A DNA stretch of 64,000 bases, from positions 26,164,001 to 26,228,000 of the forward strand of contig NC_135670.1 of NCBI RefSeq assembly GCF_964188315.1, written 5' to 3'. The position numbers and the translations under genes were made by a program. Shown here piece after piece: positions 1 through 64,000 of the stretch. The stretch comes from Podarcis muralis. Lineage: Eukaryota. Every line of letters begins with the position of its first letter. The stretch's first letter is position 1. The notes under the pieces were generated by a model. The model was not told the origin of the DNA and searched no databases. It was given only the letters and a program-made list of their open reading frames with translations.

Positions 1-114
1 TAGCAGCCTTTGAGCCCCTCCTCCAAAGTCCATTTTATCCTGCGTCACAATGACTTGTGCTCATGATGGCATTGAGGTGATAAAAGACCTGTCTGCTTTC
101 AATGCTGTCTGGAC

Positions 115-370
115 CAGGTGTCAGCAAACTTTTTCAACAGGGGGCCACTGTCCCTCAGGCCTTGTCTTGTCTGGGGGCCTGACTATATTTTTTTTGGGGG
201 GGGGGAATGAACGAATTCCTATGCCCCACAAATAACCCAGAGATGCATTTTAAATAAAAGGACACATTCTACTCATGTAAAAACATACTGATTCCCGGAC
301 TGTCTGCGGGCTGGATTTAGAAGGCAATTGGGCCGGATCCAGCCCCCTGGCCTTAGTTTGCCTACTCATG
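115..370. mobile_element. hAT-type MITE
   Basis: Imperfect TIRs (CAGGTGTCAGCAAAC ... GTTTGCCTACTCATG) with a perfect 8-bp TSD GTCTGGAC at 107-114 and 371-378. Confidence 0.8.
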
Positions 371-808
371 GTCTGGACTCTGGACCTTTGAAAGTTTACC
401 TGCATACATAATTCTTTGTTTTGAACTGGGCATGTCCTGTCGCTTCCTAAAAATATAAGAAGAGCCTGCTAGATCAGACAGAAGGCCTACCTGGTCCAAA
501 ATCCTCTTCTCACATTCAAAAGGCATCCCCTCCCCCAATTATTATGGGCATAGTAGTTTGTTAAGGCTTTTTAGAACTGTAACTCTGTGAGGGGAAAACT
601 ACAGTGCCCAGAATACTTTGAGGGGGAGCGGGAGGAATTTCCTTAGCATGTGCTTTCAAGGTGCAGTAAAATGTAAAAAATATGACAGATCTACACAATT
701 TTAACATACGTTTATTTATTTAAAATGTACCTCACTATCCAGTAAAAAAAAACCAAGTCTCTCGAAGTGGCATTAGAGTCAATAGGTGAGATCCAATTAT
801 ATTCACAG

Positions 809-1173
809 TAGGGCTGGGTGATATATCCTTCAAAACCGTTTTGAAGTCCACATCATGATATTGGTTTCATAGTTTTTGACCTGGCGAATCATGATGTGTT
901 AGGACTTGGTGACAGATCTCCCAAAGCCAGTTTCAAATCCATATCATGATATCGGTTTCATAGTTTATGACCTGGCAATATACTGTATTGTGAAACTGTG
1001 TACGTGTGCATGCGCGCTATGAAAAAAAAACCACAATATGGGAAAAACTGTGAAGCCAACCAATGGCTCTACATAGCTCCATCCTCCTTTCAGACATGGT
1101 GATATATAAGTACATTGCGATGTTTAGCTGGTGATATATCGCGATGTTGAAAATCAGAAATCACCCAGCCCTA
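809..1173. mobile_element. Non-autonomous DNA transposon (TIR TAGGGCTGGGTGAT)
   Basis: TAGGGCTGGGTGAT ... ATCACCCAGCCCTA terminal inverted repeat; a partial second copy in opposite orientation lies at about 16070-16310. Confidence 0.65.
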
Positions 1174-1777
1174 ACGTGCCCTTGAATTCCGATCATGCCT
1201 CATGCTTGTCTGGGTGGAGGAGAGAGTGAGGTGTGTAGAAACAAACCTGCTGTACAAGGGTAAAGTTTGCACTCATTGTTCCACCCACTTTTTATTCTGC
1301 CTCTGGCCTTGCCCACTTTTGGCATGTGGCCCTCGTAAGGTTGCTCAGAAGGGAATGTGGCCCTCCGCTTGAAAAAGTTCCTCACTCCTGCATCCGATGC
1401 ATCAAGCAGGCTGTTTTAAAGTAGTGCAACAGGTCAGTTTGGCCACTAAGTGGCACTCTTCTTTCCGATACCAACAATGTGCACATCCTATCCACATTTT
1501 TCTTCGGTCTTCTTGCTTTTCCGTCCTGGATAAAAGAATCAGAAAGCCAGCAGTCGAGGACAGAAACCCCCAGCCCTGTGTTTCTCGGATTTGTTCACTG
1601 CTTCTAAACTTCTCTAGCCCCAACTCAGCACCTACGCTGAAGCAGTTGCATGTGTTCGCTTGGCTGCATACACCTTGTACATTTAAAGCATCTTTTGCAC
1701 TACAGCTCCCATCAGGCCTTGCCAGCACAGCCGTGCAATGCTGGGGTTAATGGAAGCACAGCCATGCTGGATGGGGC

Positions 1778-1818
<41 letters not shown>

Positions 1819-2530
1819 TTTATTTATACCCCGCCCTCCCCAGCCAAGGCCGGGCTCAGGGCGGCTAACAAGCAATAATAAAAACAAGTTGAATGAATAC
1901 AACTTAAAAACAAAATTAAAATACAACATTTAAATATCGAAACATTAAAATATTAAAATGTAGCCTCATCGCAGGAGGAGAAAGGAAAAGAAAAAAGAAA
2001 GAGGGGGAGGGAATCAAATTGGCTCCAAGCCAAAGGCCAGGCGGAACAACTCTGTCTTACAGGCCCTGCAGAAAGAAATCAGATCCTGCAGGGCCCTGGT
2101 CTCATGAGGCAGAGCGTTGCACCAGGCTGCAGCCAGAGTTGAAAAGGCCCTGGCTCTGGTTGAAGCTAATCTAACTTCCTTAGGGCCCGGGACCACTAGG
2201 GTGTTGCTATTTATGGACCTTGAGGCTCTCCATGGGGCATACCGGGAGAGGCGGTCCCGTAGGTACGAGGGTCCTAGGCCGTGAAGGACTTTAAAGGTCA
2301 AAACCAGCACCTTAAATCTGACCCTGTACTCCACCGGGAGCCAGTGCAGCTGGAAAAGCACTGGGTGAATATGCTCCCATGGCAGAGACCCCATGAGGAG
2401 CCTCGCTGCAGCATTCTGCACCTGCTGGAGTTTCTTGGACAGCTTCAAGGGCAGCCCTGCGTAGAGCGAATTACAGTAGTCAAGCCTGGAGGTGACCGTC
2501 GCATGGATCACTGTGGCCAGGTCGGGGCAG
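1778..2530 (-). mobile_element. L2-clade LINE 3' fragment with (ATT)n tail
   Basis: ORF 2014-2595 translates to the L2 ORF2 C-terminus (SRLDYCNSLYAGLP..LHWLPVEYRVRFKVLVLTFK..RAFS); (AAT)n tail at 1778-1815 on +. Confidence 0.85.
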
Positions 2531-3060
2531 GAAAGGTAAGGGATGGAAAGGTAAGATGATGGGAGATGTAGTCCAAAAAACATGGGTGCGGGCATGCATC
2601 AGGTTGGTGAAGACTGATCTGTTGTAAGTCGCCATCATAGAAAGTTATAGTTAGAAGAGACTCAAAAGGTAATTTGGTCCAGCTCCCTGCAGGAATCATA
2701 ACTAAAGAATCCCTGACAGATGGCTATCAATATAGATTGCCTTGAGGACCACACGACCACAAACCTTTTAAACCATAAGCCAAGCCCTGGACATGGCAAG
2801 TTTCCCTGCGGAAAGCTGCTTTCCGGACAGGTTGTATAAGTTACTTGTCAGCTGCTGAGGACAGGTAGGCGTAGAAACTTTGGGTGGAGCTACCAGCCCT
2901 GTCACCAAGGGAGACGCCTGGCTTGGTTCTATAATGGGATAATCACAGGCCAGGAAGTAAAGGGGCAGGATGAGGTCTGTCAAGATCTCTTTCATTTTGT
3001 GTACCTGAGCTGCCAAATAGGAGTATGTAATACACAGATTGTCTATTAAAGCACCAGGGA

Positions 3061-3310
3061 AAGGGTTTTCAGCCAGTGTGCCGTGGCACCCTGGGGTGCC
3101 TTGAATGATGGTCAGGGGAGCCACGGGCAACACTGGCCTCAGTCCCTCTTTCCTTCCCTCCCTCCCTCCTCTGATGTCCTCTTGCGTCTCTGCCTCCCAA
3201 AGGCTTGTGCGGCTGTTTGTGCAATAGCCCTGGCTACAGGTTCTCCGGGCAAATGGTGCCTTTGGGGCTGGCCAGAGAGTGCTGGTTGCCAGGAGCTCAG
3301 GTGGCCTTGG

Positions 3311-3353
<43 letters not shown>

Positions 3354-3692
3354 GGGTGAGGGATCCCAGCCAGTCCACCAGCCCTTGCTGCTGGGAATGG
3401 ACAGACAAGTCCCAGGCCCCTGTGGGGCAGTGGGAGAAAGCACCTCTCTTTGTGGTTGGGGGCACAGCTAAGAAACCAGGGGCAGCAGCAGCAGCTGCCC
3501 AGAGGACTCCCATGGAGACGGGAGAGGAGGAAGAGGCAACACCCCACAAGGGAGGGTATTCGAAAAAGGGTGAGAGGCTGCCAACTCTGCAAGTGAGGGG
3601 TGACATTACTGGGCTCCTGAGCCCCACAGGGGTGCCACAGAAAGAATGTAGTTGGGCAAGGGAGCCATGGACTCAAAAACGCTGAAAACTAG
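3061..3692. mobile_element. Probable hAT-type non-autonomous element with internal (GCAA)n
   Basis: Short inverted ends GTTTTCAGC / GCTGAAAAC, subterminal GTGCCGTGGCACCCTGGGGTGCC, and (GCAA)n at about 3312-3352. Confidence 0.4.
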
Positions 3693-4323
3693 GGTATTCA
3701 AGGGCAGGCCACCTCCCTCAATATCAACCATCTTGGGCCTTATGATCAGCAGGGGAGGCCCTGTCGGTGGTGCCACAACATGGAACCATCCAGTTGGTGC
3801 TGATAAACTACAGGGTCTTCTCAGTGGTGGCTCCCTGTTTGTGGAACACCTTCCCAGTAGGAGAGGTGCATCTGTCTCCCACCTTAATAACATTCAGGAA
3901 GATTAAAAAAAAAAACAACCCATGTTCACCCAGGCCTTTGAAGGCTGACAGATACTGCTACTGGCAACCAGGGCTTTTTTTCCAGCCAGAACTGAGTTCC
4001 AGCACCTCTTAGGTGGGCACCATTGTCATTCTAAGAGAACAAGGGTGGCATTCATGGTGAGTTCTGGCAGTAGCACCTCCTTTTCTAGAAAAATAGCACT
4101 GTTGGCAGCCATTAAATTATTTACTGTGATGATACTGAATTGCTTTGAAATGTTTTCAGATGTTCCCAAATATTTTTAAAAAGCTCTGCTGTTTTCCTGC
4201 TTTATTTCCCAACCTGGGCTCTTTTGCAAAAGAAAGGTGGAAGTGTTACTAGGCTAAGTTCAAAGTGTTACTATAATAATTATAATAAATAAACAATAAG
4301 ATTATGGTAAGATTATCAATCAA

Positions 4324-4677
4324 GGGATGCAGGTGGCGCTGTGGGTTAAACCACAGGCCTAGGACTTGCCGATCAGAAGGTCGGCGGTTCGAATCCCCGC
4401 AACAGGGTGAGCTCCCGTTGCTCGGTCCCTGCTCCTGCCAACCTAGCAGTTCAAAAGCACGTCAAAGTGCAAGTAGATAAATAGGTACCGCTCCGGTGGG
4501 AAGGTAAGCGGCGTTTCCGTGTGCTGCTCTGGTTCGCCAGAAGCGGCTTAGTCATGCTGGCCACATGACCCGGAAGCTGTACGCTGGCTCCCTCAGCCAA
4601 TAAAGCGAGATGAGCGCCGCAACCCCAGAGTTGGTCACGACTGGACCTAATGGTCAGGGGTCCCTTTACCTTTACCT
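4324..4677 (+). mobile_element. Sauria-type SINE, full length
   Basis: tRNA-like head with GGTTCGAATCC B box and 3' tail GGTCCCTTTACCTTTACCT; related copies at 28551, 46558 and 49601. Confidence 0.85.
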
Positions 4678-4879
4678 AAGATTATCAATAAGAATAATTA
4701 GCAACAATACAGTAATTTACCATTTCTTAAAAGTTAAAATAATAGACTAAAAATAGATTAAAACTCTAATCACCTTTCTAAACATCTGGATAGACTTGTC
4801 TAAACCAAATGTTGTAAGCAGGTGCCAGAGAGTACTGTGAAGGTGCCTGCCTGATAATAGAATTAAAAAATAATAATAA

Positions 4880-5210
4880 TGGTAGAGTTGGAAGGGATCC
4901 TGAGGGTCATCTAGTCCCCCCTTGCAACACTGGAATCTCAACCAGATCATACATGACAGATGGCCATCCAACCTCTGTTTGAAAACCTCCAACAAAGAAG
5001 AGTTTTACCACCTCTTGTGGGAGTCTGTTCCATTGTCAAATAGCACTTGTTGTCAGAAAATTCATCCTGATGTTAAGTTGGAATCTCCTTTCTTGTAACT
5101 TTGAATCCATTGGTTTGGATCCTAGCGTCTGAAGTAGGAGAAAACAGGCTTGATCCATTCTCCATGTGAAAACCTTTAGATATTTGAATATAGGGCTATC
5201 ACATCTCCTC
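4880..5210 (-). mobile_element. CR1 LINE 3' fragment
   Basis: Reverse complement of a typical CR1 3' end (AGAGTTGGAAGGGATCC..GGTCATCTAGTCC..GATGGCCATCCAACCTCTG). Confidence 0.65.
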
Positions 5211-6518
5211 ACTGTAGCTGCAATATATACTTGTCTTTTATCTTATTTTTTAAAACATGGGTGGAAATATGTAATTGCAGAAGTGCCCTGGGAATTGCAT
5301 TACTCAGGTTTGTTTTTCATTGGAAGTCATTTTGGTTCTCCTATAAAGACAGACCTACTGAATTTGCACTTTCTGAAACAATACACAGACTGAAATGCAG
5401 AACCCTCCTTCAAAATGTGCACTTTCCCAAATTTTGTAGTGCAGTTCTCTAGCCAACGAATGTGAAAAAAAATTGTGTTGGCTGGGATACAGTGTGCATA
5501 AACATGCATACATTAGGAGAAAATAACATAGGGACATATAACGTATTATGGAAAATTGCATAGAAATTTGTATATTGTTTTAATTTATTAGTACAATTAC
5601 TTTTAAACTATCATCTTTTTAGCTTTTTGTATTTCATCTGTGTTGTTTTAATTTGTGTAAGTCCCCTTGAGTAGGAGTCTGGGGGAAAGGCTGTATATAA
5701 ACAGCAACAAGAAGAATAAAAAATGTGCAAATTAGGAGAACTTTGCACTAAAATTCTGATGAATTTTCACGAGGACTTTAAAAACAACAACACAAACTGA
5801 TATGGAAATATGAAGAACTGAATTTACACTTTGAAATATGAACAAGTGAGGGAAACCCAGATTGACAGATCCACCCATCCCTGGTGGCAGCAGAGCGTGG
5901 GACAGATAGGTTGTCATCCTCAAGTCAAATCTATCATGAACAGCACGGCCATGCCCTTCCGCAGCTTATTTTCATTGCAACAGGGCTTCTTCCAGAAGAC
6001 AACCTCCTGATGGACCCAATGAGTTAGGAGCTGAGGGAGAGAACCATTTGAGGAGGACAGGACCATCTACATCTCAGAATGTGCTGGGCCAGCCCTTTCT
6101 ATACTTTCCAGCCACATCCCAAAGATACATAGGAAGCTACCTTATACCGAGTCAGACCATTGGTCCATCTCACCCAGTACTGTCTACACTGACTGGCAAC
6201 AGCTCTCCGGGGTTTCAGGCAAGATTATTTCCCAACTCTACTTGGAGATGCCAGGGACTGCTTCTGCTTCTGAGCAGATGTTCTGCTACTGAGCTTGGTA
6301 TCGTTCTATTACTGTATGTACCTTTCTAGGAGATGCCATTAAACTTCTTCCCATGCCCAGATCCTGCTCCTCTCCACCACCACCTGGTCCCTTCTTTTTC
6401 TTCAAGGGTATCTCCTGTGCTGCCTCATCTCCTTTTCCTCCACTCTTCTTCCCCCTCTTATTTTTCCTCTCCCTCTCCCTCCCTTCCCGGGCACTTTGTG
6501 AACTGCTGTTGCAATGCC

Positions 6519-6600
6519 GAAGTCCAAAGTTCAGTAACTTGCCTAAGCACACAGATAAATATGAACCTTGGAGAATTTGCATTGCTCCAATGTAAACAGA
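6519..6600 (+). promoter_or_regulatory. HNF1A: HNF1A proximal promoter: HNF4 DR1 site, GATAAATA box, FOX-type site
   Basis: AGTCCA-A-AGTTCA at 6521-6533, GATAAATA at 6554-6561, TGTAAACA at 6591-6598. The block closely matches the human HNF1A promoter as recalled (AAGTCCAAAGTTCAG..CTAAGCACAC.GATAAATATGAACCTTGGAGAATTT..GCTCCAATGTAAACAGA). Confidence 0.85.
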
Positions 6601-6845
6601 TAGGCGAGGGTCCCTTTATCAGCACTGACTCAGGACAGTTGTGGGGGGTCTGAAGCTGCTTTTTTTTTTCTCTTGGGGAATTTTTTTTGTGGGGGGGGGG
6701 GGGTTTGCAAAGGCCGAACCTGCTGCCATTTCTATTCCGCTCCGACGGGTGGCTTCAGAAACATGGTGTAGCAAACACGGGGATCTGCGCCGAGCACGTC
6801 GGAAAAATCTCGGGCCTTAGGAGAAGCGGCCAGAACTGAAAGACC

Positions 6846-7183
6846 ATGGTTTCCAAACTCACTCATCTTCAGGTGGAGCTGCTGGGGGCTCTCCTGGAAT
6901 CCGGGCTGAGCAAGGAGACACTGATCAAAGCCCTGATGGAATCGGACCCCTACCCACAGCATGGCGACAGCCAGCAGCGGACTGTCAGCACAATCCAAGT
7001 CGAGAAAAGAGAACCCTGCACAGAACTCACGGCTCTTGCCAATGGGATGGGGGAGTCCAGGATGTCCGAAGACGAGACCTCTGATGATGGAGAAGACTTC
7101 ACTCCGCCAATAATGAAGGAGCTGGAAAACCTAAGCCCAGAAGAAGCTGCACACCAGAAAGCCGTGGTGGAAAGACTCTTACA
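6846..7183 (+). CDS. HNF1A: HNF1A exon 1 (dimerization domain)
   Basis: [30 protein letters not shown]...[15 protein letters not shown]; donor CA|GTAAGG at 7184, phase 2. Confidence 0.97.
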
Positions 7184-7201
7184 GTAAGGGCATCTCCTGC
7201 C

Positions 7202-7204
<3 letters not shown>

Positions 7205-7278
<74 letters not shown>
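7205..7278. repeat. Compound microsatellite (TC)n(TG)n
   Basis: About 23 TC units followed directly by about 14 TG units. Confidence 0.95.
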
Positions 7279-7281
<3 letters not shown>

Positions 7282-8253
7282 TCTTTTATCCTCTACCTTC
7301 TCAAATCACCCTAACCCTTACCTTAGTGCTAGCAGCCGATCTAAAGGCATAGAGATTCATGTTGTAGCACAACAACTGGACAAGAACCCAGCTTCCCTGT
7401 CTGAGATCATTCTAAATAAAAAGTATAGTTAAAACCTAAAATTTCAGGCCCATGCCAACAGAGTGCCCCAAAGACCAATTCAGATAAGAAGGTACTTCTT
7501 TAGGTGAGGAATAACTTTGGAACTCACTCAGCAAACATCTCTTTTTTTTATCCTGTCCGCCATTTCAGATGTTGCATGGGAGGTAGAAGAGTTAGCCTTG
7601 TAGAACCCAGAATTGTTTTTTCTAAACCTGAGCAAGCAAGGAACTATCTTCGGGCAGTTGGGGTTGATGAGCGTGGGGGAACTGTCCGCATAATTGTTCC
7701 TACAGCAGAAGTGTTCAAAGATGTGAAATGAAGCGCCATAGAGTTGCCATCATGAGACATGTTCTCCAAACACACAACACTCTTGCCCTCAGTCTCGAAT
7801 AACTCAGATAAGCCATCTTGTTGTTACTGGCAAAACAAGCATGCTCAAAGTATGCGCTGCCAGCCTTGGACAAAGAGAGGATTCCCTAGGAATTCATGCG
7901 AATGTTCCTAGCAGGAAGGTTGTGACCATTCTTTCCCATCTCCCTTACTTTCTTTCCCACTCTTGCTAACCATAATATATCCACAACCTACTTATAGATG
8001 AGCTCCTTTGGGGGGGGGGGGAGTAAAAACGTTCTTTTAAAACTCCAGACTGTTGTTGGATCTAATAATATTTATTAGGGGCTGGGGGAGAATCTCTGTA
8101 CGCAGGGAGGGGATTTACATGAGCTCCTATGGAAGGGCTCCTTGGGGAAAATATGAATGCAAAAACAGCCCCTTCTGTTACTGATAGGGAGAGCTTGTGA
8201 AGACCACAGCTCTGATTTTGGGAGCAAATGGAAGGCGGGTCAGTGGGGAATCT

Positions 8254-8325
8254 GTGGGATAGCTCATTCAGTGGAGCATGAGACTCTTAATCTCATGGTC
8301 ATGGGTTCGAGCTCTACGTTGGACA
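8254..8325 (+). pseudogene. Degenerate tRNA-Lys(CTT)-derived sequence (tRNA pseudogene or SINE head)
   Basis: ATAGCTCA..GAGCATGAGACTCTTAATCTCATGGTCATGGGTTCGAGCTCTACGTTGGAC matches tRNA-Lys-CTT with several stem-breaking changes. Confidence 0.75.
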
Positions 8326-9224
8326 AAAAGATTGACAAAAACTAAGCAAAGACCTTGCAATAGCCACCCCTGTGATGCAGATCCCAATTGAGTCACATTA
8401 ATTAGCTGTACTGCTTTTGCTTCTGAGCCCAGTGTCACAAGCAAAGCAAGAGGATCTTCTTACCTGTGAGTGGAAGGAGAAAGGCCTCAAGACTCCAAAA
8501 GTCCTTTTCTTCCACCATTGTTCCTTCTTGTCTTGTATTTTCTTTCTTTCTCCTATTTTTAACCACATCCACCCCCTCAAATCATCATTCTTTGCTCATT
8601 TCCCCTTTTTGGGGTCGATCTTTAAAACTCCCCGGCTCCTAAATGACCCCTTGCATCACCCCACCTTTCCCCTCCACCTCTCCCAGAGTCTGTGTCGAGA
8701 TCTAGGGTCAGTTTGATTTCCAAAGCCTCAGGACTGAGCTGGTTACTAATTATCCAGTGGCTTTATTATTTCTCTTTTGTCTTATAAATTTATAAACGAA
8801 AAGGCTCAGATAAGCTTTTTGATCATTAACTTTTGATGATTTGTCAGGTGTCTCCTCTCAGAGGAAGCCAAAGGAGTCAGGAGAACACCTGTTCTCCTCT
8901 CCTCTTTTGTGATGGACGTCCGTGAAAAGGTGAAAGAGGAGGAGGATGGTGCTATTAGGATTTGGAAAGGAGCGTTGCGGGTGGGTTCACACTGGGCTCT
9001 CAAGTGATGGCAGGTTTAAAATGCCTCCGATGCTTAGTGGGCTGTAGTAAAGGCAATTCGACTAATTCATGAAAAATGGATTTCAACTATGAGGACACAA
9101 CATTTCATATGGCATATTTGAGCATTCAAAGCACTTCACAGGCATTATCTCAGTAATCCTTCCAGCAACCCTATTAGGTAGGTCAGTACTACTACTATTC
9201 ACATGCATTATCTCCAGCAGAATA

Positions 9225-9475
9225 TAAAAACATAACAAAACGTCAAATGTTAAAAACTTCCCAATATAGGGCTGCCTTCAGATGTCTTCTAAAAGTTGTG
9301 TAGTTCTTAATTTCCTTGACATCTGATGAGAGGGCGTTCCACAGGGAGGGCACTACCGACGAGAAGGCCCTCTGCCTGGTTCCTTGTAACTTCACTTCTT
9401 GCAGTGAAGGAACCACCAGAAGACCCTCGGAGGTAGACCTCAGATCTCAGCTTATTGATGGGGGTGGAGACACTC
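9225..9475 (-). mobile_element. L2 3' fragment
   Basis: GGGCTGCCTTCAGATGTCTTCTAAAAG..GAGAAGGCCCTCTGCCTGGTTCC; same family as the 20.7, 40.4 and 49.1 kb copies. Confidence 0.75.
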
Positions 9476-10249
9476 CTACTAGGTAGGTCAGTAGCATTAC
9501 TATTCTCATATGCAAAGGATCAAGGCTAAGGGAGTGGCTTCTCTAAGGGGCCTCCCATATGTCCTTTTAATTTGGGGTTCATTATTATTGTTATGATGGT
9601 ATTGTGCATGCTATACCCAATTATACCGATCCTGCTTTGAATACAATTTGTGCCTGCAAAGGTTTTAGGGTGGGCATGCTGATTCTTTTCCATTCAGTGG
9701 ATCTCCAGTAATGTCCTGGTAATATCCTGTAACCTTTTATACCACAAATGTTCTGGGCAGGGGAGGAAGGGTGTTGCACTATAGTGCTAAAGTGCCCCTC
9801 TAGAAAGCAATAAAGCAGCAACACAAGGGAAGCAGAGTAGAACAACCAATAAACTGGAATGGTTTAGTGTGGATGGTCCAGTATAAATCCATCACTGGTG
9901 CACTGTTATTACATCAATGCTGTGTTACAGAACACACACACACACACACACACACCAGTCTGGACGGACCCTCTGCCCACTGTTGTGAGATCTGAACCAG
10001 AGATGAACCAGTTCACACTTGTAGCCACTCCACCAGACCACTCCACCAGGTTTAGACAACCAGCTCTTAGTTCTACCTATATCTGCTCGGTGCATTTTAA
10101 TGAGAGGGAGTGTGATGTATTGGTCAGAGCAGCCTCCACAAATTCAGTGCCACCCAGCTGTTTTGGGCTGCAACATATCTACACGGTTGTATTATGCTGG
10201 AGTTGATGGCAGTTATAAAAACAAAACATCTGGAAGGAACCAGGTTAAG

Positions 10250-10550
10250 AACATAAGATGAGCCTGTTGGACCAAGCAAATACCCCATCTAATCCAGCAT
10301 CCTGCCCTCACAGTAGCCAACCAAGTGCTCCTAAGGGAAACCCTCAAAGCAGGACTCAATTGAGCACAAGAGCACAACCACCTTCTGCCATTTCCAGCAA
10401 CTGGTATCCAGAAACATGAGTGTGAAAGCAAAGCTAGTAGCCATCAACAGCCCTCTCCTCTGTGAATTTGTCTAATCCTCTCTTGGTGTCATCCAAGTTG
10501 GTGGCCATCACTGCCTCCTGTGGGACTGAATTCTATAATTTAACTATGTG
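10250..10550 (-). mobile_element. CR1 3' fragment
   Basis: AACATAAGATGAGCCTG..CCAGCATCCTG..GGTGGCCATCACTGCCTCCTGTGGG; similar fragments at about 12095-12320, 17545-17610, 17945-18275, 18960-19125 and 39140-39560. Confidence 0.7.
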
Positions 10551-13500
10551 CTGTGGGAAGATTTGGGAAAACTGAGTTAGAGAGGCAGAGTGGACCTTCG
10601 TTCAAATCCTCACTCAGTGACAAAGCTCACTTGGTGACCTTGGGCCTGTCACCAACCTTCAGCCTGACCTATCTCAGAGGGTTCTTGTGAAGATGAAGTG
10701 GAGAGGGATGGGGCTATGAACTCTGCCCTGAGCTCCTGTTTTAGGAGAGAGTGGTGTGGCGCTCAGAACCTGCTTGTGGGCTTCCTCCTTGGGGCATCTG
10801 CCTGGCCACTGTGAGAAGAGGATGCAGGACTAGATGAGCCACTCTTCTGATCTAGCAGGCTCTTCCTATGTTCTTAACTATATTTAAGATGTATACAACA
10901 GCTTTTGGAGGATGCATCCAAAATGCTATGGGACTTTGGGTGGTAATAGTTGAGAGTGGCTGCCTCCTCGTTACCCTTTTGTGGCAGGTAAAGACTTTTT
11001 TTGTCCCAAATGGGTTTTGGGAACTATTTTTAATAGATTAGAGTGGCTGCCCCCTTTTTGTCCTTTTACTCACAGGTGAAGAGTTTGTTGTTCCAACTGG
11101 CTTTTAGGAACTCACTGCTTTTAACAAAAGAGCTGGCACCACACTGTTTTTATTGTAATTATCCGTGTGTTTAAAATAGATTTTTATATATAGTTTTAAT
11201 TCTAACAATGTTTAATTTTAATGTTTTTAGTTGCTATTATTTTTATCTGTAAGCTGCCTCTAGTCCCTGTCAGAGTAAAAGGCAGAGTATAAATAAATTA
11301 ATCATTAAGTTCAAGCCAACAGGGAATTCTGCTGTGCAAAGCACATAAAGTTAACAGGGATAAGGCAAGAACATAGCAGTGCCCCAGAGGTCTTTCCAAG
11401 GTACTGCTTATGATAGCATTCAAAACCTACCACTTGAGGTGGCTGCCTCACTTTGTACTATGTGTCTCAGGCCTGATCAATCATGCCACGCACAGCAAAT
11501 CTGATGTTTTAAGTTCACGATCCAGTTCTATCCCAAACTCGGGTCTGTAACATTAGCAGGCCGGCCTCTGGGTTGCTTCATAGAAATTTCATGTTCTATA
11601 GCTAACTACCTTGTGCTTCCCACAGCTCAGGAAGAGAGCAAACACATGCTCAGCCATGCCAGATGATTAGTTTGCTCAATCCACTGAAGCAGTTTGGACT
11701 TTGGCTGTAGCAAATGTCCTGATAACACCAAAAGTACCTAGGCAGGTTTTACAGCTGAGCTAACTCCCTCACCAGGAGAGGGTGGGGTTTTTCCCCCCAT
11801 AAAGGAAAGGGACAGAAGAATAACTGGAATCAGGCATGGCCTCACGTAGGAACCAGCTGCCTTATACTGAGTCAGGACTTATCAGCCCATCAAGCTCAGT
11901 GTTGTTGACACTAACTGGCAGCTGCTCTCTGGGGTTTCGGGCAGGTGACATTCCCAACCTAGCCTGGAGATGCTGTCAGGGACCTTTGGATGCAATACAG
12001 TTGCTTTACCCCTGAGACACAGCCCTTCCCCTGAACAAGTTGTTGCCATTGCATTCACAAAGAGGACCAGGACGTGTTTGGAACAATCCTAACAACATCA
12101 GAAAAGCTTGTTGGATCAGGCCAATGGCCACCTAGTCCAGCATCCTCTTCTCACAGTGGCCAGCCAGATGCCCCATAGGGAAACCTGCGAGCAGGATTCG
12201 AGCACAAGATCCCTCTCTCCTCCTGTGGTTTCTAGCAACTGGTAATCAAAAACCTTGCTGCCTCTAACTGGAGGCAGAGCGCAGCTATACTGGCTAGTAG
12301 CCATCCACAGGCCCTATCCACCACAATAGTTATTGTACTGATACAGCACAAGAAGGAATGAGAGCAGCATTTCCATTGGTAAGAGTCGAGTATTCTGACA
12401 AGTGAAGCTAAGAATGTAATTTAAACATCAGTGGGGAGACCGATATAGCCATCTTAAGTGCTGTAAATCTGCTCCAGCAGTGGGGGGTTTTTCCAAGGAG
12501 TGTCCTTCTGCAGAAATATTAAAAGATGATCAAGGATTCCTCTCAGGTTGGCCAAACCAATGTGATGCCCGCCAGATGTGGCTGGGGCTGATGGGAGCTG
12601 GGCTCAAAAAACATCTGGAAGGCACCCTGTTGGCTACCTTCCCCTCCTCTTGGGAGAGTATCAGTAATGGCAGAAAAACTCACTTGGAAGCAAGTTTTGT
12701 TCACCACTACCAATCTTACCCTACAATGTGCAGCCTCAGAGGACTCTATGCTCTGTGCTGGTAATTGCCGGTAGACGAGCGCTGAACAGAATCCCAAAAG
12801 CCTGAAAATCTCTGTGCTATAGAGAACAATCATTTTCTGTTGCTTCTTACTGCCATTACTTTGTTCAAATTATAGAAGCGGAGAATTAAAATGGAGTGTT
12901 TAAGATCAATTTTTAAAATGTGTTAGGATTGCGTTTTTTCCAAGAGGAAAATGTGAATATTTCCTTGAAGAGCAAACTGAAAATAGTGTGTGTGTGTGAG
13001 AGAGAGAGAGGGGGGGGATTTAAAATTGCAATATTAAGTTAATCAATTTGGGAAGGCAGGAGTAGGAAAGTGGATTGTATTTTTCGATGCGGTGGAGTTT
13101 TTTAAAATTTAGATTCTGTTTTGCTGCGAATGGCAACGGCTGTTGGGGCTCTGGGCTCAAATTGCAACATCATATTTGTTGTGTCACCCAGTACACAGGC
13201 CAGCCTAAAGGCCAAATTCAACAGAGAGGGGGGAAATGTTACCAGGAGGAACAGTTCTTACCTTTCTTCCTCCTCTGTCCTTTCCAAGTCCAATTTATTC
13301 AATGAAATCAACAAAGATGCAGGCTTCAGGGTTCAAAGACCAGGGATGGTGAGAGCGGTGGTGATCCAGGGCTTGGTCCGAAGCAGGAATACCAAATTAG
13401 TTTTCAAAGGGATCAAAGGTCCTCTTTCTTGTACCAAGAATGGGTCTCAGAAACCCAGCTCAACATTGCTCAAGGAAGTGGTGGAGAATAATGGGGTGGA

Positions 13501-14483
13501 GAGGCAGCATAGAAAATGAATAGCAAGAAGACAGATGTTGGAAAGCGGGCAAGTTAAACCAAAATAAAAAAAGGAAACTAACATTTAAGCGAAAGGCTCT
13601 TTAGGACTGGAACATGGAGGCATTCCCCCCCCATGAATGTTGCTTTCCCAGTTCTCCGGGATTGGGTTTTCTTTTAATGCTAACAACTTGATATTTACTT
13701 TCCATTTAAATTTGTGATGCTGCTATAAATTATCAACCAGGCTCTTGTTCCCTTTGAGTTTATAACTAACTACCTGGGTTACTTATTGTTCAGGTAACAA
13801 AAGGGAGGTGAGAAGCCCTTAAAAAAAGGGACCTCAGAAGCCCAGCGAAAAGGGAAGCTTGAACTGGTGCTGGGAAAAGGGTCGGAGAAGGATAATAAGG
13901 GGCACCAGTGTCAGCAGGCCGAGGCCTAGCAGGTGGGAAGCAGCCTGCGAGACAGTGAACATTGAACAGGACCACTTTGAACTGCACTATGAAAGAATGA
14001 GCTAGTTCACTCTTCAATCATTTGAAAGAAGCTCAGGGTTTCCCTTAACTCTGTGTTTTGTTTTTTTAAAATGTGTTCTGCTGCTTTTTGAGGAACTTCC
14101 TCCACAAAGCAGCTTCACAATCTCCACTAAAAAAACCCAACTCCACTAAATTACAAAATAGAAAAATGCAAAATACAGGAGCACAGTAAAACAGCAATAT
14201 GGAGTGGAGCACAGGAATACAATACAAAACTGTTCAGCTCTTTATTATCGCCAATGACCAGTATTCATAGAATACAAAATGTAAAGCATGAGTGGGGAGT
14301 GCTCTGGTGCTCGAATCCTGCTTGAGGGTTCCTTACTGGAGCATCTTGTTGGCCACTTTGAGACCAGGACTATAGTGAGGCCCCTTTGGCCTGATCCAGG
14401 AATAGGATAGGAATAATGTGCCATAATGTTCTAAAGAGGTTGACTCAACAATCTCCATGTTGTGCAGACATACTTAATAGCTA

Positions 14484-15062
14484 CAGTGGTACCTTGGTTC
14501 TCAAACTTAATCAGATCCGGACATCTGTTCCAAAACCAAGGCGTTCCAAAACCAAGGCGTGCTTTCCCATGGAAAGCGATGTAAAACAGATTAATCCATT
14601 CCAGACTTTTAAAAAGAACTCCTAAAACAGCAATTTAACATGAATTTTACTATCTAACGAGACCATTGACCCATAAAATGAAAGCAATAATCAATGTACT
14701 GTACTATAAAATAAATAAGACAGTATTGTAGATTATACCTGCACTGATGATAGTCATTGTTTGGATGAGGGGCTTTTATCCATTTCTGCAGTCACATAAT
14801 CAATCAATCAATCAGTAGCTGAACAGGGTTCCACACGATCACCAAAACAAATTAACCAGAAAAGCCTCAACAACAAAAATGCAAAATAAATAGCAAAAAC
14901 AAAAGCTCCAAACTTAATCCATTTCGGAAGTCCATTTGACTTCCAACAGTCAACAGCCACATTGGACATTCGGCTTCCGAAAAAACATTTGAAAACCGGA
15001 ACCCTTACTTCCGGGTTTTCGGTGTTTGAGAACCAAGGCATTTGAGAACCAAGGTACCACTG
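14484..15062. mobile_element. Tc1/mariner-pogo (Tigger-like) MITE
   Basis: TIR CAGTGGTACCTTGGTTCTCAAA / TTTGAGAACCAAGGTACCACTG with a TA TSD on both sides. Confidence 0.85.
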
Positions 15063-15413
15063 TATATAATAATATTACTATTACAATTAATTTATTAACC
15101 ACCTTCTAAACCACCATCTCTGGGCCCTTTACACATAAGATAATGAAAAACACTTTATAAACACAAAAACGACAAATAAATTTAAAACAAGACTAAAACC
15201 CTAACAAGTAGACACTCATGGTAAATGTAAATTTATTTAGCTGGGACAGCCTGCTAAACAGAGGAGACTGAACAGCATCTTCTAGTGTTGACCCAACATC
15301 TACTACCAGAAATGTCATTGGTTGATTCTCCTTGCTTCTCAGGACTCATAGGGAGAAAGGACATGAAGGGTCATCTACTGTAGTCCAACCCACAGTAACC
15401 CTCTTTCATGTAG

Positions 15414-15779
<366 letters not shown>

Positions 15780-17210
15780 TGATGCTTGCTGAATTTCCAT
15801 GCCTGCAAAATGTCGCTCCTGTTAGTTGGACAAAACATGGCCAGCAGTTTCAAATGTGCTGTGAGGAATAAATGAATTCAGTGACTGAAAGTTGCTGCCC
15901 GAGGTGTGTCTAGGGGTTGGCAAGGTTGGCCCCTGTCAAGGGTGCAGGCCTAGCAGGCACAAAAACTGTGCCTTTCCACTCCTGCTTGGAGTGACTAGGA
16001 ACCTGGCAGCCAGCTCCACCACTGCCCTGGACGGCCAGGCAAGGTGGGTAGGCTCCTCTGATTTTCAACATTGTGCTATATCAACAGCTAAACATCACAA
16101 TATACTGATATATCACCATGTCTGAAATAAGGATGGAGCTATGTAGAGGCATTGGCTGGCTGCATGGTTTTCCCCACATTGTGATTTCTGCATAGCACCC
16201 ACCCACACATATCATGATTTGCGATATATTGCCAGGTCAAAAATTACGAAACCGATATCACGATATGGACTTCAAACTAGTTCTGGATGATATATATCAC
16301 CCAGCCCTACTGCCAAGGGTGCAAGGGATGGGGAAGCACTGATACAGGTGCTTGCCAAAGGCACAAGGGAGCCTGAGCCTCTCGTTGCTCAGAACCCAAA
16401 GGACCCACTCCCAAAGAAGAGGCTGACCACGGATCCTCTGCCTGGGCCTGTCAGTCAGCCTGCTGTGGGGATCATTCATTCATTCCTACTGCAGAACCAA
16501 AAGGAAGTCTCCATCTATTAGATGAGGCTGCCTGTTGCGTATCTAGATGAATGATCCGGCTCAGGGGAGCATTCTTCAACCCAGCCTTAGAAGATATGCA
16601 GGGAGCAACAACTTTCTGTAGGGTGGGCTTCTGTCTTTGGGGATGCTAAAAATAGTATGAACCAGGAAGTGACCTAGCCAGACAATGAGATGGGTTTTTT
16701 TTCCTACCCTTAACACATGCTTTTATATCTATGTTTCCATGCAGAAAACCTTTCTGGGGGGACGCAGGGGTACACATACCCTAAGCATTTTGTGAATCTT
16801 TGTACTTTTGTCCATTTACTGTATTTATTTTCCCCGATTTGAACTATAAAACAGTGATTTTCTTGAGTCAAAATGAGAGTACCCCTAAACATTTTTTAGA
16901 AAATGTTCTAGTGACTCCATTCCCCCCCCCCCCATGTGTCATCCCTGCCACCAACTCATTCAACTTTCTGTATTTCTGCTGAGTTGTTTTTTAGATGCCT
17001 TGCTTTGTTTGCCCCCCCCCCCCGGCTCCTCCCACCTGGTTTCTTCAAGAAATGGACAGTTAATAATAATTATTATTATTTTCAGCCTTCAACTTACGGT
17101 CACACAACAATTTAAAATACAGCATTAAAAACTGTTTAAAACAATTTAGAATCACAAGGATATGGTGGGTCAGGTGCTAAAGTCCTGGGCAAAGAGATGT
17201 GTGTTTGACC

Positions 17211-17255
<45 letters not shown>

Positions 17256-17325
17256 GAAGGAGGGAGTTCCACAACATAAGGGCTGCCCCAGCGATGGTTG
17301 CACCCCACCCTTTCTGTGCTTCCAG

Positions 17326-17512
17326 AATTCACCCATGCTGGCCAGGGCATTATGGTGGAAGATGCAATGGGAGAGGACCTGCCAACGAAGAAAGGCAGAC
17401 GCAACCGCTTCAAGTGGGGCCCAGCTTCACAGCAAATCCTCTTCCAAGCCTATGAGAGGCAGAAGAATCCCAGCAAGGAGGAACGGGAAGCCTTGGTGGA
17501 GGAGTGCAACAG
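17326..17512 (+). CDS. HNF1A: HNF1A exon 3 (homeodomain start)
   Basis: [49 protein letters not shown]; 187 nt, canonical splice sites. Confidence 0.98.
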
Positions 17513-19262
17513 GTGAATGGAGGAAGGTCCCTCTTTTAAGAACGTAAGAACATCAGAAGACGCTGCTGGATCAGGCCACTGGCCCATCTAGCCCAGCATC
17601 CTGTTCTCCTAGACGAAAAAAACTGATGCAATACATAGCACTTATCCACAATTACCTTTTGCCCTGCTGTTTCCAGGCACAAGTCTGTGCTTAAAAGTTC
17701 CTTGTCCAAGCATGGGTTTGTTTGTTTGTTTGTTTGTTTGTTTGTTTGTTTTGCCCCAGAGTTTTCCCTGCAAAAGCCCACATTTTAGCGCTCTACTGGA
17801 GAAAAAGTCCATTCTGGTTTTTCACAGATTGCTGTTTGCTCCGAATGAGCTTTAAAGAGTGGGTTTTCGCAGGGCAAGCACCAGAGTGGAAAGAAAGGGA
17901 CTTGGACACGGATATTTAAGGTGCGGACTGTGCCTGGAAAGGGCTGGTGAAAGGTGAGTTAGTTAAACTATGGGGATTGCTCCCTCTAAAGGCAGTGATG
18001 GCCACCAACTTCGATGGCTTTGGACAGAGGATTGGACAGATTCATGCAATGATAAGCCTATCAAGGGCTACAAGCCACAGTGGCCATGCCCTGCCTCCAT
18101 AGTTGGAGGCAGTGATGTTTCTGAATACTAGTTGCTGAAAACCCCAGGAGGAGAGAGTGCTCATGTGCTCAAATCCTGCTTGGGGGTTTTCCACAGGCAT
18201 CTGGTTGGCCACCGTGAGAACAGGATCCTGGACTGAATGGGCCATTGACCTGATCCAGCAGGCTCTTACTTATGTTACACAAAGTAGGGGGTGGGAAGAA
18301 ATGGGTGGGGGAAGTAAATTATTGGTTTTGGCTGAGCTGAGGCTAATAATTCCTTGCTCATTCTGCCCCCAGTTTAACTATTTCACCCCAAATTAGACCT
18401 AAGCATATAATCAGCTATGAGGTCTATGAACCTCAGGACTAAAAATGCAAAAGTACAGAGAGATCCGAGCCAACTATGGTTAGACTATAATTAATGCAAA
18501 GGAGGCGCCAAAAGTAATTACCTGAAAGCACCTCTACAGTCAGGGACGATGGGATTCTTTTGCACCCTATACTGGGATCTTATGAAATGCTTCATAGCTC
18601 AGGGGCTGTCAGCTGTGTGCTCCTCACACCTTTAAATTACATCCAAAGCACATTTTCCCCTCCTCAAATAATTCTGGACACGGTGGTTCACCCTTCACCA
18701 AGTTAAAATTCGAAGCAAGAAGTCTTAACAAACTACAGGGCTCAGAATCCTTTGAGAAAGGGGGGGGGGGGGGGAGTAGCTGAAATATCGCCCCAGATTT
18801 CATTCCATGATTTTCCAGGGAAGTGGGAACAGACGTATTTTCCTAACATGGAAAGGAGTGCTAAACGTCCACTAGATTCTACTAGATTTATGGAAGCGGC
18901 CTTTGCATCAAGTGAAGGGTCACATTAAAGGAGAAAACTCTCAGGGAAGAAAGCATTAGGGAAATGGAACAAAACACATTCCCACAGGAGGCAGTGATGG
19001 CCTCCAATAGGGATGGCTTTAAAAGAGGATTGGACAGATTCATGGAGGAGATTCATTGTGAGAAGAAAATGATGGACTAGATGGGCCACTGGTCTGGTCC
19101 AGCAGAGCTCTTCTTATGTTCTTCATGCAGCTCATATATCTTTGGAAATGGTGCAACAGACACACCACTCCTTTAATTTGAAGGGGTTCCCTTTGGAGAA
19201 ATGGCTTCGCCTTAACACAACCCCCGTCCCCAACCTGACAAATCCATGGCCTTTCTCGGCAG

Positions 19263-19492
19263 GGCAGAGTGCATCCAGCGCGGTGTCTCCCCTTCCCAGG
19301 CCCAGGGTCTGGGCTCGAACCTGGTGACTGAGGTGAGAGTTTACAACTGGTTTGCCAACCGCCGGAAGGAGGAGGCTTTCCGGCACAAGCTCGCCATGGA
19401 CAGCTACAGTGGGCCACAGCCCGGATCTGTGCCCACCTTGGGCTCTTCCTCGCTCCAGTCAGCAACGCCCCTCTCACCAAGCAAGGTCCATG
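19263..19492 (+). CDS. HNF1A: HNF1A exon 4 (homeodomain end)
   Basis: [52 protein letters not shown]; donor G|GTGAGT, 230 nt. Confidence 0.97.
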
Positions 19493-19520
19493 GTGAGTGT
19501 CAGGCACTATTTATTTATTT

Positions 19521-20330
19521 ATTTGTTTGTTTGTTGTTGTTTTTTTAAAAAATGATATTTATTAAGATTTTACAGACAAAAATGAGTTACAAAATTAAAA
19601 AGGAGCAAGTAAAAAAGTAACAAGGAAAAAAATAAAAGGTATAAAAATGCAACAGAAAAAATACAAAATACATAGAAAGTAAAAAAACAATTAAAAACAA
19701 ATCAGTATCTTCATATCTTATATTTCATTTACTTGTTTCCTGACCTCCTCACACCTCCCTTTTTTGTATTCCAGTTCACATGGTTAATTCAGCAAATCCT
19801 TTCCCTCTTTGTTTTTATCTTAATTCTATATCTTAACATATTATAACTTCATATTTTCATCTAATTATCAATCCATTTTTACATATTCTTTTTAACCTTA
19901 TTGCTAAAGCCGTTTCATTTCAATCCAACATCATTTTAACATTCATTAATTTTACAATATTTCTGCAAATAGTCTTTAAATTTCTTCCAATCTTCTTCCA
20001 CCAACTCTTCTCCCTGGTCTCGGATTCTGCCAGACATTTCCGCCAATTCCATATAGTCTATCACTTTCATCTGCCATTCTTCCATGGTGGGTAAATCTTG
20101 TGTCTTCCAATGCTTTGCGATGAGTATTCTTGCTGCTGTTGTAGCATACATAAAGAAAGTTCTATCCTTCTTTAACACCAATTGGCCGACCATGCCCAGG
20201 AGAAAGGCCTCTGGTTTCTTCAGGAAGGTATATTTAAATACCTTTTTCATTTCATTAGATATCATCTCCCAGAAAGCCTTAATCCTTGGGCACGTCCACC
20301 AAAGGTGAAAGGTGAAAGAATGTACCTTCA
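19521..20330 (-). mobile_element. 5'-truncated L1-clade LINE in HNF1A intron 4
   Basis: ORF2 C-terminus (FHLWWTCPRIKAFW..KPEAFLLG..ATTAARILIAKHWK); 19-bp TSD AGGCACTATTTATTTATTT at 19502-19520 and 20331-20349. Confidence 0.9.
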
Positions 20331-20590
20331 AGGCACTATTTATTTATTTGAAATCTCTCTCCACCCACACAACTCTTAGACTTCAGCCAAAATGACTCCT
20401 AGAGTAGCTTACGGATCAATCCCCACTACCACCATCAGTTCCTGCTCTCCAGTTTAGAATCTAAAGGACACAGCCCAAAAGGAAAGAGCGAGGAGGAGGG
20501 AGGGAGGGAGAATGGGGGAAAGCAAAGTCCAGGTCAAGTTGTTACAAGTTACAGTTCACACAATGGCCAGTTGCAGTGGAAGCATTTCAG

Positions 20591-20646
<56 letters not shown>

Positions 20647-20654
20647 CGTCCATC

Positions 20655-20960
20655 TGGCTGGGTTTCCCTAGCCACTCTAGGCGGCTTGCAACAAAATATT
20701 TAAAATACAATAAAACATCAAACATTAAAAACTTCCTTAAACAGGGCTGCCTTCAGATGTCTTCTAAAAGTCAGATAGTTGCTTATTTCCTTGACATCTG
20801 ATGGGAGGGCGTTCCACAGGGTGGGTGCCACTACCGAGAAGGCCCTCTGCCTGGTTCCCTGTAACCTCACTTCTTGCAGTGAGGGAAGTGCCAGAATGCC
20901 CTCAGAGCTGGACCTCAGTGTCCGGGCTGAACGATGGGGGTAGAGACGCTCCTTTGGGTA
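20655..20960 (-). mobile_element. L2 3' fragment
   Basis: Reverse complement of the AFSVVAPTLWN-encoding L2 tail next to (TTTC)n at about 20595-20645. Confidence 0.8.
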
Positions 20961-21178
20961 TAGCCGGATGGATTGGCTGCTGCTGGGTGACAGTTGAGGA
21001 AGAGTCTATGACATGTGGTCTCTCAGCAGAACCAGTGGAGGAAGAAATTAATGATTTAAATGAACTGCCTCACTCTGCCTAAGGGTAGGGCTGGCCCTGT
21101 CTGAGATCAGAGCTAAGCGTCCTCAGCTTAAGCACAAATTACTAAGAATTATCTCCCCCTTCTTTTGTTTGTTTATAG

Positions 21179-21387
21179 AACAATCCCCTTTGCAGCAGCA
21201 GCAGCAGCAACAACTCTCCTTTTCCGACTCTGGCATGAGGTACAACCAGCAGCCCGTCAGTGAGACAGATTCCTCAGACGGCAACCAGCACGGGGGAAGC
21301 AATTCCATTGTGACCACCCAGACCATCTTGCACCATGCTTCTTCCCCTGGCCTGTGCTCAGTTAGTTCTGCAGGGGATGCAAAGCTG
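21179..21387 (+). CDS. HNF1A: HNF1A exon 5 (5'-extended, contains Q7)
   Basis: [33 protein letters not shown]; donor CTG|GTGAGT. The in-frame acceptor is TTTATAG at 21178; the position homologous to the human exon start (21233) is preceded by TG, not AG. Confidence 0.8.
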
Positions 21388-21712
21388 GTGAGTCAAGCAC
21401 TGCCTGGGCTCGTTGGCACCACCTACTGTCGGGCTCCCTGCCTTGCGCCCTATTAGTCCCAAAGGGGAACTAGCCTCCACTGGACGGTTGGGAGCCATTT
21501 TGTTGCTGCTCTTGTTGAACAACCGGGGACCAGAAATCCTTGCAGATCTCCTGAAAGTCATCCACAAATCTGCCAGTGGTTCTACTTACTGCCAAGCTTG
21601 CCAATAAATGCAATTAATATCGCACCACTTCTAAGCTATCCCAAATGTACTTCCCACAATCCTGCAACTCAAAAAGCATGTTGATATTCTTCCCTATTTC
21701 TCCTGTGCACAG

Positions 21713-21911
21713 ATCTCTGCTCCTGGGGGCTCTCTCCCCCCAGTTAGCACCCTGACAGCCCTGCACAGCCTAGAGCAGAACCACACCCTGAGCCAGCAAA
21801 CCCAGAACCTCATCATGGCATCACTCCCAGGCGTCATGGCAATTGGGCCGGGAGACACGTCTTCGCTCACACCAGCCTTCACCAACACAGGGGCCTCCAC
21901 TCTGGTCATCG
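21713..21911 (+). CDS. HNF1A: HNF1A exon 6
   Basis: [50 protein letters not shown]; 199 nt, canonical sites. Confidence 0.96.
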
Positions 21912-21996
21912 GTAAGTGAGGAGAGACACAGGGAAGGCATGCCATTTGCACACAGTAGCAAAAAATAGCTTTCTAGTCCTCATTGTGCAGCAAGAC

Positions 21997-22332
21997 TGTT
22001 ATGTACTGAGTTGAATAGGATCCAAATTGCAGCAGACTGATTGGTCCTAGAACAATAGGATTCAGAATGCAGCAGTCTGATTGGTCCTAGAACAATAGGA
22101 TCCAGAATGCAGCAGTCTGATTGGTCCGCAGGAGCCACCCAATCCAACTCCAGGTGGAAGTGAATCCGCAATCTGATTGGCCTACAGGAGAATCCCGGAA
22201 TTAGCCAATCACGTGGGGCCCATTGTGTAAATAATGTATATAAAGCAGACATTTCAGGGGAACTTCCATTCCTCCTCACTACTGTGAGCTGAATAAAGAG
22301 CATGAAATACACACTCGACTGAGTATATTTCA
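21997..22332 (+). mobile_element. Solo LTR in HNF1A intron 6
   Basis: TG...CA ends, 5-bp TSD AAGAC (21992-21996, 22333-22337), repeated CTGATTGG (CCAAT) units, TATATAAA, and AATAAA at 22292-22297. Confidence 0.88.
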
Positions 22333-22533
22333 AAGACCCACTGAAGTAAAGCTGCAGAACAGTGCCAGGATGCTTCAAGATGACAAGCACTGATTCTCGC
22401 TTTCCACCGCTGCAAATTTCCTGCAAAAAAAGGGAGACTTTGCTCCCTGGCTGGCTGGAACTAGCTGGTGTGTTTTTTGGAGGGGGGGAGGGGAGAAAGT
22501 GAACTACTGAAGATGCTCTCTCCTGTCTTCCAG

Positions 22534-22725
22534 GCTTGGCCTCCACCCAGCCCCAGAGTGTCCCAGTGATCAACAACATGGGCAGTAGCCTCACCACCCT
22601 GCAGCCAGTCCAGTTCTCCCAGCAGCTGCACCCATCGTACCAGCAGCCCATCATGCAACAGGTCCAGGGCCATCTCAACCAGAGCCCTTTCATGGCCACC
22701 ATGGCCCAGATCCAGGCACCTCACG
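22534..22725 (+). CDS. HNF1A: HNF1A exon 7
   Basis: [52 protein letters not shown]; 192 nt. Confidence 0.97.
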
Positions 22726-23854
22726 GTAGGTTGGGGAGCCAGCAAGGCAGGGAGGGAGGCTCCCTGGAATTGTGGGCCAAAGACTCACGACAGGCCTTGT
22801 TCAACTCGATGCGGGCTACTTTGGACTCCGTGTCCCATCATCTCCAGCTACTCAGCACAGCTGTGTTCTCATCATCCAGCTGTGTTGGGTGGGGCTGATG
22901 GGACTTGTAGTCCAAAACACTTGCAGGACATCAGGTTGGGGGGGGGGAGGCTGGAGTGGAACGTTCCTGCCGCAAGATGCGGTGGTTTAGAGAAAAGGCA
23001 AGTGCAGAGAGGATGAACCTACCCTTGGCTACTAGACTTGGCAGCTAAACTGAGCCTCCATGGGCAGTGGCAGTCTGCCTCCGAATATCAGATGCTACAG
23101 CGATTGGATGGAAGGAAATGGAGAGGCTCCTATAAGCCACACAGAGCTTTGCAAAGGAAGATCAGGCTGCCCATTTTTAAAAGGAACACACAGATTGTGA
23201 GGAAAGCGTAGCTAATTGCCCCCGCCTTGTTTTATTATTATATTTCCTTGCATTTATTCCCCTCCTTTCCTCAAAGGAGCACAATGTGGCGTACGCAGTT
23301 CTCTTCCTCATTTATTCTCATAACAATCCTATGAGGTAGGTTAGGCTGAGTGTCGGTAACTGGCCTAAGGTTACCCAGTGAGCTTCATGGCTGAGTGGGG
23401 ATTCAAATCCAGCTCTCCCAGGTCCTAGTCTCTTAGTCTAACCGCAACACCACATTGGGCCTCCCTTCTTCCACCTCCTCTTAACCCCCACACCTTTGTA
23501 CAGACATCTTGAAAGCGTTCCCTTCCTTCCCCTGGTCGCCTTCTGAAATAACACCCTCCTCCTTTTTCTGTCAGCCCCAGGAGGACAGCCTCAGAAGAAG
23601 AAGCTGTGGTGGTGGTAGAGAGAGGGAACCTACCCTGCAGGGTTGTTGTTCAGGATGAAATGAGAAAGGCTCCCTTACTAAGAGCATTGAGCTTTTTGGA
23701 TGAAGGAGAGCAGGGTACAAAGGATGATTAAAAAGCAAATAAGGGATAATGGTCACTCTAGAGATGCTTGGAAGCCGGAGTTAACTCCATGGTTCCCTTC
23801 TCCCTCAAGAGTCCTCCATACAACCTCTATTCTCATGCCTTTTTGGTCCCCTAG

Positions 23855-23976
23855 CTCTCTATGGCCACAAACCAGAGATGGCTCAGTACGCCCACACTGG
23901 GCTGCTGCCGCAGACCATGGTGATTACAGACACAGCCAACCTCAGCGCCTTGGCCAGCCTGACGCCAACCAAGCAG
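23855..23976 (+). CDS. HNF1A: HNF1A exon 8
   Basis: [40 protein letters not shown]; 122 nt; donor CAG|GTAAGA. Confidence 0.97.
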
Positions 23977-24508
23977 GTAAGATGGGCTGAGGGGGAAGCC
24001 AGGAAAGGAGGAACCTGGGAAAGATGCCCTGAAATCCGAACTCATCTAACCTCTGTTTAAGCACCTCCAAGGAAGGAGAGTCCACCACCTTCTGAGGCAG
24101 TCTGCTTCACTGCTGGAAAGCGTTTACCATCAGAAAATTCTTCCTAATATATAGCCGGAATCCCCTTGTCATTTGAATCCATCAGTTCAACCATCCATCG
24201 TGCGCTACCCTCTGGAGCAGCAGAAAGCAAGCTGGCTCCATCTCTCATGCGACAGATATTTGGCTATCCTATCACCTCTCCATTTTCTCCACGCTAAACA
24301 TACCCAGTTCCCTTAACCGTTCCTCATAAGGCTCTGTTTCCAGACCCTGGATCATCTTGGCTGCCCTTCTCTGCACACTTTGCAGCTTGTTGATATTCTT
24401 CTATTCAATCAATATAAATTTAATTTTAATGTCTGAAATTCCCAAAACCAGCAGTTTCCATATTTCTTATTGTGTTGTTAATCTCTCTCTCCCTCCCACA
24501 TTTTACAG

Positions 24509-24650
24509 GTGTTCACATCAGACTCTGAGGCACACACAGAGACTGGGATGCACACGCCCCCCGTGCAGGCTTCCACCATACACTTACAGAACCAGGATGC
24601 CACCATCCAGCACCTCCAGCCCAGCCATCGACTCACCTCTAGCCCTGCTG
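24509..24650 (+). CDS. HNF1A: HNF1A exon 9
   Basis: [47 protein letters not shown]; 142 nt; donor G|GTAAGT. Confidence 0.95.
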
Positions 24651-25649
24651 GTAAGTGGGGGTGGGGAGCCCTGCTTTGAAGAATGTGCAACTGAAGCTCC
24701 TGCCAACTTTGAGGGCTTTCCATTCTTTGGTGGAGCAGGTGGATTTCATAAACATTGTATCCTCAAGACAGTAACTTGATTAGTGTTGGGGCAGTCCATG
24801 TGGACTACGACCCCCATCAGCTCTATCAGTATGGCCATTCACCAGGGATGATGGGAGTTGTAGTCCACTTCTGGTGGGCTATCCCTGGAGTTTGTCCAAG
24901 CCGTCTCCCCTCAATCTGATGCCTGTCCAGATGTTTTGGACTGCAACTCCCATCAGCCCCAGCCACCACATCTGTGCTGTGGGAATACAAAGAACCACCT
25001 TATAGGTTGGCCCATTGTATTGCCTACACTGACTCACAGCTGCTCTCTCTCCAGCTCCAGTATCATATAGTTGCACTGGCCTGGGCCAATGGGAGTTGGG
25101 GAAGGTTGTACTAAGCACTGCAACCCTAAAATGCTTGGGAGGGGTGTGTGTGTGCATGTGTGTATATTCCCTTTTGCGGGTGTAGGAACTGAACGAAGGG
25201 CTGTAGCTCTGTGTCAGCGTGCCTGCTTTGCCTGCAGACGATGGCTGGTTCAATCCCCAGTATCTTCCAGTAGGGCTTGAAGCAACCCCTACCTGAAATA
25301 CGTTGCTGCTGGCTAGTGTTGACCCTGCTGAGCTAGATGGACCAATGGTCCATCGCAGTGTAAGCCAGCCTATCTTCCTAAGGAAACGCAGTATAAAGTA
25401 GTCTCTATGGGAGTATATTGTATTTAATTATGGGGTATCAGAGTTTTTAGGGGGCTAAACAGGCTGGGATAGCAGGCTTGTTGGTTTTTGAATGTCTGAT
25501 ATAGGTTTTTTCAATTTCGTTGTTCTGTATGGGACAATGACAATAAAGATTATCGTATTATCATATCATATCAAGTGATGATCTCTCCCTGCTTACACTC
25601 ACATGTGCTTATGGGTGTTTTCCCCTCCCCTCTTCTCCTTTCCTTCCAG

Positions 25650-25777
25650 TCTCCTCCAGTAGCCTGGTGCTCTACCAGAGCTCCGACTCCTCCAACAGTC
25701 ACAGCCACTTGCTGCCGTCCACTCATGGCGTGATAGAGACTTTTATCTCCACCCAGATGGCCTCTTCCACTCAGTAG
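25650..25777 (+). CDS. HNF1A: HNF1A exon 10 (coding part to TAG)
   Basis: [41 protein letters not shown]; 128 nt. The summed CDS of 1947 nt is in frame. Confidence 0.97.
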
Positions 25778-27269
25778 CCTGATGACCACCCAAGGACCCA
25801 AAGTGGAGAGAAGCCTCATTCGCAGCTGCCACCACCCACTGATGTCTGCCTGCCTGCCTAGGATGGAGGAGGCAGCCAGCCAGGGGGCCTTTTTTCTCCT
25901 CCAGGACGTTGTGCACACACACCCTTGTTCCACATCCCAAACCCTCCTCAAGAGGTGAAACTATGCGCACAAGGAACGGAACGGACTCCCTTCAAAGATG
26001 GTGGACTCTCCTTTGTTGGAGGTTGGATGGCCATCTGTCAGGGATTCTTTAGCCATGATTCTTAGGTTGAACTAGATTAGCCTCCTCTCAGACAACTGTT
26101 TTATGAATGCCAAGAGGAACTTTGTGCCTTTTCAAACAAGAGAGGAAAGGCTGGCTGGCCCATGCTCTTTGACTGCCTTCAGGACAGGACTGCAATAGAA
26201 GCTGCAGCCCAGCTTAGACCAGGCAAGAGCCAGCCAGCCCTGCAGGCAGAAGCAAGGAGGGCTGGGCTCCAACAGCAGCGAGAGACACGTGTCCTATACA
26301 TTTCTGCCGGCAGGTTGAAGCTTCAGGCAGACCCTGTGCAGGTAGGTGCATCTTGGTGCAAAATGAGAAAGAAAACCATCCTCTTACTCATTGTTCCTGC
26401 CGATCATCAAGATGCAAGCTTGCCCGGGGTCAAGCAAATGCCCTTGAGGAGGAAACTCAGGAGCTCAGCCAGGCCACGAAGCCAACTGGTCAGAGCCAGA
26501 GACCCTATAAAGTCTCCTGCTCATCGGCGTGAGAAAATAGGACTTTGGCTCTTGGCAGCCACAGATCGCCTTACAGGAGCCACGTGTGACACCTTTGCAG
26601 GAGAAGGGAGGGAAAAGAGAGGCCCAGCTTCAGCTGTGATTTCTGCAATGTTGGACTAGATGAACTTGCTCTAAAGTAGTCTTTAATAGGAAGAACGTAT
26701 GATACAGGAAGCATTTTCAGAAGCTCAATTTTGGGTGTGGCAAGAAGCAAAAGCGCAAAGGGCAGCGGAAGTGCCTCTTACTGTTTTGTGATAGGTTAAT
26801 ATTTCAGCCACACACAGAAGTCCCTCCAGCCAGCCAATCAAGTGCAGTTCAGAGACACATTCCAGCCAGGCAAAAACCACTTAAGGGCACTGAGCAAGGC
26901 CAGTAAGGAATGTGGCCTGACAAGAATCATGAGGGCTAGAAAGAGGAGGTTGGAAGTCCGCTTTCCCCTGTCCCTGCTACTGAAGGAAGCATTCGTACAG
27001 GCAAGCTGTGAAACCTAGAACATGCAGTTCAGGTGCAGAATCTGGTAATGCGCGCTGCATTCTAAGAACCTCACTTTGCTCTTACAAAACAAGCAAACCA
27101 AGTTGCCAGTCCTCATGGCAGCTAGAAAAAAACAACGCCCAAAGCAAAGCCAAAGCTTGTTTGAGCAATGGCATTGTTGAAGCTTCCAATAGTCAGGGAG
27201 TAGGTCTTCACACATGGAAACCTCAACCTCCCCAGTTATCTCCACAGCAAGCCCCCCTACACCCTAACC

Positions 27270-27405
27270 CAGTGTTTCTCAAACTTGAGTCCCCAGCTGT
27301 TGTTGGACTATAGCTTCCATCATCCCTGACCACTGGGCCTGCTAGCTAGGGATGATGGGAGTTGTAGTCCAACAACAGCTGGGGACCTAAGTTTGAGAAA
27401 CGTTG
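27270..27405. mobile_element. Palindromic hAT-type MITE in the presumed HNF1A 3' UTR
   Basis: CAGTGTTTCTCAAACTT...AAGTTTGAGAAACGTTG with an internal hairpin; CCTAACC repeated on both flanks. Degraded relatives at about 22820, 24780, 24930, 29220, 40236 and 58512. Confidence 0.75.
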
Positions 27406-27994
27406 CCTAACCCGAAGAACCCCTAGCCTCCTTTCCCAGCCTACACAGAATCCCATTTACGGCATTAACTGTCCAACACACCCTGATAAAGACACTTAAA
27501 ATGCATAATTTGCACCAGAATCACCACAAGACATTACTTTTTAAAGTACAGGTTTTCAGTTCCTCCCCCCGCACCCCAGTAGCTCTCATCATTCCTTAGT
27601 TTGAAAAGCACTCAAGAGAGAGATAGAGACACATCATTGGCCTAGCAAGAGAAGGAGACGATCTGAAATGTGAGCATTCCTTCCCGTCCTAAATCACGCC
27701 AGCTGCAAAGTTGGCAGAATTCAATTTTCCTCCCTGTATAATTTCTTGGGTGGGGGGATGGCACCCCTTGGCTCTGTGATGATGACCGATTTCTCAAGTG
27801 CCATGCCAGAGCAGGAAAAGCCCTTTTTGGTGGCTAAAATGAAACCAAAACGTGCCACAGCTGGGGGGGGGGGGGGAGAAGCGAAATCAGTAGTATTCAA
27901 GCACTGCAAACAGAAGGGGGGAAATAGCACCCAATGATACCCACCCAATAACCCCCGGGAACTTTAAACCATCACTCTGCATATTTGGAGTCTC

Positions 27995-28000
27995 AATAAA
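27995..28000 (+). terminator. HNF1A: Candidate HNF1A polyadenylation signal
   Basis: First AATAAA I found on + after the stop codon, followed by GT-rich TGTTTGCTGTT about 20 nt downstream. Confidence 0.45.
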
Positions 28001-28362
28001 GCAAGCATCACTGCCCAAAGTGTTTGCTGTTCCACCCAGTGCCAGAGGGCCTCTTCCGGCCATCAATTGCCAGTTTGGCTCTATCTTGTAAATATATTTA
28101 AATTGTCAGTAAATCAAAGAGAGGGTGGGGCAGGGATTGTTATGTATAAGACTACTGTGTCATGCTGCCTGTTTATAAAGCTAAGCAAAGCTGTGGCTCA
28201 ATGGACTTTTAATAGCTCCCTCCCTGCAAAAAAGTATAATCAAGGTTTGGTAAGATCTTTGTCCAGAGTTCCATTCCTAAGGAAAACGGAGACAAAATGT
28301 TTGCCAGTTGCCAAGAGACAGAGAAGAGCCATATTTTAGCATTGCATCTTTCTTTTTTCTTT

Positions 28363-28398
<36 letters not shown>

Positions 28399-28550
28399 TT
28401 TTTTTTTTGATTCTTAGCAAACCTGGTGCCCTCCAGATCTGCTTGGACTACATATTCCATGAGCCCCACCCAGCACGGCCATATTATTTATTTTATTTCC
28501 AGCACTTTTTCACCCCACCGTATAGCCAAAGCAGCTCTCAGAGAAGCTTA

Positions 28551-28835
28551 AAGGTAAAGGGACCCCTGACCATTAGGTCCAGTCGTGGCCGACTCTGGGG
28601 TTGCGGCACTCATCTCGCTTTATTGGCCGAGGGAGCCGGCGTACAGCTTCCGGGTCATGTGGCCAGCATGACTAAACCGCTTCTGTTGAACCAGAGCAGC
28701 GCACGGAAACGCCGTTTACCTTCCCGCCAGAGCGGTACCTATTTATCTACTTGCACTTTGACATGCTTTCAAACTGCTAGGTTGACGGGAGCTGGGACCG
28801 AGCAACGGGAGCTCACCCCGTCGCGGGGATTCGAA
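28551..28835 (-). mobile_element. Sauria-type SINE truncated at a duplication breakpoint
   Basis: Matches the 4324 and 49601 copies but stops at GGGGATTCGAA, where the C12orf43 exon 1 duplicate begins. Confidence 0.85.
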
Positions 28836-28997
28836 GCTGCAGGTTCCTCATTCCTGGTTTTAAGAGATCAGCTGGATACAGCCCTATTTCTGGCGCGCAC
28901 ACAAAAGGGTTTCCTGCAGGGCTTTTTTGGGATGGGTAAAGTTTCTATCTAGAGAGAGGAAGGTGCTGCCAGGCCTGCCGCTCAGGGCTCTCCCTAC

Positions 28998-29127
28998 CGC
29001 CTTCGGGCACCAGCAGGGCCGCTGCTGCTGCTCACTGCAGCACCGGGTCCCAGGCAGCCTCCCAGAGGCGCCCCAAATCCTCCTCCTCGCTGCTGCTGCT
29101 GCTGCTGCTACTCCTGGTAGCCGACAT
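28998..29127 (-). pseudogene. C12orf43: Duplicated C12orf43 exon 1 with premature stop
   Basis: MSATRSSSSSSSSEEEDLGRLWEAAWDPVLQ*; CGA>TGA at 29032-29034 relative to the 58 kb copy. Part of a duplicated block, 28833-29456 versus about 58126-58750. Confidence 0.9.
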
Positions 29128-29456
29128 GATGGAAATCCCATCGGTTGCAATGCATCCTGGGGGCTGTGGTCCAGGCTTCATTGCTCAGCCCTTTCCTAGC
29201 CCGGTGCTCTCCACTGATTTGGACTACAACTCCCATTAGCATGGTCAGGTGATACTTGGGCCGATGGCAGCTTTACAATGCTGCCTGGGGCTGATGGGAG
29301 TTGTAGTCCAAAACTATTGAATGAAGAAAACGACCCTAAATGTCTTCATTGAGCTGGTCAGCATATGTGTGGAACACAGCACACTTAATTCACCATCAGA
29401 GAGTGATAAGAAGAATAACAAAGAAAGGCAGGTTTGACTTATCGGTAATTTATATC

Positions 29457-29721
29457 TGTTAAGTTGTGGGTGAACATATCGGACGACACAGCGATTCTTC
29501 AAACAGCTCTTGTTTATTCACAGGCCCAGAACAGAACTGAACTGAAGGGTTCAGACAGCCTGCTCCACTAGAGCTCCACTACAACGCAACAGTAACCACT
29601 TTCTGTAACTATCCAATCACTGAACGTCACTTTCAATCCCTTATTTGCATATGTGGACCTGAGTGAAAACTATCTACAGTATCCCCCTGCTGGCCCAGGG
29701 TGAGAGCTTCAGTACATAACA
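29457..29721 (-). mobile_element. Solo LTR
   Basis: Minus strand begins TGTTATGTACTGA, ends AACA and contains AATAAA; 5-bp TSD ATATC at 29452-29456 and 29722-29726. Confidence 0.8.
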
Positions 29722-29730
29722 ATATCATTT

Positions 29731-30025
29731 TGTAATGTACTGAGTTGAATAGGATCCAAATTACAGCAGTCTGATTGGTCCTAGAACAATTGGATCCAGA
29801 ATGCAGCAGTCTGATTGGTCCGCAGGAACCACCCAAACCAACTCCAGGTGGAAGTGAATCCACAACCTGATTGGCCTACAGGAGAATCCCGGAATTAGCC
29901 AATCACGTGGGGCCCATTGTGTAAATAATGTATATAAAGCAGACAATTTGGGGAAACTTCCATTCCTCACTACTATGAGCTGAATAAAAAGCATGAAATC
30001 CACACTCGACTCCAAGTATATTTCA
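29731..30025 (+). mobile_element. Solo LTR, same family as the intron 6 LTR
   Basis: Near-identical to 21997-22332 minus one internal repeat unit of about 41 bp; 5-bp TSD CATTT at 29726-29730 and 30026-30030. Confidence 0.88.
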
Positions 30026-30044
30026 CATTTATTAATAATACAGT

Positions 30045-30140
30045 TTGACCAAACTGCGGGAGGCAGTGGAAGACAGGAGTGCCTGGCATGCTCTGGTCCA
30101 TGGGGTCACGAAGAGTCGGACATGACTAAACAATAACAAC
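30045..30140 (+). mobile_element. RTE/Bov-B-like 3' end
   Basis: GGAAGACAGGAGTGCCTGGCATGCTCTGGTCCATGGGGTCACGAAGAGTCGGACATGACT..(AAC)n. Confidence 0.65.
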
Positions 30141-30357
30141 CTCGGGTTACATACGCTTCAGGTTACAGACTCCGCTAAAACAGAAATAGTACCTCGGGTT
30201 AAGAACTTTGCTTCAGAATGAGAACAGAAATTGTGCTCCAGCAGCGCAGCAGCAGCAGAAGGCCCCATTAGCTAAAGTGGTGCTTCAGGTTAAGAACAGT
30301 TTCAGGTTAAGAACGGACCTCCAGAACGAATTAAGTACTTAACCTGAGGTACCACTG
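30140..30357. mobile_element. Tigger-like MITE (about 235-bp family), left end degraded
   Basis: Same family as the 43826, 59714 and 60187 copies; right TIR AACCTGAGGTACCACTG followed by TA. Confidence 0.8.
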
Positions 30358-30443
30358 TAGTGCCTGCCCAGTGCCTACCCCCTCTTTCTGCCAAACAGTG
30401 GCCAGAGCGCATGGGGTCACAGGCGCCAACAGGTGCCAACAGG

Positions 30444-30811
30444 TGTCCCTTTGGAGAATAGAAGACACTGTGGAGACTCTTGTGCTTTAAGAAATAGGGT
30501 TTATTCGCCTATTTACACCCTCAGTCTGCATGGAGGAGGTCCAGATCTTACAGCATGACCCAAAGCATTGCAGGGAGTCCTTCCTTCTACCTCACCAAGA
30601 CGGATCTCGGCCTTTCTTCCCCTTTCTTCTTCCCAGAAGCACCTTGTCCTCCCACAGAACAGTTACCCTGGCAACCTTCCAAATCTCAGTCTCTGGTCAC
30701 ACCTGGGACAAGAAGTTCCTGAAGACCCTCAATGGCTCTCTGTTGTAATGCTCTTCCCTCAGCTAGCCAGGCTGATTTGCATAAGGCAGCCCAGGAATTC
30801 TCTGTCTGACA
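30444..30811 (-). mobile_element. Probable solo LTR
   Basis: Minus strand TGTCAGAC...AAAGGGACA with AATAAA near the 3' end; flanks CAGG/CAGC form an imperfect 4-bp TSD. Confidence 0.55.
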
Positions 30812-31799
30812 CAGCCGTGCAGTTTATGTTTTAATCCATATCCCAGTCAAAATCCTAGTATTTATTTGTTCCTAGTGTTTAGGGGGATCCCCTCCTATTT
30901 CTATAACAATAGTAATCTCCCTTCCGTCTCAGTCGCAACAGCAACTATATGAAGAAATTGTCTTAATGCTTTAGAGTGAAGTATACTGAGGCATCTGATC
31001 AAGGCCTGTATTTTAAAATGAGCTTAAAGATATATTTGCAAATGTTTGTATGTTTCATGCCAGGCGGAAACCAGCTGGCTAAGTACTTTGTTTATCTTCC
31101 TGCTCTCCTGAACAAGGGCCCCCCTGATTTATAGCAGTAGCAGGAGACAAGTTTCTCAAAGTTGTAAAAGGAAATTACAGGCTGGGGGCAAATGTTACAC
31201 TGACCCTACATATTACAGAATACAATCAAGCTGCAAAAACACTAATTAAGGGTTGGTAAATAGTAAGATTTATTGTTTAACAGAAAATAATACCATGTGC
31301 CTCCCATCAGACTCTAGCCATATTTTCCTAAGGTTTAAGGTATACTGAGAGAGTTAAAGGGCAATAAATTTTGGGAAGAGTTAATGGGAAAAGCAGCTGG
31401 CTGGGAAAGGGGGGGTGTAAACTGAAGAGGCTTCTTTTGAAGCTGTTTTTACTGAGTTCCTTCTTTACTTTGCAAAGGCCTTTTCTTCTAAAAAGCTATC
31501 TATGTTATGTATGAGATTTATTGGCTTAATGTAATTATGCAAAGGATTTAGAAAGTAAGAAATGTTAGATTCTTATGTTAGATTCTTATTTCATTGATGG
31601 TGTGTGAGAATGTGAACCCAAGATCTCTGTTTAGATAGAATTTAATACCATGAGCCATTTGTTTTAGCCATTTGTTTTGGAATGCAGGGGCAACAGGGGC
31701 AAAAGGTGATCTGGTAATTAAGGTGCCTTGTCGAGGCAAATGTAAGATATATGGCTACTTGTCTGCCATTTATGGATAGAAGGAAATATAGCTCTTTGT

Positions 31800-32095
31800 C
31801 TCCCATAAAAGGTAATAGGAAATGGGTGTATCTTTTATGATTGGTTCTAGCAAACAGCCAATAGGAATTTCAACCAGGCTGATTGGACAGAGGCAGCCAA
31901 AGGAGGAGCAAGGGGGCTGGGCTGAGGAAATATAAGTACTGGCCATCAGGGCTGGAGAGAGGCAGAGCTTTGGTAACCATATACCACTGTGCCTATCATT
32001 TATTTGTCTGACAAATAAATTATTATTTTAATTTCTCTATTGCTGCGTTGAATATTTCATTCCAGCTAAGCGTTAACCACGAGCAGGGTGCTACA
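31800..32095 (+). mobile_element. LTR-like 3' portion
   Basis: CCAAT boxes, AAATATAAG and AATAAA, ending GGGTGCTACA; 5' boundary not resolved. Confidence 0.45.
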
Positions 32096-32393
32096 ATACC
32101 TTGTGGTTATGAGCGTAATCTGTAATATAAAATATTTTCAAAGTTTCTTTTTATGCCACATGGATGGCTGCACACTGCATACAAAATAAGTCTGAACATC
32201 TGTATATGTGTTTGTCTTAAGGATGTATCTGTATATGAATAGAGTGCGCCTGTGACCTGGACTCAGGAATTAAGTATTTTTCATCACAAAAGAGTGGCCT
32301 GGCTGCCCAGGTAATGCAATCTGTGACCATTATTAGGTATCCTGGCAGACAGATTAACAGGTTTTCTGCTGTAGACCACACCCCTGTGATGTA

Positions 32394-32731
32394 CAGTGGT
32401 ACCTCGCAAGACGGAAAACTCGCAAGACGAAATGGTTTTTTGTTTTTTGAGCTGCTTCGCAAGACGATTTTCCCTATGGGCTTGCTTCGCAAGACGGAAA
32501 CGTCTTGCAAGTTTGTTTCCTTTTTCTTAACACCGTTAATATAGTTGCAACTTGACTTCGAGGAGCAACTCATAGCACGCGGTGTGGTAGCCTTTTTTGA
32601 GGTTTTTGAAGACTTTGGTGATTTTTGATGCTTTTCCAAAACTTTCCCGACACCGTGCTTTGCAAGACGAAAAAATCGCAAGACAAAAAAACTCGCGGAA
32701 CGAATTAATTTCGTCTTGCGAGGCACCACTG
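32394..32731. mobile_element. Tigger-like MITE inserted into an LTR-like sequence
   Basis: TIR CAGTGGTACCTCGCAAGACG / CGTCTTGCGAGGCACCACTG with TA TSD; the right flank carries TATATAAG and AATAAA typical of an LTR. Confidence 0.85.
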
Positions 32732-33266
32732 TATTTCTGCTAGGGACCACCTCCTTCTATGATGTATGCATTGGGGGATGGTACTGAGCTACAGGGTGGC
32801 AATTTCAAAGTCTATATAAGGGGGCTTGCACACCTTTGTTCTGGGTCTCCTCCCTCCTACGTGTGGGGGAGCACCCTGTTGCAACAGCTTTAATAAAGAT
32901 CAGGCTTACTAGCTGCTTTGCTTCTCAATATTCTCTGGTTGGCTTCTGTTGGCCTCAATGGTTAAGTACTGAACCATCAACAATGCAAAAAAGGTTGCCC
33001 AGTTCCAAATATAACATGCAAAATTCTTTCCACAGCTAAATTTCAGAGTTCTCCCACTCTTAATTGTCTCGTTGTTGTTGTTGATAGATTTTTATTGATT
33101 TATCAGGTTTTGTTTTGTATGTATATACCTATGCATTATAGGAACATCATTCCTGACAGAGATTTTCCAGGAAATAACTTTTCATTTCAAACAGGATTCA
33201 TTAACCTCTAGGAAGACTCAAACCCACATAAGAAAAATGTTTAATAACTTCTCATTTGTGTCCAAA

Positions 33267-33397
33267 TTAACAAAAGTTTTGTCCCTTCATTTCTTCCACA
33301 GCCAAGTGAAGGCTAGGGGCCAGGGCTCGCTCCTCCCCAGGGGCTTCATTCAGGTGTTGCACAAGGTTCCAGTCCTCAAATTGCTCTTCCATTTTAA
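33267..33397 (-). CDS. KRBA1-repeat-like gene: candidate terminal exon (paralogue of the 44.7 kb exon)
   Basis: Acceptor CAG|TTAAAATGGAA; VKMEEQFEDWNLVQHLNEAPGEERALAPSLHLAVEEMKGQNFC*; minus-strand AATAAA at about 33091-33096. Confidence 0.45.
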
Positions 33398-33619
33398 CTG
33401 TTGCAAAGAAACAAGGGGGGGGGGAGGAACCAACGTCAAAGTGGAGCCAGCTCTCATCTTTTCTCTCCCCCCACCCACCTCCCACTCTGCCTGAGAATTT
33501 CCAGTACTCCAAGGCAAACCATATTCAGATCAATTCCTTTAGGAGGAACAGAATCCAAACATACATTCACACCCCTGGAGGCCCTTTGAGAAGAGACATA
33601 GCTCCAGTGGCAGAATATC

Positions 33620-34356
33620 TGCTTTGACAGAGTTAAGCTTGGTGGATCAGGGGGATGCTCTGGACGAAGTGTATCTTGATTTTAGTAAGGCTTTTGTCAA
33701 AGTCCCTCATAATGTTCTCATGAGGAAGCTGGTAAAATGTGAGCTGAATGAGGTAACTGTTAGGTGGATTTGTAGCTGGTTGACTGACCAAACCCATAGT
33801 ACTTATTAATGGTTCCTCGTCATCCTGGAAAAAAGTGACAAGTGGGGTGCTGCAGGGTTCTGTCCTGGGCAAGTTGTTGTTTAACGCCTTTATAAATTGG
33901 ACTTGGATGAAGGAATTGAGGGGATGCACACCAAACTGGGAGGGGTATCTAATGCCACAGAAGACAGAATCAGAATTCCAAATGACATTAACAGATTGGA
34001 GAACTGGGCACAAACTAACAGAGTTAATTTCAGTAGGGACAAATGTAAACTTCTTCACCTAGGCAGGAAGAACCAGATGCACAAATATAGGATGGGGGAC
34101 ACCTGGAGAAGGATCTAGGGGCCTTGGTGGACCACAAGCTTAACATGAATCAACTGTGTGATGCAGCAGCAGCAGCAGCAAAAAAGAAGAAGCTAATGTT
34201 ATTCTGGGCTGCATCAACAGTGGTCTAGTGCCCTGATGCAAGGAAGTCATAGTCCCTCTCTGTTCTGCCTTAGCCAGTCCACACCTGGAGTCATATGTCC
34301 AATTCTGGCACCACAATTTGAGAAGGATGTTGACAAGCTGGAAGGTGTACAGAGGA
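33620..34356 (+). mobile_element. CR1 reverse transcriptase fragment (degenerate)
   Basis: LDEVYLDFSKAFVKVPH, SGVLQGSVLG and TKLGG motifs with frameshifts; part of the 33310-34356 duplicated block. Confidence 0.85.
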
Positions 34357-35192
34357 TGCATGTTTTTTCCGGATAGGCAGAACCCTTGGAACCAAGCCTC
34401 TGCATACGATGTGATCATACTGTACTCCAGAACCGACCCCCCAATACCCCACTTAAGGGAACGGGGGCCCCTAAACCTGTGTACCAACTTCAGGCATGAC
34501 AAAGCTCTCCACCTGAGCATTTCAACTGTTTCTTACAAATTTAACTGGTGTTTTTTTAAAAACCATTACCAAGCTTAAAGTGTTGTCTTGCAGGGACAAA
34601 ATGCATGTACAGATGTGAAAATCTTGCATGCATTCACACAGCATTGAAACAGACTTGGAAAACCTTTTACATGACACATTAAGCTCGCATCCATACTTGG
34701 ATAATTTATCACAGTGGCTGCTGCCCGAACTTCACTGCGGTCTCTCCACTGGGGATGTCCCATGGCAAGAGCCCCCTGCTGAACCCCCTTCCCCTGTGGT
34801 GATCTAGTCTCCTGCCTTTAAGAGACAGGGACACTCTCCTGAGATCTGGGAGAGGCTCAGGGAATACGGACTGCTGGTTACTCAAAAACATGAATGCTGT
34901 GTCCAAACGCTTTCCCCCTCGCCCCGCTCCTTTCCCAGGGAGAAACCCACCTCTACATCAGCACTAAAATCAGAGTGGATGTCAACCCAGAGAAAACCCA
35001 GATTGCTGTTTGCTCCAGACTGAGTGCTAAAGAGCAGTTTCCCCTGGGGATAAAAAGAAGCACCAGTGTGGATAAACCCAGAGTTTAAACCACATTAGAG
35101 CTATGAGCCCATTGAACCTCGTCCCCTTTCACCAGGCACTGGATTTGGCAACAGGAAATATGTCCTTGACGTAAACAAACCCCACAGCTTAC

Positions 35193-35365
35193 ACACTGCA
35201 AAGATGTTCCTGTCCTCCGCCTCTGACCAGCTTCTTTTCCTTCCTCTTTCAGTCTGGAAGGTGGAAGAGCGACCTGAGGGAGCAATCGGAGGGCTGGATC
35301 CACCTCGTGCAGCAGCATTTTCAGGGCTATTGGCAGGCAGTTCCTCATCCTCTGCATCCAATTAA
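35193..35365 (-). CDS. KRBA1-repeat-like gene: exon with apparent 1-nt deletion
   Basis: Acceptor TTCTGTGCATAG|TTAATTGGAT, donor T|GTAAGC; 173 nt. Restoring one A gives VKLDAEDEELPANSPENAAARGG..RGRKRSWSEAEDRNIFAV with phase 1-1. Confidence 0.5.
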
Positions 35366-35689
35366 CTATGCACAGAAATAAGGAATCAGGGACCATCTCA
35401 GACTACCAGTACCGCCCCTAAAAAAAACCACCAAGGTGAAATTGGGTCCCTAACTCCCTGAGGGTTTGAGACCCATCAGCTACCCTCACCTGATTTAGCT
35501 GGCCAGTCGAAGCCGTTCTTGGGGTGAGGTATTGTTTATTTGCTAATGAGTCCAGTTTTCATTTTATTATTTGAGTATTGATAATGTTGTTTGCTCCTAT
35601 TTATATGGATAGTATGCTTTTTTCCACCCTATGGATGTTACGCTATACGATTTCCCCCATTCCTCCGCCTCCCCCCAATGGTATTATAG

Positions 35690-36135
35690 CTGCCGAGAGC
35701 ATATAACACCAGCCCTGAAAGACCTACATTGGCTCACAATACGTTTCCAAGCACAATTCAAAGTGCTGGTGCTGACCTTTTCAGGCCCTACACAGCCTCG
35801 GTCCAGTATACCTGAAAGGAGCGTCTCCACCCCCATTGTTCAGCCCGGTCACTGAGGTCTAGCTCCGAGGGGCCTTCTGGCGGTTTCCCTCACTGCGAGA
35901 AGTGACGTTACAAGGAACCAGGCAGAGGACCTTCTCGATACTGGTGCCCCGTCCGCCCTGTGGAAAGCCCTCCCATCACAATGTCAAGGAGATAAAGAAG
36001 TCTCTGACTTTTAGAAGACATCTGAAGGCAACCATGTTTAGGGAATTTTTTAATGTTTGATGTTTTATTATGTTTTTAATATTCTGTTGGTAGCCTTCCA
36101 GAGTGGCTGGGGAGGCCCGGCCAGATGGGTGGGGT
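35690..36135 (+). mobile_element. L2 3' fragment
   Basis: EHITPALKDLHWL..FKVLVLTF.. homology plus the L2 3' tail. Confidence 0.8.
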
Positions 36136-36591
36136 ATAAGTAAATGGTGGTGGTGGTTTGGTGGTGATTGTATATTTTTCTTTGCTGTAAGTTACTTGGC
36201 AAACAACTAATAAGATATATAGATATAGATTTTTAAAAAGAAGATTGTTCCAAAGAAAACTCCCTTAAAAGAATCAAGTCTTTTTGTCCTAAGAAAGTCT
36301 TTAAAATAATTCCTCTAATATTTTTTTTTTAATTGTTCACTAGCACCTTAAAGACCAACTAAGTTTGTTCTTGGTATAAGCTTTTTGTGTGTCTGCACAC
36401 TTCTTCTGATATAACAACAGCAGCAGCAACAAACAACAACGGAAATTTTTAGAGCTGGAAGGGACCCCCAAGAGCCATCTAGTCCAACCCCTGCAACGCA
36501 AGGAAGTCCAAGCAAGGTGCCAGGGTGGACCAGAAGGAACTGCTGGGTATCCTTAAACCAGAGCGTGTTTTTGCACTGTGTTCAGACCCAC

Positions 36592-36756
36592 CTTGGCCAT
36601 GGGGAGACCCACAGGTCCCTTTCCTCGTCTTCTGCTGCAGGGCTGACTGCCAGCTGCTGTTGCGGTTCCTGCGGAATATGTGAGGCGGGTGGCTGTTAAT
36701 CAGTTCCTTCAGGCGCTTCAGCACCCCTTTCAGGGGCTTCTTCTTTGCCACCATTT
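36592..36756 (-). CDS. KRBA1-repeat-like gene: internal exon
   Basis: Acceptor TTTTTCTTCTTCTTGTTCAG, donor G|GTGGGT; 165 nt, phase 1-1; EMVAKKKPLKGVLKRLKELINSHPPHIFRRNRNSSWQSALQQKTRKGTCGSPHGQ. Confidence 0.7.
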
Positions 36757-37036
36757 CTGAACAAGAAGAAGAAAAAGCCATGTCATTGTTTGGGGAAGCA
36801 GCACCAAGCCAGGCTGGGAAAGGAAGGTGAAGAAGACTCAGGGAATTTTCACTGCTATCCAGAGGAAACAGTGCAAAACAGTCAGCCTTCACGCGTCCCA
36901 AAAGGTCCCTGCCAGATGTTTTGGACTAGAACTCCCATTAGCCCCCCAAACAGCTGTCTTCAAATATCTGAAAGGCTGTCCCACCATGGAAGATGGAACA
37001 AGAGGGCAGGACCTGAACCAATGGATTCAAATGAGA

Positions 37037-37800
37037 AGGACAGATTGGGAGAGGCTATGGAAAACAGATTTGAAATTCATGGCATGTTGTTCACTAAAAG
37101 AAAACTACAGGAAAATGATCTACCAGAGGTATTTGGCTCCTGTTAAATTAGCAAAAATGTACAGAACAAGTACAAATACTTGCTGTAAATGTAAAGAAAA
37201 AGGTACCTTTTATCGTATGTGGTGGACATGTAAAGTAGTAAAGAAAAAATTGGGAGATGATGTATAATGAAATGAAAAAAAAAGGTTTCAAAAATAACTT
37301 TTTGTTTAAAAAAACCAGAAGCTTTCTCATTAGGAATTACAGGTACCAAAATTCCAAAAGATCAGAAAAGATTGTTTATGTATGCAACAACATCCACACA
37401 GATGCTACTGGCCCAGAGATGGAAGGAAGAGACAACACCGATCAGAGAAGAATGGCAAATCAGGATGATGGACCATGCCAAAATGGCAAAATTAACTGGG
37501 AAGCTCAGAAATCAAGAAGACAATAACTTTAAAAAAGAATGGGAAAAGTTTGTAATTTTATATACGAGACCACTGCAAAGCAGGTTAAAAACATTGGCAG
37601 GATTTTAAACACACTTGTAATGTAAAGGAAACTATGGACAATTCAGCAGGAAAAAATATTTTTGATAAAATATTGATATTGCAGTTGTAATTATTTTCAT
37701 TAGGACCTATGGAAGGGATGGGGGAAAGTCAGGAGATTCAGAGTAATCTCAGTATTTGGATTTTGAATTGTTGTTTGTTGTATGTTTATATTTAAAAAAT
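37037..37800 (+). mobile_element. L1-clade 3' fragment nested in a CR1 remnant
   Basis: CCSLKENYRKMIYQRYLAPVKLAKMY..CCKCKEKGTFYRMWWTC, ATTSTQMLLAQRWK; flanked by TCAAATGA on both sides. Confidence 0.8.
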
Positions 37801-37958
37801 CAAATGAAAACAGAGAAGGAAAGAGATTCTGACTCAATCACAGAAACGACTTTCTGATGGGAAGAGCTCTTCGATGGTGGAACAAGCATCACAGACCACA
37901 GCCAAGAGAACAGGTCCATTCCTTTGTCCCAAACCTCCTCCTTCCCAAGTTTACAAAC

Positions 37959-38021
37959 CTTGCTCTTCTTCCTTCCAGGAATCTAGCACAGGTTGGTGGC
38001 CAGGATCTGCAGCAGCTTCTG
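37959..38021 (-). CDS. KRBA1-repeat-like gene: short internal exon
   Basis: Acceptor TTTCTTTTGTTTCAG, donor G|GTTTGT; 63 nt, phase 1-1; EAAADPGHQPVLDSWKEEEQ. Confidence 0.55.
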
Positions 38022-38825
38022 CTGAAACAAAAGAAATCAAGGAATGCATTGCATCAGCGTTTGGGGCTGTCCCCTGCTGGAATTTTTAGGTGTAACTCTT
38101 TCCATTAGATGGGAAGAAGATAAAGGTCCCCTCCCAGAGAAGAAATGGCAGATCAAGTTGATGGACTATGCCGAAATGGCCAAATGACTGGAAGAACCAG
38201 AAGTCAGGAAGACCAAAATTTCAATAAGGGATGGGGAAAATGTATAACCTGTCTTAAAAACTATTGCAAACAGTTAGTAGGATTGGAATATTACTTGCAG
38301 TTTAAGGGTGAATTTTGGACACACAAAGGGGAGGAGGGAAGTCCAGGAGATTCCTTGGAATCTTGTTTCTATGTTATATGTTTGATATGTGACTGAAAAG
38401 TTTGAATCTGAAAAACCAAATAAATAAATCTGAGTGCAACTCAGGTTGCTGAGAGGAGTTTGCATGGAGTAACAGGGTTTGTCATTTTAGGAGGTGAAAC
38501 TTAACTGTTGTTCATTTCTTCGGTGAAGGGTCTTAAAAATATGTTTCTGGGATGTGAGGAATTCAAATCCGCTATTATTTTTGTGATGCTGGAAGCTGAA
38601 GAAATTCGACATGCCCTGATGGGTTAATGGAGTGGGGGAACCCCAGCTCCCCTGGACCATCTTCTCTATGCTGACATCTCTCTTGTCTCTTTGATGTTTA
38701 GAGGGAGAAACCTGAGGTTGCATCCAGCTTTACGGTTCCCTGCTCCTCTTCCCATTCTTAATCTGGACCTCCAGGGGGAGAGGTCCTCTTGGATCTACCT
38801 CCTGAGAGGAAAGGGGCAAGGCCGC

Positions 38826-39078
38826 CTTCTGTGGTGTAGTGGTTAAGAGTGGTGGACACGTAATCTGGTGAACTGGGTTCGATTCCCTGCTCCTCCACAT
38901 GCAGCTGCTGGGTGACCTTGGGCTAGTCACACTTCTCTGAAGTCTCTCAGCCCCACTTCCCTCACAGAGTGGTTGTTGTGGGGGAGGAAGGGAAAGGAGA
39001 ATGTTAGCCGCTTTGAGACTCTGTCGGGTAGTGATAAAGCGGGATATCAAATCCAAACTCTTCTTCTCTTCTCTCTCT
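38826..39078 (+). mobile_element. CORE-type SINE (Squam3/MIR-like)
   Basis: A box TGGTGTAGTGG, B box GGTTCGATTCC, CORE GGTGACCTTGGGCTAGTCAC and a CT-rich tail. Confidence 0.8.
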
Positions 39079-39603
39079 CCAACCAGACAGCCAGGACTAT
39101 AGAACTCTTTCCCTAACCTTTAATAAATGTAGAAACGTGAGGAGTTTGCTGGGTCTGGCCAATGGCCTTTCTAGCCCAGCATCCTCTTCTCACAGTGGCC
39201 AAAGAGATGTCTGTGGTAAACCCTGCAGCAGAACCCGAGCCCAAGAGCTCTCTCCCCTCCCGCGGTTTTGAGCAATTGGTAATTCAGAGGCGGCAGAGCA
39301 GAGCCGTCCTGGCCAGGAGCCCCCGGCAGCCCTCTCCTCCTCCATCAATTTGTCTAGCCCTCTTTCAAAGCCATCCAAGTCGCTGGCCATCGCTGCCTCC
39401 TGTGGCAGGGAGTTCCACAGTTCAACTTTGTGCTGTGGGGAGGATTTTGTTTTATCTCCCCTGAGTCTTCCAACCTTCAGATTCCTGCACACTAGTGGGA
39501 GAGGGGGAGAACTATCCCCTCTCTTCATGCCAGGCATCAGTTTATCGTTTTCTACCATGTCGCCTCTTTGAACTGGACTGTGGGGTTCCCTCTCTCCTTC
39601 TAC

Positions 39604-39654
39604 CTCCATGGGGGGATCCTTCAGGACCTCCTCTGCTTGGCTCCGCCTCTCCCG
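39604..39654 (-). CDS. KRBA1-repeat-like gene: possible short exon
   Basis: TCTTGCAG|CGGGAGAG..CATGGAG|GTAGAA; 51 nt, phase 1-1; GEAEPSRGGPEGSPHG. An alternative phase-1 donor at 39556 lies inside a CR1 remnant. The donor is weak. Confidence 0.3.
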
Positions 39655-39862
39655 CTGCAAGACGGTCCAGAGGGTCGGTGGGCGTGGCTTGAGGAGGAGG
39701 CTTGGCTTGGATACATTTTGGGTTTTTACCTTGTATTTTTATGTTATGAACCCCGCTGAGATCTATGGAGGATGAACAGCATACTAATGAATGAATTACT
39801 AGCAAGGTGGAGGTCCCTGGTCAAACCTACTGCCATAAAGGTCTACCCACAGCCTCACTTAC

Positions 39863-40159
39863 TTGTGGGATGTGATCCAACCATCCCTTGCCAGGATCCC
39901 CTGGGTACCCCGTCGCCCAGACCCTTGGCATCGCCAGGTGGGATGTTGGAGGGGAACAGCTGGCTCATGGCAATGTTGGCCAGGAATCTCTCCAGGATGG
40001 AGAGCGGGGAGGCTGACGAAGCTTGGCTGCCCATGGTGATAAGCTCTGGTTCTTGGGTGGAAGGAAGCCCCCTTTCCTCCTCTGGAGTGAGCAATGCGCT
40101 CCAAGGCCTGAACTCCGTCCCCTTCTGCCACAAAGTCCAATCCACCTTTGATCTCGTGT
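39863..40159 (-). CDS. KRBA1-repeat-like gene: internal exon
   Basis: Acceptor TTTTTGTTCTTCCTAG, donor A|GTAAGT; 297 nt, phase 1-1; contains SSASPLSILERFLANIAMSQLFP. Confidence 0.75.
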
Positions 40160-40384
40160 CTAGGAAGAACAAAAACACTCCAACTGAAGGTGCTGAGGGA
40201 TGGGACGCCTCTCCTATCCTCTCCGAGGCCTCAGCCCCCGGCTGTTTTGGAACTACAGTTCCCATCATTCCTGACCACTGGACATGCTAGCTAGCAATGA
40301 TGGGAGTTGCAGTCCAACAACAGCTGGGGACCCAAGGTTGAGAAAGACTACATAAGCTGGTAGCAATGGTTCTCCAGCATACTG

Positions 40385-40916
40385 CCTCGCCAGGGTGGCA
40401 CATGTTCTGGCTACCTCCCTCTTGGACTACCGCAATGCGCTCTACATGGGGCTACCTTTGAAGGTGACCCAGAGACTATGATCAATCCAGAATGTGGCAG
40501 CTAAACTGGTGCCTGGGAGTGGCCACCAAGACCACATAACACTGGTCCAGAAAGACCTACATTGGCTCCCAGTACGTTTCTGAGCACAATTCAAAGTGTT
40601 GGTGCTGACCTTTCAGGCCCTAAATTGCCTTGTCCCTGTATACCTGAAGGAGCGTCTCCACCCCCATTGTTCAGCCCGGACACTGAGGTCCAGATCCGAG
40701 GGCCTTCTGGTGGTTCCCTCCCTGCTAGAAGTGAGGTTACAGGGAACTAGGCAGAGGGCCTTCTCGGTAGTGGCACCCACCCTGTGGAACGTATTCCCAT
40801 CAGATATCAAGGAGATAAAGAAGTATCTGACTTTTAGAAGACATCTGAAGGCAGCCCTATTTAGGGAAGCTTTTAATGTTTGATGTTTTATCGTGTTTTT
40901 CATATTCTATTGGGAG
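40385..40916 (+). mobile_element. L2 3' fragment
   Basis: ORF 40596-40883: FKVLVLTFQALNCL..RAFSVVAPTLWNVFPSDIKEIKKYLTFRRHLKAALFREAFNV. Confidence 0.85.
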
Positions 40917-40935
40917 CCACATGGAGGTGGCAACC

Positions 40936-41078
40936 NNNNNNNNNNNNNNNNNNNNNNNNNNNNNNNNNNNNNNNNNNNNNNNNNNNNNNNNNNNNNNNNN
41001 NNNNNNNNNNNNNNNNNNNNNNNNNNNNNNNNNNNNNNNNNNNNNNNNNNNNNNNNNNNNNNNNNNNNNNNNNNNNNN
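40936..41078. other. Assembly gap (143 N)
   Basis: Run of N in the supplied sequence. Confidence 0.99.
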
Positions 41079-41140
41079 TTCCAAGAGATCTGGGTCAAAG
41101 TCAGATCTGATAGAATCTGCGCCCTGAAAACCTCTATTTA

Positions 41141-41398
41141 CCGTATTTTTCGCTCTATAAGACGCACCAGACCACAAGACGCACCTAGTTTTTGGAGGAG
41201 GTAAACAAGAAAAAAATATTCTGAATCTCAGAAGCCAGAACAGCAAGAGGGATCGCTGCGCAGTGAAAGCAGCAATCCCTCTTGCTGTTCTGGCTTCTGG
41301 GATAGCTGCGCAGCCTGCATTCGCTCCATAAGACGCACGCACATTTCCCCCTACTCTTTAGGAGGGAAAAAGTGAGTCTTATAGAGCAAAAAATACGG
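41141..41398. mobile_element. Tc1/mariner-pogo MITE
   Basis: TIR CCGTATTTTTCGCTCTATAAGAC / GTCTTATAGAGCAAAAAATACGG with TA TSD. Confidence 0.85.
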
Positions 41399-41622
41399 TA
41401 CTTTCCAAGAGAGAAAAAAGATAACCTCCTCAGCCCTTCACAGCTAAAGGGGTGATGTAGGTGCTCAGAGGCTTTCCAGGTACTGATGTCAGGTTAGTAA
41501 GCTCCGATTTAAATGTACACCTGCCCTACCAAGAAGGTGCAAGGCAGGTGACATCACCTGCCTCCACCACCATTGTCTGCCCTTCCCACTGCCTTGCTAG
41601 AGGTGCAACTCCAGAGGCTCAC

Positions 41623-41799
41623 CTTCCTGGGCTGAACTCAGGGCCTCCACCTCCTCCATGGTCCACGGGTGCTGCCTCTCCGGGGAGCTGCTGTTGGAGG
41701 AGATGGCAGTTGGCAACCACAGCTGGCTGGGGGGGTTCTGGGGCAGCTCCCTCAGGCACCGCTCCAGGCCTTGCAAGGGGGTGCTGTTCCAGCTGGGTC
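41623..41799 (-). CDS. KRBA1-repeat-like gene: internal exon with the best repeat match
   Basis: Acceptor CCCTTTCTCGGTAG, donor G|GTGAGC; 177 nt, phase 1-1; PSWNSTPLQGLERCLRELPQNPPSQLWLP..PWTMEEVEALSSAQE. Confidence 0.78.
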
Positions 41800-42654
41800 C
41801 TACCGAGAAAGGGCATGCAAAGCTGTCAGCTACACAACTGCACCATGCTGCTGTTCATTTATTATCCAGGTACCAACTTTCATTCCAAGAAGAAATACCA
41901 AAACAGTCAAGGAATCATGGAATCACGGAGTTGGAAGGGACTCATAGAGTCATCTAGACCAACCCCATGCAAGACAGAGATAGTATCTTAAGAATAAGAA
42001 TAAGAATAAGAATTTATTATTTGTACCCCGCCCATCTGGCTGGGTTTCCCCAGCCACTCTGGGCGGCTTCCATAGAAACCAAAAAACACTAAAATATCAT
42101 ATCATACATTAAAAACTTCCCTGGACAGGGCTGCCTTAAGATGTCTTCTGAATGTCAGGTAGTTGTTTATCGTTTTGACATCTGATGGGAGGGCAACAGC
42201 AAAACAACACTCAAACCGATTGCAGAAACACAGCTACTTGGAATTAAAATTTACAGTAAAACAACAGGTTTGAAACATGCATAATTAAAATATATAATGT
42301 ATACAGCGTAACAATTAAAATAGTTAGACTAGCCGTTCCCTAAAACATCAAACATTGAAAATTATTATTATTTCTGAAGGCAGCCCTGTATAGGGAAGTT
42401 TTTAATGTTTGATGTTCTATTATTGGGGGGGGTGTTATTGGGTTGCTGTTTTTATTGATTATATATGCTGTTTTTATTGTTGGGTTGTTGTTTTTATTCA
42501 TTATATATGCTGCTGGAGGAGGGCAGGGCGTGGCTTTATTTGACGGGGGTGGAGGGAGGGAGGAGGAGAAGGCAGGATCTACATCAGATTGCTGCCTGCA
42601 CAGCATTCTTTGATGGGGGTGGAGGGAGGGAGAGAAAACTTCAATGTGGGGGAT

Positions 42655-43205
42655 GTGACAAAAATATTTTCACACCGGGTACCACCTGACCTTGCTACGC
42701 CACTACCTAGAGGGGCACAGGCAGTGGGACATCCAGTCAGTGTAACTGCCTGTTCCACTGGTCTGGACCTTTTCCTCCTGCATGTGACCTGGGAGATGCG
42801 CCTGGCTCTGGCTGACTCCATAAAAGAGCCGAGTCATGCAGCCATTTTCTCGGTTGTTGTTTTTCTCTTGTCTTGCTTGCTGATCTTTTGCTGCCACGCT
42901 GCTCTCCTGCAGCCATTTTGTGATCTTAATGTGATTTTGCTATCTGCTGGCTCTCAGCCAGCAGCACCTGAGTTCTCACACGGTTTCTTTGTGTAACTAT
43001 CAAGCAAAGTCTGCTTTTCAGGGATCATATCGCAAACTGAAATGTGTCAACTTTTTGTTACTTTACTCAGAAAGACTCTTGTGTTGTTATTCTTTTAAGA
43101 GGGATCAAAAGGGAACACCAGAAATAAACTTAACTAAGAGATTAAAACGAACCTGCAAACTAGCTTCCAGCTATATTGAGGGGTATCTGCTCTGCTACAT
43201 CACTT
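42655..43205 (+). mobile_element. Putative LTR-like element
   Basis: Starts TGTGAC and carries ATAAAAGAGCC followed by a pyrimidine-rich tract; ends and TSD not resolved. Confidence 0.3.
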
Positions 43206-43369
43206 ACTAGTGTGAGGGAGGGAAATATCTTTTAGGTTGAGGTTCAAGCATAATTATTACTCTACTTTTTTAGCAGTCAGTCGTGTTTTCATTGTTCATC
43301 AACTGATTATTCACTATCTTCTCCATTTATGGGCTGTTTGTGTCCCCCCCCCCCCCCCAAGTTCTTTCC

Positions 43370-44430
43370 AGTATTTTATCCAAAAGATATTAGCATCCTT
43401 TACCGTTTCAAATCATTTTCTTTTTCCTTTGAAATAGAAATTCTCTCTGGAAATTCCCACCTAAAATCAATAGACTTAGCTTTTAATGCCTTCGCTAGAA
43501 ATTGAAATTTGTCTCTTTTCTTAAGCAGACAGGGTGGGATTTCCTTTTAAATTATAATCTCCTTTCCATTGATTTTTATTTCATTTCTCTACTTGTCATT
43601 AGTATCTTATCTTTAATCCAATTTGAAGTAAACCTTACAATACAATCTCCTGGCCATTTATTAGCTTTCACTTTCACGGAGTTGACTCTGAATATTTTTT
43701 CTGTGTGTCTGAGTACGTCCTCTTTCTGTAATCCTAACCAGGTGGTTAGATTCTCTATTATTTTCTTCTGTAAATTTTCCCAAGGTTCCTCGGGTATCCC
43801 TCAAAATCTCAGTATTTTCTCTCTACAGTGGTACCTCGGGTTAAGAACTTAATTCGTTCTGGAGGTCTGTTCTTAACCTGAAACTGTTCTTAACCTGAAG
43901 CACCACTTTAGCTAATGGGGCCTCCCGCTGCTGCCGTGCTGCTGCGCGATTTCTGTTCTCATCCTGAAGCAAAGTTCTTAACCCAAGGTAATATTTATGG
44001 GTTAGCGGAGTCTGTAACCTGAAGTGTATGTAACCTGAAGCGTATGTAACCCGAGGTACCACGGTACTTTGCATTTGTAGAATTGCAAGTGTATCCTAGG
44101 TAGCTTCTTGTTTGATTTTAAACTCATCTATTTCTTTTTAAAATTTATTATATTCTTTCCTTGGTTCTCTATTCTCTTTTGTTATTTTCTTCGCAACTTC
44201 CTCCTAACCTTGAGTCTTGTTTTTTATTTCTTGTATATTTTTTTAGTGTTCTTTGTTCTGTACTGTAAGCTCATTCACCTGCCCGACAAATGCTTCTGAG
44301 ACTTTTGAGTTTGCCTCCATTCTTCCTTCCATTCTAATTTCTCTTCTAGTCCTTTAACCCTTTCATTCATTTCTTTTTTCATTTCACCTAGATCTTTTTT
44401 CATTTCTCCTATATCTGTTTTCAAGGCCAG
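43370..44430 (-). mobile_element. Degenerate L1-clade ORF1 fragment
   Basis: Coiled-coil-like start, then approximately GIPEEPWENLQKKIIENL..IFRVNS..WPGDCIVRF..FRWEFPE with stops and frameshifts; interrupted by a MITE. Confidence 0.7.
43826..44064. mobile_element. Tigger-like MITE nested in L1 ORF1
   Basis: TIR CAGTGGTACCTCGGGTTA / TAACCCGAGGTACCACGG with TA TSD. Confidence 0.88.
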
Positions 44431-44602
44431 GATGAGCCCCCTGGGTGGAACACAGGACCTGGCTAAGTGTGGACAAGCATAGATCCCATCTGCCTTCTCC
44501 AGTCACTGCGACTGCCTCACTCCTCCCTTCAAATACCCTCCCACCCCATGTTTTCTGAACCAACCAGTCCATCCGCCCCACCCTGTCTGGACTCTGCCTC
44601 AC

Positions 44603-44761
44603 CCTCCAAATAGGGGACCCATATCCATAGGTCAATTCCTGTCTCTGGGCTGCTGTGAGCAAGGGTTCCATCGGGGAGGCTAGAGGCCAGGTCTCGCTCC
44701 TCAGGGTCTTCCTTCAGGTCTTGCACAAGGTTCCCATCCTCAAATTGCTCTTCCATTTTAA
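44603..44761 (-). CDS. KRBA1-repeat-like gene: internal exon
   Basis: Acceptor TTTTTTTGCAACAG|TTAAAATG, donor G|GTGAGG; 159 nt, phase 1-1; VKMEEQFEDGNLVQDLKEDPEERDLASSLPDGTLAHSSPETGIDLWIWVPYLE. Confidence 0.68.
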
Positions 44762-44964
44762 CTGTTGCAAAAAAACAAGGGAGGGGGGAACCAGGGTCAA
44801 AGTGGAGCCAATCCTAATCTTTTCTCTCCCCCCATCACCCACCCTGCCTGAGAATTTCTGGTAATCCAAGGCAAACCATATTCAGATCAATTCCTTTGGA
44901 AAGAACAGAATCCAAACATACATTCACACCCCTGAAGTCCCTTTGAGAAGGGCCATAGCTCAGT

Positions 44965-46031
44965 GGCAGAATATCTGCTTTGACAAAGTTAAGCTTGGTG
45001 GATCGGGGATGCTCTGGACATAGTGCATCTTGAATTCAGTCAGGCTTTTGACAAATTCCCTCATGATATTCTCATGAGGAAGCTGGTAAAATGTGGGCTG
45101 AACGAGGTAACTGTTAGGTGGATTTGTAGCTGGTTGACTGACCAAACCCAGAGTACTCATTAATGGTTCGTCATCCTGGAAAAAAAGCGACAAGTGGGTG
45201 CCGCAGGGTTCTGTCCTGGGCAAGTTGTTGTTTAACGTTTTCTTAAATGACTTGGATGAAGGAATTGAGGGGATGCTCATCAAATTTGCAGATGACACCA
45301 AACTGGGAGGGGTATCTAACGCCACAGAAGACAGAATCAGAATTCAAAATGACATTAACAGATTGGAGAACTGGGCCCAAACTAACAGAGTTAATTTCAG
45401 TAGGGACAAATGTAAAGTTCTTCACCTAGGCAGGAAGAACCCGATGCACAAATATAAGATGGGGGACACCTGGAGAAGGATCAAGGAGCCTTGGTGGACT
45501 ACAAGCTTAACACGAGTCAACAGTGTGATGCAGCAGCAGCAGGGGGGGGAAAAGAGGGAAAGAAAAAAAAACTAATATTATTCTAGGCTGTATCAACAGA
45601 AGTCTAGTGTCCTGATCCAAGGAAGTAATAGTCCCTCTCTTTTCTGCCTTGGCCAGACCGCACCTGGAGTCATATGTCCAGTTCTGGGCACCACAGTTTG
45701 AGAAGGATGTTGACAAGCTGCAAGGTGTGCAGAGGAGGGCAATCAAGATGATCAAAGGTCTGGAAACCAAGCCTTAGGAGGAAGGGTTGAGGAAGTTGGG
45801 GATGTTTAGCCTAGAGAAGACTGAGATGTGATAAAATAGCCATCTTCAAATAACTGAAAGACTGTTGCATGGAATATGGAGCAAGCTTGTTTTCCGCTGC
45901 TCCAGAGGGGGGTCACCCCAACCAATGAATTCAAATGACAAGGAAGGGGATTCTGAAAGAGACACCAGGAAGAACTTTATGATAGTGAGAACTGTCTGAC
46001 AGTGGAAGGGGCTCCTTCAGAAAGTGGTGAA
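44965..46031 (+). mobile_element. CR1 RT/3' fragment
   Basis: PQGSVLGKLLFNVFLNDLDEGIEGMLIKFADDTKLGG motif (ORF 45198-45575) and downstream CR1 sequence. Confidence 0.9.
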
Positions 46032-46557
46032 GGTTTTGAAAACAGGTTTACGAACTTAATCCGTTCCTGAAGTCCATTCTTAAACTGAATCCATTCTTAA
46101 ACTGAGGCACATTTTCCCTAATGAGGCCTCCTGCCGGCGGTGCCCTTCCACCGTTTGGATTCCGTTTGTAGACTGAGGTAAAGTTCACAAACCAGAACAC
46201 TACTTCCGGTTTTGTGGAGTTTGTAAACCGAATAGTTTGTAAACAGGGCTGTACGTAAACCGAGATACCGCCATAGAAGCATTCTAATTCACAATTACCT
46301 CACTGTTTGCAATCCTTCTACCCAGATTCAACTTTTCTGAGACCCTTTGCTTTTATGGAAAAGTGACATTTCCCTTTCTTACAACTCCGACCATGTCACC
46401 TCTTTGAATTGGGTTTTGCATGGCTACTACTCCTGTGTAATCATGGAGTTTTTTGGCCTGGGGCTTACTCCAAGTCCCCTCCCTAGTTGCCGCCCCTCAT
46501 TCCTAGGTCCCAGTTTGGGATACAACATTAAAACGCAGTATTAAAACAACCTACAAG

Positions 46558-46723
46558 CGTTTCTGTGCGCTGCTCTGGTTCGCCAGAAGTGGCTTAGTCA
46601 TGCCAGCCACATGACCCGGAAACTGTTTGCCGGCTCCCTCGGCCAATAAAGTGAGACAAGCGCCGCAACCCCAGAGTCGGTCACAACTGGACTTAATGGT
46701 CAGGGGTCCCTTTACCTTTACCT
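46558..46723 (+). mobile_element. Sauria-type SINE, 5'-truncated
   Basis: 3' half plus the TTTACCTTTACCTT tail. Confidence 0.85.
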
Positions 46724-47149
46724 TACAAGCATAAAAAACGAGCCGGGTCCTAAAAACAGACACCTCAGACGTCAGAAGCCGGGTTCTAGAGGTGCGTCTT
46801 CCGTATCCTCTGGAAGCTGTGTAAGGAAGGTGCCAGGAGTACCTCTTTGGGGAGGGAGTTCCACTGTTTAGGGGCCGCCACAGAGAAGGCCCTGCCCTGG
46901 GGGGTGCCCCACTGCGATCCTCTGAGGGAGGAGAAATTACCGAGAGGCAGCACCCAAGAGGGTCTGTAAGGAAGGAAGGTTCTGGAGGGTAATGGCTGCG
47001 TCAGTTTGTTGCTGGGAATGAAGCATTCCTGAGCATTCCATTCTCACACAGTTCCATAACTGCCACCTTGGAGACAGCATCATTTAAATGGTTCCACAGC
47101 AACTGGCAAAAGCAAAGGAGGCCAGAACTTTTTGCCACATGAATCAAAT

Positions 47150-48067
47150 TTATCTCTTTTTTAATTTGTTTATTGGGTTTTACAGTTTTATATCAACATA
47201 GTCATAAACAAGAAAAAACAACAAGAATGCATAAATCCCATTCTTCCCCCCATCCCCCACCCAGCGACTTCCCTCAACTTCCCCTTCTGGTTCTTTAAGT
47301 ATTTACTGCTTCTGCTTACATTATTTTACCTTAATTTCAAAATCTTTTAACTAAATGCTCTTATTTTCTTATCATTTTTATACCATATCATTCAGATTAC
47401 ATTTTGCACTTAATTGCTTTCCAGATCATTGTTCCTTATCTATTATACTTATTTGCTTAGTTGTAAGTGTTTACTCAAACCCTGCAAGAAGGTCTATTTC
47501 TTTACAATATTTCTGCAAGTACAACATAAACAGATCCCAGTCTTTTTAAAAGTCTCTGTTGTCTTTGTCTCTTAGTCTTCCTGTAAGTTTCGCCATTTCT
47601 GCATATTCCATCATTTTAACTTGCCAGTCTTCTTTCGTTGGTATCTTATCGTCATTCAATTTTTGAGCTAGTCGGACCCCATCTGCCATTGTAACATACA
47701 TAAATAAGTTATTCAACTCTTTTGGCAATTATTGTCCTATAATACCTAGTAGAAAAGGTTCTGTTTTTTTAGCAAAAGTTATTTTAAACATTTTTTTCAT
47801 CTGATTATAGATAATTTCCCAATAGTTTTTGATTGCTTTGCAATTCTACCACATGTGGTAAAAGGTTCCTTCTTTCTCTTTACACTTCCAACATATATTA
47901 GAGCTTGTTGTATACATCTTAGCAAATTTAACAGGAGTCATATACCATTGATACATCATTTTAATATAATTCTCTTTCAAAGTTATACAATCCTTAAATT
48001 TTAGGTCCACCTTTCATAACTTTCCCCAATTTTTCATTTGTATATTATGTCCTAAATCTTGTGCCCA
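47150..48067 (-). mobile_element. 5'-truncated L1-clade LINE
   Basis: ORF2 C-terminal homology (..WQVKMMEYAEMAKLTGRLR); 14-bp TSD CACATGAATCAAAT at 47136-47149 and 48068-48081. Confidence 0.85.
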
Positions 48068-48161
48068 CACATGAATCAAATCTCGATGCAAAGTTGGGGT
48101 TGGGCTGGATGACCCTTAGGGGTCCCTTCCAAGGCGGCTCTGAATTTTCTTTTTCAAATGA

Positions 48162-49059
48162 TGGCCAGACCACACCTGAAGTCATATGTCCAGTTCTGGG
48201 CACCACAGTTTGAGAAGGATGTTGACAAGCTGCAAGGTGTGCAGAGGAGGGCAATCAAGATGATCAAGGGTCTGGAAACCAAGCCTTAGGTGGAAGGGTT
48301 GAGGAAGTTGGGGATGTTTAGCCTAGAGAAGACTGAGATGTGATAAAATAGCATCTTCAAATATCTGAAAAACTGTTGCATGGAAGATGGAGCAAACTTG
48401 CTTTCTGCTGTTCCAGAGGGGGTCACTCCAAACAATGAATTCAAATGACAAGGAAGGGGATTCTGAAAGAGACACCAGGAAGAACTTTGTGATAGCGAGA
48501 ACTGTCTGGCAGTGGAAGGGGCTACCTCAGAAAGTGGTGGACTCTCCAGGATATAAAGGATATAAAGACAATATGGCATTAGTGACATAGTTGAAAGGAA
48601 TATGTAAAAAAATGTTTTATAAGAATAAGGGTGAAAAAGCTAGAACATTATGCCAAATTTAAACAAAATGATATAAAGGGAAAAATTGGAGACATAATAG
48701 TTGAAATGTATAACATAGAATAAGATTTGAAAGAGGGTAGGGCACTGCTGAATACGATTGTGTAAAAGGGAACACAGAAAAGGGAGATGTGAGGAAGTCA
48801 GGAAGGAGGGTTATGAAAACAATAAGTAAGAAACTGGATTTTTATGTCTTTTTTATGTCTTTTTCTTCTACTTTTTATGTTTTGTATTGCATCTTTCTGT
48901 TTTTATTTGATTGTGATAATGTTCCTTCTTTCTTTCTTTTTTGGTTTTGATTGTGAAGTTTGTTTTACTGTTCAAAATTTCAATAAATATCTTTTACTTA
49001 TTTAAAAAAAACAGAAAGTGGTGGACTCTCCTTCTGTGGAGGTTTTGAAAGCAGAGGTT

Positions 49060-49065
<6 letters not shown>
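48162..49065 (+). mobile_element. CR1 fragment (near-duplicate of 45655-46031) split by an L1 3' end
   Basis: Insert 48548-49011 ends in AATAAA plus an A tail and is flanked by the 20-bp TSD CAGAAAGTGGTGGACTCTCC at 48528-48547 and 49012-49031. Confidence 0.82.
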
Positions 49066-49108
<43 letters not shown>

Positions 49109-49420
49109 TTATACCCTGCCCATTTCCCCAGCCACTCTGGGCGGCTCCCAATCAAGTGTTAAAAACAATACAGCATTAAATATCAAAAACTTCCCTTAAC
49201 AGGGCTGCCTTCAGATGTATTTTAAAGATAAGTTAGCTACTTATTTCCTTCACATCTGAAGGGAGGGTGTTCCACAGGGCGGGCGCCACTACCGAGAAGG
49301 CCCTCTGTCTGGTTCCCTGTAACCTCACTTCTCACAATGAGGGAACTGCCAGAAGGCCCTGGTGCTGGATCTCAGTGTCCGGGCTGAACAATGGGGGTGG
49401 AGACACTCCTTCAGGTATAC
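49066..49420 (-). mobile_element. L2 3' fragment with (ATT)n tail
   Basis: (ATA)n at 49066-49108 followed by the reverse-complement L2 tail. Confidence 0.8.
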
Positions 49421-49600
49421 ATGTATACGCTCCTTCAGGTATATATCATGTGTCATGGATGGTCAAGTTGAGATTCCTGCATTGCAGGGGGTTGGACCAG
49501 ATGACCCTCAGAGTCCCTTTCCAACTCTGCAGGTCTATCGTTCTATAATTAGGCATAAGGCTGCTTCCTACTGGAGAAATACTCTTCCTCTAAGCTATTT

Positions 49601-49958
49601 AAAGGTAAAGGTACCCCTGCCCGTACGGGCCAGTCTTGACAGACTCTAGGGTTGTGCGCCCATCTCACTCAAGAGGCCGGGGGCCAGCGCTGTCCGGAGA
49701 CACTTCCGGGTCACGTGGCCAGAGTGACATCGCTGCTCTGGCGAGCCAGAGCCGCACACGGAAACGCCATTTACCTTCCCAATAGTAAGCGGTCCCTATT
49801 TATCTACTTGCACCCGGGGGTGCTTTCGAACTGCTAGGTTGGCAGGCTCTGGGACCGAGCAACGGGAGCGCACCCCGCTGCGGGGATTCGAACCGCCGAC
49901 CTTTCGATCGGCAAGCCCTAGGCGCTGAGGCTTTTACCCACAGCGCCACCCGCGTCCC
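49601..49958 (-). mobile_element. Sauria-type SINE, full length
   Basis: Complete head and tail; flanks TCTAAGCTATTT / TCTGAGCTATTT form a TSD with one mismatch. Confidence 0.9.
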
Positions 49959-50100
49959 TCTGAGCTATTTACCCTCTTCTTAATTTCATCGGACACACCA
50001 AATCTGTTGTCAATAGTTGGCCAATCTCCATTCAAATCTCCTGAATGCCTCCAAATGCCTCAAACTGTCAGGAGCAACTAGGTAAAGACAACCCCCTCAC

Positions 50101-50269
50101 CTTTGACCCTCCCCACCTCACCCCCCCCTTGCAAAGCCAGCCAGAGGAGTTTTACTTTTGATGCCCTCGGCTGCCCCCTCCTTGCCTGGGGCTCCACATG
50201 GACTGAGAGGATGACCAGGTCTGTTCCGGTACTGAAGTGAGGAGCTGCTGCTCATTGCTTCCACTTTAA
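50101..50269 (-). CDS. KRBA1-repeat-like gene: most 5' exon found, apparent +1 in a G8 run
   Basis: Acceptor CTGCAG|TTAAAGTGGAA, donor AAAG|GTGAGG; 169 nt; VKVEAMSSSSSLQYRNRPGHPLSPCGAPGKEGAAEGIKSKTPLAGFARG. As sequenced it reaches TGA; seven G instead of eight gives an open phase 1-1 exon. Confidence 0.5.
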
Positions 50270-50539
50270 CTGCAGGTACCCCCCCCCCCAAAGGAAAACG
50301 CAAAGGCTAAGCCAGAAGCTGGAAACACATTGGGAGCAGAAACAGCCCGAGGTATCAGCAAATCCACACGACTGGCAATGGCTCTAACGTGGACGTGGCA
50401 AAAACAGAGTAATAAATGGCGCAAGTGGGAATTTGTTGCCATTTAAAGGTACTGTACAATCGCATATTGCACGCATCTAACTCTTGCAATTTCAGCCTTG
50501 AAAGCTGTCTGGTTGAAATTGCACTTTAAAAATAAAATA

Positions 50540-51310
50540 ATATGCTTTTCAGGTTTATACATTTCACTAATTTTACAATCATTTTAATATTTCAAAACTC
50601 AACTTCCTTCCCCCTCTTTCTGCAGTTCTTTAAATTCATTTTTAATATCTTCTGCATACCCAAATTAACTTAATTTGCTCATTTATTTGTCTTCTTTAAA
50701 TACATACTCTTATAAAACTACAGGTTATTACAATAACCCTACCAAAGTTTTTATCTGTTTATAATTTATCTGTAAATATTCAATAAACCATTTCCATTCT
50801 TTTATTTAAAAATTTGTTATCTCAATTTCTTATTCGCCCGGTGAGTTTCGCCATTTCTGCATATTCTGTAAGTTTTTGTATCCATTTTTCCTTTGCCGGG
50901 ACTTCTGCTTCTTTCCATTTTGGGGCAAGTAACATTCTTGCTGCTGTAGTTGCATACATGAATAAGTTTCTATATATTTTAGGTAGTTCTGTCCCTATAA
51001 TTCCCTCTAACACGTGCGATTTCAACACCAAAGCATTCAGATAATTTCTCCATAGAAACTGCCATTCTGGTGGTTCCCTCACTGCAAGAAGTGAGGTTAC
51101 AGGGAACCAGGCAGAGGGCCTTTTCTGTACTGGCGCCCACCGTGTGGAACGCCCTCCCATCACAATGTCAAGGAGATAAAGAAGTATCTGACTTTTAGAA
51201 GACATCTGAAGGCAGCCCTGTTTAGGGAAGTTTTTAATGTTTGATGTTTTATCATGTTTTTAATATTCTGTTGGTAGCTGCCCAGACTGGCTGGGGAGGT
51301 CCGGCCAGAT
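50540..51310. mobile_element. L1 3' fragment (-) joined to an L2 3' fragment (+)
   Basis: FMYATTAARMLLAPKWK..EYAEMAKLTGRIRN on - at 50540-51035; L2 tail on + at 51060-51310. Confidence 0.75.
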
Positions 51311-52301
51311 GGACGGAGTATAAGTTGTTGTTGTTGATGGAGTATAAGTTGTTGTTGTATATTTTGCTTTGTTGTAAGTCACTTGGCAAACAAATAATAA
51401 TAATAATAATGATAATAATAATAATAATAATAATGGAATTGTAGAGCTCTCTGCAATTCTCTCCCTAAGAGGAGCAGTCTCCCTAAGAGGAGCAGGCTAG
51501 CTTAAGGGCTGCAAGGCACACACAGCTCTGCTCTCAAACACATTCTCTCTGCAGAACCCGCAACTTGAGGCCATTGCCCAACAGTAGGGCCAGCTCTGCA
51601 GAAACCCTCAGAATCATCACCGTGCTTCCCTGCTGCTTCTAAGTGGGTAATGATATTGAGGGCAACCAAGTTCCCATTGGAAAAGTTGCCCTGCATTAGT
51701 TACCAGGCGTCAGAGCAAGTGCAGTGAAGGTAGATTAAAAAAAAGAAAAAGGATCAGCCTCTGTGAAAGGAGATGGAGAGAGACAGCTCTGGTTAAATTT
51801 GACCGCACTTCAAGCAGATTTAACATCATACAAAAATAAATTTGATAATGGGTCGGTGGGCAGGAAGGACACAGAACCAACTACGGAAGGCCAGGGATGG
51901 TCATGTGAGATCTCATGGGAACTTTGACGGCCCCACAAGATCTCACAAGAGCATCCCAGAACCAGCACGCTCAGTGGGTCTTGCCCCTCTAGCAAGGCAG
52001 AGAGCTAAAACTCCTTTTCCGCGCAAGGTTAACTGCAAGCAGCTGAAATCCCACAAGTTAATTGTGCACAAGGTTCAACCATTCTGTACGTGCTACAGTA
52101 AAACTGTAGCTGCAGCAGACACGAACTGGAACATCAGAAACATTTGTGAACTCAGCTGCGCACGCCCTTCTGACGTCCCTCGAGCAAGGACACTTTCAGC
52201 AGTCATTTCAGCACCAGAGGCTGAAGTAGCCGCTTCTGCATGCCTGGCAAGTGCAGCCAAAATTACACCATGGAGCTCATGGTCGGAAATATCCCTGAGA
52301 C

Positions 52302-53236
52302 CCAGACAATTAAATGAAATCTTCAAAGAGGATAACAAGGGAGGATTCACTTACAGACTTTCCAAATTCCAAAAGGATGTTATAGATAAGTCCAAATTAT
52401 TAAAGAAGGCGTATACTTTTGGAATGGGAAACTAAAGATGAAGAAGTTAATGATTAAGTGGGCACAGTATACAATTTGAGGATTGGATAAGGCTTTGGAA
52501 AGTGAATTTGAAAGTTATGGATTGTATATTGTTGAAAGAGAACTATATGAAGATGATGTATAGGTAGTATGTCACACCAACAAAATTGGCAAAAATGTAT
52601 AAAACAGAACAAAAGAACTGTTGGAGATGTACAGAAGGGGAAGGTACATTTTACCATATGTGGTGGGATTGTAAGATTGTTAAAAAAATTGGGAAATGAT
52701 ATACAATGAATTAAAAAAATGTTTAAAATAACATTTGTAAAAAACCAGAAGCTTTTCTGTTAGGTATTTTAGGACAAGAACTGCCAAAAGAAAAACGGAC
52801 ATTATTCATGTATGCTACAACAGCAGCAAGAATCTTAATAGCACAAAACTGGAAGACTGGAGAAATACCATCAAAAGAACAATGGCAAGAAAAGTTGATG
52901 AACTATGCAGAGTTGGCAAAGTTAATGGATAAGCTGTGTGAAAAGGAAAATAGTAATTCTGAAAAAGAATGGAAACCTTTTACAACATATTTGCAGAAAC
53001 AACAAAAAAACGGACCCGCTGGCAGGATTTAAATAAACATTTACAACTTTGTTTAACAATGTGACAACACAATAATATATACAAATAGCAGAATGTAACA
53101 TTTGATGTAATAAACCAGAAATGGAAGCCGAGGGAAGTCAATAGGGAGGGGGGAAATTGGAAAATGAACGTTATTGATATTGGATATTTGTTATGAGAAA
53201 AAGAAAATCAGTAAAAATTTATTTATTTATTTAAAA
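52302..53236 (+). mobile_element. 5'-truncated L1-clade LINE
   Basis: MYATTAARILIAQNWK.. homology and an (ATTT)n/A tail; 15-bp TSD AAATATCCCTGAGAC at 52287-52301 and 53237-53251. Confidence 0.88.
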
Positions 53237-53795
53237 AAATATCCCTGAGACGACATTACAGGGGAGATGGAATCAGTCTGCATCAAACTGTGACGTGCCT
53301 GGCAGGAAGGCACCCATCCACTGCCATTATCAGTGTTTGACGACGACGACCTCAGTTCAGCCTGCCCACCAAGTTGATCATAGCCCACTGGCGACATGGG
53401 GCAGCTGAGCTGAGCAGGGGCCCCGATGAACCTCTTGGTTTTGTGGCTTGAGAATATAAAAGTAGAGAGAGTTGTCGAGCACTTGGGAGAACTGGATCCA
53501 TGGCTAGTGGGCAGCCTGGGAGGTCACAAGCCCAGGAGAGCCATCCACAGATGTCTTATCCACCCACTGCCCACCTGAGCAGTCCAGTAAGCAGCTCCAA
53601 CAAGTCCTCGTTCTCTGTAACATGGGGAGCTTTCCCTGCGTTTTTACAGGGCATCCCTCGCGGCAGGGAGTGCCAAACTAAGTTCTTTGATTCCATAAAA
53701 TATAAAATTCAACAACTGTGTTTCCTTAAATGCAGGCCAGACCAATCAAGAGTCACATCAGGTAACTCTTCCTAGTACCAAGTGTCTGTAAAACA

Positions 53796-54150
53796 TCACT
53801 CCATCCTTATTTCCGCTTTCCCCCTTTTCTTCTTCTTCTTCCTCTTCTTCATCACTGCCATATCCTCCGTACTCGCGTTCTCTCCTCTCCTGCTTGCTCC
53901 ATCGAAGCCCGAGGGCCCTTCAGTCCCATGATGTGCGCCTTCTCTGGCCTCCTGCTCACTGCTATTCTCTCCATTCACTTTTGCCTTCTTTTTCCTCCTC
54001 TTCTTCTTCTGGCTGGGTTCCGTGGCCGGGCAGTGGTGGTCCTGGCTGGAAGTCTGGAGCGCTGCTGGGAGGCTGCTATGTTTCAGGATGTCTGCTGCTG
54101 TCACCGTGGCTTCCTGGCACCTCTGCCATTCTTCGTCACTGTCCTGCTCG
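53796..54150 (-). CDS. C12orf43: C12orf43/CUSTOS exon 6 (to TGA)
   Basis: SEQDSDEEWQRCQEATVTAADILKHS..KKKRRKKKAK..KKRKKKKKRGKAEIRME*; acceptor CTTTGCAG; 355 nt. Confidence 0.93.
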
Positions 54151-54477
54151 CTGCAAAGAGTTACAGGCAAAACAGTGGTAGAGTTAAAACCTTGGAATTT
54201 GCTTCTGCAATATGGAGCAGCGGCCACTAACTTAAGATGGCTTTAAAAAGAGGATCAGACCAATTCACGGAGAAGAGGGGTATGGATGGCTACTAGCCAT
54301 GCTTATTATAAATTAATCACTATCTACACACCTGGGAATCCCAAGTGCTGGGGAAGGGAGGGGGAGCCTTGGGAGCATCGCAAGGGTCAGACACAGCATC
54401 AGCTGCAGCCTCCAAGCCAGCTGCCTGGCTGGCCAGTTCCACCTCTGTCATGCACACCTGCCAGAGCAGCATCTCAC

Positions 54478-54571
54478 CTGGAGCTGCAGTACCGCTGCCG
54501 CCGCCTCCCTGCAGTCTGAGGTTCTGGCTCCCCACAGTCTCCTGGCACTGATGAGGAGAAGAGGCGGAAGC
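54478..54571 (-). CDS. C12orf43: C12orf43/CUSTOS exon 5
   Basis: GFRLFSSSVPGDCGEPEPQTAGRRRQRYCSSS; 94 nt, phase 1-2. Confidence 0.93.
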
Positions 54572-54793
54572 CTAAGACATTGAAAGAAAAGCGGGGAAGT
54601 TATTAGGGCACCCTCTGTGTTGGGGTCAGACCAGGACCATATATCCAAAGGGCATGTAGGAGTGCAAGTTATCCAACCCAGCTAAGCGTTTTGTGTTTCC
54701 ATTTTATATTTTTGTGCTGTGAGCCGCCCTGCGATCTTTGGATAAAGGACAGTATATAAATTTAATAAATAATAAAAATAATAATAAAGACTA

Positions 54794-55045
54794 CAGTCAT
54801 ACCTGGGGTAAAAGACGCTTCAGGTTGAGCATTTACAGGTTGCATTCCGTGGTGACCCAGAAGTAATGGAATGGGTTACTTTCGGGTTTCGCCACTCACG
54901 CAAGCGCAGACACTCAAAATAACGTCACACGCATGCGCAGAAGCAGCAAATTGCTACCAGCAGACGCACAGACGTGGGTTGCGTTCTGCTCAGGGTGCGA
55001 ACGGGGCTCCGGAACGGATCCCGTTTGCATCCAGAGGTAACACTG
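54794..55045. mobile_element. Tigger-like MITE
   Basis: CAGTCATACCT..AGGTAACACTG imperfect TIR with TA on both sides. Confidence 0.65.
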
Positions 55046-55796
55046 TATTGGAGCGAGAGACTGGGAGCGCAAGTGGGCCTTGCTCTGTTGACCAGCAGGG
55101 CAGCAGGTATGGCTTCTCGGAATTCTACCAGGCCTCACCAATCCAGGAGCTTCATACTGCCTGTCAATCTGAGAGCCTGGTGTTGCATATACCTATCCCT
55201 TACTGTGCCTGAATTGTGTTCCACAGAGTACTGTGTTTGCCGTCAGAGGCCAAGTCTTCTGTGGCATGGAGGGTGGTGGCACAGAACTGGCCTTTTCGGT
55301 GGTGGCTCCCTACCTCGGGAATGGTCTTACCAGGGAAGAATGCCTGGTGCCATTGTTGCCTGTCTTTAGGCAACAGGCAAGAAGACACTTGTTTACCAAG
55401 CCTTTTTAATTTTTTATTGGGAAGGTACTTAACGAGATTTGTGCTCATCCTTTAAGTGGGGCAGGAAAGGACTTGTTCTTTTAAAATATATTGCTGGGTT
55501 AGTATTTTAGTTTGGGGGTATTGTTGTTTTCCTGCTTGGTTTTAATGTATTAGTTCTTTCTATTTTTATTGCGGAAGTTGCTTTGAGACACCCAACTACA
55601 AAAATGTGACTAATAAACACAAAAACCTAACAATAAAATATTTGAGGTTTGAGGATACGCAGCCTCAGGCTCCAAGGTCCTTGCTTCAAACTCCAGAGTT
55701 CCTGACACAGCAAATTTAGCTTGCACAAACACACAGAACCAAAGCAACACTTAAGTTGGTGTAAAGCATTTTAGATTATGCAGAGAACCCACTCAC

Positions 55797-55870
55797 CATC
55801 GTCTTCAGTTTCTGAGGACTGCAGATCGTCCTGTGCAGGTCCTGGAGAATGCTTCAAAATAGTAATGGAG
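55797..55870 (-). CDS. C12orf43: C12orf43/CUSTOS exon 4
   Basis: SITILKHSPGPAQDDLQSSETEDD; 74 nt, phase 2-1; donor G|GTGAGT. Confidence 0.9.
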
Positions 55871-56762
55871 CTAAAAGAAAGAATTACATTTGCACAACGA
55901 AAAGGGAAACCAAGGGTCATACTGGCATGACACAAATGATACAGCAAGCCTAGGAGTCATTGGTTGGTTGGGTTTTGGCCAGACAATCTGGTAATCATTT
56001 GCTGGTCCAGATTCCCAGTTTTCATTATCATGCTTGTTTTTTGTTTTTGTATTTAAAGAAGCAAGTCTTTAGCTCTGATTCCTGCATTGTAGGGGGTTGG
56101 ACTAGATGTCCCTTTGGATCCCTTCCAGCTCTGTAATTCTATGATTGTAAAACCAGAGCTGAAATGTGCAGGCATTATTCCACCCACCTGCTTTGGGGAA
56201 ACTCCCTGCTGCAGTCAGCTAGAATTGACCAGGAAGCAGCAATAATACCCACAGAGACAGTAAATTCTAGATGTAGTTACAGCTGCCCAGAGATGGAACT
56301 TCCTGGTTTCTTTCATAGCTATTTTCCCCTCTCACCTGGAGTGGAAGTAATTTTTTAGTCCAGGATTTTAGCATGCCTGTGATTGCATGACCTGCCCCTC
56401 CCTTCCTCCCTCAAACAAAAGTAAAAAAGACAGGGGTTTATGTTCTAAGGCAGGTGCTTTTATTTAATTTTACAAAGTTGCTTTTTAAAAAAAGCTTTGT
56501 ATTTGTTCCTTAAATATGCTAGTTATACATGACCTGGATGACTGAAGTGCATTAAACTTGGGGCTGGCTTTGAAAATGATTTTAAAAATTCATGGTCATG
56601 CTATGCCAGTGCTTTACCATCTGCCTTTAATTTGGAGCACTGGATGTGTCCTTAAGAATTCTTGCACCAAAGCAATTTCTACTTAGAACTCTCCAAAAAT
56701 ATGAATTTTATCTGAGGGAAGGGCTCAAGGAGCATCAATGTCACATCTTTGAGAACATATAC

Positions 56763-56861
56763 CTGTCCAAAATTGCTCCCAATTTCTTTGCAACATGAGC
56801 TCGGAATTCTGGAGTGGTCTGCAGCTCATTCCCATCCTGCCCGTGATCAGAGACCTTCTCT
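56763..56861 (-). CDS. C12orf43: C12orf43/CUSTOS exon 3
   Basis: [33 protein letters not shown]; 99 nt; the most conserved CUSTOS motif. Confidence 0.97.
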
Positions 56862-57609
56862 CTGTTTAAAGAGAACAAACTACTAAATTATCTTGGAAGT
56901 TTGTAGCAAACAGTTCCCTTTGCCTTGAAAAGAAGAAGCTGGAATCAGATCCTGAAAACTGTAATGAGCCAGCCAGAGGGCTGTGCAGTATGAAAGATCT
57001 GGGTTATGGCCTCAGTGCGAATGCCAAGCAGAGAGGCCAAAGATCTTATATAAACACATTTGGCACCAATTCAGGTTGTCTAATACACGACATGGAGGTA
57101 TGAGAAACAGACTTATAACTCACCTAGGGTTTTTTTGTTTTTGTTTTAAGATCCAGGTAAGTACAATCCTGCTATCCTACCCCTGTGCTGGGTAAATTGG
57201 AGAAAAGCATAATTAAACCTAGAATTATGACCAGCTTTCTGGCAGAGGACTCAGGGATGCATTTAGACCAGCATGCCTGGTGAGAGCCTCTTGGGGCTAA
57301 AACATGTCAAAAAGAATGGAAAAGGTTGTAGAATAGAGTGTTCCCTTGTTCTGAGTGTTTTATTTATTATATTTATATATATTATATTTACTATATTTCT
57401 TTATCCTCAATAAAAACTTTATTACCGGGGGTTCTTGGGGTTCTTGACTTTGCACAATTTTGCCTTTGCGTGCAGACCCCTGGAACCAAACTTTCACATA
57501 AGTGGCAGGCCAAATGTACTACATGATTCTTATGGCTATGTAGCTCAAATTTTAGTTTCTAGTAGAACAGAACACAACACTCAGTAAACTTTCAAAAAAG
57601 CAAAGTTAC

Positions 57610-57655
57610 CTGATGCTAGGTTCAGCGGATGGCAACTTGCTCTTCTTAAAGTTAC
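57610..57655 (-). CDS. C12orf43: C12orf43/CUSTOS exon 2
   Basis: GNFKKSKLPSAEPSIR; 46 nt, phase 1-2, which keeps the frame between exons 1 and 3. Confidence 0.85.
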
Positions 57656-58289
57656 CTGTAAAAAGTTAACAATTAGGCCCAACATGGAAGCGACGTTAGT
57701 TCAGATTCATGAGCGAGCCCTTGACAAAAGCAGTTTACAAAAATAATGGTGCAATAAAATTATTAGCAAAAGCAATTATTAAAAAAATTAAAACCAGCAA
57801 CAAACTAAAAACACATCAGCATTCTAGATATTTAGGTAGGCTTGCCTAAATGAAAATGTTCTTAGCAGGTGTCGAAGAGTAAGAATACAGTGATGTTCCA
57901 AAGCGTAAGTGCTGCTAGAAGACTGATTTTTGACAGATTTTTGTTGGTGCTGCAAAAAAGCATCAAAATCTTTGTGGATCGTTTTTCTGAGTCACGTGCC
58001 TCGTGCCAATTGATTTTATAGGCTTCTTATCCATCAAGCTAAGGCAGGCATATGTGGCCATTGGCTTTTGAAGCGCCCAGCCCCCATCAGCCCCAGCCAG
58101 GGATAACAGAGGTTGCAGTACAAGGAAACTGCAGGTGCCCCATTCCTGGTTTTAAGAGATCAACTGGATACAGCCCTATTTATGGCACATACAAAAAAGG
58201 CTTTCCTGCAGGGCTTTTTTGGGATGGGTAAAGCTTCTATTTAGAGAGAGGAAGGTGCTGGCAGGCCTGCCGCTCAGGGCTCTCCCTAC

Positions 58290-58422
58290 CGCCTTTGGGC
58301 ACCAGCAGGGCCGCTGCTGCTGCTCGCTGCAGCACCGGGTCCCAGGCAGCCTCCCGGAGGCGCCCCAAATCCTCCTCCTCGCTGCTGCTACTGCTGCTGC
58401 TGGCTCTCCTGGTAGCCGACAT
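58290..58422 (-). CDS. C12orf43: C12orf43/CUSTOS exon 1 (coding)
   Basis: MSATRRASSSSSSSEEEDLGRLREAAWDPVLQRAAAAALLVPKG; donor G|GTAGGG. An in-frame upstream ATG at 58437 is an alternative start. Confidence 0.9.
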
Positions 58423-58769
58423 GATGGAAATCCCCATGGTCGCAGTGCATCCTGGGGACTGTGGTCCAGACCTCGTGGCTCAGCCCTTCCCTAGCCCGGT
58501 GCCCTCGGAATTGGACTACAACTCCCAGTAGCATAGCCAGATGATACTGGGTCCGATTGGAGCATTACTGTGCTGCCTGGGGCTGATGGGAGTTGTAGTC
58601 CAAAACTGTTGAATGGCGAAAACGACCCTAAATGTCTTCATTGGGCTGGTCAGCATATGTGTGGAATACAGAACACAGAACACTTAATTCACCGTCAGAG
58701 AGTGATAAGAAAAATAACAAAGAAAGGCGGGTTTGGCTTAATTTATATTATATATAAGCCCCGCTGATA

Positions 58770-58960
58770 GCTTTAGATCGTCCATCCATCACATAGGTGG
58801 CCTTCTCCTCAGTCTTTTGAAATTGTAAGGTTTCCATACTGACACTGCTTTTCTCCACTGGCCCGAGGCGCCTCATAACATATCTTGCATATGTCCATCT
58901 CAACTTCGCAGACTTTTTGGCTACACATAAATTTCAACATTTGTCTCACCCAGTTATTAG
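58770..58960 (-). mobile_element. Degenerate RTE-clade LINE 3' fragment
   Basis: Remnant of KLRWT..WKP..KR.RR.P..WMDDLK. Confidence 0.5.
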
Positions 58961-59169
58961 TTTAATGATATTACTATAACATGCCACGTTCCATGGCATG
59001 CTGTGTTGCTCTCACGCTGCTAAGGCTTGCCAAGACAAAAATGTATAGCAGGCGTCAGAAACAGCAGCAGCACCTCATCAAGAGGCAGGGAGTTCCGAAG
59101 TGCAAATGCTGCCACACCGTGTCATGAATCCTTCATTCTCCTCCTCCTCGTCGTCTATTTCCATACATT

Positions 59170-59690
59170 CAAGTGACGTGGCCCTGGGCTCGGCCCCACC
59201 TTTCTCACAGAGCTAGGCCCGGGCTCCGAGGAAGCAGCCGCCTCCGTAGAGTGGCGGGCCTTTTGGCAGGCGGAACCTTTGTCGCGGCTGCCTCCGGGGC
59301 AGTAGGGAGAGCCCTTTGCGCCGGGGGACGGCGTGTGCCCTTGGGATAAGGGACCCCCTTTCCTGTTGTGGGGCCGGGCTTCCGGCTAGGGGAAGAAATC
59401 AGGTGACAGTTGCCGTTCGGGCGGAGGTGGAGTTCGAGAGAGCGAAGGGCCGCGAGCGGCGGAAGGCGCCAGCCGGAGGAGCCCGCGCCGACTCCGGTGA
59501 GAGCCCCGCAGGAGGCAAAGGGGGAGGCCCCCCGAGGTCGGCGAAGGGGGAGCTTGACCTTGGCCGGGCCGGGGGCCTGTCAGGAGAGAATTCCCGCCTT
59601 GGGATCAGGTGCCGGGGCTCCGTCTCGCCTCCTGCTCTCTGTGGGGTGGGGGGTATAGGGGTCGAGGCTGCTGGTCAGGCTCAGTACGTT
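59170..59690. promoter_or_regulatory. CpG island, probable C12orf43 promoter (possibly bidirectional)
   Basis: GC- and CpG-rich, repeat-free stretch about 750 nt upstream of the C12orf43 ATG, with TGACGT and CGGAA motifs. Confidence 0.7.
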
Positions 59691-59713
59691 GCCTTTCATC
59701 ATCCCCTCATGTA

Positions 59714-59934
59714 CAGTGGTACCTCAGGTTACATACGCTTCAGGTTACAGACTAACCCAGAAATAGTGCTTCAGGTTAAGAACTTTGCTTCAGGATGAGA
59801 ACAGAAATGGTGCTTCGGCGGCGCGGCAGCAGCAGGAGGCCCCATTAGCTAAAGTGGTGCTTCAGGTTAAGAACAGTTTCAGGTTAAGGACGGACCTCCG
59901 GTATGAATTAAGTACTTAACCCGAGGTACCACTG
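59714..59934. mobile_element. Tigger-like MITE
   Basis: CAGTGGTACCTC..GAGGTACCACTG with TA TSD. Confidence 0.88.
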
Positions 59935-60186
59935 TAAAGGGGGGGGGGCTCGTCTGGCTGACCACTGTTGGAAACGGAATACTGGAATCTCCATGGATCC
60001 CAGCTTGGCCCAATCCAGCTGGGTAGGGAGGGAGAGCCTATCAGTGGTAGGATAGCCGAATACAGCCTTATTTCCACCAACGTTATTGTTGTTGTTGTAG
60101 CCAAATACTGTAGAGCCTTATTCTCCCCAACATTGTTGTTGTTGTTGTTGTAGCTGAACAGAACCTTATTTTCCCCAACATTATTA

Positions 60187-60417
60187 CAGTGGTACCTCGG
60201 GTTAAGAACTTAATTCGTTCTGGAGGTCAGTTCTTAACCTGAAACTGTTCTTAACCTGAGGTTTGACTTTAGCTAATGGGGCCTCCCACTGCCACCGCAC
60301 GATTTCGGTTCTCATCCTGAAGCAAATTTCTTAACCTGAGGTACTATTTCTGGGTTAGCAGAGTCTATAACCTGAAGCGCCTGTAACCTGAAGTGTCTGT
60401 AACCTGAGGTACCACTG
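60187..60417. mobile_element. Tigger-like MITE, inverted relative to the 59714 copy
   Basis: Same TIRs with TA TSD; internal sequence in opposite orientation. Confidence 0.88.
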
Positions 60418-62310
60418 TATTGCTATTATTTATTATATCCTACCTTTTCTCCGAGGAGCTCTAAGTGTCTGGCACGTTCCTCCCCTTGTCCATTTTATCC
60501 TCGCAACAACCCTGTGAGGTAGGTTAGGACTAGAGAGACAGTGACTGGCCCAAAGTCTCCCAGTGAGTTTCATGGCTGTGGTGGGATTTGAACCTTAGTC
60601 TCTCTCCCAGGTCCTGGTCCAACACTGTAGCTGCTGTGGTATACTGGCTGTCTTATGCCGAAGACTTGGCATGTTTGCACTGTGGCTTTTATTTGTTTCG
60701 TAGAATCTATATACTGTTTGATTGTAAAAAAAAGGGGGGGGGGAAATGCCTCAAAGCAGTTTACTCTCTTTCTCTTCATATATAATGATTGTTAAAAACA
60801 ACTGCTTAAAACATTTAAAAATAAAACCATTGAAAAACAACAAACAGATTAAAACTCGCACAAAATCTTCACACTTGAGATGTATTCTTTTGGGACCCTC
60901 CTCATTTCTGTGATTGTAAATGGTCTGCAACAGGAATTGCAGGATTTGATGCATTCAAGGAGGAGGAGGGCTCTGCAGACATTTATTGGCCATGGTAGCA
61001 AATTGGAACCGTCATGTTCAGGGACAGTATCTACCTCTGAATATCAGTTGCTATAGGGTATGGGGGATGGGCTGTCAACTTCAAGTTCTTTTAAAAAATA
61101 CACTTTACTGGTATTTAGGAAAGTGCACACCTTCATGTCCTTTCTGAAAGCACCAAGGTGACCATGTTTGAAAGCAGGATACTGGACTAGATGAACCAAC
61201 AGCCCAGCACACTACCTCTTTTACTTTTTAAACTTTAAAATGTACTTCTTGCCTTGTAGTGCAGAGTGAGGAAGAGAGGTGCCCCTCCCCACTCACTGCA
61301 TTCCTGTGGTGATCAGTTACAGGGAGGCCTAAAAAAACCAAAGATTTTGGGATTCAGAATAGCGTGTAGACTTCCATGTTATCAGACTGAAGTGTTTTTT
61401 CCTGCAGTTTTCCCTCTTGGGTCTGTGCATCACTTGGGTATTCTCTGATTGTAGAGTGGCTAATAAATTCTGAAATAAAATAGAATAGAGTAGCAGCTTG
61501 GAAAATGAACCCTCTTCTTGTAATGAACAGATTTCAACATTAAAAGACTAGCGATATATCCAGCACAATGTAACCAAGCCAGGATTGCTGTCAGTATGCT
61601 TTTTAATGGCATGTAGCCATAGCTTTCAGTTCTAAACTTTTAAAAGGCTTGTTTTTTGTGTGTTTCCCAAAGACTTCATTTCCCTCTGTATCAGGCCGTA
61701 TAGGCAAAAATTTGCTGTTATCTTGAATCTCTCGGGTCGCCCCAAGCCTTTACATCTTGGTACAGGCATAGTGCAAGACTCTTAACTGATACATGAAAAA
61801 TATTGAGTGAACTGGTCTTACTTAATTCCATTCAATTAGTGTTGTTCATTGTTAAGATTGTTTATAAATTCTGTGTAAGTGCTGGTGATTTATTCCTATG
61901 TGTTTCTTCATTTTTTTCCATTCAAAACCAGAGCATTTTGCAAAGACTGTTGGTAGAAGCTGCATTTGACTTGTGGAATTTTCTGATGTTGTTCCTCTAT
62001 TCTTCTTCAAGAATGGCCTTTGTGTGTCTCAGTTAAATGGCACAAATAAGTAAGTGCCATTGAGTTCAGCAGGGTTTACTCCCAATTAGTTACATAGTTA
62101 CATTAGTTACATAGGATGGTGGCTGCCTTCTGCCATGCTTGGGCATGTGCAGATATTGACCTTACTTTGTTGTTTCTGGAATCCGTCTGGCTCGGGAGAC
62201 AATGGAGGAGTGTGCCTTTAAGGGTGAAGTCAAAAGACTTTACTATAAATGTATTAATGCAGAACTATTCCAGACATGGAGATACGGTAGTTTACATGCA
62301 TGATCTAACA

Positions 62311-62656
62311 CAGTGTTTCCCAACCTTTTTTGGGCAAAGGCACACGGAGGTAGGCTGGTGTGCCGTGGGAGGGAGGCGGGCGAGTCGGGCGGCGAGCACA
62401 CGCGGGGCGGCGAGCGAGCTCCCTCCCACATCCCATCGCCGCTCGCTTCGGCCGGCCTACTGGGCTGTCGCAGGCGGAAGGCCTGCGCATGCGCGAGGTT
62501 TTCGCGCCTTCCTCCAGTAGGCCGGCCGAAGCGAGCGGCGATGGGATGTGGGAGCTCGCTCGCTCGCCGCCCCGCGTGTGCTCGCCGCCGCCGCCCCGCC
62601 TCTCGCCGCCCGAGTCGCCCGCCTCCGTCCCACGGAACACCGGTTGGGAAACACTG
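62311..62656. mobile_element. Young CpG-rich palindromic hAT MITE
   Basis: Perfect 15-bp TIR CAGTGTTTCCCAACC and perfect 8-bp TSD ATCTAACA at 62303-62310 and 62657-62664. Confidence 0.92.
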
Positions 62657-62796
62657 ATCTAACAGGTTAAATTGGATGTATATTTTTTCCAGAATAAAGG
62701 AATAATGCATGCTAAATGTTTTCTTAGGAACTAGATTCAGGTAGGTAGCCGTGTTGGTCTGACGCAGTTGAAATATATATATAAAAAACAAATAAT

Positions 62797-62904
62797 CCAG
62801 TGGCACCTTAGAGACCAACTAAGTTTGTTCTTGGTATAAGCTTTCATGTGCACACAAAAGCTTATACCAAGAACAAACTTAGTTGGTCTCTAAGGTGCTA
62901 CTGG
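62797..62904. repeat. 48-bp inverted repeat, probably a Penelope-like element end
   Basis: Arms 62797-62844 and 62857-62904 with one mismatch; a single copy of the same motif lies at about 36340-36410. Confidence 0.65.
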
Positions 62905-64000
62905 ACAATTTTTTTATTTTCTTAGGAGCTAGTATGTTAAGAGCGTGAAACGAACATCTGTGCAGGAGATCATATTGAGGTGATCTGGGCAGCCCCTCCC
63001 AAAGTTATCCAGTTAATCACCTGGTCTGGAAAAATGCTTTGGGTCCCTAATGTTCAGCCCTGCAAAGAGACAAAGAAATGTTTGAAAAATCATGTGTGTC
63101 AAAATACGAATTTTAGCTGCCTGGATGAGTGACCACCTGAGATTTTTCCAACCCTATTCCACAGGCATTGATTTTGTTTTGTTTTTAATGTTAGCTCGTT
63201 TGCTTCTAGTGAGCTGTGCATAATTAATCCAAAAGATTTTGTGGTCACAGATGACCAGACTTTGTTACAATGCTTATACACTATTTTACTTAAAGACTAT
63301 TTAAATAAAAATCAAACATATTTACTATGGAGTAAGTCCATTGAACAAACTGGGGTTACTTCCAAATAAGCATAGATAGGATTGTGCTGTCAAAGTGGCT
63401 TGAAGGCTCAGGATAGCTGAGAATTGCAAAACTGGAGCAAAGGTCCAAGGCAGTATAGTAGAATGGGAAATAGAGCCTCAAGAAGTCAACATGTAAATCA
63501 AGGTGTATGTATATCCTGGGTGCAGACACCTATATAAAAGGGTAACGTCCAGATTAGATAACTTCTCTCCAAAGCAGGAAACCACTAGTACGTTCATAAG
63601 CTTGCAGCTTAATGTTTCATGAGAAGTGCCCGGCTTAATAAAGGTGTGTGTGTGTGTGTGTTTTGCCACTTTTTTTCATTTAAAATGCATGCATGATTTT
63701 ACTAGCAGTGGCTGAACCACTGAAAAATCTGTAGAGCTCAGAAGCTGCATCTATTAAAGCTTGCTAGCTGATTGCAAGGCTGCCCTTTGGGAGCCCCCTG
63801 CAAAATGATGTAACTGAATGAAAAGAGTTCTGTTGAAATAGGTGCCTCCTCTTTCCCACTTGCGAAGTTCTGGTGATGTGGGCATTAAGCTGCTCTGGAC
63901 CCACTGTGGAGCTGCGTTCCCCTATGCAAAAAGCACCATTTCACAGGAGCCAAGTGGCGATGCAGATAAGGTCCCAGTTCAGTACTTGTGCTTTCTCCTT

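What the first reader, a model, noticed from the sequence alone, without database searches (positions are those of the whole stretch)
33267..50269. Hidden multi-exon KRBA1-repeat-like gene between HNF1A and C12orf43
Minus-strand exons at 44761-44603, 41799-41623, 40159-39863, 38021-37959 and 36756-36592 all have canonical AG/GT sites, lengths divisible by three (159, 177, 297, 63, 165 nt), phase 1 at both ends and open frames. Further candidates lie at 50269-50101, 39654-39604, 35365-35193 and 33397-33267. No single long ORF reveals the gene. HNF1A and C12orf43 are adjacent in human, so this appears to be a lineage-specific resident. All-phase-1 cassette exons allow free skipping and duplication, giving a modular protein of roughly 450 aa or more with no zinc fingers seen.
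Basis: partly seen in the sequence, partly recalled or inferred. Interest (0 to 1): 0.85.

Follow-up and report, generated by a model that had tools for sequence, protein, structure and literature searches.

The report
Rearranged partial KRBA1 copy in lacertids
The exons are real and already annotated (wall lizard LOC114587065): a lacertid-only, reshuffled partial copy of KRBA1 next to HNF1A that keeps an open frame, evolves almost neutrally and showed no spliced RNA here.

Summary
The five core exons and the last exon match, base for base, NCBI's model of Podarcis muralis LOC114587065 ("uncharacterized protein", 327-386 aa). Orthologues lie between CUSTOS (C12orf43) and HNF1A in P. lilfordi and Zootoca; P. 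raffonei also has an annotated orthologue, whose locus I could not fetch. So the gene is not hidden, but its origin is unrecorded.

DNA homology that includes introns shows a mosaic copy of internal exons of KRBA1, which sits on another chromosome. In window order the parent exons are 11, 12, an 18/25 chimera, 22, the tail of 7, 8 with an in-frame 135-nt deletion, 9, 10, and the 5' part of 12 again. The all-phase-1 layout is inherited: parent exons 3-27 are all phase 1-1. The copy arose in the lacertid lineage shortly before the Podarcis/Zootoca split.

It lacks the KRAB box and the parent's last exon. It is below Pfam's KRBA1 cut-off.

- dN/dS is 0.70-0.77, not different from 1 (parent 0.45).
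- Exons diverge faster than introns.
- The predicted start codon differs between genera.
- Exon 6 carries a 1-nt deletion in this assembly.
- Stops and frameshifts are fewer than expected.
- Four RNA runs gave no splice junction.

The assembly gap lies inside intron 2 and touches no exon. Functional status is unresolved; I lean slightly towards a slowly decaying relic.

The parts
33310..51024 (-). Whole KRBA1-derived block: three rearranged pieces homologous, introns included, to the KRBA1 locus on another chromosome
   Evidence: blastn of the window against L005 (P. muralis KRBA1): 24 single-copy blocks, 82-96% identity
50156..50269 (-). E0: relic of KRBA1 exon 11. Open, phase 1-1, with a 15-nt in-frame deletion. 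In no annotated model.
   Evidence: Alignment to parent exon 11; tblastn hit to Hemicordylus KRBA1 residues 583-629; mostly missing in Zootoca
44603..44761 (-). E1: homologue of KRBA1 exon 12. Carries the predicted ATG at 44756-44754, which is an internal Met of the parent exon. Keeps the upstream AG acceptor
   Evidence: Exact match to P0005 exon 1; 65% identity to P. muralis KRBA1 536-585
44677..45736 (-). Upstream copy of an internal 1.08-kb duplication, paired with 33310-34356. It contains an intronic LINE reverse-transcriptase fragment that was co-copied from KRBA1 intron 11
   Evidence: 87.5% identity over 1079 bp; both copies align to parent 39753-41308; there is no such copy upstream of E2 in Zootoca
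41623..41799 (-). E2: in-frame chimeric exon. The 5' ~150 nt plus the upstream intron come from KRBA1 exon 18; the 3' ~35 nt plus the downstream intron come from exon 25. It is the only repeat Pfam recognises
   Evidence: Three-way alignment; blastn blocks 41923-41646 to parent 47656-47938 and 41656-41481 to parent 62364-62539; Pfam KRBA1 at 22.3 bits against a cut-off of 27
40936..41078 (.). Assembly gap, inside intron 2, next to a SINE-like repeat (40526-40918)
   Evidence: see the observation check
39863..40159 (-). E3: homologue of KRBA1 exon 22. The motif Cys is replaced by Phe in all orthologues
   Evidence: 71% identity to P. muralis KRBA1 1057-1154 and 47% to Hemicordylus
39604..39696 (-). 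X: remnant of the 3' end of KRBA1 exon 7, with the breakpoint inside the exon. Unused in all models
   Evidence: blastn 39696-39618 to parent 31004-31082; not found in P. lilfordi
37959..38021 (-). E4: KRBA1 exon 8 with an internal in-frame 135-nt deletion (198 to 63 nt), original splice sites kept. An alternative NAGNAG acceptor lies 3 nt upstream
   Evidence: Alignment; isoforms P0005 and P0018 differ there; no hit in Zootoca
36592..36756 (-). E5: 3' 165 nt of the KRBA1 exon 9 homologue. The ancestral acceptor 60 nt upstream (36816) is also intact and open. The motif Cys is replaced by Arg
35193..35365 (-). E6: homologue of KRBA1 exon 10. Has a 1-nt deletion here (173 instead of 174 nt), so including it would shift the frame. 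The RefSeq isoforms on this assembly skip it
   Evidence: The older P. muralis model P0007 and P. lilfordi P0017 include it. Zootoca has a 26-nt indel and uses an earlier donor
33267..33397 (-). E7: 5' 88 nt of a second KRBA1 exon 12 copy fused to unrelated sequence. Stop TAA at 33269-33267; ATTAAA at 33245

Best explanation
SHOWN. This is a lacertid-specific, DNA-level partial duplicate of KRBA1, introns included. The parent gene lies on another chromosome. The copy sits between CUSTOS (upstream, same strand) and HNF1A (convergent).

The copy is a mosaic of parent exons, in window order: 11, 12, an 18/25 chimera, 22, the tail of 7, 8 with a 135-nt deletion, 9, 10, and the 5' part of 12. It has no KRAB exon and no C-terminal exon. 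It arose just before the Podarcis/Zootoca split. Podarcis later gained the upstream exon 12 copy (E1) through an internal duplication of about 1 kb.

INFERRED. It looks like a tidy gene because every internal KRBA1 exon is phase 1-1. Any surviving subset of exons therefore splices in frame, and a gene predictor can simply leave out the damaged ones (E0, X, and E6 in this assembly).

My reading of its status is a slowly decaying or at most very weakly constrained relic. If it is translated at all, the product would be a disordered 327-386 aa chain with three degenerate KRBA1-type helical motifs. It would not have KRBA1's KRAB-dependent function.

The origin is near certain. The 'relic rather than working gene' part is only slightly better than even.
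For: Origin:
- Exon-for-exon identity with RefSeq LOC114587065.
- The same position between CUSTOS and HNF1A in P. muralis and P. lilfordi; in Zootoca CUSTOS lies upstream, and HNF1A is not among the genes called in the fetched stretch.
- Homology to the KRBA1 locus across exons and introns.
- KRBA1 is on a different chromosome record.
- In the tree, the copies form one clade (100/100) inside lacertid KRBA1 (100/100).
- Intron divergence between copy and parent is 10.6%, against 9.6% between the Podarcis and Zootoca orthologues.
- All-phase-1 layout in the parent.

Relaxed constraint:
- dN/dS is 0.70-0.77, not different from 1 (p 0.13-0.32). The parent gives 0.45 on the same exons (p 0.003) and 0.34 over the whole gene.
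- dN is 2.6 times the parent's (p 4e-6).
- Exon divergence exceeds intron divergence: 7.9 against 6.9%, 12.6 against 9.6%, and 14.1 against 10.6%.
- The conserved motif Cys is lost in two of three repeats.
- Pfam scores of 14.6-21.8 bits fall below the cut-off of 27.
- Start codon and exon content differ between genera.
- E6 has a 1-nt deletion here and a 26-nt indel in Zootoca.
- There are 11 amino-acid differences between the two P. muralis models P0007 and P0005.
- No splice joint and near-zero exon depth in four RNA runs; only low-depth unspliced contigs.
- No indexed RNA run holds more than 48% of the words of exon 3.
- No CpG island in 33-51 kb.
- AlphaFold mean pLDDT is 35.
Against: - The frame is kept better than neutral drift predicts. 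There are no stops in seven exons in four species, where 2.2-3.1 are expected per species pair (P(no stop) 0.03-0.10).
- No frameshifting indels occur in E0-E5. In complex sequence 2.8 and 3.7 are expected (P 0.06 and 0.025). With all intron indels counted, 7.3 and 7.7 are expected, against 0 and 2 observed, both of those in E6.
- The two structural deletions, the E2 chimera and E4, are both in frame.
- Splice sites are conserved.
- RefSeq lists several transcript variants for one protein, three accessions for P0005. From my knowledge of NCBI's pipeline this usually reflects RNA evidence that I could not see.
- My RNA sample was small: three contig sets and 12% of one raw run, tissues unknown.
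Confidence: 0.55

Rival explanations
1. It is a working young gene. A KRAB-less protein made only of KRBA1 repeats, expressed in a tissue or stage I did not sample (for example germ line or embryo). It would be intrinsically disordered, so selection acts on frame, length and a few helical motifs rather than on most residues. It could act by competing with KRBA1 for whatever its repeats bind.
For: - Deficit of stops and frameshifts.
- In-frame chimeric exon and in-frame deletion.
- Conserved splice sites and the same seven-exon model predicted independently in P. muralis and P. lilfordi, and a six-exon isoform (327 aa, without E6) in P. raffonei.
- Invariant blocks around the three motifs and the 'HPPHIFRRN' stretch across Podarcis and Zootoca.
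- Several RefSeq transcript variants.
- The parent itself evolves fast, at dN/dS 0.34-0.45.
Against: - dN/dS is not distinguishable from 1, and dN is above the intron rate.
- There is no conserved start codon. E1 and E4 were not found at the corresponding positions in Zootoca, and E8 is missing from Podarcis.
- E6 is broken in this assembly.
- No spliced RNA was seen.
- There is no promoter-like CpG island.
- The function of KRBA1 repeats is unknown, so the proposed mechanism is speculation.
Confidence: 0.35
2. The exons are not an independent gene. They would be occasional downstream exons of read-through transcripts from CUSTOS, which lies upstream on the same strand, or part of a non-coding transcript. 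E0 and E1 both keep acceptors and no promoter is visible.
For: - CUSTOS lies upstream in the same orientation, with its last exon about 2.8 kb from the start of the KRBA1-derived block.
- E1 begins with an acceptor rather than a transcription start.
- The only CpG-rich region nearby is the CUSTOS promoter at 59-60 kb.
- Low-depth unspliced RNA contigs cover parts of the region.
Against: No read or contig links CUSTOS to these exons; I could not lay reads on that interval. Annotations in three species keep the two genes apart.
Confidence: 0.07
3. It is an assembly or annotation artefact: KRBA1 pieces wrongly placed here, or exons picked by chance.
For: An assembly gap and many repeats lie in the region.
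Against: - The same arrangement appears at the same locus in independent assemblies of P. muralis, P. lilfordi and Zootoca.
- The copy differs from the parent by 10-14%.
- DNA runs hold 100% of the words of exon 3.
Confidence: 0.03

Closest known systems
KRBA1 (KRAB-A domain containing 1), Pfam PF15287 repeats plus a PF01352 KRAB box; here P. muralis KRBA1 (P0078, 1753 aa, 28 coding exons)
   Same: - Direct descent: exon and intron homology.
- The same phase 1-1 exon design with one repeat per exon.
- The same 'PLxGLxxCLKE'-type motif in E2.
- Recognisable but altered motifs in E3 and E5.
   Different: - Only 7-9 of 28 exons are present, in a permuted order.
- There is one chimeric exon and one internally deleted exon.
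- No KRAB box and no C-terminal exon.
- It lies on a different chromosome.
- Nonsynonymous rate 2.6 times the parent's (about 4-5 times by branch length in the protein tree).
- It scores below Pfam's gathering cut-off.
RefSeq LOC114587065 (P. muralis), LOC128404001 (P. raffonei), LOC118076276 (Zootoca vivipara), and the P. lilfordi 'hypothetical predicted protein'
   Same: This is that gene. The window's exons reproduce P0005 and P0018 exactly.
   Different: Those records call it uncharacterized. Among the source names the tools returned for these records and in the full-text library searched, I found no mention of its KRBA1 origin, mosaic structure, age or relaxed constraint.
Partial or chimeric segmental gene duplicates (unprocessed pseudogenes and young genes born by exon shuffling of symmetric exons)
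   Same: - A DNA-level copy with introns.
- Truncated at both ends and rearranged by deletions.
- Symmetric exons keep the frame.
   Different: Its status lies between the two outcomes: the frame is preserved but amino-acid change is near neutral.

Membership tests
KRBA1 family (Pfam PF15287 / PF01352 architecture) | KRBA1 repeat detected at Pfam's gathering score (27 bits) | tested here: not met
   Window protein P0005 scores 19.0 bits; P0007 21.8, P0017 18.4, P0019 14.6; one stretch only, in E2. The Zootoca orthologue passes (33.4) through an extra exon. The parent scores 161 bits with 9 stretches
KRBA1 family (Pfam PF15287 / PF01352 architecture) | N-terminal KRAB box | tested here: not met
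   No KRAB hit in any orthologue, whereas the parent scores 64.9 bits. No single-copy window block matches parent DNA upstream of 31004, so the KRAB exon 2 region is not represented
KRBA1 family (Pfam PF15287 / PF01352 architecture) | Descent from the KRBA1 locus (homology of exons and flanking introns) | tested here: met
   24 collinear or rearranged blocks, 7855 aligned nt; tree support 100/100
KRBA1 family (Pfam PF15287 / PF01352 architecture) | Internal exons all phase 1-1, one repeat per exon | tested here: met
   Parent exons 3-27 in Hemicordylus, P. muralis and Zootoca; window exons likewise
Protein-coding gene under purifying selection | dN/dS significantly below 1 | tested here: not met
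   0.70-0.77, Fisher p 0.13-0.32
Protein-coding gene under purifying selection | Reading frame kept beyond the neutral expectation | tested here: inconclusive
   P(no stop) is 0.03-0.10 per species pair. Frameshift deficit has P 0.06 and 0.025 in the conservative test, and 7e-4 and 0.017 in the raw test. E6 is an exception
Protein-coding gene under purifying selection | Spliced transcripts | tested here: not met
   No canonical joint at any of the exon borders in X1, X2, X5 and X22; contigs cross the borders unspliced. This is a small sample, so absence is weak evidence
Protein-coding gene under purifying selection | Conserved start codon and exon set among orthologues | tested here: not met
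   The Podarcis ATG is in E1; the Zootoca ATG is inside E2. E4 was not found in Zootoca, its only E1-like exon lies after E6, and E8 is only in Zootoca
Processed pseudogene / retrocopy | Intronless copy of the mRNA | tested here: not met
   Parent introns were copied with the exons

The most novel reading that the evidence does not exclude
A gene caught at birth. A mosaic of KRBA1 cassette exons was assembled by duplication and in-frame deletions, including a fused 18/25 exon, and gained a start codon in Podarcis by internal duplication of exon 12. It would encode a working KRAB-less KRBA1-repeat protein specific to lacertid lizards, possibly modulating KRBA1.
Probability: 0.35. Interest if true: 0.5.

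Novelty: new member of a known kind. Interest (0 to 1): 0.3.

Why it matters
It gives an uncharacterized RefSeq locus an origin, an age and a structure.

It is also a clean worked example of how a parent gene built entirely of phase-1 symmetric exons yields partial copies that stay "gene-like" for a long time. Annotation pipelines keep calling such copies protein-coding whether or not they function.

If expression and constraint were shown, it would be a datable case of gene birth by exon shuffling in lizards. If not, it is a caution for annotation.

It has no bearing on HNF1A or CUSTOS function that I could detect.

Tried and rejected
1. E1 and E7 as antisense pieces of a LINE, hence spurious exons. 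I suspected this, because a LINE reverse-transcriptase ORF lies beside both. Rejected: the LINE fragment sits in KRBA1 intron 11 and was copied along with exon 12, and the exon itself is 65% identical to KRBA1 exon 12.

2. Protein-atlas search with exon 2: no usable hit, best score 0.51.

3. A regular-expression scan for more KRBA1 motifs: my pattern was too strict and found nothing relevant.

4. RNA runs chosen by word share turned out to hold repeats, not exons. These were a tRNA-derived SINE at about 38830-39070 and SINE-like copies at 40.4-41.4 kb and 42.0-42.2 kb.

5. Rfam on 32-52 kb: nothing at gathering score.

6. Literature: 67 papers mention KRBA1, and none mentions the LOC. The one I read shows only that a mouse Krba1 exon, weakly activated by Tra2-beta in minigene assays, is among that splicing factor's targets (PMC3240583).

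7. Fetching the loci of P0019, P0021, P0003, P0025 and P0028 failed because only the longest isoform is on record.

8. Earlier scan notes by the word 'KRBA1': none.

9. AlphaFold gave no confident fold, so I made no fold search.


Full report
**What is there.** The window is from Podarcis muralis. HNF1A exon 1 is at 6846-7187 on the plus strand, and the last CUSTOS (C12orf43) exon is at about 53796-54227 on the minus strand.

A search of 1.84 billion representative proteins with the 98-aa translation of the 297-nt exon gave four hits:
- a 100% match in a 385-aa protein;
- a 70% match in a 249-aa protein;
- a 48% match in a 1770-aa protein;
- one hit to a repetitive 408-aa protein that I judged spurious.

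The first three are P. muralis LOC114587065, Zootoca vivipara LOC118076276 (both named "uncharacterized protein") and Hemicordylus capensis KRBA1.

I mapped the current RefSeq isoform P0005 (328 aa) onto its locus L002, which has the same spacing as the window. The older model P0007 (386 aa) also uses 35365-35193.

Orthologues are annotated in P. lilfordi (388 aa) and P. raffonei (327 aa). In P. muralis and P. lilfordi the gene lies between CUSTOS and HNF1A. In Zootoca, CUSTOS lies upstream on the same strand. The gene is therefore real as a predicted unit, and it is not hidden.

**The assembly gap.** The run of N at 40936-41078 is inside the intron between E2 (donor at 41623) and E3 (acceptor at 40159), more than 500 nt from either. 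Its two flanks align, in the same order and orientation, to one continuous stretch of P. lilfordi. The intron has a similar length in three species. Frame continuity between E2 and E3 depends only on splice phase, not on the gap. I did not look up or fill the missing letters.

**Origin.** Full-length KRBA1 proteins exist in lacertids on a different chromosome record: P. muralis P0078 on OZ076965.1, whereas the window's locus is on OZ076970.1.

KRBA1 has 28 coding exons in Hemicordylus and P. muralis and 26 in Zootoca. All internal exons from exon 3 onward are phase 1-1. The "all phase 1" pattern is therefore inherited.

blastn of the window against the P. muralis KRBA1 locus finds homology through exons and introns. 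The pieces are:

| Window | Parent KRBA1 | Content |
|---|---|---|
| 51024-44435 | 38115-41550 | exons 11 and 12 = E0, E1 |
| 42471-41646 | 45001-47938 | exon 18 = 5' part of E2 |
| 41656-41079 | 62364-62726 | end of exon 25 and its intron = 3' part of E2 |
| 40188-39702 | 57219-57713 | exon 22 = E3 |
| 39696-33310 | 31004-41308 | tail of exon 7 = X; exon 8 = E4; exon 9 = E5; exon 10 = E6; 5' part of exon 12 = E7; exon 11 deleted |

- E2 is an in-frame fusion of exons 18 and 25.
- E4 is exon 8 with a 135-nt in-frame deletion.
- E0, read with its ancestral donor, is an open 114-nt exon (50269-50156).
- X is a truncated exon 7 with a novel AG.
- The 1.08-kb repeat 33310-34356 / 44677-45736 (87.5% identity) is a second copy of intron 11 plus exon 12. 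Zootoca has only the downstream copy, followed by a homologue of parent exon 13 (exon 14 in Hemicordylus) that Podarcis lacks.

**Age.** In a tree of the homologous exons, the four copies form one clade (100/100). That clade sits with lacertid KRBA1 (100/100), far from Rhineura and other squamates. Intron mismatch divergence between copy and parent is 10.6%, against 9.6% between the Podarcis and Zootoca copies. The duplication therefore shortly preceded that split.

**Is it a working gene?** Evidence against:
- dN/dS among P. muralis, P. lilfordi and Zootoca is 0.70-0.77, not different from 1. The parent gives 0.45 on the same exons and 0.34 overall. The copy's dN is 2.6 times the parent's.
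- Exons diverge faster than introns in every comparison.
- The conserved Cys of the repeat motif is lost in E3 and E5.
- Only E2 is seen by Pfam, and the Podarcis proteins score below the gathering cut-off. There is no KRAB box.
- Predicted start codons differ: E1 in Podarcis, inside E2 in Zootoca. Exon content also differs.
- E6 has lost one A here, compared with P. lilfordi, Zootoca and the parent. It has a 26-nt indel in Zootoca.
- Two P. muralis models differ at 11 residues.
- There is no CpG island.
- AlphaFold finds no fold (pLDDT 35). It places low-confidence helices at the three motifs, among others.
- In three RNA contig sets and one raw RNA run there is no splice joint at any exon border. 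Exon depth is about zero, and the few contigs cross borders unspliced.
- No indexed RNA run holds more than 48% of the words of exon 3, while DNA runs hold 100%.

Evidence for:
- There are no stops, where 2.2-3.1 are expected per species pair.
- There are no frameshifting indels outside E6, where 2.8-3.7 are expected by the conservative count and 7.3-7.7 by the raw count.
- Both structural deletions are in frame.
- Splice sites are conserved.
- There are several RefSeq transcript variants.

**Verdict.** Calling it "hidden" is wrong.

The unit is a lacertid-specific mosaic partial duplicate of KRBA1. I give about 0.55 to a near-neutral, slowly decaying relic that stays spliceable because of its symmetric exons. 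I give about 0.35 to a young, weakly constrained working gene. The rest goes to read-through or non-coding use, or to an artefact.

Interest is modest. It is a tidy example of a known process and a caution for annotation.

Noticed in passing
window 28927-29199 and 58219-58494 (plus strand ORFs): Two nearly identical 90-91-aa ORFs lie 29 kb apart. An earlier scan note reads the 28.8-29.5 kb piece as an orphan duplicate of CUSTOS exon 1 and its promoter. It lies between the 3' ends of HNF1A and the KRBA1 copy, so this interval has been rearranged more than once.
   Followed up: partly
window 38830-39070: A SINE whose 5' part looks tRNA-derived to me (no tRNA scan was run), in intron 3. It has very high depth in all RNA contig sets and strand-biased raw reads (first mate on minus 134-249, on plus 34-40). 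This reflects family-wide SINE expression, not expression of this locus.
   Followed up: partly
window 40526-40918, 35693-36213, 49125-49420, 51065-51400, 42017-42194, 20650-20962, 9214-9485: A repeat family with at least seven copies in the window and further copies in the KRBA1 locus. One copy abuts the assembly gap, and these repeats gave the misleading word share in the first run search.
   Followed up: partly
window 45198-45575 (plus strand) and 33633-34058: A LINE reverse-transcriptase fragment that was already present in KRBA1 intron 11 and was carried along twice with exon 12.
   Followed up: yes
L005 1-218 and L006 1-593: In both P. muralis and Zootoca, a KRAB zinc-finger gene of 709-710 aa lies head to head, less than 3 kb upstream of KRBA1.
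   Followed up: no
L005 exon 22 (57224-57544) against L006 exon 20: In the P. muralis model, parent exon 22 uses an acceptor 24 nt upstream of the one used in Zootoca and in the copy. The extra eight codons are also open in the window, upstream of 40159.
   Followed up: no
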